Source: Phaeosaccion multiseriatum | Lineage: Eukaryota > Protista > Ochrophyta, other classes | DNA: 64,000 bases | Direction of reading: 5' to 3' | Assembly: GCA_965112735.1 (NCBI GenBank) | Contig: OZ218961.1 | Coordinates: 248,001-312,000, forward strand | Shown: in pieces, positions 1 to 64,000 of the stretch | Position numbering within the stretch: the stretch's first letter is position 1 | How the letters are laid out: each line of letters begins with the position of its first letter | Notes under the pieces: generated by a model | What the model was told of the DNA's origin: nothing | What the model saw: only the letters and a program-made list of their open reading frames with translations | Database searches by the model: none | Position numbers and translations under genes: made by a program

Positions 1-10
1 AGTTGATGAT

Positions 11-42
<32 letters not shown>

Positions 43-203
43 CGTTGGCGCTACAGCAGCAGTTGATGATACAGCAACAGCAGCAACAGATGCACCTGGA
101 GCAGCAGCAGCAGCTGCAGCAGCAACAGCAGATGCAGCAGTTGGTCATACAGCAGCCGTCGCCAGACATCTTTGGGGTGATGGGAAGTGATGACGAAATG
201 TAA
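1..203 (+). CDS. 3' end of a polyglutamine-rich protein (gene begins outside the window)
   Basis: Open (CAG)-rich frame from the window edge to TAA at 201-203, ending PSPDIFGVMGSDDEM; no recognisable domain. Confidence 0.5.
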
Positions 204-659
204 AACGAAGAACACAACATGTGGGTGTGTGTGTGTGTGGGGGGGGGGGCTTCGGAGTGAGTGAGTGAGCTTACGCGTTGTACCGGGATGGGACAGGATG
301 GCAGTGGATGGGAAGGGATGGCAGTAGATGGGAAGGGATGGGAGGTAATGGGAGGTAAGACTGTAAGACTTCAGTACAGTAGCGGCGTTTTATCGCACAG
401 AGGTGCGTATTTAAGGAAGTAATGCTTAGGAGGGGGGGGGGGGGGTTGTGGAGGGGATGGCAGTGGATGGTGCTCGCTTTCGACGGATCGACACTCTTCC
501 TCCTGTCTCTCACTGGACCGACCGCTGAGGCCCGGACTGCTGTGAGCCCCTCTCAATGACTTACTACACCACTCTCATATCAATCCGAAACGCGTACTGC
601 CGAGTCACTTCTTATTTTATTGATCCTCTGACTGACTGCTGAACACCGCCATCTGTGAT

Positions 660-2218
660 TCATACACCTCGTGTATTCTCATCCCTTCCCTTTGTCGCGA
701 ACCTCGCCACTTCTTCAAAGTAATCCTCCTCGTCTTCGCTGTCTTCCTCCTCCCCCGTCTCCTTCCATTGCCATCCCCGATCCTCCTCCTCCTCCTCCTC
801 CCACTCCCCCCCCGCCCCGCCCTCTCGTGCACCTCCATACCCATATGCTCCTTCCCCTGCTCTTCCTCCTTCCCCTCCTACTCCTCCTCCTCCTACTCCT
901 CCTCCTCCTCCTCCTCCTCCTCCTCCTCCGATGTGAGTCCCCGGGGTGTGGTTGTGCCCATATGCCCTGATCTCCCCAAGCTCTGCTGCCCCCCTTAACT
1001 CTCCGGTGTCCTGCCGAGCTCTGATGATGCGGTTTCGACGCTCCATGCCCCACACGTCTGCAGCCATACGGGAAGGGGACACGCACATACACATACACAC
1101 ACGCACGCACACACATACACACACACACATGATGGGAAGTAAGGAAGGCGTCAGGGAGGAGGAGGCATATGGGCAGTGCTCCACACAGCTCCCCCCTCCT
1201 CCTCTCCTCTCCTTCTCCTCCCGCCCTCCTCCTTCCCCCTTCTTCCTCCTCCTCCTCTCCTCTCCTCCTCCCCTCCCCTCCCCCTCCTCCTCCTCCTCCT
1301 CCCCCCCCCCCACTCACCTCCTGGCTGGGCCTTCGGTGGGAGAGGCAGCGGTACCGATAATGACGCGGAGGATCCACCACCTCCTCCTCCCCCTCCTCCT
1401 CCTCCCCCTCCTTCTCCTCCTCCTGCTTCTCCTCTTCCTCCACCGCTGCCATCATCCCCAAACACCCGCTTGAAGAAGCGCATCACCCCTGCCCCTCCTC
1501 CTTCCTCCTCGCCCCCCCTGTGTGCCCCTCGCTCCATCTGATTTCTTCTCTGCTCCTCCTCCTCCTCCTCCCTCCTCCTCCTTTCCGTTGACAAGGCTCG
1601 GTACTCTTCCCTCTGCAGCTGCAGTGCCACCTGTTGGGTTGAGTAAGTCAATGATTTAATGACTTCACTGCACTCCATAGAGTTAATGTTGGAAGAGAGG
1701 GCAGCGAAGATGATTCATTGACTTCCCCTACCTCATAATCGTCCTGCATGGCGCGTTTCTCGCCCTCCTCGAGCGGGTACTTGCGCAGCGCACTGTCCGC
1801 GTCGGCATCAAAGGGGGCGAAGTGGGGGGGTGGAGGCGTAGATCCCAGCATGCCCGCTCCTCCTCCTCCTCCTCCTCCTCCTCCTCCTCCTCCTCCTCCT
1901 CCTCCTCCTCCTCCTCCTCCTCCTCCTCCTACTGCTCCTCCCTCTCCTCCTCCTGCTCCTCCTTCCGCCCCTGCTCTCCCCCCCACCCCCATGCTGCTGC
2001 TACTGCTGCTGTCGCTGCTGCTGCTCCTTCTCCTACCGCTGGTGCCGGGGGGCATGACCTGTTGGTCCACGTGTTGGTGCTCCACTTCTGCCAGTGCCTT
2101 GTAGAGGGGCTCAGCGGCGCGAGGGGGGGGCACCGTACCCTGTAACAGCAGCTCATGAGAGCTCACCTCTCTGTCAAGGGAAGGAAGGAGGGAGGAAGAG
2201 GAAGAGGAGGAGGAGGAA

Positions 2219-2251
<33 letters not shown>

Positions 2252-5200
2252 GAGGAGGGGGAGGAGGGGGAGGAAGAGGAGGAGGAAGAGAGGGAGGAGG
2301 AGGAGGAGGAGGAGGAGGAGGAGGAGGAGGAAGAAGAGAAAGGAGTAAGAGAAAAACATCCCCCTCTCTTCCTCCCGCTCCCTCTCCCTCTGTCCCTCTC
2401 CCTCTGTCTCTCTCTCTCCCTGTCCCTCTCCCTCTCTCTCTCTACACACACCTCCCATAGAAGTCTCTGTTGGCGTCGTTTCGAGTCACCAAAGTTGACG
2501 CCTCCAGAGACACCTGACAGTTACAGTGCGTGTGCGCGTGTTAGTGTGTGTGCGTGCGTGTATGCGTGTGTATGCGTGTGTGAGTGGGTGTGGGTGTTGG
2601 GCCCAGGACATCCAACAAGGCGTTAGTGGAGACCGTTAACGGATGACTCCCTCCCTTCCTCCCTCCCCTCCTCCCTCCCTCCCTCCCTCCTACCTCCCTC
2701 CCTCCCTCCCATCCTTCCTTCCTTCCTCCCCTTCTCCCTCCCTCCCTCCCTCTCTCCCTCCCTCTCCCTCCCTCCCTCCCTCCCTCCCTCCCTTCTGCCT
2801 GCTGCCTGTTGCCTGCCTGTATCCAGGCTTACATACCCCAATAAAAAGCCCCTTCGAGTGAGCATAAGAGAAAGCTGCCGTTACACCTCCATCCCCCGCC
2901 CGAATGTCCGTTGACGCCGTTCGTCCGAGCGGTCCCATTGACATACCGAGCTCCGTGCCCAGTGACACTTGACCCCTAACATTCCGTGTAACATTCCGTG
3001 TAGCATTCATTGGGCAGATACCCCACGCCGCAAACATGGGGAGGGGAGTGGAGTGGAGTGGAGGGGAGTGGAGAGGAGAGGAGAGGAGAGGAGAGGAGAG
3101 GAGAGAAGAGGAGAGGAGAGGAGAGGAGAGGAGAGGCGAGGCGAGGAGAGAAGAAGAGAGGAGAGGAGAGGAGAGGAGAGGAGAGGAGAGGGGAGGAGAG
3201 GAGAGGAGAGGAGAGGAGAGGAGAGGAGAGGAGAGGAGAGGAGAGGAGAGGAGAGGAGAGGAGAGGAGAGGAGAGTAAGGCAGAGGAGTGTGAGGTAGGG
3301 TAGAGGAGAGGAGAGGAGAGTGGGGTAGGGTGGAAGAGAGGAGAGGAGACGAGAGGAGAGGACGGAATATTTCAATAGGAAAGGAGCTGAAGGAACCTTT
3401 TTGGCATGCAATGGACGGGTTCGATACCTCCCCTTCCCCTCCATCCTCCCTCCCTCCCTCCCTCCCTCCCTCCCTCCCTCATTTCCTCCCTTCCTCCCTC
3501 CCTCATTCCCTCCCTTCCTCCCTCCCTCCCTCCATCCTCCCTCCCTCCCCATATGCTTCCACCCACCGTCCCGCAAAGGCCTCTACTGCCGAGTCCGTGT
3601 TGAGCACAATCATGACGTCCGTTACTTCCCCCCCCACTTGGAATCCCCACCCCACCCCCCCCGATCCGATGGCGGATGGGGCAGACCAGCCCCCCTGGGG
3701 AAGGCGAGAAACGACAAGGCCGGAGCCGAATCGTCCGGTGACGAACAGGCCGATCTGAGAAGGAGGAGGAGGAGGAGGAGGAGGAGGAGGAGGAGGAGAA
3801 GGAATGGGAAGCCGTTCCAAAAGTAGAGCAGTACACTAATACACTACGGTAATCGCATAACGTACGAGGTGCTTTGCCTCTGCTCTCTCCCCCTCCTGCT
3901 CCCCCCCCTCTCTTCCTCCTGCTGCTCCTCCTTCCCCCCTCTCTCCCCCTTCTCTCCCTTCTGCTCCTCCTCCTTCCCCCCTCTCTCTCCCCCTTCTCTC
4001 CCTTCTGCTCCTCCTCCTTCCCCCCTCTCTCTCCTTCTCTCTTTCTCCCCGTCTCTTCCTCCCCCCCTCCTCCCCCTCTCCCCCTCTCCCTCCTGCTCCT
4101 CCCCCTCCCCCTCCTCCTTCTCCTCCCCCTCTGCCCCTCCTCTCTCATTGCCTGACTCACTCACTCACTCACTCGCTCACTCACTCACTCACTCACTCAC
4201 TCACTCCCTCACTCACTCCCTCACTCACTAACCTTGACGAATGTGATGAAGGCAAGCCCGCGTGCCTCCCTGATGAGGTCGCTAGGGACGGAGTCGGCTC
4301 CTTCGATGGAGTTATCCGCCGTAAAGTTAATGAGGGTGTTAGCGGCCTTGATGATCTCGTCCTGCTCGGAGGAAGGGGAGGGTGAGGGGGAGGGTGACTG
4401 ACTGACTGGCTGACTGACTGATTGATTGGCTGACTGACTGATTGACTGACTGATTGGCTAACTAACTAACTCACTGACTGACTGACTGATTGGCTGACTG
4501 GCTGACTGGCTGACGGACTGACTCACTGGCTGCCTGATTGAGCGCCTGACTGCCTGCCTCACTGACTGACTGACTGACAGACCGACTACCTGCCTGACTG
4601 ACTGACTGGCATGCCTGACTGCCCTCACCTGGAGATTGGCACCGAGTGGGCTGTTGAGGTACCTGCCACTGCCCGTCCTGTGGCAGAGGAAAGGCGACGT
4701 TACAGGACAAGAGGGCGTTAACGAGCGTCCTGTGGCAGGAAAAAGACGAAGTTAACAGGCCAAGAGGACGTTGGCGAGGGGCCAGACCATGTCAACAACA
4801 CAAGGCGACCGACGATAACATCATCACATGAGGCGAGAGCCACTACGATGATAACAACACGCTAACAACACTGTTAACAACAACAAGCGCTACCCACACG
4901 TTCGTTCACAACACAGTTCACACGTTCGTTAAGGCTCGTTAACGCACCTGCGCAGGGTCTGTGGCATGGCGGAGTGCGTCATTGATTGGCGGAGCTCCTC
5001 TTGGCGCTGACAGAGGGACGGCGCACATGTGTCGCAGCAGCGCTGGGGCTCCCTGGAGGGGGGGGGGCAGTGGATGGCAGTGGATGGCAGTGGAGGGCAG
5101 TGGATGGCCAGGGTTGGATTGGGCAGGTGTATAGGTAGGCATATGGGCAGGTAGGCAGGCATACAGGCAGGCCGGCAGAACGCCCCCCTATTGAACATAA

Positions 5201-6358
5201 GGAGGGCTCGATCGACTCAACACGCTCTTTGCAATGCACCCTTCACTCACTCACCCACTCCACTCCATTCACTCACTCCACTCACTCACCCACTCACTCA
5301 CTCCACTCACTCACTCACTCACTCACTCACTCCACTCACTCACTCCACTCACTCACTCACTCACTCACCCACTCACTCACCCACTCACTCACTCACTCAC
5401 TCACTCACCCACTCACCCACTCACTCACTCACTCACTCACTCACTCACTCACTCACTCACTCACCCACTCACTCACCCACTCCACTCCGTCCACTCACTC
5501 CCTCCCCTATCCATCCATAATGACAGTAAGACAGCAGCTGCACGCACCCGCACACATGATGAGCGGACGGGATGGACGGGGTGGGCCTACCCATCAGACA
5601 GACCTTCCCTTCTTTTTCTATTTTATTACTACTTGTACCTGGGATCGAACTCGGAGAGGCCGAGGATGACGTCAGGAGGGGGCAGCACGATCTCATCCAA
5701 GGGGACAAGGAGGCGCGATGTGCTGCATGAGTCACAAAAGATACGCCCACAGTGCCTTGGGGGGTGGGGGTGGGGGAGGGAGGGAGGGAGGGAGGGAGGG
5801 AGGGAGGGAGGGAGGGAGGGAGGGAGGGAGGGAGGGAGGGAGGGAGGGAGGGAGGGAGGGAGGGAGGGAGAGAGGGAGGGAGTGGGTGCGTGGTAGGGCG
5901 GGGATTCTACTGAAAGGCGACGCACCACGACAAAGAGGGATAGCTGCTGCTGTATCACCAACTACTACTGCTGCTACTTGCTGCTAGTGGCGTGCAGGGG
6001 AGAGATGGGGGCTAGTTGTGGTCTGCTATATATATATATATATATATATATATAGGAGACCCCCCTCCTCCTCCCACTCCTTCTCGTCCTCGCCTTCATG
6101 ACTAGACCGGCAAGCTCTGGGCATACGTATGCACATGCATACATACCTGCAGTGATGTTTCCGCGTGAGTGGACCAAACTTCTTGGTGCATTTCTCGCAG
6201 TTTGTCCTGTCCCCGTCGATCACCCAGCGCGGCACGAACTGAGAGCGAAGGTTGAAAGCCGCCTCCTCCCCCCTGCTGCTGCGCTGCCGATGTCGACGCT
6301 GGTGCGTTTGCTGGGCCTCCGCTGCAGTAGGGGCGTACAAGGCGGCCTCTGGCATCAT
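660..6358 (-). CDS. FYVE zinc finger + SYLF/Ysc84 (DUF500) domain protein, SH3YL1-like, about 11 exons
   Basis: FYVE motifs split over exons: WVIDGDRTNCEKCTKKFGPLTRKHHCR (~6147-6358), HCGRIFCDSCS (~5636-5757), RCCDTC (~4949-5056). SYLF motifs: REARGLAFITFVK (~4231-4363), IGLFVTGRFGSGLVVSRLPQGGWSAPSAIG...GFQVGGEVTD (~3575-3756), FSYAHSKGLFIG (~2835-2975), VSLEASTLVTRNDANRDFYG. GT-AG boundaries keep frame where checked. Confidence 0.88.
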
Positions 6359-6790
6359 GGTCACCGCAGATCTCCTCCTCCGCTTCCCCTCTTTGTTGTC
6401 GCTGGTCCAGACGTCGTCCAGGTTAGCCTCCTTTCGATCCAGCTATGCTCTGTCCCTCACCGTGACTACTGTAGGCGACAATTTCAGGCTGTGACGCCTA
6501 CGGAGAGTGCAGTTGCTGCTGTGGTGTGTTTGCTGTGTTGTGCTGCAGCTCTCATCCTCCTCTCAAAGAGGCTTCAAGGAGAACTTCGGAGCCGGAGGGA
6601 ACAGTAAAGTGAGCTCTTCTCCAAGGCAGGCAGGCAGGCAGATAAGGAGGTCAGGAAGTCAGGAATGGTGAAAGTGAGAAGGGGAGGAGGGGGGGTTATT
6701 TAAAAGAAGAGGGTTGAGGGTTGTGCACGACCAGTTGGCCCGCTCAGTGCTTCACGTACTCCTCATCCAAGAGATCACAGGCTGGCTAAA

Positions 6791-7705
6791 ATGCTTGCCA
6801 CGGCCTTGGCGAATCCCGAGCTGTTCCATCCCGTCTTGGGGTACGTGGGAAATGGGCACTTCTGCTTCGTGGGAGGCGCGAGAAAGGAGTGGAAGGCTAG
6901 CTACACAGCTTTGTATCCAGCAGTGGAGACAGCGTTTTCGTCTGTGGTCAGCTCAGTGGAGTGCGTGAACTGGGCGACAGGTCGGCAGGGCCTCGAGCTG
7001 AGTGTCAAGCTCTTCAAGGCCGCTGCCCGGCACGGAGATGTCGAGGTATGCAAGGCCCTCCATGGCAAGGACTGTCCCTGGGATGAACTGGCGTGTCACG
7101 AAACAGCGCAGAACAGAGAGCATGGCCTGAGCGTACTCAAGTGGCTGCGCTCAGAGGACCTTCCCGACAAGGAGCAGTGCCCATGGGACGGCTCCTATAT
7201 GTGTTGCCGAGCTGCAAGTAAAGGGCGCTTAGATATGCTCAAGTGGTTGCTGTCGGACGACGGTGGGGCAGACTTTGATGCCGTCTCTTGGAACGACGCA
7301 TGTAAAGGTGGGCATATTCCCGTCGTGGAATGGCTTCTGGACCATCCTCCCACGAGAGCCGTGCTGGAAGATAATGATTATGAAGAGTGGCGCCATGGGG
7401 CTTGGTTTGCAGCTGCAAAGGGCCGTCTCGAGGTGCTGCAGTTCCTCCACGCCAATGCTCGCCACCTCTGTGATTGGGATGCTGTGGTCTGTGTGCGTGC
7501 AGTCGTGCATGGTAAGCACCTTGCTGTGCTGAAGTGGCTCAGATCGGAGGAAGTGCAGTGCGAGTGGGATGAAACGTCGTGCCCGCAGGTCATCAGGGAC
7601 AGAGAGTTTAACGAGGGCGCGGTATGGGGAATCGACGCCAAAACCTTTGAGGATATCAAGCAATGGGTGCACGCCAATGGGCACCCCTGCGACTGCGAGG
7701 ACTGA
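6791..7705 (+). CDS. F-box-like + ankyrin-like repeat protein, family copy 1 (divergent, shorter N-terminus)
   Basis: Intronless 304-aa ORF with repeats CPWD..C..AA..G.L..LKWL, paralogous to six other copies in the window; lacks the METRLQRRR leader. Confidence 0.85.
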   Translation: MLATALANPELFHPVLGYVGNGHFCFVGGARKEWKASYTALYPAVETAFSSVVSSVECVNWATGRQGLELSVKLFKAAARHGDVEVCKALHGKDCPWDELACHETAQNREHGLSVLKWLRSEDLPDKEQCPWDGSYMCCRAASKGRLDMLKWLLSDDGGADFDAVSWNDACKGGHIPVVEWLLDHPPTRAVLEDNDYEEWRHGAWFAAAKGRLEVLQFLHANARHLCDWDAVVCVRAVVHGKHLAVLKWLRSEEVQCEWDETSCPQVIRDREFNEGAVWGIDAKTFEDIKQWVHANGHPCDCED

Positions 7706-8058
7706 GGAGAGGCAGTGGTGTGTCGAGTCGGGCCAAGGGCAAGCATGAAGGGTAGGGAGGGCACCTTCCACACACACACCCTCTGGGACGAGTCCCACAA
7801 GCTCATCGGAGACTTGAGCGGGAGGACGAAGGGGACAGGCTACAGGGGAGAGGGGCGGAGAAGGGACGGGGAAGTGTCTCCGACTTGAGAGTGGAGAGAG
7901 GAGAGAGGAGAGAGTGGAGGCATGATGAGAGCTTGAGGCATGGCATGGCTTCAGCCCAGGGGCAGGGCAGAGCCCCCGGGGAGCAGCGGTGTCAGCGATG
8001 TCGATCACTGGCCACTAGGAGGGTGCATTGTGTTTTATTGAATGTCGTGTCATATCAG

Positions 8059-8200
8059 GGAGTGGGTGAGTGAGTGAGTTAGTTTGTGAGAGTGGGTGGG
8101 TGAGTGAGTTAGTTTGTGAGAGTGGGTGAGTGAGTGAGTTAGTTTGTGAGAGTGGGTGAGTGAGTGAGTTAGTTTGTGAGAGTGGGTGAGTGAGTGTGTG
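8059..8200 (+). repeat. 30-bp minisatellite (gagtgggtgagtgagtgagttagtttgtga)n downstream of ankyrin genes
   Basis: Tandem copies here, with different copy numbers at ~14987-15205 and ~21211-21282. Confidence 0.85.
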
Positions 8201-8514
8201 ATTGAGGGAACGAGAGAGTAGGAACCCCAGGAAGCAGAACACCGCTACCAATAAAGTACAGAGGCAAACCCTTTTGCTATGTAGGGACGCGGCGGAGCAA
8301 ATATTTATTGATTTGAAACGGAATCACCTACAGAAACTGAAAGTGTGAATGTGAGTGTGTGTGCGTGTGTGTGTGTGTGTGTGTTAGTAAAGGGCTGTCA
8401 ACGGTGGCCAGGGGGGTTGGTCGAGGGAAGGCATCAGGGAGGATGTTTTGTTGGGCCTTTGTTGCCTCAGGGCCTCGACATCCAGACTCACAGATGGCGG
8501 GCCTGGCAGACCCG

Positions 8515-9122
8515 TGGCCAAGCAGATGGAGATGGACATCGTGACTCCCCCCAGGATGTTTGAGCTTCCATCCGATCATGAATATGGGGACGGCCACAAG
8601 TCCCTCATGATCGACGTCACGCTCACGGATGCCACCAACATTACCAATCGGGCCAAGGCATCGAAGGAGGCACTCGCGGCAGCCAAGAAGGCTGAAGCAA
8701 CCAAGCGCACCAGGTATGGTGTGCCACATGGAGGCATGGAGGGCCAGGGTGGAGACATCCACTATGACCCCACGAGGTATCATCTCGTCCCTTTTGGGAT
8801 GGAGCAGCAAGGTGCATTTGGTCCGTCAGCACAGATGTTTATCAAAACACTCGCCACCCACATGGCTGGGGGGCACGAACATCTTGACATGAGGGCTTAC
8901 GCGAGAGCTGTTTGCGTCATTCGGCGACGATTAGCCGTAGCGCTCCAGAGGGCCCGACACGAACGATCGGTTCGACACAGGATCCTGGCTGGTATCAACT
9001 TTGTTCCAATGGGGAGAACTGATGAGTCAGAGGGACACGACCTCGAGGGCTAAGTTCCCCGGGGCGGTGAGACATTACTTTTAGACAACCATAGATGGCA
9101 CTTAAGGGTGTAATATATATGA
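8515..9122 (+). mobile_element. 5'-truncated non-LTR retrotransposon (restriction-like endonuclease end, CRE/R2/NeSL type)
   Basis: Encodes MD...IDVT...AAAKKAEATKRTRY...LVPFGMEQQGAFG...F...LAVALQR, the PD-(D/E)xK RLE C-terminal pattern. Ends in a short 3' UTR and (TA)n, flanked by direct repeat agacccg (8508-8514, 9123-9129). The empty site is visible in paralogous units at ~21430-21530 and ~62770-62860. Confidence 0.8.
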
Positions 9123-9250
9123 AGACCCGGAGCTCTTAGACCCAGCTCCATACAAGATATACGGGCCGCAAGACCTCCCACGCGTGAATAAAGTAGGCAG
9201 CATAAGGAAGGGGGTGAGGCTGATAGAAAGAAAGGATTCTGCTGGCGCTG

Positions 9251-9492
9251 GTAAGTGCCTGCTACCGGAGATTGCCCGCCCCTCTCTTTGAGGGGGGAGC
9301 AAGACGGGGGAACAACATCAGAAGGATGCTGGCCATCTGGTCTCTCTGCTGCTGCCCTTCCTCCACAGCCGCTCACTCTCTCTCTCTCTCTCTCTCTCTC
9401 TGCTCCGCTCCGCCTTTCCTTCCGCTCCCCCCACCTTCATCAACTTACCTCCTCCAGCCAGCCGGTGCTTACTTACTCGCCTTTATCCCAAG
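9251..9492 (+). other. Probable 5'-UTR intron of the ankyrin gene family
   Basis: ctg|gtaagt donor, (CT)n tract and cccaag| acceptor about 18 nt before the ATG; the arrangement is conserved upstream of copies 2-6. Confidence 0.55.
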
Positions 9493-10496
9493 TCCTGTTT
9501 CGACGAAACAATGGAGACGAGGCTGCAGCGGAGGAGAACGGTATTGGGGCACGGGGAGACGCCGCATGACTCTGCGCAGGGAAGGAGGCTGAGACGGTCT
9601 CCAGCAACAACAGCATGTGGGGGTGCCAGTGTTACCGCTGCTTCAAGTTCCGGATACAATGGGCTGCTCTTTGAAGCTTGCCACGAGGCCCTCGAGAATC
9701 TCGAGCTGCTTCGTGCCATCTTGGCCCACTTGGGAAAGGGGCACCTCTGCTTCGTGGCTGGTGTGAGCAAGGAGTGGAAGGCCAGCTACACCGCTTTGTA
9801 TCCAGCAGTGAAGACAGCGTTTTCGTCTGTGGTCAGCTCATTGGAGTGTGTGAACTGGGCGACAGGTCGGCAGGGCCTCGAGCTAACTGAGGAGCTCTTC
9901 AGGGCCGCTGCCCGGCACGGAGATGTCGAGGTATGCAAGGCCCTCCATGGCAAGGACTGTCCCTGGGATGAAGATGTGTGTCACGAAACAGCGGAGAACA
10001 GCAAGCATGGCCTGAGCGTTCTCAAGTGGCTCCGCTCAGAGGACCTTCCCGACAAGGAGGAGTGCCCATGGAACGCTAGCGGCTGGGTCATGTGTGTCCT
10101 AGCTGCACTTGAAGGGCGCTTAGATATGCTCAAGTGGTTGCTGTCGGACGACGGTGGGGCAGACTTTCGTGCCATCTCTTGGAACATCGCATGTGAAGGA
10201 GGGGATATTCGCGTCGTGGAATGGCTTCTCTCGGCCCCTGACAAGGTTCTGAGGCGACCCTGGCCAGAACCTGGAACCCGGCCGGCTGGCGCCGGCCAGA
10301 ACCTGGAACCTGACCCAGCTCTTCGGTTCCAGGTTAGGGGTGACTGAGGGAAAGAGGGACTGATGCCCAGCCCTGAGTGCCCATCGTGTGTGGCTGGGAC
10401 CGCAAAATAGTATACAAATAATAAAAAAATAGTATACGTCATGTACATTTTATAATGGAGAGTTCAGAGTTCTTTCGCGCGCGCCAACCTACTAGC

Positions 10497-13400
10497 CTAC
10501 CCTTCGCGGCACGCCGGACAAAACCAATCCCCCCCAGGTACCTCAGTGAGAGGAGGCGTCAGACAGCCGAGGTGATACTCTCCACCACACGCGTCAGTAT
10601 CACATAGCAGCATGTGTGGACGCTCCTCTGTGACGTCCTGCCTGCACACCACACACACTGTCCCTCCCCTCCTCTTCTTGCCGATGTGCAAATCTCTGTA
10701 ACTCACTGGCGCCCCTGTCGACCGGCCCCGGGACGACCTCGTGCTGACCATAACTCCCAGCTTGCGCTGATGAGGCGTGCTTTCTTCTCCCTCGTCTTCA
10801 CTGTCCTCGTCTTCTGATGCGACCTCCTCCTCCTCATCTGCTTCGCGTAAGCCTCGATTTTGCCTGTCGATATCCTCTTTGCTTGAGTCATTGACAATAC
10901 CGACGATGCTGTCATGCTCCTCCTCCGTGATGGTAAAGCGCATCAAGCGCCTGGTCAAAAGTGTCTGCATGGTCGGGCTGGTGGTGGCGACATCAGAGGG
11001 GACTGACAAAGCGCTTTGACCCTTCCCTCCCTTCTTCTTGCCCTTCTTTTTTTGCTTTCCCTCCGTCCCAACTGAGAAGCCTTCGTACTGGTAGGCCGCG
11101 TTGCCGAACGAAGTCAACGCACCATAAATCGCCTCCACGTTCACGCTTGCATCATGGGTGTAGTTGTATCCACATCACCGGAGCCACGCTTTGCTTCATC
11201 CCCACCTGCGCTGCCCTTGAAAAAATGTCGCACGCCCGGGTGTGAAGGCTCTACTGTCTTTCCCATCTTCACTGTCTTTCCAGCTCCTCTGCGGACCTTT
11301 TTGTACGCCTCCTTTACGTCTTCTCTTAGCTGGACCACAAAGAAGAGCTCATTGCCCGAGCCATTCGCAGCCTTCACGTAGACCAGATTTCCCTCTTGGT
11401 GCACGATCTGGGTGCCCGTGCTGCTCTGCCCCCCCCCTCCACCCCTGAAGCTGCTCGAACCTGGCTTATACCCAGACGTGTCATCACCCAGACTCTCGAT
11501 CTTGTCGTACGCGATTGACAGGGGAAGAGAACCAACTTGGGCCTTTCCCTTGTCTGTGACCCGCGTTACGCGTGATGGCCTCATGATTCGAGCCGCCTGA
11601 CGAAGTATACGCAGCTCCTGCTCTCGCGTCGCTTGCTCCGCTGGAGACAGAGAGCGTGCGTGAACTTTCCTTCTCATGTAGACGGGGGCAGCGACACGCC
11701 TGCTGAAATTGAGAGAGTGGTGGTAGTGGCCGCGGAACGTTTGCTGGCCGCTGGACCTGCTGTCCGTGTTGTAGACATATCCCCTGCCACCACTCCATCG
11801 CTTCGCCATCTCAACCCCGACAATCTGTCGCCGTCGAAGCACTTGGAGCACATCTGGAATGTTGGTGTTCCCCCCACCCCCATTGCGGTACTGCGTGAAG
11901 CTGGTCTCCACATTTAAGGTGAGCAATGCCTTAGCCATAATCTTGTCGGTCACACGTGCAGGCACTCCCTGCAGGACAAGAGAGACCCAAAGTGGAGCAA
12001 GGGAGCATCGGTATAGGAGGAGGGGGAGATGGGGGAAATGTCAGCGCAAGATAAAAAATAGCAAGGCAGACAGGCAGTGGGCTCTTCCCCTCCGTCGTGT
12101 CGTGGCACTTGTGACTCACCTCCTCCTTCAGCCTCTTCATCAGCTTCGAGAAGGCGATGACGGCGCACTTGATGCTCTTCCTTAGCGAAGGCGAGATGGC
12201 GCCCTCGGGCCCCTGAACGGATGCGAGCGACTTCCCGGTCCGCTTTGCGGCGTCCTCTGCCAGCTTTTCGACGTGGAGGTGCACAGAGGCCATCTTGGCT
12301 GCAGACTCGGTCAATGACTTGGCATTTCTGTGCATGTCCACGCCGTCAACAGCGCAGGAAGGGAGGAGCTGGTACGCCTCGGCCAAGCGCCGGAGCATTG
12401 GAAGAAGGCACTCCGCTAGAGGGTACATGTCCGTAAGAAGCCGGATACACTGTGTGCCACTGTCTGAGAACAGGAAACTTTTCCCACCAAGGAAGCAGCC
12501 CCAGGTAGGTTTGAAGAGAGCGACCATTTTGGCCGTGCCGCTCCCAGTGCTCTTGCCCGCTTTGTCGTTGCCGATGCCGCCTGCCACCACACGTACAGTC
12601 CATTGCTCTGTGGCAGCACTCTGCCACAACATCTTGACGGAGTGGTCGCCTTGATCAACCACGTACATGACGTGTCTCGCATCCGCATCTTCGGACACCT
12701 CAGTCGGTGCTGCATGCAATCCACAGGGCGCCTCGCCAACGCTCTCCACTGCGAGCAATAGATACCCTCCACCCTCTCCCGCCCCCCCCCTCACCCCTCT
12801 AGACTCTCCTCCAGCTCTGCTCCTCGTGCGATGCTCATTCCGCGCTTCGACCGTCTCTGCAGAATCCTTCTCCTCCTCCACCTCCGCCCCCTGTCCCCTT
12901 CCCCCCCCCCTCCGCCTCCTCCTCCTCCTCCTTCTCCTCCTCCTCCTCCTCCTCCTCCTCCTCCTCCTCCTCCTCCTCCTCCTCCTCCTCCTCCTCCTCC
13001 TCTACCTTCTCCTCCTCCTCTTCCTCCTTCTGCTCTTCTCTCCCCTCCTTTTCTTCGTCTTGTCGGGAAGATCTGTCCAACACGAACAAGGACCTATCCA
13101 CGAGTACTGCAATGCAAGAAGCCGAAAGAGCAGTCACACCTGCCGGCTCTCCGGGAAGCGAGGCGACCACAGTGCAAAGGGCAGAGGTGGGGTCGCGCGC
13201 TCGAAAGGAGAGCTGAACGAGCCCCCCTTTACGCCCCGGCAGCTGCTGAGACACGAAAAGATCGTAGTCCTTGTCCGAGCCCAAGCCTACACACACCGCA
13301 ATGGGACTCCGAAGCGGCATGAAGTGCTCAACGACCTTCCCTGGGGCGTCACCTTGACTTTGCTGCAGTGTCTGCACTATCTTGAGCTCGGCTTTCTTCT

Positions 13401-13650
13401 TCCTCCCTGGCACACCCGCCCCACCTTCCACAGTGTCAATCCCATCCCGGCCCTCGTCAAAATCGCGCGTCTCGTGAGACCCTGCCTGTCAATGACTCCT
13501 TGACGTGAACAACGTACAACTTGTTGTCTCTGCTGCTGCAAATGTACACACAGTCGCCTACTACTGCCACTCCGCCGGTATCCTTGAGGCGAGCATCTCG
13601 CAGGACAACTGTGCATGTCGCCGGCACGTGCGGTACTTTGACCATCAACA
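10497..13650 (-). pseudogene. Frameshifted transposase-like gene: NHL-like beta-propeller, P-element-like C-terminal catalytic motif, PHD finger
   Basis: Consecutive ORF pieces 13457-13648, 12835-13431, ~12119-12881, 11141-11965 and 10497-11144, with a GT-AG intron at ~11973-12118. NHL-like YVVDQGDHSVKML and FLFSDSGTQCIRLL; LTLNVETSFTQYRNGGGGNTNIP resembles the P-transposase E..F...R..GG...P motif; terminal C4HC3 PHD (CVVC...LLCDTDACGGEYHLGCLTPPL..VPGGDWFCPAC). Confidence 0.65.
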
Positions 13651-13872
13651 GAATGCCGAGAACAGAGTACAGCGAGTTTTGCCAGAGGCATGAGGGGGGA
13701 AGTTAGGTAGCATGAGGAACGTAAGTGTAGTTGGTGTTCATATAAGTAATCGAAGTAATACAAGAAGGCTGGGAGAGAGAAGTGTTGGCATCTTGTGGAG
13801 TCTCAAAGGTGTTTGGTATGTTCGAATCCGGATTGTCGCCAGTTGGGGAACACGTGCTTCATATGAACGGCA

Positions 13873-14032
13873 CGAACGATCGGTTCGCCACAGGATCCTG
13901 GCTGGTATCAACTTTGTTCCAATGGGAAGAACTGATGAGTCAGAGGGACACGACCTCGAGGGCTAAGTTCCCCGGGGCGGTGAGACATTACTTTTAGACA
14001 ACCATAGATGGCACTTAAGGGTGTAATATATA
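13873..14032 (+). mobile_element. ~160-bp 3' end of the same non-LTR retrotransposon, nested in the DNA transposon
   Basis: Near-identical to ~8958-9120 (HERSVRHRILAG...LEG* + 3' UTR + (TA)n); flanked by 10-bp direct repeat atgaacggca at 13863-13872 and 14033-14042. Confidence 0.88.
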
Positions 14033-15366
14033 ATGAACGGCATGCATGTCGCAGGAGGAGGATAGATAGGGAAGTGAGATTGATAAAGAAAGCTAATACA
14101 CGCTCAACATAGGATACGAACCCCTTGCTGTTGGTTGTCTGGTGTGGTCTGTCCCACATCCTAGGCTCACTTTATCATTGCCTTATTACATGGCGTTCCC
14201 CCAGAACCTGGAACCTGGCCGGCTGGCGCCGGCCAGAACCTGGAACCCAGAACCTTGTCAGGGGCCGAGCTTCTCGGGCATCCTCACACGAGAGCCTTGC
14301 TGGAACGGAATGGTCATGACGAGTGGCGCAGTGGGGCTGAGTGTGCAGCTGGCAAGGGCTGTCTCGAGGTACTGCAGCTGCTCCACGCCAATGCTCGCCA
14401 CCTCTGTTATTGGGATGCGTATGTCTGTACAGAGGCAGTCGAGCAGGGTAAGAGCCTTGCTGTGCTGAAATGGCTCAGATCGGAAGAAGTGCAGTGTGAG
14501 TGGGATGAAATGTCGTGCCCGCAGGTCATCAGGGACAGAGAGTTTAACAAGGGCGCGGTATGGAAAATCGACGCCAAAACCTTTGAGGATATCAAGCAAT
14601 GGGTGCACGCCAATGGGCACCCCTGCGACTGCGAGGACTGAGGAGAGGCAGTGGTGCGTCAAGTCGGGCCAAGGGCAAGCATGAAGGGTAGGGAGGGCAC
14701 CTTCCGCACACACTCTCTCTGGGCCGAGTCCCACAAGCTCATCGGAGACTTGAGCGGGAGGACGAAGGGGACAGGCTACAGGGGAGAGGGGCGGAGAAGG
14801 GATGGGGAAGTGTCTCCGACTTGAGAGAGGAGAGAGGAGAGAGTGGAGGCATGATGAGAGCTTGAGGCATGGCATGGCTTCAGCCCAGGGGCAGGGCAGA
14901 GCCCCCCGGGAGCAGCGGTGTCAGCGATGTCGATCACTGGCCACTAGGAGGGTGCATTGTGTTTTAGTGAATGTCGTGTCATATCAGAGTGAGTGAGTTA
15001 GTTTGTGAGAGTGGGTGAGTGAGTGAGTTAGTTTGTGAGAGTGGGTGAGTGAGTGAGTTAGTTTGTGAGAGTGGGTGAGTGAGTGAGTTAGTTTGTGAGA
15101 GTGGGTGAGTGAGTGAGTTAGTTTGTGAGAGTGGGTGAGTGAGTGAGTTAGTTTCAGAGACTGGGTGGGTGAGTGAGTTAGTTTCAGAGAGTGGGCGAGT
15201 GAGTGTGTGATTGAGGGAACGAGAGAGTAGGAACCCCAGGAAGCAGAACACCGCTACCAATAAAGGACAGAGGCAAACCCTTTTGCTATGTAGGGACGCG
15301 GCGGAGCAAATATTTATTGATTTAAACAGGAATCACCTACAGAAGCTGAAAGTGTGAGTGTGTGAG

Positions 15367-15399
<33 letters not shown>

Positions 15400-15544
15400 T
15401 AGTAAAGGGCTGTCAACGGTGGCCAGGGGGGTTGGTCGAGGGAAGGCATCACACGGAGGAAGCTCAGGGAGGATGTTTTGTTGGGCCTTTGTTGCCTCAG
15501 GGCCTCGACATCCAGACTCACAGATGGCGGGCCTGGCAGACCCG

Positions 15545-16139
15545 TGGCCAAGCAGATGGAGATGGACATCGTGACTCCCCCCAGGATGTTTGAGCTTCCA
15601 TCCGATCATGAATATGGGGACGGCCACAAGTCCCTCATGATCGACGTCACGCTCACGGATGCCACCAACATTACCAATCGGGCCAAGGCATCGAAGGAGG
15701 CACTCGCGGCAGCCAAGAAGGCTGAAGCAACCAAGCGCACCAGGTATGGTGTGCCACATGGAGGCATGGAGGGCCAGGGTGGAGACATCCACTATGACCC
15801 CACGAGGTATCATCTCGTCCCTTTTGGGATGGAGCAGCAAGGTGCATTTGGTCCGTCAGCACAGATGTTTATCAAAACACTCGCCACCCACATGGCTGGG
15901 GGGCACGAACATCTTGACATGAGGGCTTACGCGAGAGCTGTTTGCGTCATTCGGCGACGATTAGCCGTAGCGCTCCAGAGGGCCCGACACGAACGATCGG
16001 TTCGACACAGGATCCTGGCTGGTATCAACTTTGTTCCAATGGGGAGAACTGATGAGTCAGAGGGACACGACCTCGAGGGCTAAGTTCCCCGGGGCGGTGA
16101 GACATTACTTTTAGACAACCATAGATGGCACTTAAGGGT
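15545..16139 (+). mobile_element. Second copy of the 5'-truncated RLE retroelement, co-duplicated with its flank
   Basis: Same 5' junction (agacccg|tggcc) and identical translation as 8515-9122; the 3' junction and TSD are altered. Confidence 0.82.
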
Positions 16140-16553
16140 ATGTTACAGCTCATACCTCCCACGCGTGAATAAAGTAGGCAGCATAAGGAAGGGGGCGAGG
16201 CTGATAGAAAGAAAGGATTCTGCTGGCGCTGGTAAGTGCCTGCTACCGGAGATAGCCCGCCCCTCTGTTCTTGAGGGGGGAGCACGACGGGGGAAGCGGG
16301 GAAGCAGCTGTGGGGAAAAGGAGTGAGAGGAGTTACAACAGATGTATGAATCGTGCTGGCCATCTGGTCTCTCCGCTGCTGCCCCTCCTCCACAGCCGCT
16401 CACTCTCTCTCTCTCTCTCTCTCCCTCCCTCTCCCCTCCACCTTTCCTTCCACTCCCCCCTTCTTCAGCAACTTACCTGCTCCGGCCAGCAGGGCTTACT
16501 AGAGGTGCTTACTTCCTCGCATTTATCCCAAGGTCTCCTGTTTCGACGAAACA

Positions 16554-17633
16554 ATGGAGACGAGGCTGCAGCGGAGGAGAACGGCATTGGGGCACGGGGA
16601 GCCGCCACATGACTCTGCACAGGGAAGGAGGCTGAGACGCTCTCCAGCAACTACAGCATGTGGGGGTACCAGTGCTACGCCCTTAGTGAATGAGCTGCTC
16701 TTTGAAGCTTGCCATGAGGCCCTGGAGAATCTCGAGCTGCTTCGTGCCATCTTGGAGCGCTTGGGAAAGGGGCACTTCTGCTTCGTGGCTGGTGTGAGCA
16801 AAGATTGGAAGGCCAGCTACACCGCTTTGTATCCAGCAGTGGAGACAGCGTTTTCGTCTGTGGTCAGCTCTGTGGAGTGCGTGAACTGGGCGACAAGTCG
16901 GCAGGGCCTCGAGCTGAGTGTCAAGCTCTTCAGGGCCGCTGCCCGGCACGGAGATGTCGAGGTATGCAAGGCCCTCCATGGCAAGGACTGTCCCTGGAAT
17001 AAAAATGTGTGTCACGAAACAGCGTTTAACAATAAGCATGGCCTGAGAGTACTGCAGTGGCTGCGCTCAGAGGACCTTCCCGACAAGGAGCAGTGCCCAT
17101 TGTACGAGGACGGCTCCACTACGTGTGCTATTGCACGTCAAGGGCGCTTGGATATGCTCAAGTGGTTGCTGTCGGACGACGGTGGGGTAGACTTTGATGC
17201 CGGCTCTTGGAACAGTGCATGCATAGGCGGGCACATCCCCGTCGTGGCATGGCTTCTCGAGCATCCTCCCACGAGAGGCTTGCTGGAAGAGAATGAAGAC
17301 GGCTCTTGGTGCTATGGGGCTTGTTATGCAGCTGGCTGGGGCGGCCTCGAGGTACTGCAGTTCCTCCACGCCAATGCTCGCCACCTCTGTTATTGGGATG
17401 CTCGGGTCTGTAAATATGCAGTCATGTGTGGTAAGAACCTTGCTGTGCTCAAGTGGCTCAGATCGGAGGAAGTGCAGTGCGAGTGGGACGAAGAGTCGTG
17501 CCCACAGGTCATCAGGGACGAAGGAGTGTATGAATATGATTACGAGGAGGAATGGGATATCGACGCCAAAACCTTTGAGGACATCAAGCAGTGGGTGCAC
17601 GACAATGGACACCCCTGCGACTGCGAGGACTGA
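16554..17633 (+). CDS. F-box-like + ankyrin-like repeat protein, copy 3 (359 aa)
   Basis: Intact intronless ORF, METRLQRRR...HPCDCED. Confidence 0.9.
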   Translation: METRLQRRRTALGHGEPPHDSAQGRRLRRSPATTACGGTSATPLVNELLFEACHEALENLELLRAILERLGKGHFCFVAGVSKDWKASYTALYPAVETAFSSVVSSVECVNWATSRQGLELSVKLFRAAARHGDVEVCKALHGKDCPWNKNVCHETAFNNKHGLRVLQWLRSEDLPDKEQCPLYEDGSTTCAIARQGRLDMLKWLLSDDGGVDFDAGSWNSACIGGHIPVVAWLLEHPPTRGLLEENEDGSWCYGACYAAGWGGLEVLQFLHANARHLCYWDARVCKYAVMCGKNLAVLKWLRSEEVQCEWDEESCPQVIRDEGVYEYDYEEEWDIDAKTFEDIKQWVHDNGHPCDCED

Positions 17634-18273
17634 GGAGAGAATAAGCTTGCACAGATCGGGAGAGAGAGGTATGTACCCAGGGGGGCAGACGGAAGCCTCG
17701 ACTTGCTCCCCTCCGTTCATTGCATTGAGATTGAGATGCGGGAAATGCCCATCCACACGTCCACACGCCCACACGGCCGCATGGGAAGGGAACTTTGGAA
17801 ATGAGTTTCCTTCCGGCGCTTTTTACTCACTTATCACCTAAGAAACTGAAAGTGTGCGTAGGAGGCTTTGGAAGCGATTGACGAGCACGGTGGGGTGGCC
17901 TCGGCGTGGCTTCATACTGAGTGAGTTAGTGATTGAGTGAGTGAGTGAGTGAGGGGGCTTCATACTGAGTGAGTCAGGGGCTGCCGTGGACGCCTTGGTA
18001 TTCCTCACTGCCCGCCGTCCGCTTCCCTCTGGCAGAAGGGTTGTGATTGAGTAATAATAAGAAATGAGCATAGAAAATCGCATACTCTCGAAGAAGAGCT
18101 CCACGTGTGCTCCATACCCAATGTCCTGTACGCCCTTTGTCCTTATCCCCTTTGCCTACTGCACGGCCTTGTCACTGACCCGATACCCTCCGGCCCACAG
18201 TCCCGAATTAGACCAAAATAGACCTTGTCGATACCAAATGTTGATGTCCTGCCCATACACCTACAATGTGTGT

Positions 18274-18327
<54 letters not shown>

Positions 18328-18477
18328 GTGTGTGTGTGTGTGTGCGTGTGTGTGTTAGCGAAGGGCTGTCAACGGTGGCCATGGGGGTTGGTCGAGGGAA
18401 GGCATCACACGGAGGAAGCTTGCAGCTTGGAGTAGCATGGTATATATATATAGAAATGTTTCTCTGCTATTTTGTTG

Positions 18478-19265
18478 TCGGCCCCAGACTGGCCTGGAAG
18501 CCTATGCTCTAGGCCGGCCATTTTTTCTCCCTAGGCCGGCGGTTCTAGGCCTAGGTCTCGACCTATCTGATTACTGATTATGGCGTCAGCCGGCCTGGTT
18601 GCTGATTGCAGCCGGTGACCAGCCGGCCTGATTACTGATTATGCGCCAGCCGGGGGCTGATTACTGATTACGGCCGGCGCACACCGTAACCTTGTCCAGG
18701 GTCGGAGGGAGGGAGGGAGGGAGGGAGGGAGGGAGGGAGGGAGGGAGGGAGGGAGGGAGGGAGGGAGGGAGGGAGGGAGGGAGGGAGGGAGGGAGGGAGG
18801 GAGGGAGGGAGGGAGGGAGGGAGGGAGGGAGGGAGGGAGGGAGGGAGGGAGGGAGGGAGGGAGGGAGGGAGGGAGGGAGGGAGGGAGGGAGGGAGGGAGG
18901 GAGGGAGGGAGGGAGGGAGGGAGGGAGGGAGGGAGGGAGGGAGGGAGGGAGGGAGGGAGGGAGGGAGGGAGGGAGTCAACCCTGGACAAGATTATCTGAT
19001 TACTGATTACGGCCGGCGCAGCCGGCCTGATTACTGATTATGACCGGCACCAGCCGGCCTGGTTGCTTACAGCCGGTGACCAGCCGGCCTGAGTACTGAT
19101 TATGCGCCAGCTGGGGGCTGGGGGCTGATTACTGATTGCGGTCCAGGCGCACACCGTAATCTTGTCCAGGGTCGATAGGCCTAGGCCGGGGGCCGGGGGG
19201 GCTGCGCCAAAAGTAGGCCTAGGCCAGGGGCCTGCGGCCGCCCTAGGCAACTTTAGGCTTCTAGG
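18478..19265. mobile_element. Nested MITE-like cluster with TCG-type termini around a (GGGA)n tract
   Basis: Outer ctaggcc-rich element begins tcggcccc at ~18478. Two inner units carry ctgattactgatt repeats; the second has TIR-like ends tcaaccctggacaagatta (~18976) and taatcttgtccagggtcga (~19175). Absent from paralogous ankyrin units. Confidence 0.65.
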
Positions 19266-19607
19266 TTGGGCCTTTGGGCTACTGGCTGCCTCAGGGCCTC
19301 GACATCCAGACTCACAGATGGCGGGTCTGGCAGACCAAGATGTCTACATAGAAAACCGGCAAAGACCTCCCACGCGTGAATAAAGTAGGCAGCATAAGGA
19401 AGGGGGCGAGGCTGATAGAAACAAAGGATTCTGCTGGCGCTGGTAAGTGCCTGCTACCGGAGATGGCCCGCCCCTCTGTTCTTGAGGGGGGAGCAAGACG
19501 GGGGAAGCGGGGAAGCAGCTGCGGGGAAGAGGAGTGGGAGGAGTTACAACAGATGTATGAATCATGCTGGCCATCTGGTCTCTCTGCTGCTGCCCTTCCT
19601 TCACGGC

Positions 19608-19649
<42 letters not shown>

Positions 19650-19773
19650 ACCTCTCCCCTCCGCCTTTCCTTCCACTCCATTCTTGTTCAGCAACTTATC
19701 TGCCCCGGCCAGCAGGGCTTACTGAAGGTGCTTACTTCCTCGCATTTATCCCAAGGCCTTTTTCGACGAAACA

Positions 19774-20856
19774 ATGGAGACGAGGCTGCAGCGGAGGAGA
19801 ACGGCATTGGGGCACGGGGAGGCGCCACATGACTCTGCACAGGGAAGGAGGCTGAGACGGTTGAGATCGTCTCCGGCAACAACAGCAAGTGGGGGTGCCA
19901 GTGCTACGCCCTCAGTGAATGGGCTGCTCTTTGAAGCTTGCCACGAGGCCCTGGAGAATCTCGAGCTGCTTCGTGCCATCTTGGCGCACTTGGGAAAGGG
20001 CCACCTCTGCTTCGTGGCTGGTGTGGGCAAGGAGTGGAAGGCCAGCTACGCCGCGTTGTATCCAGCAGTGGAGACAGCGTTTTCGTCTGTGGTCAGCTCT
20101 GTGGAGTGCGTGAACTGGGCGACAGGTCGGCAGGGCCTCGAGCTAACTGAGGAGCTCTTCAGGGCCGCTGCCCGGCACGGAGATGTCGAGGTATGCAAGG
20201 CCCTCCATGGCAAGGACTGTCCCTGGGATGAAGATGTGTGTCACGAAACAGCGGAGAACAGCAAGCATGGCCTGAGAGTACTGAAGTGGCTCCGCTCAGA
20301 GGACCTTCCCGACAAGGAGCAGTGCCCATGGGACGCTAGCGGCTGCGAAATGTGTTGCCAAGCTGCAAGTGAAGGGCGCTTGGATATGCTCAAGTGGCTG
20401 CTGTCGGACGACGCTGGGGCAGACTTTCGTGCTATCTCTTGGAACATCGCATGTGAAGGAGGGGATATTCCCGTCGTGGAATGGCTTCTCGGGCATCCTC
20501 CCACGAGAGCCTTGCTGGAACAAGAAGATGATGACGACTGGCGCGATGGGGCTGGGTTTGCAGCTGGAGGGGGCCGCCTTGAGGTACTGCAGCTGCTCCA
20601 CGGCAATGCTCGGCACCTCTGTGATTGGGATGTGAGCCTCTGTATGAATGCAGTCATGGAAGGTAAGAGCCTTGCTGTGCTGAAATGGCTCAGATCGGAA
20701 GAAGTGCAGTGTGAGTGGGATGAAATGTCCTGCCCACAGGTCATCAGGGACAGAGAGTTTAACGAGTGCGCGGTATGGGACATCGACGCCAAAACCTTTG
20801 AGGATATCAAGCAATGGGTGCACGCCAATGGGCACCCCTGCAACTGCGAGGACTGA
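19774..20856 (+). CDS. F-box-like + ankyrin-like repeat protein, copy 4 (360 aa)
   Basis: Intact intronless ORF, paralogous to the other copies. Confidence 0.9.
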   Translation: METRLQRRRTALGHGEAPHDSAQGRRLRRLRSSPATTASGGASATPSVNGLLFEACHEALENLELLRAILAHLGKGHLCFVAGVGKEWKASYAALYPAVETAFSSVVSSVECVNWATGRQGLELTEELFRAAARHGDVEVCKALHGKDCPWDEDVCHETAENSKHGLRVLKWLRSEDLPDKEQCPWDASGCEMCCQAASEGRLDMLKWLLSDDAGADFRAISWNIACEGGDIPVVEWLLGHPPTRALLEQEDDDDWRDGAGFAAGGGRLEVLQLLHGNARHLCDWDVSLCMNAVMEGKSLAVLKWLRSEEVQCEWDEMSCPQVIRDREFNECAVWDIDAKTFEDIKQWVHANGHPCNCED

Positions 20857-21763
20857 GGAGAGGCAGTGGTGTGTCAAGTCGGGCCAAGGGCAAGCATGAA
20901 GGGTAGGGAGGGCGCCTTCCGCACACACTCTCTCTGGGCCGAGTCCCACAAGCTCATCGGAGACTTGAGCGGGAGGACGAAGGGGACAGGCTACAGGGGA
21001 GAGGGGCGGAGAAGGGATGGGGAAGTGTCTCTGACTTGAGAGAGGAGAGAGGAGAGAGGAGAGAGTGGAGGCATGATAAGAGCTTGAGGCATGGCATGGC
21101 TTCAGCCCTGGGGCAGGGCAGAGCCCCCCGGGAGCAGCGGTGTCAGCGATGTCGATCATTGGCCACTAGGAGGGTGCATTGTGTTTTAGTGAATGTCGTG
21201 TCATATCAGGGAGTGGGTGAGTGAGTGAGTTAGTTTGTGAGAGTGGGTGAGTGAGTGAGTTAGTTTGTGAGAGTGGGTGACTGAGTGTGTGATTGAGGGA
21301 ACGAGAGAGTGAGTAGGAGGAGGAACCCCAGGAAGCAGAACACCGCTGCTTATAAAGAACAGAGGCAAACCCTTTTGCTATGTAGGGATGTGATTTAAAA
21401 TAGGCTGTTGGGCCTTCGCTGCCGCAGGGCCTCGACATCCAGACTCACAGATGGCGGACCTGGCAAACCCGGAGCTAATTAGACCCGGAGCTTTACTTCA
21501 TACAAGATATTACGGGCCGCAAGACCTCCCACGTGTGAATAAAGTAGGCAGCATAAGGAAGGGGGTGAGGCTGATAGAAAGAAAGCATTCTGCTGGCGCT
21601 GGTAAGTGCCTGCTACCGGAGATAGCCCGCCCCTCTCTTTGAGGGGGGAGCAAGACGGGGGAAGAAGGAGGAGTTACGACAAATATGATCATGCCATCTG
21701 GTCTCTCTGCTGCTGCCCTTCCTCCACAGCCGCTCACTCTCTCTCTCTCTCTCTTTCTCTCCC

Positions 21764-21796
<33 letters not shown>

Positions 21797-21905
21797 GCTC
21801 CGCTCCGCCTTTCGTTCCACTCCCCCCTCCTTCAGCAACTTCTCTCCTCCAGCCAGCCGGTGCTTACATACTCGCCTTTATCCCAAGGCCTGTTTCGACG
21901 AAACG

Positions 21906-22985
21906 ATGGAGACGAGGCTGCAGCGGAGGAGAACGGCATTGGGGCACGGGGAGGCGCCACATGACTCTGCACAGGGAAGGAGGCTGAGACGGTCTCCGGC
22001 AACAACAGCATGTGGGGGTGCCAGTGCTACGCCCTCAGTGAATGGGCTGCTCTTTGAAGCTTGCCACGAGGCCCTGGAGAATCTCGAGCTGCTTCGTGCC
22101 ATCTTGGCGCACTTGGGAAAGGGGCACCTCTGCTTCGTGGCTGGTGTGAGCAAGGAGTGGAAGGCCAGCTACACCGCTTTGTATCCAGCAGTGGAGACAG
22201 CGTTTTCGTCTGTGGTCAGCTCTGTGGAGTGCTTGAACTGGGCGACAAGTCGGCTGGGCCTCGAGCTGAGTGTCAAGCTCTTCAGGGCCACTGCTCGGTA
22301 CGGAGATGTCGAGGTATGCAAGGCCCTCCATGGCAAGGACTGTCCCTGGGATGAGTATGTGTGTACCGCAACAGTGCGTAACAGAGAGCATGGCCTGAGC
22401 GTACTCAAGTGGCTGCGCTCAGAGGACCTTCCCGACAAGGAGCAGTGCCCATGGGACGGCTCCTATATGTGTTGCCGAGCTGCAAGTAAAGGGCGCTTAG
22501 ATATGCTCAAGTGGTTGCTGTCGGACGACGGTGGGGCAGACTTTGATGTCGTCTCTTGGAACGACGCATGTAAAGGTGGACATGTTCTCGTCGTGGAATG
22601 GCTTCTCGAGCATCCTCCCACGAGAGCTGTCCTGGAACGGAATGATTATAACGAGTGGCGCGATGGGGCTTTGTATGCAGCTGAAGGTGGCCGCCTCGAG
22701 GTGCTGCAGTTCCTCCACGCCAATGCTCGCCACCTTTGTGATTGGGATGCTCAGGTCTGTCTGTATGCAGTCATGTTCGGCAAGAGTCTTGCTGTGCTCA
22801 AGTGGCTCAGATCGGAAGACGTGCAGTGTGCGTGGGACGAAGAGTCGTGCCCACAAGTCATCAGGGACAGAGGATTGTATGAATGGTATTACGAGGGCGC
22901 GGTATGGGACATCGACGCCAAAACCTTTGAGGACATCAAGCAGTGGGTGCACGCCAATGGGCACCCCTGCGACTGCGAGGACTGA
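21906..22985 (+). CDS. F-box-like + ankyrin-like repeat protein, copy 5 (359 aa)
   Basis: Intact ORF; start placed at the family ATG (METRLQRRR, 21906) rather than the upstream extension in the ORF track. Confidence 0.9.
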   Translation: METRLQRRRTALGHGEAPHDSAQGRRLRRSPATTACGGASATPSVNGLLFEACHEALENLELLRAILAHLGKGHLCFVAGVSKEWKASYTALYPAVETAFSSVVSSVECLNWATSRLGLELSVKLFRATARYGDVEVCKALHGKDCPWDEYVCTATVRNREHGLSVLKWLRSEDLPDKEQCPWDGSYMCCRAASKGRLDMLKWLLSDDGGADFDVVSWNDACKGGHVLVVEWLLEHPPTRAVLERNDYNEWRDGALYAAEGGRLEVLQFLHANARHLCDWDAQVCLYAVMFGKSLAVLKWLRSEDVQCAWDEESCPQVIRDRGLYEWYYEGAVWDIDAKTFEDIKQWVHANGHPCDCED

Positions 22986-23632
22986 GGAGAGAATAAGCTT
23001 GCACAGATCGGGAGAGAGAGGTACGTACCCAGGGGGGCAGACGGAAGCCTCGACTTGCTCCCCTCCGTTCATGGCATTGAGATTGAGATGCGGGAAATGC
23101 CCATCCACACGTCCACACGGCCACACGGCCGCATGGGAAGGGAACTTTGAAGAGATTGAAGACATGCGTATCCTTCCAGAGGCTTTTTACTGACTTGATT
23201 GGAATCACCTAAGTAGGAGGCTTTTTACTGACTTGATAGGAATCACCTAAGAAACTGAAAGTGTGTGTAGGAGGCTTTGGAAGCGATTGACGAGCACAGT
23301 GGCCTCGGCGTGGCTTCATACTGAGTGAGTCAGGGGCTGCCGTGGACACAGACCCCTTGGTGTTCCTCACTGCCCGCCGTCCGCTCCCCTCTGGCAGACG
23401 GGTTGTGATTGAGTAATAATAAGAAATAAGCATAGAAAATCGCATACCCACGGCACCAGACCGGCCTGCTGCTTGCTTGTGCTTGGGCCGTTGCAGGTGC
23501 AGCACTCTTGAAGAAGAGCTCCACGTATGCTCCATAGAACTGAAGCTGAAACTGAAGCTGAAACTCGAAACAGCGGCAGCAGGATGGGGTGAAACATGAA
23601 ACTGAGACAGGTCTATTCAAGGAAGCTGACAC

Positions 23633-25987
23633 TCAAACCGCGCCCCCCTGGGGTACATACACCCCCTGCCCCACCCGGGCGGTGTCCATGACGCCTCCGA
23701 AGCGCACATCGGGCCCGTGCATAAGGGCCTCCACCTCCCGGGGGGGTGTATCACGCACCAGCCCGCTGCTCAAGGCCCTGCCCCAAGCAAGCTCCACGTC
23801 GGGGTAGAGATCGTCCGCTACCAGCACGTGCCAGTCGCTGTTAAGGGTATATGGGGGGAGGAGGAGGAGGATGGCAGTGGATAGGGGAGGAAGAAGGACG
23901 AAACCGATGAAACCGAAGACATTGGAGGGGAAGGGCGGGACATTGGTACATCGGTTCATGGGTCAGTCAGTCAGTCAGTCTGTCAAGCAGTCAAACACTC
24001 GTTTAAAAACGTCGTACGTGTGGCCTTCATCGATGAAGATGAGGTCACAGATGCCCACACCTTGCTCGTGTACCACCAACGGGTCCACCTCTTGCTGCTG
24101 CTTTCTTTGGCGCTTCATTGAACGTTTTTGAGGGAGTGCAGACAGAGGGCCACACATAAACGAGCAGCGCAGGGAGAATAGTGTTTTGGGGGAGGGGAGA
24201 CAGAGATGGAGAGAGGTGGAGGGAGGGAGAAGGGAGGAGAGAGAGAGAGTGCGGGAGGGCGAGGGCGGAAGAAACGAAACGGAGAGAGCGTGAGAGGGAG
24301 GGAGAGAGGGAGGATGTGATAGAGAGAGGGAGAGGTAGGGAACAAGGAGGTGGCAAAGACAGAGAGAGAGTGAGAGAGAAGGCAGGAAAGAGGGAGTAAA
24401 GAACCACCACCACGCAATCTGACATCCGATTACGTACCAATTGCGTAGCGATTACGTTCTAGTGAGGACACCGAGAGCGTGGAGTCTCCAAGCACAAGGC
24501 GAACATCCCTTGAGGGAAGGACTGCTGCACGAAGCCGTTGACGAGCTGTGTGTACCCCCAGAAGCCGAGATCGAAGCTCAGCACCTCCACACTCGGGTCC
24601 GCGGACAGGAAGGCGAGCGTCGACCTCGATCGGGGGAGGGAGGAGAGGGGGGTGTATCGATTGAGATTTGAGGGAGGGAGGGAGAGAAGGAGGGAGGGAG
24701 GGGGGGAGGGAGGGAGGGAGGGAGGGAGGGAGGGAGGGAGGGAGAGAGGAGTAGAGCTGTTGTTGGGTTGTGACGGGAGAGGACACTCATTCGTTCCTCG
24801 TCCACGGCGTGACAGTGACGGTTACATTGCCCCATGGCAATGGGTGCGTAGGTAAGTTGGGTTGCGAGAACGACCAACCAGCCAGCCAACCAACCGACTG
24901 ACCAACAAACCAACCCACCCACCAACCCGGTTGGGCTCCTGCTCTCCGAAGACCCGTCTCCGTTGGGCACAGAACATAACTACACCGTGCACAGTATAGA
25001 GTATAGAGCACGGAGTGCAGAGTGAGTGCACACGACGCACCCTCCCGTGTTGACGCCCACTTCGCAAATTGTGTTGACGTGGGGCAGCAAAGCGAGCTCC
25101 TGTATCAAGAGTACCTGTCGGTGTTCAGGCAATGGGTGTGTGTGAGGGAGGGTGGGGGGGGGAAGAAGATTGATTTGTGGGTGTGTGGTACAGAGAACGA
25201 GAAAGACAGATATATTAAGAGCCGTCACGCGAGCAACATTGCTCCCCTATGGCCCTCCACACGCCCCACCCCCCCCCCCCGCCCTTCCTCTCTACCCGGC
25301 GCATGGGTGCTTCGGAGGGAAGGAGGAAGGGAGGGAGGGAGGGAGGAAGGAAGGAAGGAAGGAAGGAAGGGAGGAAGGAAGGAAGGAAGGAAGGAAGGAA
25401 GGAAGGAAGGAAGGAAGGAAGAAAGGAAGGAAGGAAGGAAGGAAGAAAGGAAGGAAGGAAGGAAGGAAGGAAGGAGGAAGGAAGGAAGGAAGGAAGGAAG
25501 GAAGGAAGGAAGGAAGGAAGGAAGGAAGGAAGGAAGGAAGGAAGGAACGAAGGAAGGAAGGAAGGAAGGAAGGAAGGAAGGAAGGAAGGAAGGAAGGAAG
25601 GAAGGAAGGAAGGAAGGAAGGAAGGAAGGAAGGAAGGAAGGAAGGAAGGAAGGTGCCTCACACCGTCTGCTTTTGGCTGAGACTGTTGTCACCTGCACTC
25701 GTCTTGAGTGTGTGTGTGTGTGTGTGTGTGTACCTCACCTTCGGAGGAGACGATGTGATGTCTCCCTCGTTCGCCGCCTCAAGGGTGGGCTGCTGCAGCA
25801 GGTGGTTGTCTAGATTCAAAGACAGCGCCAGCAAGTGCCTCACAAAGGCCGTCTCCCTGCTGGAACATGTCGCACACACCCCTGGCACCGTATCACCAAC
25901 TGCTCCGTTCAGGCAGCAGCTCAGGGAGTCACTTGGCGTGCTGCCTGAATCGGCTGTGCTGCAGTAGTACGAGATAAGTAAATTCAT
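23633..25987 (-). CDS. Class I SAM-dependent methyltransferase (Methyltransf_24-like), multi-exon, one apparent frameshift
   Basis: Exons give ICEVGVNTGG (motif I, ~25041-25114), STLAFLSADPSVEVLSFDLG and LVLGDSTLSV (~24436-24626), CDLIFIDEGHTY (~24000-24062), VLVADD (~23633-23840). The frame changes at ~24514. Confidence 0.75.
25325..25652. repeat. (GGAA)n microsatellite in a methyltransferase intron
   Basis: Direct reading. Confidence 0.95.
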
Positions 25988-26187
25988 GTCGGCGACGAAG
26001 GCTTGGCACAATCACGCCCAAGGCGACAAGTTGTGGCGGTTTGGCGCGGATGTCAAGCGCGTTAAATTGTCAGCAAAAGTTTCAGTGCCATTTTCTGGAA
26101 TTTTCTCACAAACTCCAACTTATCGCTCGACCCTGTCCTCTCTCTTTACTTAGACTCACCATCCAGGATCTCCTCTCAGAGCAGGGT

Positions 26188-33310
<7,123 letters not shown>

Positions 33311-33796
33311 GAGGAGTGGAGGGAGGGAGGGGGGGGGGGGCTGAAGGACTCAAGAGATTAGTGTGTTGAGTCTATTATATCGATTTTGATCCATTTATTG
33401 ACTGATTGACTGACTGACTGACTGACGGAAGAAGTAAATAGAAAGTACAAATAAAACAAACAAGGAAAAGGTTTGGTGTGGACGCGTCCCGTCCATGCAC
33501 TCCATCTTTCTCGTAAGTGACTCCTATAAATAAGTCAATAAAGTTGCTCCATCTTTCTACACCTCACCGACCGTATCGTATCTCTTAGGACGTTTCATCT
33601 GAAACTGTCACATCATCGCGTCACGACGGATGGTAGGACGTACGCCTGTTGGTTGTATACTACGCGGGTTCGTCACAACTGTGACGGGTGGTGGATGGGT
33701 GTGGCGAGTATTATTCCTTACCCTGCCCGCCCTGTCTAACCTCTCTAATGGACTGAGCTGTCACCGCAGTTGAAACTGTCACTGCATTTGAAACTG

Positions 33797-36700
33797 TCAC
33801 GGGTGGTGGTGGTGGTGGTCGTGGTGGTGATGGTGATGTTGGTCCGTGTCCGTGTGCGTTGCTCGAATCGTGCTGCACCCGCTCCAGCGCTGGGACAAAC
33901 TTGCTCCCCCGTGGTGCGGCGTCTTGAACAGGGCGGGAAGGGGGGCAGCCGTATCACCAACTGCTGCTGCTGCTGCTGCTCTGCTGCCCTTGCCGTGGCT
34001 TCTACCGTAGCTTCTCTGCGAGTCATACCCCCCCACTCCTCCTCCTCCTCCTCCTCCTCCTCCTCCTCCTCGTCGTCGTCCTTCAAGGCTGTCCTCCTCT
34101 TGCTCGCCTTCATCAGCGAAGATGGCAAAGCCCACGTCCCCGCCGGTCGAAGAAGAAGCAGAGGAGACATGGTATGAGTCAATCCGGGCATCCCCCCCAT
34201 CCTCCTCTTCCACCCCTCCCCTCGCAAACCTCGGGCCTGAGCCGTCGTTTTGTCGATCCTCCCCTCTCGCTTCCTTCTCCTCTTGCCCTTCCTCCTCCTC
34301 CTCCTCCTCCTCCTGCTGTCGCTGGTCTGAGTCCAGCAGCACGACGGAGTCATCAAAGATGCTGAAGCCCTGGGTGGTCGTAGTAACAAGCGGGGCCCTT
34401 GACCTATGCGCTGACGCCTCCTCTCCCTGCCTTCCTCCTCCTCCTCCTCCTCCTCCTCCCTCCTTGTCCTCGCCTGGCTGGTGGTGGTGGTGGTGGTGAG
34501 AGTTCCCACCTTCGTCCCTGCTACTCGAAAGCAACACCTCCCCTCCCCTCCCCCCCCTGCTGCTGCTCCTGCTGTTGCTCCTGTTGTTGCTGCTACTTGG
34601 GCTCGCACCCTCCCCCTCCTCCTCCTCCAGAATGGTGAACGGGGCAGCTGCCGTATCACCAACTGCTAAAGAGAGCGGCGTTGTTGTCTCGCCACTGTGC
34701 ATCCTCCTCTCTCTATTGAGCACGTCTCTATTCGTCACCTTCTTGATAGGGAGGGGGGGCGCCAATGCCACCTCAACGCGAGACGAAAGCGCTAAGCCCT
34801 TCCCTCGTCGCTTCGGCCCCTGTAACGTTCCGTTACGTTTTGTTTCGTTTCGTTTCGTTTCGTTTCGTTACGAAAGCAGTGGTGGGACGGCGGATGGAGG
34901 AAGAAGGATATCGACAGGGGCAGGGAGGGGCGGAAATAAGAGGCATATGGACATACGGGGAGGGACGAAGGGGGTGAGGGAGTGAAGAGTGAGTGAAGGA
35001 GACTGACGTACCTGATGGTGCTGCTCCTCCTCCTGGTGATGCTCAGGGGCGTCGTCGATGGCGTGAGGGCTTCCGTCGTTGGCGTGGTCATCAAGAGGCT
35101 CAAGAACAGGGAGAGGGTCTTCGAGAATGGAGAAGCCAAAGTCTCCCTGAGCGGCTTCAGGCCGGAGCTTACTGGGGGGCTTGGCGTGGTTGGGGGGGCC
35201 ATCACCCCCAACACCTCCAAGCAGCTCGTCTTGTTCAGGGTCCTCGAATACAGTGAATGTTGCGTTGGCTTTGGTTGGGCCGCTGCACCCCCCTCCTGCT
35301 GCTGCTCCTGCTGCTCCATCCTGTTTGGTTTGTGGAGACTTTGTTTGGGGGGAGCGAGGTATAAAAGCAACAATAATTGAGATGGGCAGGCATCGATTGA
35401 TACACTCGAAGAGCCCACACTAACGCTTCCAACAAGTAGGTACGAGGAGGAGGGAGATCGAAGAGAGAGAGATGGACAAGAAGAAGAAGAAGAAGAAGAA
35501 GAAGAAGAAGAAGAAGAAGAAGAAGAAGAAGAAGGAGGGGAGGGGGGGTGCATGGGGCCTGAGGATGCGTACAGTAAACCGCTGGAGACCTTTACCCGAC
35601 CGTTCTTCGCACCTTTGGCCGTGGAGAAGAGGGGACACCAGTGTCGTCATGCTTCTCCTTCTCAGGACTGCGCCAGTTGGTGATACAGAGCAGCAGCGAC
35701 AGTTGTTGAGGGGAGGGGAAACACATGGTGAGGGAGAGTGGGTATGTATGTCTGCATGCATATGTGTGCGTGGGAGACGTAAGACAAGAGATGGAAAGAA
35801 TACCCACACCAGAGCACTGCTCCACGCAATACCGTGTGTACTTGGGCACCCCAATCAATAAGAGAGACCCAATTCCACACACCTACAGAGACCTAAATTG
35901 CCATACCTGCAAAACATGATGCTGAGCTCCTCCAGTGCGAACTTGCTGTGAATCGTCATCTCTTGTCCCTCCCCCTCTGCTCCTCCCCCTTCTCCTCCTC
36001 CTCGCCCCGCCTCCTCCTCCTCCTCCTGCTGCTGCTGCGGGCTGCCTCTCCTCCTACATGCACTTGGGGAGTGTTGGTCTTTTGCGACACCCAATTCCGT
36101 GCTTGTGCCGCGCCTGCTGGTGAACGATAGCCTCCTCGTGCTCCGTGCGGTCGAGCCTTGCCCATATGCCTCTACTCTCCTCTCTCTCTCCTCCCGCAAC
36201 CCCCTTCCCTCCCCGCCCCTCTCCTCGCAAGCGTGCCCCTTTCCCACGCATCCCGCCGCATCTAGCAGCATATGGGTGGGGTCGAAGGGCAGGACAGGCA
36301 TATGGGTGGAGGTGTCGTCCTCCGCCCGTTGGTCATCCAGACGGTCGTCGTCAAGATGATCAAGATGCGGGAAGCAAACCGAGGAGGAGTGTGATTGCGA
36401 GTGCGAGTGAGGGTGAGAGGAGGGAAGAGGAGAAGACGAGGAGAGGGAGAGCGTGCTCGGCAGTCGCTGCCCCTGCTCCTGCTCCTGCTCCCGCTCCCAC
36501 TCCCACTCCTGCTGCTGGTGGTGGTGGTGGTGAGACTCTTCAGGCCGATCCTGCTGCTGCTCCTGCTGCTGCTCCTTCTCCCCTTCCTCCTCGCTGTCGC
36601 TCTCATTATGCTTCTCAGCACTCTTCTCTCGCTCATCAATCTCACGCTGAATCTCCTCCTCCTCCTCCTCCTCCTGCTGCTGCTGCTGCTGCTCCTCCCG

Positions 36701-36883
36701 GCTAGTGCGCGCGTTGGTCATCCGCCGCTGCTCCGCCCTTGCCTCATAGATGGCGGCTCGCCGCTCCTCCACCGAAAGCTCGTCCACCCCCGGGTACTTG
36801 ACCAGCTGCTCCTGCAGGGTCAGGGCCAGGGGGTGCCGCCGCCTCAACAGCCTCTCCTCCTCCTCCTCCTCCTCCTCCTCCTC

Positions 36884-36919
<36 letters not shown>

Positions 36920-39378
36920 CTGCGCTTGCCGCATTCTCTCTGCATTCTCTTGGGAAAGGACTCCCTCTCCTCCTCCTTCTCCTCCTCCTTCTCCTCCTCC
37001 TCCTTCTCCTGCTGCTTCTGCTTGGATCTGTGCAGCCGCTGCTGCCACCGCCGCCGCTTCCGAAGTCAAACTCAAACTCCGACGCCTTTCCTCGTCCGCC
37101 CTCCTGCCTGCCTCCTCATCCTTCACAAACAGGAGCGGGTTTCTGTTCGAAGGAAGGAAGTTCAGGGGTTGGTGATACGAGACGAGGCTTAGTTCACAGT
37201 TTGTGAGGAAGTGGGTGGTGGTGCTCCCCCAAGTAAAGAATTGCAACGGGCAAAAGGAGACACCGAGAGGGACTTCGAGAGCGGGTGGCGTGGCAGGGCG
37301 GAATGGTGGCCGAGGAGCGGAAATGTGCTCCGCCTCGTAAGCATCGTATGTATCGTGGATGGATCATGCCTCTCTACTGCGCTCCACTCCCCCCCCTTAT
37401 CGCCCTGCTAGACTTATCTTCTTTGCTCCTCTCTCCTCCGTCCCTCACCCTTGCTCCTCTCCTCTCCTTCCCTTCCCCTCCCTTCCACCCCCCCCCCTCC
37501 TCCATTTCCCATTCCATCTTTCTTTTCTTTGTATACATCTATACCTATACATATGTGTGTCGATATGCCTCTCACATGCCTCACCTCGCCAGTCTCTCCG
37601 CGTCGCTCGCTCCCCGCAGTTCCTCCCTCTCAGCCAGCCGGTGTCCGTGCCCATATGCCTGCGTAGTTCCGTCTCTGTCTCCTTCCCGCCCAGCAGCAGC
37701 AGCAGGAGGGCCCCTCCCCCGCTCCCTCCCCCCTGCCCCTGCTGCTCCATGCTGAATTCTGTAACCGCGGGAACGGCCGTAACCGCCGCCCTCGTCGTCG
37801 CCATCGGATAAGAGCCCCTCCTTGAGATTATCATCCACGAAGATCTCCATCTTGTATCTCCCTGCCGCCGCTGCCCCTACCGCTGTACCACCAACTGCTG
37901 CCCTGGACCCATGTAACCCGCTCCCCAGGCTGCCGCCTTCGCTCCACTTGGCGGCTGCTATGGCGTTCTCTTTGTCACGCGCTGTGCGAGTGCCGTAGTC
38001 CTCCCACTTGCCCGGGGCAGCAGCTGCACACACGCACACACAGACGCAAACAGAGAGAGAGAGAGAGCCAGAGAGAGATACAGACAGAGAAAGAGACTGA
38101 GATAAAGACGGCGAGAGAGCCAGAGAGAGCCAGAGAGAGAAAGAGAAAGAGGTCTACTTCCTTGTGGGCGGGGGCCGGGTGCCGACGTCCGAGTGGCGTC
38201 ATGTTCTCTCTTGTCTTGTCACACGTACCGATTCTCTCCAACTCGTCATTCGCTGCCCCTCCTCCTCGCGTTCCTCCCCTCCGTGCGGGTTGTCCTCTCT
38301 CAAACGCTTCTTCGTCAAACACAGCAAAGGCAGGGGCGTTCGGCTCAACCGCCAAAGAGGAGGAGGAGGAGGAGGAGGAGGAGCTGCCTCCCCCCATCAG
38401 TCCACCTGCCGACCGACGGGCACCGAGGCCTCCCCCTCCTCCCCTCGTTCGTGAGCGGCCTCCACCTCCCCCTCCCCCTCCCCCTGCGCCCACACCCATA
38501 CCCGTCACTCCGCCCTGCTGCTCCTGTTGGTGATGGTGGTGGTGCTGGCGACCACCCTGTGAATTCAGAGGTGTAGCGTTCTCATCTCCGTTGACTGCCA
38601 TCCCCCCCCCTCCCCCTGCCCTCCTCCTCTCCTCACGGCTGGGCTTGGAGCGTGAAAGCGCGGCAAGTGCCTCCCTGCGCGCCGTCTCTCCTCTGACGTC
38701 AGCGCTGAGGGGGGTAATAGAGGCTTCGTCCTCGCCCTCCTCGGTCTGAATTAGAGGGAGAGATGAGACATGGAGAGGTAGAGAGACGGAGAGTGAGAGT
38801 GAGAGTGGGGGGGGGGGGAGGAGGGTATGTGAGAGAGAGAGGGGGAGAGGGACAAGCATACACGTCTACCTTCATCAGTTAGTGCTTCAGAGAATCTCTT
38901 GCTGTCTCACTCTCTCGTGTCACCTCAGCCCCATCCCCCTCCCCTCCCCTCCGTGCGTTGATCCATCGCACCCTCCCACCCCCCCCCTCCATCACCCCCT
39001 TGCTGCACGCAGTACGTACCCGTGCGTTGATCCACCGCCTCGACATTCTCCTCACAAACTCTCGATGTCTCCTGTGCACCACTGCCGCTGCCGCCGCCCC
39101 GCCCGCCCCTGCAAGCCGCTGCCCGCCCTTGCAATAGAGCTTGTCTGCCAATGTGTACTCCTGACGAGTCTCAGCAACGAAGGCCCACGCCACCCAGAAC
39201 AGGCCGAGCTTGGCGCCGATGGAGTTTTTGAACAGGAACTTGAATAAGTCACTGGGGGTATGAGCGAGGCGATCGGTGGGTTGGGTGGGGTGGGTAGGTG
39301 GGTTAGGAAAGCAGGCATGGGTGGGTGGGTGCGATACAATCGATGAGGCAGAGCCCGGACGGGACAGACACACGCAAG

Positions 39379-39419
<41 letters not shown>

Positions 39420-40194
39420 CACGAGGAGTCCCTGGATCCCCATAGAACGCCACCCGCCATGCATCAACCTACAACCTACCCGCTGTTGCTGAGCTGGTCC
39501 GCATATCCAAGCCAGACCTTGAGGTATCGGATGTCGTTGGTGTAGCGCTCGTCAGCCTTGAAGGTCCGACTACACCGCTCCAGCAGCTCAAAGGGGGTGA
39601 TTTGGTCACTGGGAAAGTCGTCCTGTACGGCCTTGATGTAACGTGTCCACACGCTGAGGGGGTCTGCGCCGTCGTAGGCCTCGATCTCCTTTTCGAAGCG
39701 TCTGGGTGCGCACCAGGGGGAGGAAGGGATAAAGGTGGTGGGTGCGGTAGAGAGGCGTCAGGTGGGAGACAGGACAAGTGGCGGTCGTATTGGGAGGAGG
39801 AGGAGGAGGAGGAGGAGGAGGAGGAGGAGGAGCACCAGTCCACACCCAGCATTCAGGAGATGGGGAAAGGAACAACATCAGATGGAGGCCTGAGGTACTT
39901 GGTCCGTCCCTTCTTCTCCGAGAAGAGAGCGGTCCCACTACCGCAGTTGCCGTTGAGCTTGTCTCCTTTCCGACCTGATGCCCTGCCAGCCCTCTCTGCC
40001 GCTGGTATCGCCCCCCTTACTTACCCCCTGAGCTCCTGCAGCTTGCTGGCCTTGCTGGCCTCGAAGGCCGCGCTCTCTCCACCAAAGGCCCTCTTGATCT
40101 TCTCCACCTTCCTCCCCCTCTTCAGAGGCAACACGTTCTCCTTGCTCAGCTCCCATGCGTGCTCTGAATCTCCTCTTGCTACACCAGACGCCAT
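33797..40194 (-). CDS. Spindle-checkpoint protein of the MadBub (BUB1/BUBR1/MAD3) family, no kinase domain seen
   Basis: WELSKENVLPLKRGR (KEN1); TPR region DPLSVWTRYI...LLERC...YTNDIRYLKVWLGYAD...IGAKLGLFWVAWA; ABBA-like FAVFDE, MEIFVD, FSIFDD, FAIFAD; second KEN (DKENA); GLEBS-like ELSVEERRAAIY; CDI-like TIHSKFALEELSIMF. Confidence 0.88.
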
Positions 40195-40498
40195 CACGCT
40201 CCCTTCGTCCCTCTTGAAATCTTCTCCCTCTCTCTCTCTCTCCCTCTGAACACAACAGTACTGCAGAGCCGCCGCTGCTGCTCCTTCCCGTCCGGGCAAT
40301 AAATATCCCCGCCTCTCTTCACATGAGCAAGAGCTCCGATCTCCTATCTCCTCTCTATTTTCGAATGAAATATGAGAAAAAAGGCCAACGTCCATACGAT
40401 GGTTTCCGACAAGCGACTTTTTCTCCCCCTACTGTCCCTCCCCCCCCCCCTCTTCTCCCCTCTACACTTGTACTGGGCTCCAGAGACACACGCACACG

Positions 40499-40549
<51 letters not shown>

Positions 40550-41374
40550 AGACACACACACACACTTTCAGTTTCTTAGGTGATTCCGATTAAGTCAATG
40601 AGTAACCCCCCCCCTCCCCACTTAAGGAGGGGATGCACTCCCTCCCGTTGAGAGACATCAATCAGTATGACGGGAGGACATATAAAGAAGTCAAGTAAAG
40701 TGTGTAATGTATGATATTAACTTAAGATATCATGTTAGTTAAATACGATAATATCATCAAAAAAAGGCCGGACGCTAGCTACTCTTACACTCCTACCAAG
40801 TCCTGAAATGGAGGGGAAGCGCTGGTGCTGCCACCAAGTAGGTGGTACAGAACCCTACTCATACTCAGGACAGTTACAAAACGCGCTCCCCACTTCTCAC
40901 GATGCCTTCTTCGGTCAATCGTTTCACTATCTACGTCCCCCACAGCGCTTCGATGCGAGGGAAAAAATGTCACAAAATAGACTGCTCGCTTGTCTGACTG
41001 TCCTCCCTACCCGATCCTACCCGATCCTAACCCGTTCCTTCTAGCTAGTGCGTATACATATACATACCGCTACATAACTACGCCCCCCAAAAATCCCCCC
41101 CAACCCCCTCCCCGGCCCGACACCAGCAGCCCTACCAGACACACGTGATGGTGTCTCCTGCCCTGTCGTCGCCTGCCGCCTCTGGCCTGTCCCTCTCTTG
41201 TAACTGCTCCTCCCCTTGTATACTACCGGTAGGTAACATTCATACACGAAAAACCGCATCGCGAGCGAGTGACATGACCCAAAACTGTGTGGACTTGTGT
41301 GTGTATGTGTGTGTGCGCGCGTGTGTGTGTAAAACTGTGTAAAACTGTGTGCTGAGCGCGCGCGTGTGCGTGTG

Positions 41375-41406
<32 letters not shown>

Positions 41407-41559
41407 AGGCAGAGCCCCCCCCCCGGTCCAGTGTGAAGGCCCACACACACCTGCCTCTGCCGTCCACTGCCATCCCCGGTCCTGGCTCCGAGCCCTACCG
41501 AGGGCGTTGGTTGTTCAACCAACGGCGGGAGGGGGGGCTCGTGGGCTGTGCCGGTGGCG

Positions 41560-41705
41560 CTACAGAGGAGGCGATGGTGGATCCGACCTTGCCTCCACGG
41601 CCGGCCGCCCACCCCTCCGGAGACCATCGCCAGCCGCCGCTGCTGCTGTACCACCAACTGCTGTGGCTGCTGTGACTCCGCCGCCCTTCTTCTTCCCGCC
41701 ACCGC

Positions 41706-41742
<37 letters not shown>

Positions 41743-44031
41743 AAGCTTCCGAAAGTCCTCAACGCTGTCCCTGGCCCTGAGAGAGAGCTTGGTGATGGCA
41801 AGGCTGCGCCGCTGTGCCGCCGTGTGCGTACTCAGACTGCCACCGTCGCCGCTCAGCGTGGGGAAGCCGTTGATGGTGCTGCTGGGGTAGTTGTGGTCGT
41901 CCGAGCAGAAAGGGCTCGCCATGGACCCCCCTGGGTAGTCTTTGGACCCGCCGCCGAGGCAGCTGCTGTTGGAATGTGCCCTGCGCCGTTCGTGTTCGTA
42001 CTCGTATTCTGATTGGCGACGAATCAGCGCTGCTTCAGCCTTCCACCTCGCCGTGCGACGCTTGGCCTCCTTGTTGGCCTCGCTAATGTCGCTGTCGCTG
42101 CTGCTGTGCTGCCCACCTTTGCCCTCCTCATCCCCCGCCTCCTGCTTCTGCTGCCCCCCCCCAAGACCGAAGAAGTTAGCGATTGCCTCGCCAAGGTTAC
42201 TGGGCCCGTCTGACGCTCCGCTGTTCTGACGGCTCCCTCTGCTGCTGCCGCTGTCCAAACTGCCATCCCTCCTCCTCCGACAGCCCTTGCCGTGACTATG
42301 CTGCTGCTGCTCCTGCTGCTGGAGACCCTCTAGAGTACTGTCGCGGCCGAAGGTGCTGTTGCTTGACTTGGGGGTCCCACCGCAGACACCCAGCCCTATA
42401 GGACTGCTGCTCGTGCTCCTGCTGCCGCTGTCTTGCCCAGGTTTACGCTCCTCCTCACCACCCTCCCCCTCCTCGTAAGGTACAAAGCTACTGTCCTTGC
42501 TGAAGAGGACGGACGCCGGCAACCCGTCTACTCCTTCCGCCCTACCATCGCCACCGTCTACCCCCCCCTCCTCGGGACTCCCCTCGCTGGTGTAGCTGCT
42601 GCTGGTGCTGCTCGTGGGGCTGCGACGCTCTCTCATGACAAGGGGGCTGTCCATGCCAGGTCTGGGGTGGTGGTGGTGGTCGTGATGGAGGTGGGGTGGT
42701 TGGTGATGGTGGTGGTGGTGGTGGTGGTGGTGCTTGTGCTTGTGCTCCACTGCTGTACCGGCGCCGGTGGCGGCAGCATCATCATCAATGGCGTCACCAC
42801 CGCTACTGTTGCCGTGGTGCTCAGCCCCGCTTCCTTCCCTCCTCTCCTCTCTTGAGTAAATGTCGTTGACCAGCGCCTTCAAAACCACCAAGCCTTGTTT
42901 GTCGTACGCCCCCCCCCCTCCCTCCTCCTCCTCCTCCTCCTCCTCCTCCTCCTCCTCCTCCTCCTCCATCTCATCATCGGTGGGTTCTTCCTTTTGGTCC
43001 TCCCTCTGATGCAGCCTTTGCCTAATCCGGAGGTCCGCAGTGTTGGCTGGAGACGATGATACTTGATTGTCGCCTTCTCCTCCATCCTGCTCCTGCCCCT
43101 GCCCTTGCTCCTGCTGTTCCTCCTCGACGTGTGTAGGCGTCCCGACCTGTTGCGCTATTACTGCTGCTACGGTTAGGCCGGGGCCTCCTTCCTGCTCCAT
43201 CTTGCCTAATACCCCTCCTTCGCCCTGCTCCTTTTGCTCCTCCTCCTCCTCCTCCTCCTTCTCCTCCTCCTCCTCCTGTACCGCCAACTGCGGTTGCTGA
43301 GCAGGCACTAGCTGCCCATGTTCCTTCTCCTTCTGTTTCTCCTCCTCGTCCTCAACCTGTCCGCTGATAACATTGTCCAAATCAAGCTCATCTATGTCTT
43401 GCAGATTGACGCTGAGAATGTTATCAGCACTCGTAAACTTGTCAGCGTTGCGCACCTTCCAATCAATCAGCACCTGACGGAACTGCGCGTAGTCCTCCCT
43501 GCTCCACCACAGCCTGTACTTATCAAGGTCCCCAATCTCCTCCCGCTTGGGGATGAGTACCATCCGTACCCGGAAATCGAAGGAGACCTTCTTGGGAATG
43601 GCCCCGTCGGGGTGGTACAGGCCGTGCACCACTTGCCCAAGGCGATCGAGGTTGCCACTAGAGTTGTCCGTCCTAGGGAAGAGAGTGCGTTTGTTGGACA
43701 GCACGGAACATGACACTGATCGAGGGATGGCGGTGGACACTGCTGCCCGTGTCGCGGCAGGCACAGGCCCGCCTCCGGCCCCTCCTGCTGCTGTTCCCGC
43801 CCCTCCTCCTATCCGCTGCTTTAATCGTATCTGCCGCTGCTGCTGCTGGCTGGCTGCGTACTCCTGCATCTGCCGCTGCTGCTCCGCCGAGGTGCCTCGG
43901 CCTTGTGACTGGCATAAATCGCGCTTCCCCTGCTGCCCCACCAATTCTTCGCGGCTTTCGTCCAGAGAGCTCAGAGACGGCCTCCGAATCTTGGCCGTCC
44001 GCCACTGCTGCTTCCGCGAACGGAACCCCAT
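41560..44031 (-). CDS. Low-complexity 823-aa protein with an RVxF-type motif region
   Basis: Long single ORF; the only ordered-looking block is KKVSFDFRVRMVLIP...LWWSREDYAQFRQ. The true start may lie in an upstream exon. Confidence 0.7.
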
Positions 44032-44784
44032 GCTGAGCTGGCGGCTCCAGTCACGCCCCTCTCCCTCCTCCTCCCCCTCCCCCTATCGCTTCAGTCGTGG
44101 AGTCCCACGTGGTGATCGCGGGGGCGAGTTGCTCAAGTAGCGGGTCTATGGGGTGGCTCAGCAACTACCTCTCCTCCGATGGATCTGCTCCCGCACCTTA
44201 CGTCATTGATCCTGCGCTCAGACGCAATATGGCTCCCAGCGGGATATTGTCCTCCCTCCCCCTCCCCCAGTACAAGAGAAAGGCCCCGTGTGTGCGAAAA
44301 GTTTCTTGGTGTGAGAGCGTACAGCGATTACGATTTCATTGCGGCCACGCGCTGCCCCTGCTGCTCCTGCTCCTGGAGCGTTCCCTCTCCTGGTTTTGGG
44401 AAGGAAGGACCACTGCTGCTCGCGTCTCCCCCCTTCTTTCCCCACAGTGCGGGGTGCTGGGACTCCGGTATATGGCGGGCTCTATGGAGGCCTTATATCC
44501 ACTCGGCCGTCTAGTCCCTCCAGCGGATGCCCACTGTGGCTCGTCCCTCTATCTATGTCAAAGTCCTCGCGAGTGCCTCAGTCCAGTCAGCAGCAAGGAG
44601 AAGGAGAAGAGGTGAGAGGGGTCGTGACATTAGGCGGGTTTCGCCATAGGATGACAGGGATCGCCCCCCGGGGCCATTTTTGTTGCCATACGGAGTGAGG
44701 AGGTGCCTAGAAAAAAAAGTGCAGCTCGTCAAATTTTAAAAGGGGGGGGAGAAGACGAGACCATATCCACATTCTATGGTATGG

Positions 44785-45180
44785 GTCCTGACGCCGGCTG
44801 ACGCTGGCGATAGCATCAAATAGCAGATAGCCCGCCGGCGCTGGCGATAGCAGATAGACTGTCGAATAGACGTCGGCTGGCGCGCTGGTGCCGGCGATAA
44901 GCAGATAGCATATAGCATCCCAGCTGACGCCGGCGATAGCAGATAGCAGATAGCACGTCAGGGGTCGACTTAGGGTTAGGATCCTGGTCGGCCCTGGCTG
45001 GACATGATTATGGCATGCGCCGATATTTAATCAGTAATCAGCCAGGCCTTGCGCCGCAATAATCAAGAATCTGGCTGGCTGGCGCCGACCATAATCAATA
45101 ATCAGGCCTGGCTCAGCCAATTAATAATCAGGCCGGTTGTGACGGCTGACGCCGGTCATAATCAGCAATCAGATAACAGG
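44785..45180. mobile_element. Two adjacent MITE-like remnants with TCG/CGA-type termini
   Basis: The first has gatagca/cgccggc repeats and ends cacgtcaggggtcga (44968), like 63009-63087. The second starts tcggccctgg (~44988) with aatcagtaatcag repeats, the reverse complement of the 18.6-19.2 kb units. Confidence 0.6.
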
Positions 45181-45681
45181 GAGAGCCTAGGGGGGGTGGC
45201 TGGGTGGGCGGGGATAAGAGGGTTTCCGCCGTGGGGCTGGACTGGAGGATGGAGGGTTCTGGGTTGCATTGCAATGGGTTGAGACTTTGTGCTGTCGTCG
45301 GCAGAGCAGTAAAAGACAACCTGGCTTGCTTCTCAGGAAGCGAGAGAGGCCGCGCAAGGGGAACAGAGAAACCCGGAGAAACCCTTCCTGCGGTCGACTC
45401 GATGGAAGAGGTGTAAATACCGAGACCTGCAGACTGAGAACGCAGAGGCAAAGCGAAGTAGCGGCAATGCTGTTGACTTTCGATCTCCCACCGACTTAGC
45501 TGTCCGTGTTGGCTACTGTGTTTGTTAACATTGACAGGGTGCCGCTAGCTCCGTGCTTTACTTTTACGCCACAAAATCGAGCTCTACATTGCGGCCACGT
45601 TTTTCGATTTACCACCATCAGCCCTCGGCCCCCACACTCCACTTCCTACATTTTTTTTGTTCTTTTTTTTTCTTTCTAATC

Positions 45682-48310
45682 ATGAAGACTGCCGTCACAA
45701 TCGCTGCTCTGCTTGGCCTCGCCAGCTCGGCCCAGGCATTCGCCCCTGTCGCGACTGGTGAGTCAAGTAGGAGAGAGTAGAGCAGCAGTACCGTACATAT
45801 TCAAGATTGGAGGTTGAAAAAGAGGAACGAGCGGTCCAGAACAAGGGTCTGTGAGCGGCTCTGCACAGTGCAGCACCAGAGGCCTCCCCGCCGGCTCAGC
45901 GCAAAGCCAAAGTCGCGCTCTGTAGCCCAGGACAAGGGCCTAGCGCCCCGACCTTTTGCCACAAGACTGAGCATGTTGCGGCGGCTGAGTGGTTAGTGCC
46001 AAAAAACTGGGATGCGTACGTACGCGTCAAGTGCTCGCCAGGCAGCAGCGGCAGCGGCAGCACAGGAGTAGCACCAGGAAGGGAAGGAGATGAGCAACAC
46101 AATGCTGTGCTGCTGCTCCCTCGCTGTGGCTGCCTCCTCGTGCTGGCGTCAGTTTTTAGGCATACGTGTTCCTCCCTCACTTGCTGCTGACGTGTCGATA
46201 GGGGGCACAGGAGAGAGAGACATTGCTTGGCAAAGCCTAACATTACACACCCCCTTGCCCCTGTCTCCGTCTGTCCCTGTCCGTATTGTGCGGCGCCTAT
46301 TCCTTCCCGTTGCCCCCCGTATCATCGAATGGGATTGCAGGTGTCGTGAGGTCTTCCGGCTTCTCCGGCCGGTGTCTCGCCCCCGCTGCCTCTTACAGCA
46401 GCAGCGGCATGACCATGATGGCGAAGAAGTCCGTAGGGGACATGGGCGACGACCTCAAGGGCAAGAAGTGAGTACAAAACCGCTTCTCAGTTGTGGTGCG
46501 CTGAGCTTGACTTGTGGAGGACAATGCGTCTGGCCTCGTGTTGCCTGTAGCGAGACTGACTCTCTCTGTTCAGGGGCGGCTTATTCGCTTTAATCGGATG
46601 AGTACGACCTGTTGAGTGGTACCGGAGCGGCGGCAGCAGGGGGTGATGGTTGGGCCACGCACTGACTGCCGTCCATGCGTGCCCTCTCTCTCTCTGTGTG
46701 TGTGTGTCTGTCTCACAAACCGACTGTGTATGTATGTACTGTGGGCGTTCTCCTCTCCACCGCCCATTCACGATAGTTTTTGCGCTGTCGCGTAAAAAGG
46801 CTGCTCGCCCCAACCCTTTGCCCCTCCTTCGTCGCCTCCTCTATTCTATTATTGCCCCTCCCCCCCCACCCCCTCAAATCGAGCCGCACCACACGGACTT
46901 ACGCACACCCCCCCCCCCCTTGTCTACACGCTCGCCTCGATCGCTCCTCCCCCACGACCTTGCTTGCATTACAGCGTGCTCGTGCGATGTGACCTCAACG
47001 TTCCTCTTGACGGAAAGACCATCACCGACGACACCCGCATCCGCGCCTCCATCCCCACCGTCAAGTACCTTCTCGAGAACGGTGCCCGGGTGGCACTCTC
47101 CTCCCACTTGGGCCGACCCAAGGACGGACCCGAGGACAAGTTCTCTCTTGCCCCCTGCGCCGAGCGCCTGACGGAGCTCCTCGGCAAGGAGTGCAAGATG
47201 GCACCCGATTGCGTGGGCGACGAGGTGGGCAGCATGGTGTCAGGACTCAAGGATGGTGAGGTGATGCTGCTGGAGAACGTGCGTTTCTACAAGGAGGAGA
47301 CCGCCAACGACGACGACTTCGCCAAGAAGCTTGCCGCCCCCTTCGACGTGAGTAAGGAGTTCAAACAATACGTTATGCGACGGAGGAGGAGTGAGGGTGA
47401 TCGTGTACAGGAGAGGCAGCAGTCACTGAATGAAATCCATCAACTGTAGCTCGACAAAGGCCTCTCTCTCATCCCCTTACCTCGGCCACCCCCAACCCCT
47501 CCCCCCACAACCCCCCCCCCCTTCTCTTTCTCTCAGCTCTTTGTCAACGACGCCTTCGGCACCGCCCACCGAGCCCATGCCTCCACCGAGGGTGTGACCA
47601 AGACGCTCCCCGCCGTGGCAGGCTTCCTGCTCAACAAGGAGCTGGACTACCTCCAGGGAGCCGTGTCCGAGCCCAAGAGGCCTTTCGCTGCCATCGTGGG
47701 AGGATCCAAGGTGTCGTCCAAGATTGGCGTCATCGAGAGCATGCTTGACAAGGTGGACAAGTTGGTGATCGGCGGAGGCATGGTGTTCACCTTCCTCAAG
47801 GCCAGGGGGCTTGACGTGGGCTCTTCCCTTGTGGAGGAGGACCAGATGGAGCTTGCCACCAAGCTGGAGAAGATTGCCAAGGAGAAGGGTGTGGAGTTCA
47901 TCCTGCCCAGCGATGTTGTGGTGGCCGACGCCTTCTCGGCGGACGCCAACACCAAGACGGTCAAGGCCGATGCCATCCCCGACGGATGGATGGGACTGGA
48001 CAACGGCCCCGAGGCCACGGCAGAGATCCAGAAGGCGCTCAAGGAGTGCAAGACCGTCATCTGGAACGGACCCATGGGTGTGTTCGAGTTTGAGGCCTTC
48101 GCAAAGGGTACCTTCGCCATTGCGGACACCCTCGCAGAGATCACTGGCGACGGATGCATCACCATCATCGGTGGAGGAGACTCTGTGGCAGCGGTGGAGA
48201 AGGCCGGCCTCGCCGAGAAGATGTCGCACATCAGTACCGGAGGAGGCGCCTCCCTCGAGCTGCTGGAGGGCAAGGTGCTGCCCGGTGTGGCCGCCCTCAA
48301 CGAGGCATAG
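45682..48310 (+). CDS. PGK: Plastid-targeted phosphoglycerate kinase
   Basis: Exons 45682-45757, 46341-46467, 46975-47347, 47537-48310. Signal peptide + AQA-FAP; motifs [80 protein letters not shown]. Confidence 0.98.
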
Positions 48311-48696
48311 GCGTGTTGGTGATGGACAAGACTCACAGACACACATGCGCCCACACCACCTTATATCTCTCTCTCAGACTAGAACTTTCCACGACCTCAC
48401 CCTTTACCTGACCAAGCAAGTTGGCTCACGAACACTCGCTCGCTCCTATATGGCGGCATTTTGCGGCGTCTTCGCCCAATGATTAGAAATTTATGAATAG
48501 AAGAACAATGTTGGACAATATTTGACCTCAGCTTCCAAGGGCTTGGGTTTATGCTATAGCATGTACTCCGAAGTATCTTACAAACGTTGTTGGCTTTGCC
48601 AGGCTTCCTACTTGTTCAAAAGAAAGGTTTCACGCGCGCGCGGGGTAAGCACGTTTTGCTTCATTTCGTTGATTGATGAAACGGCTTCATGCAAAC

Positions 48697-53661
<4,965 letters not shown>

Positions 53662-53959
53662 CCTCTCTGTCTACGGGATGTGCCTTCCGACGAGGTGTCT
53701 GCCAGGACATCTCCCCCCCCTGCACTGCCGCTGCTGCTGCTGGTGGTGCTTCTGCTGCTGATGATGAACTAGACGATTATACTCTCCTCCCTCCCAGCCT
53801 TTAGCCTTCACTGCAGGAGGGATGGCCCACGCTGTACTCGACCCGTGATTTTGATATTATAAAATTCTCCAGCCCTTCCCCGCCTGCCTACGACAGGGCC
53901 ATTGACATAATTCCGTCCAGTTACTTCGCGCTATTTTGATAAGGAAAGAGAGGGCGGCG

Positions 53960-55099
53960 ATGCCAGGCACCGAAGGCCAGGAGAGCCCAGGCCTGCAGCA
54001 GCAAGCAGTTGGTGATAGAGCAGCGGCAGCGGCAGCAGCAGGTGGCAAATATGAAGGATACAGCAGCAGCCGACAAGAGGAGGCCGAAGGCGACGAGGGC
54101 ATGATGGCCTCCCTTCCCGCCCTCGGCTCTCCCGTCACCGCCCCACACTCCTCCTATGCCTCCTCCTCCTCCTCCTCCCCCACCACTACCATCACGACCA
54201 CCGCTACCACTGCTACCAGTAGCAGTAAAGCCAGCACCTTTTTCTCGGAAAGCACCACAGGCCAAGACCCAGGAGGCTCTGATGCTTTGCCATCCTTCCT
54301 GGACCGTTCCTTCTTGTCGTCCATCATCAAAATCTCGGCTCGGTTTCCTCCTCCCCCATCTCACACGGTATGCACTCCCGAGCCTTCGTCTCGGGGACGC
54401 TCGCCGTTTCGCAGGGGAAGCTCGGCCAACCTTCACCTTCGAGCCTCGTCAGCGGGCAGCGGTGGGAGTCTCAGTGTCAGCCCTGGTCCTACCGGTGGAG
54501 ACGGCAGACGAGGCAGCCAAGGGGGGGGTGAGGGAGGAGTTGGTGATACGGCAGCGGCGGCAGCGGCGGCAGGGAAGGGAAGGAGAGGGAGTAAAGGCTT
54601 TCTAAAGAAGGGGTCAAAGCTGAGCCAGATGAATCTGGGCAAGCTCAGGAGGGGCTCCAGAGAGGACAAGCGCGCTCGGAGCAACCCCCCGCCGAGCAGC
54701 GCTAATACCGCCGCTGCCGCCGCTGCTGTTGCTGCTGCTGCTGCTAGTGCTGCCGCTACCACTACGGCTACTGCTGATGCCGTATCACCAACTGCTAGGG
54801 ATGATGACGGGGACGACATCGTGCCAGTTGGCCCTGCTTTTGATGACGAGGCTCAGGGAGGAGGAGGCGGCGGTGGTGGTGGTGGTGGCGAGGAGGGAGG
54901 TGCGATCGCAGTGGACTCATTGGAGTATTCTATGAGTGTCAACTTGTCAGCGGCGGGCAATGCGGGGGCGGGCTTCCTCAACGGGACGGGGAATTTGCAG
55001 GGAGAGGACTTGCTTCCACCTCCCCCTACCCAATCGACGCTTGACTATGATGAGGATAGCACTGATGATGAGGAGGAGGAAGGTGGGGTATTGACTTAG
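53960..55099 (+). CDS. Hypothetical low-complexity protein, divergent from the Myb gene
   Basis: ~379-codon single-exon ORF starting 300 bp from the Myb ATG; no recognisable domain. Confidence 0.55.
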   Translation: MPGTEGQESPGLQQQAVGDRAAAAAAAGGKYEGYSSSRQEEAEGDEGMMASLPALGSPVTAPHSSYASSSSSSPTTTITTTATTATSSSKASTFFSESTTGQDPGGSDALPSFLDRSFLSSIIKISARFPPPPSHTVCTPEPSSRGRSPFRRGSSANLHLRASSAGSGGSLSVSPGPTGGDGRRGSQGGGEGGVGDTAAAAAAAGKGRRGSKGFLKKGSKLSQMNLGKLRRGSREDKRARSNPPPSSANTAAAAAAVAAAAASAAATTTATADAVSPTARDDDGDDIVPVGPAFDDEAQGGGGGGGGGGGEEGGAIAVDSLEYSMSVNLSAAGNAGAGFLNGTGNLQGEDLLPPPPTQSTLDYDEDSTDDEEEEGGVLT

Positions 55100-55473
55100 A
55101 GGGGTCAGTCAATTAGTCGTATGTAAGAGGAGGAGGGAGAGGAGGAGGAGGAGGAGGAGGAGGAGGAGTGTGTGGATCGTGCGATGGGTGCGTCGTTGGA
55201 TCCGCCGTCAGGTGCCATCTCCTTGCACTTCTGAGCCACTTGGAGGGCCTATGTGTGAGAGAAGAGGGGGGGAGGGGTAGAGAGAGGTGGGTGGGAGGGT
55301 GGGGGTGGACTCTGAATCGACCTCCCGCTGTAGGGAGTAAAGAGGTGGGGGCGAGGATCAAGACGCCCTGTCCGGCAGACACTAATGTACATTGTCGAGC
55401 AATGCCAATGCATGGAGTTACCGCTCTCTTCTTCTCTTCTCTTCTCTGGCCCTCTCCGTTGACGTCCACCCTT

Positions 55474-55950
55474 TCGCCCCCGTGCACGCCTAGCGGCCTA
55501 GGCCTATTTTGGAAAATTGCCCGGCCTAGCGAGGGCCGTAGGCCCTCGGCCTATTTATAGGCCGCCTAGGGCAGACGCCAACTAGGCGCAGGTCCAGGGC
55601 GGGAAGATGCTCATATGCCCTTGGGCTGGCCCGGAACCCGCCCAAGTGTCGTCAGTTTTAAGCAAATGTATTGCATGGGATAAGTGAGGAGTAGCTAGAC
55701 TTGGTTCGTGTTGTCTCTTTCCGCCTCGCTGGCCCTACGAGGAGTGCAGGCCTACAGGTGTGCTGCTACCCACTGGCTGGGCGGCACCACGCACGCGCCC
55801 ACGGTCACTGGGAGGCTGCCTAGAGGCGGGCTATAGGCCGCCTAGGGCTGAAAAGTGAGCGGCCTAGAGCGGCCGGAGGCCGCCGGCCTAGGCCTATTTC
55901 GGCCGAAGGCCGAGCGGCCTGCCTAGGCCGCTAGGCGTGCACGGGGGCGA
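55474..55950. mobile_element. 477-bp MITE with 30-bp TIRs and 7-bp TSD
   Basis: TIR tcgcccccgtgcacgcctagcggcctaggc (55474-55503) and its exact reverse complement (55921-55950); TSD caccctt at 55467-55473 and 55951-55957. Confidence 0.95.
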
Positions 55951-56175
55951 CACCCTTCCGATTGGAGCACATGTCAACAATTTTTTTTTTGGCCCTCCCT
56001 TAGCTGGAAGCTACGCTTACTTCCTTCACGGGGTTCTCTTGTGATTTCCGTCTGCTGTATCCGATCTGGCGAGCCCCCCCTTCCCCACTGCTGTCTTCTT
56101 CACCCGCTTCCTTCTCTGTCTCTAGCTCTGTTCACTCAGTGGCTATCCTGCGGTGAAGGACCTCTCTCAGCAATC

Positions 56176-59100
56176 ATGGTCCATGCCTCGCTCCTTTTCG
56201 GACAGTCAGTAAGAAGGGCCGTAAAGAGCGGCATCAGTAGCATCAGCAGCGGCAGCAGCAGTAGTAATGGGCGGCTGAGAAAGAGACGGCTGACAGGGCT
56301 AGCGGGTCAGCTGGAGACGGCTGCGTGCCTTCCACAAGCTCCTCACCCTGCTGCTGCTTCTGCTGCTGCTCCTGCTGCTCCTTTGGCCTTCGGTGCTGCA
56401 TCGCAGATCAGCTCCTTCAGTAGCGCGGCCGCCACCGTCAGTAACAGCAAGAGCAGAGGCACCAGGACAAGTGTTGACAGCAGTAAGAGCAGAAGCAGCA
56501 AGAAGAAGGCGTCGAGGTCTGCATCCAAGGACAACAACAGCAACAGCAGCAGCAGCAGCAGCAGCGGCGGCGGCGGCGGCGGCGACGGCGGCTCAACTTA
56601 TCGACCATTCCGGCAGAGCCAGTTTGCGAAGGAAGAGAAGACGCGGCGGTGGAAGCTCAACGGCCGCCTCACGGGTTTGGGCCACAAGAGGCAATGGAAG
56701 CAGGTGCTCACGGAGCTACATGAGGCGCGGGAGAAGAAGCTAAAGCTCAGCTACGCCAATTATCTCACTGCCATGACGGCCATCGCCAGGTGCGGCCGCT
56801 GGAAGGAGGCATGCGGCTTGCTGGAGGACATGTCGAAGGTGAGGCCGGGGGGGAGGGGCGAGGGGGCGAGGGGGGAGTGTTGAGATGGAGTGAAATGAGC
56901 AGAGATGAGCTGATGGAATGAAATGAGCAGAGATGAGCTGATGGAGTGAAATGAGCAGAGATGAGCTGATGGAGTGAAATGAGCAGAGATGAGCTGATGG
57001 AGTGAAATGAGCAGAGATGAGCTGATGGAGTGAAATGAGCAGAGATGAGCTGATGGAGTGAAATGAGCAGAGATGAGCTGATGGAGTGAAATGAGCAGAG
57101 ATGAGCTGATGGAATGAAATGAGCAGAGATGAGCTGATGGAATGAAATGAGCAGAGATGAGCCGATGGAATGAAATGAGCAGAGATGAGCTGATGGAGTG
57201 AAGAGGAACGCTTCGTTGTGCTGCGTACGCAAGAGCGATGGTAGGAGGAGTTGGGTAGTGTGTGAGTCCCGCAGAGTGCCGCGCATAGAGAAGAGAAAGA
57301 GAGAGGCAAGGGAAAAAGGGGGGGGAGGGACAGGGAGAATGAGAGTGAGATTCATGTCGAGGCGGGGAGAGATTGGAGAAGGGCGGGGCAGGTGTAGTAA
57401 ACACCTGGGGTAGAGTGAGGTGGATGGGGCGATATTTCCTTCCTATCCACTCCCGCATGTGGAAATGGAAACCACACTCCCACTTGTCTGGATGAATAGG
57501 TTTCGTCATGAAACTGACACCCATGCAATCTGCCGTACTCCATCCGTCCCTCCTTCTATTGCCATCCATCCCGTGCCATCTATTCATCCACGACAATTCC
57601 AGGAGGGGCTGAAGCCGGGCACGGACGCCTTCAACCGAGTCATTGGCGCTTGTAGCAGGGCTGGGCGTTGGGGGAAGGCCTTGGAGCTGATGCAGACCCT
57701 GCAGGAGAAGGAGGGTCTCCAAGCCGACGCGGCTACGTACTCGGCAGTTATGAACGCTCTCCTGGCGACCGGGAGCGGGAGAAGAGGAGGAGCAGAGAAT
57801 GACAGGGATGGTAGCAAAGGCAAAGGCGCGGGCGATATGGCATGGGCCAAGGGTGGCGACGGAGGAGGAGGAGGAGGAGGAGGAGGAGGAGGAGGAGGGA
57901 AGACGGAACGAGCGAGGTGAGCCTGACGAAGGCGGGCCGTTAGAGGGGTTGGGCTGACATCGAATCTTCAGGATGCCTGGTCTGGGGTGTGGTTGCGAAG
58001 GGGGCTTCAGGCTGCCGAGGGGGGACGGGGGAAAGAAGGGGAGTAGAGGGAGGAAGGGCGAGCGTTTTCTCCGGTACTTGTCTTGTTTTGCGTCTTCCAT
58101 CGAGTCAGCGGCTCTCGAACCGACTCCCGCTAGTCCGCCTGCCTGCCCACATGCCTGCCTGCCCATGTACCTGCCTGCCCATATGCCTGCCTGCCGGCCT
58201 ACCCGCTTGCTGCCGGCCTGCCCGCCATACACTGGCCTGCCTGTGTCTGCCTGCCTGTCTCAATGCCCCCATGCCCCCACCCACCCTCCCACCCACCCCC
58301 CCACCACCCCCCATCTTCCCGTTCCACTTGGCAGTGAGCGCATCGAAGAGGTGATAGATCTGTTTGGGGCAATGAAGGCAGCCGGGGTGGCACCAGATGC
58401 ACACGTGTACGCCAGCGTCATTAGCGCGTGTGCCAAGGCTGCAGCCACCGCTGCCGCTTCCGCTCCTACCTCTGCCCGTGCCGCTACAGCCAAGGGAAAG
58501 GGACAGAGAAAGAGGGGAGGAGGAGGAGGAGGAGGAGGAGGAGGAGGAGGAGGAGGAGGATTAGCAGAAGGTATAGGGGGCACACATGTAAGTGTAGGAG
58601 AGGGCTCTGCGGAAACAGTAGACACTTCGGCAGCGGGTAGGGCCAAGCAAGCGTTGGGCTTGCTTCAAGAGGCGGAAGAGGCGGGTGAAGGGAGTGTGTA
58701 TGGAAGCAGTGCAGCGATGGCAGCGTGCAATCAAGCAGGCATGTGGAACGAGGCGTTGAAGGTGTATCGGCAGCTGCCCAAGGGGGAGAGGGATGAGATT
58801 TGCCACTGCGCTGCCATTTCTGCATGGGGTAAGGCCAAGAAGCCTCAGGAGATCCTGCGGCTTTTGGAGACATTGCGCGTGCAGCAGCAGCAGCACCAGG
58901 AGGAGGAGGAGGAGGAGGAGCAGCAGCAGCAGCAGCAGCAGGAGGAGGAGGAGGAGGAGGAGGAGGAGGAGGAGGAGGAGGATGAGGAGAGGACCGGAAG
59001 GCTTCAGAGCCGACGAGGGTCTCCAGCCACAGCGCGCTACACAGAGAACCGCGTTCAGGAGATGCTGCAAGAGGCACAAAGGGCGCTGAGGAGGGGCACG

Positions 59101-59471
59101 CTCAGCCCCGCTGTAGAAGGGGAGGCCCCTGCCGGACTCGGAAACCAACCTTCCTCTGCTGCTCCTTCGACTCCACAGGACCGTCGCAAGGGAGGCAGGC
59201 GCAGCGAGGGGGGCAGGGAGGACAGAGACTCTGGCGGCGGTAAAGGTAGTAGCGGTAGTAGTAGGAGTGGTCGGGGGGGGAGCGACGAGAGGAGGAGCAG
59301 CAGCAGCGGTCAGCTGAGTCCGAAGATCGTGTCGGCTGCCATCGCGGCTCTGGGTCAGAATAAGATGCTCCCCGAGGCGCTGAAGCTGCTGCAGGGGCTG
59401 CAAAATGAGGAGGAGGTGAGGAGCTGACTCCGAGGGTGGGATCTCATCGTGTATGAAATCGACCAGGCATA

Positions 59472-59562
<91 letters not shown>

Positions 59563-60482
59563 GCGCTGTCCTCCCTTCTTTCTGTACGTTAGTCTCACTC
59601 CTCCCCTCCTCTCCTCCCCTCCTCTCCTCCTCTACTCTCCTCCTCTCCTCCTCCCCTCCTCCCCTCCTCCTCCTCCTCCTCCTCCTCCTCCTCCTCCTCC
59701 TCCCCTCCTCCTCCTCCCCCTCCTCCCCCTCCTCACAGCAAGTGCTATACGAACCTGCTCTCACGGCAGGCATCCTTGCCTGTGCAAAGGTCGGGGAGTG
59801 GAAGGAGTCCGTCAGACTCCTCCACGACCTCCGCGCCTTGGGTGCCAGACCGGGTCTCCACACCTACACCGCCTGCCTCACTGCCCTGGCCAAGGGAAGG
59901 CAGGTGAAACTTGCCCTTGCTCTCCTGGATCAAATGGAGAGGGAAGGAGTGCAGCCGAATCTCGTCACGTACAGGGTATTGCTGCAAGTATTTCAGAAGC
60001 CCGGCGGCGAAGGAGGGGTGGAGGGTGGGGGTGGAGTTGAAGAGTGGGCGGAGGAGGAGCGAGACATACGAGAACGGGTGAGGGAGATGAAAGCCAACGC
60101 TTACCAGCAACAGCAGCAGCGAGGAGGAGGAGGAGAAGGAGGAGGAGGAGGAGGGGAGTGGGGGGATGAAGGAGGAGGAGAAAGAGGAGGCAGTGGAGGA
60201 GGAGGAGGAGGAGGAGGAGGAGGAGGAGGGGAGTGGGGGGAGGAAAGAAGAGGAGGAAGAGGTAGCAGAGGAGGAGGAGGAGGAGGAGGAGGAGGAGGAG
60301 GAGGAGGAGGAGGTAGAAGAGGAGGGGAGTGGGGGGAGGGAGGAAGAGGAGGGGAGTGGGGGGAGGGAGGAAGAGGAGGTCCAGGAGGAAGGGGAGGAAG
60401 GGGAGGAGGAGGGGGGCGGTGGTTTCCGACTCGAGGAGGAGAGATACCGAGTCAGGGAGGAGTGAGAGGTGAGCGACGGTGA
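56176..60482 (+). CDS. Pentatricopeptide-repeat (PPR) protein, probably organelle-targeted, 4 exons
   Basis: PPR motifs YLTAMTAIARCGRWKEACGLLEDM, PGTDAFNRVIGACSRAGRWGKALELM, GVAPDAHVYASVISACAK, PGLHTYTACLTALAKGRQVKLALALLDQMEREGVQPNLVTY. S/R-rich N-terminus; the 3' frame is uncertain in the (GGA)n tract. Confidence 0.88.
56884..57202. repeat. 28-bp minisatellite (gatggagtgaaatgagcagagatgagct)n in PPR intron 1
   Basis: About 11 head-to-tail units. Confidence 0.93.
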
Positions 60483-60892
60483 GGGCCAGGGAGTAGGGGA
60501 GCAGCGTGGGATGGGAGAATTCGAGGCCATTCGCCAAGCTTTGAAGCCCAAGTAGTAGTAGTAGAAGTAGGGCAGAGAAGGGAGGGAGTGGTCACAATAC
60601 GCGCGCTTTGCTTGGGTGGGCGAAGCATTAATGGCCCTTCTACTCGTGTGCGTGTGGCGTCAGACACTACCTCATGCAAGCCCAGCTCGTCCACTTCTCC
60701 ATCATACAAATAAAGTCTCTTTCGAATGGGCAGAAGTAAAGCGTAAAAAAAAGGGAGGGAAGAAGAAGAGAAGATCGTCCTCAGGAGCGCCTTCCTGAAC
60801 AGTGACATGCTGCGCTCCAAGCTGCAAGCTTCCTCCGTGTGATGCCTTCCCTCGACCAACCCCCCTGGCCACCGTTGACAGCCCTTCACTAA

Positions 60893-60933
<41 letters not shown>

Positions 60934-61317
60934 ACGCCATTTTCTTCGCTTCATCCCTGTAAGTTGCTAAAATAATAAAATTCCTTCACCTGACTTCCCT
61001 CAATCTCAGTCTGACACTGCTCGCTGCCGAAGTCCTCGTCGAACCATATATACGTATTCACTGAAGCCTCCCACCAGCCGAAGGGCGCAAAGTGTCCCGC
61101 GAACATGCCACAGACACGATGATGAGGGCACCTCCCTCTGCTGATAGACCGCTTGTAACAAACATTCACAGCAGCGCCTCGAAGCGGGACAGTCACAGCC
61201 GTCCATCCTGCTCTGTACTGACCCGCGCTCACCGGAAGCCTCCCCAAACGTACGCTAACTGCCCCCCCACCCCTCCCCCCATGTCTCTCTCTCCACCTGT
61301 GCGAGCTTGTTCTCCTC

Positions 61318-62418
61318 TCAGTCCTGGCAGTTGCAGGGGTGTCCATTGGCGTGCACCCACTGCTTGATGTCCTCAAAGATTTTGGCGTCGATGTCCCATA
61401 CCGCGCCCTCCCCGAAATACTCTTCATACACTCCTCTGTCCCTGATGACCTGTGGGCACGACATTGCGTCCCACTCGCACTGCACTTCTTCCGATCTGAG
61501 CCACTTCAGCACGGCAAGGCTCTTACCATGTACGACTGCACTTCTACAGACCAGCGGATCCCAAAAACAGCGGTGGCGAACATTGGCGTGGAGCAACTGC
61601 AGTACCTCGAGGTGGCCCTTTGTAGCTGCATACAAAGTCCCATCGCACCACTCGTCATAAGCATTCTCTTCCAGCAAGGCTCTCGTGGGAGGATGCTCGA
61701 GAAGCCATTCCACGACAGGAACATGTCCACCGCCGCATGCATCGTTCCAAGAGAAAAAATCAAAGTCTGCCCCACCGTCGTCCGACAGCAACCACTTGAG
61801 CATATCCAAGTGCCCTTCAAGTGCAGCTTGGCAACACATATAGGAGCCGTTACGGTCCCATGGGCACTGCTCCTTGTCGGGAAGGTCCTCTGAGCGCAGC
61901 CACTTGAGAACGCTCAGGCCATGCTTCTTGTTGAACGCTGTTGCATCACACGCCCGCCCATCTACGGGACACCTTTTGCCATGGAGGGCCTTGCAGACCT
62001 CGACATCACCGTACCGAGCAGCGGCCCTGAAGAGCTCCCCAGTTAGCTTGAGGCCCTGCCGACCTGTCGCCCAGTTCAAGCACTCCACAGAGCTCACCAC
62101 AGACGAAAACGCTGTCTCCACTGCTGGATACAAAGCGGTGTAGCTGGCCTTCCACTCCTTGCTCACACCCGCCACGAAGCAGAAGTGCCCCTTTCCCGAG
62201 TGCTCCAAGATGGCACGAAGCAGCTCGAGATTCTCCAGGGCCTCGCGGCAAGCTTCAAAGAGCAGCCCATTCACTGAGGGCGTAGCACTGGCACCCCCAC
62301 ATGCTGTTGTTGCCTGAGACCGTCTCAGCTGTCTCAGCCTCCTTCCCTGTGCAGAGTCACGAGGCGCCTCCCCATGCCCCAATGCCGTTCTCCTCCTCCG
62401 CTGCAGCCTCGTCTCCAT
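61318..62418 (-). CDS. F-box-like + ankyrin-like repeat protein, copy 6 (366 aa)
   Basis: Intact intronless ORF with the same upstream region as copies 2-5. Confidence 0.9.
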   Translation of the reverse strand: METRLQRRRRTALGHGEAPRDSAQGRRLRQLRRSQATTACGGASATPSVNGLLFEACREALENLELLRAILEHSGKGHFCFVAGVSKEWKASYTALYPAVETAFSSVVSSVECLNWATGRQGLKLTGELFRAAARYGDVEVCKALHGKRCPVDGRACDATAFNKKHGLSVLKWLRSEDLPDKEQCPWDRNGSYMCCQAALEGHLDMLKWLLSDDGGADFDFFSWNDACGGGHVPVVEWLLEHPPTRALLEENAYDEWCDGTLYAATKGHLEVLQLLHANVRHRCFWDPLVCRSAVVHGKSLAVLKWLRSEEVQCEWDAMSCPQVIRDRGVYEEYFGEGAVWDIDAKIFEDIKQWVHANGHPCNCQD

Positions 62419-63008
62419 TATTTCGTCGAAATGGGTCTTGGGATAAAGGCGAGTAAGTAAGCAAAATAGGAGGAACTGCTGGTCGGAGCTGATAAGTTGC
62501 TGAAGAAGAGGGGGGTGGAAGGAAAGCGGAGCGGAGCAGCGAGACAGAGAGAGAGAGTGTGTGAGCGGCTGTGGAGGAAGGGCAGCAGCAGAGAGACCAG
62601 ATGGCCAGCATGATCACATATTAACTCCTCCTAATCCTCTTCCCCCGTCTTGCTCCCCCCTCAAAGAGAGGGGCGGGCAATCTCCGGTAGCAGGCACTTA
62701 CCAGCGCCAGCAGAATCCTTTCTTTGTATCAGGCTCACCCCCTTCCTAATGCTGCCTACTTTATTCACGCGTGGGAGGTCTTCTTGCGGCCCGTATATCT
62801 TGTATGGAGCTCCGGGCCTGGGCAGGCCCACCATCTGTGAGTCTGGATGTCGAGGCCCTGAGGCAGGCAGTCCAGCCAGCTCCTCAGGAAGCTGCAAGCT
62901 TCATCCGTGTGATGCCTTCCCTCGACCAACCCCCCTGGCCACCTTTGACAGCCCTTCGCTGACACACACACACACACACACACACACTGACACACATAAA
63001 TCTTAGGT

Positions 63009-63087
63009 TCGACCACATTCTCGATAGCAGGTAGCATGCCGGCTGGCGCCGGCAATAGCAGATCGCAGAGAGCACGTCAGGGGTCGA
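63009..63087. mobile_element. 79-bp internally deleted MITE with tcgacc...ggtcga ends
   Basis: Flanked by direct repeat ttaggt (63003-63008, 63088-63093); contains ccggctggcgccgg and ends gtcaggggtcga, like the 4-kb element terminus gtcaggggccga. Confidence 0.7.
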
Positions 63088-63465
63088 TTAGGTTGATTTA
63101 ATTCCTGTAAGTTGCTAAAATAATAAAATTCCTTCCCCTGACTTCCCTCAATCTCAGTCTGGCATGTCTCGCTGCCGAAGTCCTCGTCGAACCATATATA
63201 CGTATTCACTGAAGCCTCCCACCAGCCGAAGGGCGCAAAGTGTCCCGCGAACATGCCACAGACACGATGATGAGGGCACCTCCCTCTGCTGATAGACCGC
63301 TTGTAACAAACATTCACAGCAGCGCCTCGAAGCGCGACAGTCACAGCCGTCCATCCTGCTCTGTACTGACCCACGCTCACCGGAAGCCTCCCCAAACGTA
63401 CGCTAACTGCCCCCCCACCCCTCCCGCCATGTCTCTCTCTCCATCTGTGCGAGCTTGTTCTCCTC

Positions 63466-64000
63466 TCAGTCCTGGCAGTCGCAGGGGTGCCCATTGGCGT
63501 GCACCCACTGCTTGATGTCCTCAAAGGTTTTGCCGTCCATGTCCCATACCTCGCCCTCCCAGTTACGCCCTCCATCATACAATCTGTCCCTGATGATCTG
63601 TGGGCACGACATTGCGTCCCACGGACACTGCACTTCTTCCGATCGGAGCCACTTCAGCACAGCAAGGCTCTTACCACTCAAGACTGCCTCTCTACAGACA
63701 CTCACATCCCAGTCACAGAGGTGGCGAGCATTGGCGTGGAGCAGCTGCAGTACCTCGAGGCGGCCCCCGTGAGCTGCAATAAAAGCCCCATCGCGCCAGT
63801 CGTTATAATCATTCCGTTCCAGCACGGCTCTCGTGGGAGGATGCTCGAGAAGCCATTCCACGACGGGAACATGTCCACCGCCGCATGCATCGTTCCAAGA
63901 GATGGAATCAAAGTCTGCCCCACCGTCGTCCGACAGCAACCACGTGAGCATATCTAAGCGCCCTTTACCTGCAGCTACGGCACACATTTCGCAGCCGTTA
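63466..64000 (-). CDS. F-box-like + ankyrin-like repeat protein, copy 7 (5' part outside the window)
   Basis: Frame open from the window edge to HPCDCQD*; 3' flank duplicated with that of copy 6. Confidence 0.85.
   Translation of the reverse strand, partial: NGCEMCAVAAGKGRLDMLTWLLSDDGGADFDSISWNDACGGGHVPVVEWLLEHPPTRAVLERNDYNDWRDGAFIAAHGGRLEVLQLLHANARHLCDWDVSVCREAVLSGKSLAVLKWLRSEEVQCPWDAMSCPQIIRDRLYDGGRNWEGEVWDMDGKTFEDIKQWVHANGHPCDCQD

Follow-up and report, generated by a model that had tools for sequence, protein, structure and literature searches.

A cluster of paralogous ankyrin-repeat genes with an F-box-like head and a hypervariable predicted binding face in Phaeosaccion multiseriatum

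Results

Genomic organization

The window (the whole stretch of DNA that was analyzed, 64,000 nucleotides) contains a cluster of at least seven neighboring copies of one gene, whose product joins ankyrin repeats to a degenerate F-box-like head. A tblastn search with one copy as query recovered seven paralogs of this ~360-amino-acid gene, five inside positions 6791-22985 and two on the minus strand at 61318-64000. An earlier note on this DNA had placed all seven copies in the first of these intervals; the observation behind it is real, but two copies lie outside. Each coding region appears to be a single exon, and since the last copy is only partly in the window, the cluster may continue past the window end. 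The features are listed below; c4 served as the reference copy for the structure model and for residue numbering.

6791..7705, plus strand: copy c1, ORF of 304 amino acids; lacks ~50 codons that the other copies have at their start
9511..10230, plus strand: copy c2, 5' part (c2a), codons 1-240, broken off after repeat 4
10231..14268, no strand assigned: inserted element splitting c2, 4038 bp
14269..14641, plus strand: copy c2, 3' part (c2b), repeats 5-6 and C-terminal cap; frame still open
16152-16295: upstream conserved block, ahead of c3
16554..17633, plus strand: copy c3, intact ORF, 359 amino acids
19363..19506, plus strand: upstream conserved block of c4, 144 nt, ~270-410 nt before the ATG
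19774..20856, plus strand: copy c4, intact ORF, 360 amino acids
19936..20073, plus strand: F-box-like module of c4, residues ~55-100; predicted helices 63-73, 78-81, and 86-95
20215..20691, plus strand: residues 148-306 of c4, ankyrin repeats 2-6 with the hypervariable codons
20749..20790, plus strand: C-terminal loop of variable length in c4; alignment columns 331-343
21906..22985, plus strand: copy c5, intact ORF, 359 amino acids counted from the homologous ATG
61318..62418, minus strand: copy c6, intact ORF, 366 amino acids; inverted, beyond the coordinates of the earlier note
63466..64000, minus strand: copy c7, cut by the window end; 3' half only (repeats 3-6 and cap)

The family has grown by segmental duplication, and flanks were duplicated together with the copies (84-92% identity). 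The 144-nt upstream block, ~90% of whose columns are invariant in five copies, includes GGTAAGT, and a (CT)n tract follows it; the block could be a promoter or else a 5' UTR exon together with an intron. For c5, a listed ORF of 459 amino acids from a GTG at 21606 was rejected as read-through of the upstream CT repeat. DNA homology of c1 to the other copies begins at 6793, and its F-box-like segment is far more diverged than in the others. The ORF listed for the 5' part of c2 reads on past the insertion point and ends at 10347. The inserted element is a transposon, with perfect 21-bp terminal inverted repeats, 47-nt subterminal repeats, a flanking 7-bp target-site duplication (GCTTCTC, 10224-10230 and 14269-14275), and minus-strand ORFs at 10497-12881, one with a PHD finger.

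Protein architecture and affinities

Four parts make up each protein. A disordered, basic N-terminus is followed by a divergent three-helix module that is F-box-like, then by the ankyrin repeats and a C-terminal cap. Pfam and AlphaFold2/Foldseek give six to seven ankyrin repeats per protein. Pfam Ank_4 and Ank_2 exceed their cut-offs in window proteins, and the AlphaFold2 model (pLDDT 79) has ankyrin proteins and DARPins as its top Foldseek matches, which bears out the earlier reading of the repeats as ankyrin.

The label "F-box-like", which had also been proposed, is supported in part. The window proteins themselves give no direct Pfam F-box match, the profile of their subfamily gives no PDB F-box match, and Glu-Asn stands at the F-box Leu-Pro position at the start of helix 1. 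With the isolated N-terminal model, Foldseek returned nothing significant (Skp2 and FBXO22 align over 33 residues at E ~5). These results favor the possibility that the proteins are binding scaffolds without ligase function, their degenerate F-box no longer binding Skp1, and that they serve as inhibitors, decoys, or adaptors. We consider this conceivable but unlikely. The module is linked by hhalign to Leu-Pro-bearing relatives (probability 98.1%, E 1e-13), and these relatives, whose F-boxes are canonical, match both Pfam F-box (E 1e-9) and the structures of FBXW7, FBXO31, and Skp2. The module is also conserved with Chrysoparadoxa and ~25 other relatives, and among c2-c6 it is under purifying selection (omega 0.43), with no positively selected class. 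Of the 19 subfamily sequences scanned, five give weak Pfam F-box matches; the 19 include four window copies, which give none.

The best structural matches of the family are giant-virus ankyrin proteins (E down to 5e-10). These matches are far stronger than those in the PDB and include Pithovirus and Pandoravirus proteins annotated as F-box plus ankyrin; in Pandoravirus genomes, moreover, genes for ankyrin, MORN, and F-box proteins are duplicated in tandem (PMC5995976). It could be supposed on these grounds that the locus belongs to a giant-virus element that integrated here, or was recently transferred from one, with genes that manipulate host ubiquitination to the virus's benefit, a role proposed for the ankyrin/F-box families of pandoraviruses, pithoviruses, and poxviruses, but such an origin is very improbable. 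By sequence, the closest full-length relatives come from cellular organisms (Chrysoparadoxa, Chloropicon, Balamuthia), a search of IMG/VR gave zero relatives, and no viral hallmark domain occurs among the 40 ORFs scanned. Ordinary genes of cellular type are also present in the window (for phosphoglycerate kinase, a Mad3/BUB1 domain, PPR, and a PHD finger), and its G+C content is even throughout (0.55-0.62). The family is a lineage-specific cluster of paralogs in a cellular eukaryote, arranged in tandem with some copies inverted.

Distribution of variation

The 16-codon pattern that the earlier note described (beginning tgg gat NNN NNN) is found exactly at 7475-7522, and its three lists of variable residue pairs and five C-terminal loop variants agree with the sequences. 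The alternation of constant and variable codons is common to repeats 2-6 in one register (p < 5e-5, by permutation with circular shifts of the per-repeat variability profiles of five repeats). Amino acid changes in these repeats cluster at ankyrin registers 2, 5, 6, 9, 10, 13, and 14, which correspond to the loop before helix 1 and to helix-1 positions i, i+1, i+4, i+5, i+8, and i+9. Helix 2 and the hydrophobic core are constant across copies; nearly all differences fall at ~six positions of each repeat, on the face predicted to bind targets. The variable codons are predicted to map to the loop and to a single face of helix 1, where "one surface" is defined by secondary structure and helical register rather than by exposure measured on coordinates. 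Positions fixed in advance from DARPin libraries exceed the remaining positions 2.9-fold in variability (Mann-Whitney p 4e-6). The C-terminal loop is 0-5 residues longer in c3, c5, c6, and c7, and the cap around it is conserved.

Silent and replacement change

Codons that never change in amino acid have a diversity of 0.003/0/0.09 at positions 1/2/3, and the + frame is therefore the coding frame; hypervariable codons vary at all three positions (0.55/0.55/0.42). The framework had been described as almost unchanged even at silent sites. This is so in the repeat that was quoted, but silent sites are not frozen gene-wide: four-fold sites of never-changing codons have a mean pairwise diversity of 0.119, and the duplicated non-coding flanks (0.03-0.17) span a range that matches them, the 3' flanks of c1, c2b, and c4 differing by just 2.6-5.8%. 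Replacement diversity (pN) reaches 0.45 on the helix-1 face, against 0.07 in the core and 0.04 in helix 2, and invariant codons have a pS of 0.12; within the variable codons the Nei-Gojobori pS is also high (0.39), and near saturation makes synonymous and replacement change hard to tell apart there. At fixed positions in repeats 2-6, replacements accumulate ~4-5x faster than silent changes. Over a single segment, c1 and c2b show differences at 2 of 27 four-fold sites but at 19 of 64 residues; for c6 and c7, likewise within one segment, the figures are 1 of 23 and 20 of 64.

Gene-wide, dN/dS is 0.45-1.4 and the M0 omega is 0.91. Site models were run with home-made code on seven or eight sequences from one genome, with branch lengths scaled from M0. 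M2a is favored over M1a (2dlnL 132.9; omega 8.6 for 9% of sites) in a test that recombination and multi-nucleotide changes inflate. When each segment was given its own tree, 2dlnL was 16.3, 25.1, and 63.6 in the repeat segments and 0 in the F-box/first-repeat segment. Posterior support for omega > 1 exceeds 0.95 at c4 residues D154, E161, E192, Q196, S199, E228, and Q250, and further at G261, G265, G266, S288, M291, N292, and E296. Paralogs also swap tracts by gene conversion or recombination, with conversion tracts between c1 and c5 and between c2a and c4 (p = 0.0002 each).

Relaxed constraint alone would have redundant copies drifting neutrally at exposed helix-1 and loop sites. Consistent with such drift are the gene-wide ratios, the disruption of c2 by the transposon, the decaying N-terminus of c1, and a neutral hot-spot model that almost equals M2a in fit. 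We nevertheless judge it a rather poor candidate. M1a, which allows omega = 1, is rejected (2dlnL 133), and pairs of copies whose silent divergence is 4-7% have different amino acids at 30% of the residues of repeats 5-6. Replacement diversity on the variable face is 0.45, while four-fold sites and flanks stand at 0.12, and neutral sites cannot outpace silent sites.

The earlier note had also raised a targeted diversification process. In such a case, diversity would be programmed or templated (by retroelement mutagenesis, short-tract conversion from hidden cassettes, or a local mutator) and selection would be secondary. The variation at all three positions of hypervariable codons points in this direction, as do the many adjacent copies that lie 2-3 nucleotides apart per codon while silent divergence is low, the mosaic sharing of some states between copies, and the conversion tracts. 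Similarly, a 6-fold rate rise at omega = 1 fits just 3.6 log-likelihood units worse than M2a. But the variable nucleotides are adenine-rich in none of the copies, all four bases occur, a template copy is absent, and the adenines of framework codons are kept in every copy. Framework third positions adjoining variable codons are no more diverse than distant ones (0.099 vs 0.121), and no reverse transcriptase or other such enzyme domain was found in the ORFs scanned. When both parameters were left free, the model comparison rejected omega = 1 (2dlnL 9.1, p ~0.003), weakly so in single segments (p 0.03, 0.09, and not significant), and did not call for a raised rate at variable codons (2dlnL 2.0). 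The differences are fixed between germline paralogs, for which ordinary selection is explanation enough. We therefore find a targeted process highly improbable. The site models favor omega > 1, more weakly so against the neutral hot-spot model than against M1a.

Discussion

Selection for different binding targets fits these data better than dedicated mutational machinery does. Ankyrin repeats bind through a concave groove built from their inner helices and loops; the predicted location of the variable sites in that groove therefore fits diversifying selection on ligand specificity. We assign a probability of roughly two in three to the reading that this is a lineage-specific F-box-like/ankyrin family diversifying for ligand specificity, with a putative ligase head and fast-changing targets. 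Segmental duplication and conversion or recombination between paralogs provide a homogenizing background, despite which replacements pile up on the loop/helix-1 face. Each paralog may bind a different target through its varied binding face. The proteins are probably substrate receptors of ubiquitin ligases; the F-box-like head would dock each protein on a Skp1/cullin ligase, and bound targets would be ubiquitinated. Such targets might be fast-changing partners, for example virus or parasite proteins, or alternatively self/non-self or selfish-element products.

Several known systems resemble parts of this arrangement. Ankyrin, F-box, and MORN multigene families occur in Pandoravirus, Pithovirus, and Cedratvirus (PMC5995976). 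These supply the best structural matches, have the same ankyrin flavor and tandem duplication, and in some members share the F-box plus ankyrin architecture, but the context of the present cluster is cellular. Poxvirus ankyrin/PRANC proteins carry their F-box-like motif at the C-terminus, the opposite end from the N-terminal module of the present family. The brown alga Ectocarpus, also a stramenopile, has LRR and TPR candidate pathogen receptors that evolve by exon shuffling (Zambounis et al., 2012, PMC3341825). These, too, are fast-evolving repeat proteins and a candidate recognition repertoire; however, their repeats are separate shuffled exons, while the coding regions described here are apparently uninterrupted and change by point replacement at fixed codons. 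The S-locus F-box (SLF) clusters of Solanaceae and Rosaceae act in collaborative non-self recognition. By analogy, this cluster may likewise consist of linked F-box paralogs with differing target specificity and selection-maintained diversity, but its binding domain is different and nothing ties it to mating or incompatibility.

Another parallel is offered by the expanded F-box and MATH-BTB substrate-receptor families of nematodes and plants, in which Thomas is said to have reported, in Genome Research in 2006, positive selection in the substrate-binding domain. A later survey covers Caenorhabditis F-box genes (PMC8665587). Those families, like this cluster, are lineage-specific tandem expansions that pair a conserved module for ligase docking (putatively so here) with a rapidly changing binding domain, and recognition of pathogen proteins has been proposed for both. 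The variable domain is an ankyrin solenoid here and FTH/FBA, Kelch, LRR, or MATH there; the F-box here is degenerate, without Leu-Pro, and the host is neither animal nor land plant.

The pattern of variation itself recalls the hypervariable ankyrin, TPR, and WD40 repeats of fungal NOD-like receptors (Dyrka et al., 2014, PMC4986451). There, as probably here, positive selection falls on about five positions per ankyrin repeat, in the inner helices and hairpin or loop of the concave face, together with concerted evolution or gene conversion. The present proteins differ in having no NACHT or NB-ARC domain, and none of them is built of near-identical repeats; diversity is therefore seen when a given repeat is compared across paralogs, rather than arising from shuffling or changes in repeat number. 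Designed ankyrin-repeat libraries offer a final comparison: Binz and colleagues reportedly, in 2003, varied positions 2, 3, 5, 13, 14, and 33. PDB matches of the family include the DARPin entries 6ar6_B and 6gvm_D. DARPins and this cluster both combine a constant framework with few variable binding-face positions per repeat, and positions 2, 5, 13, and 14 vary in both. The strongest sites of the cluster add 6, 9, and 10, which are fixed as Thr, His, and Leu in the consensus repeat and in DARPins, and several of its repeats are of non-canonical length. In DARPins the diversity is spread over a library; here it is spread over paralogous genes.

Seven paralogs in a duplicated array

When one copy is used as a tblastn query against the window, seven related coding regions are recovered, of which the first five lie inside the interval marked by the earlier note (6791-22985).

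Related coding regions in the window
6791-7705: c1
9511-10230 and 14269-14641: c2, in two pieces (c2a, the 5' part, and c2b, the 3' part)
16554-17633: c3
19774-20856: c4
21906-22985: c5
61318-62418, minus strand: c6, at the far end of the window
63466-64000, minus strand: c7, cut by the window end

Reading the copies bears out the details first noticed there: the 16-codon pattern occurs exactly at 7475-7522, and both the variable residue pairs (three lists) and the C-terminal loop (five versions) are as described. The flanks were duplicated along with the genes, at 84-92% identity, which makes the array a set of segmental duplicates, some of them inverted.

Several further features accompany the array. 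The interruption of c2 is a 4038-bp element (10231-14268) that has terminal inverted repeats of 21 bp, which match perfectly, and subterminal repeats of 47 nt, and is bordered by a 7-bp target-site duplication, GCTTCTC; it resembles a DNA transposon. Its ORFs (10497-12881, minus strand, three frames) carry a PHD finger, and no recognisable transposase was found in them. The insertion appears recent, since the reading frame of both halves of c2 remains open. About 170 bp near the right end of the element (13868-14037) are 97-98% identical to the spacer sequences 8955-9123 and 15985-16139, and may be either local DNA captured by the element or an element fragment left in the spacer. An identical 201-aa ORF follows c1 (8448-9053) and c2b (15478-16083), within a block of ~97% DNA identity that the c4-c5 spacer lacks; the ORF is without a Pfam domain, and a protein search returned no homolog of it. 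A 144-nt block lies 270-410 nt upstream of the ATG (16152-16295 and 19363-19506, and also before c2, c5, and c6), with ~90% invariant columns in five copies, above the conservation of silent coding sites. The block contains a splice-donor-like site, GGTAAGT, and a (CT)n tract that differs in length among copies comes after it; the block may represent a 5' UTR exon with its intron, or a promoter. In c1, DNA homology ends upstream of 6793 and an ATG lies at that boundary (window 6707-6990), while the F-box-like segment carries ~12 changes in 28 residues where the other copies are near-identical; this suggests relaxed constraint on the head of c1. Just upstream of c1, a short Cys/His-rich ORF (6026-6364, minus strand) with the motif R-K-H-H-C-R resembles a FYVE-type zinc finger. 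Long microsatellite and minisatellite tracts with periods of 4, 3, 8, and 41 nt are frequent (5190-5960, 12897-13064, 18640-19006, 25314-25653, 27058-27511, and others), and they yield long spurious repeated-peptide ORFs on both strands.

Ankyrin repeats and their relatives

The ankyrin identity of the family, which the earlier note had proposed, is borne out by profiles and by structure. All five copies tested pass the Pfam cut-offs for Ank_4 (41.7-51.5 bits; cut-off 22.7) and Ank_2 (32.2-39.5 bits; cut-off 27.3). An AlphaFold2 model of the 360-aa copy c4, built from 16 sequences, predicts a solenoid of six to seven repeats with paired helices in each (mean pLDDT 79, ~90 in the repeats). Foldseek places ankyrin proteins at the top of the PDB matches to this model: Espin1-AR, the CRL2 receptor FEM1B, the MIB1 ANK domain, and DARPins.

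The c4 protein has no identical entry by exact look-up, and a word-indexed protein search returned only five matches, all weak. HMMER, run exhaustively against 1.8 billion representative proteins, recovered 905 relatives at E < 1e-10. The best full-length relatives belong to the ochrophyte alga Chrysoparadoxa australica (34-37% identity) and have the N-terminal motif as well as the C-terminal cap in common with the window proteins; further full-length relatives occur in Chloropicon primus and Balamuthia mandrillaris. The homologs in the Chrysoparadoxa genome are single genes, with no arrays, and two metagenome scans for close relatives found none.

Variable codons on one face of the modelled helix 1

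A codon alignment of at most seven copies (columns 92-369) contains 167 codons without any amino-acid change, 59 with two residues, 26 with three, and 24 with four to six. When repeats 2-6 are brought into a common register by HMMER alignment to a DARPin, replacements cluster at registers 2, 5, 6, 9, 10, 13, and 14; registers 17-24 (helix 2), together with 7, 8, 11, 12, and 15, are constant. Random shifts of the five repeat profiles reproduced this agreement in 0 of 20,000 trials. On the c4 model, the variable positions fall in the loop that precedes helix 1 and, within that helix, follow the series i, i+1, i+4, i+5, i+8, i+9, a spacing that in the predicted structure is one face of helix 1. 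The binding-face location suggested by the earlier note is thus the one to which the variable codons map in the model.

Designed ankyrin libraries offer a preset comparison. DARPin libraries vary positions 2, 3, 5, 13, 14, and 33 of each repeat, and consensus ankyrin repeats keep positions 6, 9, and 10 fixed. The preset library positions 2, 3, 5, 13, and 14 are 2.9 times as variable here as the rest (mean 0.84 versus 0.29; p 4e-6), and the strongest natural sites include 6, 9, and 10, which are outside the library set.

Silent sites and selection

Pairwise Nei-Gojobori tests in repeats 5-6 are not significant; because this method books part of the multi-hit change at variable codons as synonymous, our yardstick of neutral change was the four-fold sites of codons whose amino acid never changes. 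Their pairwise diversity is 0.119, near the 0.075-0.17 of the upstream flanks and above the 0.026-0.074 of those downstream flanks that are most alike. Given this likeness to the flanks, the framework is neutral at silent sites and constant at the protein level; silent codons that seemed frozen in the one repeat first quoted are so there, but not in general. Since the framework drifts at silent sites only, the plus frame codes, and the copies are functional genes now or were until recently. ORFs of 205-287 aa also run antisense to each listed paralog (7229-8008, 14258-14875, 17067-17774, 20296-21159, and 22497-23165, all minus strand). Coding on that strand was rejected: third-position change is present in the plus frame and absent from the long antisense ORFs, which are therefore by-products of composition rather than genes.

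Against this yardstick, the helix-1 face shows a replacement diversity of 0.45 versus 0.12 for silent change, an excess of roughly four- to five-fold after correction for multiple hits (hand arithmetic). The excess persists within individual segments: over repeats 5-6, c1 is separated from c2b by changes at 2 of 27 four-fold sites but at 19 of 64 residues, and c6 from c7 at 1 of 23 but at 20 of 64. Site models were fitted with our own Goldman-Yang codon likelihood on an IQ-TREE topology, with branch lengths scaled from M0. M2a improves on M1a by 2dlnL 132.9 (omega 8.6 at 9% of sites). When each segment is given its own tree, which limits the effect of recombination, the three repeat segments give 2dlnL of 16.3, 25.1, and 63.6, the F-box/first-repeat segment 0, and the C-terminal cap segment 4.0. 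Fourteen sites reach a posterior > 0.95.

A large M1a/M2a statistic can, however, arise from rate differences alone, and we therefore fitted the third site class in three alternative forms.

Log-likelihood with alternative third site classes
Neutral hot-spot, 6.2-fold faster, omega 1: lnL -2838.88
M2a, selection only: lnL -2835.31
Rate and omega both free (rate 2.6, omega 2.9): lnL -2834.33

With the rate free, omega = 1 is rejected (2dlnL 9.1, p about 0.003), and a raised rate is not needed (2dlnL 2.0); selection is therefore favoured over a mutational hot-spot. The positive selection proposed in the earlier note is favoured on both comparisons, but its support is far below what the standard M1a/M2a test implies, and within single segments selection and the hot-spot are weakly distinguished.

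Gene conversion and the proposed targeted diversification

Ordinary gene conversion or recombination is present among the copies. The c1 and c5 sequences are identical over codon columns 176-224, and c2a and c4 over columns 128-164; a GENECONV-style permutation gives p = 0.0002 for each of these two pairs (26 pairs tested). The downstream flanks fall into three copy classes that are at odds with the relationships of the coding regions.

The earlier note had also entertained a targeted diversification process. A diversity-generating retroelement was rejected: no copy is adenine-rich at the variable nucleotides, where all four bases occur, adenines of framework codons are invariant, and no reverse transcriptase or other enzyme domain appears in the 40 ORFs covered by a scan that was not exhaustive. 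Nor is silent change raised beside the variable codons, the silent diversity of framework codons being 0.099 there versus 0.121 far away. We consider it very improbable that six codons per repeat are both selected and written by a germline process that spares the framework. Such a process might be very short-tract templated conversion from cassettes at other genomic sites, or a codon-targeted mutator; if it did operate, the array would be a natural eukaryotic counterpart of a synthetic binder library.

The N-terminal module

The head of these proteins had been called F-box-like from its sequence. The full-length window proteins have no Pfam F-box match at E up to 1, nor does their isolated N-terminal segment at E up to 10, and the profile of the window subfamily (A3) matched no solved F-box protein. 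The Leu-Pro that starts helix 1 is absent as well, the aligned position holding Glu-Asn; c1 has Asn-Pro, one position later. Intermediates supply the connection. The module is a conserved unit in ~25 of the best 150 relatives, some of which have the canonical Leu-Pro-x-Glu-Leu-Leu start and match Pfam F-box at E 1e-9. The profile of these Leu-Pro relatives (A4) aligns with A3 by hhalign at 98.1% probability (E 9.7e-14, 64 columns) and matches FBXW7, FBXO31, FBXL17, and Skp2; a mixed profile (A2) matches F-box proteins only, with FBXO22 at E 7e-5. The F-box assignment thus stands as homology through intermediates, but not as a direct Pfam match or by the Leu-Pro motif.

AlphaFold2 predicts helices at residues 63-73, 78-81, and 86-95 of the c4 module, and the module modelled in isolation has short helices at pLDDT 85. 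Foldseek returned 13 matches to the isolated module, all weak, among them Skp2 (1fs2_A) and FBXO22 (8s7e_B) over 33 residues (rmsd 1.6 A; E ~5, in keeping with an F-box but not significant). We conclude that the module is a divergent F-box homolog and a candidate Skp1 binder.

Genomic context

Other coding features of the window
38882-39463, minus strand: Mad3/BUB1 homology domain
46796-47446, plus strand: phosphoglycerate kinase (PGK) exon, with ~60 preceding residues as a possible targeting peptide
57973-59427, plus strand: PPR protein

Among solved structures, 7zy7_A is the best match to the PGK exon, and the next several PGKs, presumably bacterial, outscore yeast PGK. A protein search with the PPR ORF found no relative, and scanning the window with Rfam and for tRNAs gave no hit.

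The c4 model matches predicted viral structures far more strongly than PDB entries (E down to 5e-10), the matches being ankyrin and F-box/ankyrin proteins of pandoraviruses, cedratviruses, and pithoviruses. Despite this likeness, an integrated giant virus was rejected: cellular neighbouring genes and an even G+C content (0.55-0.62 over the window) are evidence against it, and a scan of IMG/VR viral contigs found no relative. The window is cellular DNA, and the nearest relatives of the family make an algal source plausible.

Interpretation and comparison with known systems

The evidence best supports a lineage-specific family of ankyrin binding proteins whose conserved head derives from an F-box; duplication, conversion, and diversifying selection at the binding groove would drive its evolution. 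The proteins may act in ubiquitin ligases, and may serve immunity, the distinction of self from non-self, or genetic conflict. Should they act as ligase receptors that recognise foreign or selfish proteins, the family would provide candidate genes for intracellular recognition in a protist/algal lineage whose immunity is almost unknown. The family maps the ankyrin positions that nature varies for specificity—the whole exposed inner-helix face, including positions 9 and 10, which protein engineers hold fixed—and its seven paralogs would be ready specificity variants for binding and degradation assays.

Fast-evolving substrate-receptor or ankyrin families are already known in nematodes, plants, fungi, and giant viruses. 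Thomas, in 2006, reportedly described the same pattern in nematode and plant F-box and MATH-BTB families. Nematode F-box families show it (PMC8665587), and in fungal NOD-like receptors selection acts on five concave-face positions of each ankyrin repeat (PMC4986451). The window family differs from all of these in its domain combination, in having no repeat shuffling, and in using the whole inner-helix face. Unlike fungal-type NLRs, its proteins have no NACHT or NB-ARC domain, Pfam giving ankyrin families only, and their internal repeats are not near-identical, repeats 1-6 of one protein being widely different. Variation is enriched at the DARPin library positions, but extends to 6, 9, and 10. 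The giant-virus ankyrin/F-box families are alike in structure, but this cluster does not sit in a viral genome or element. Because the principle is already established elsewhere, the cluster is a good new example of it rather than a new principle.
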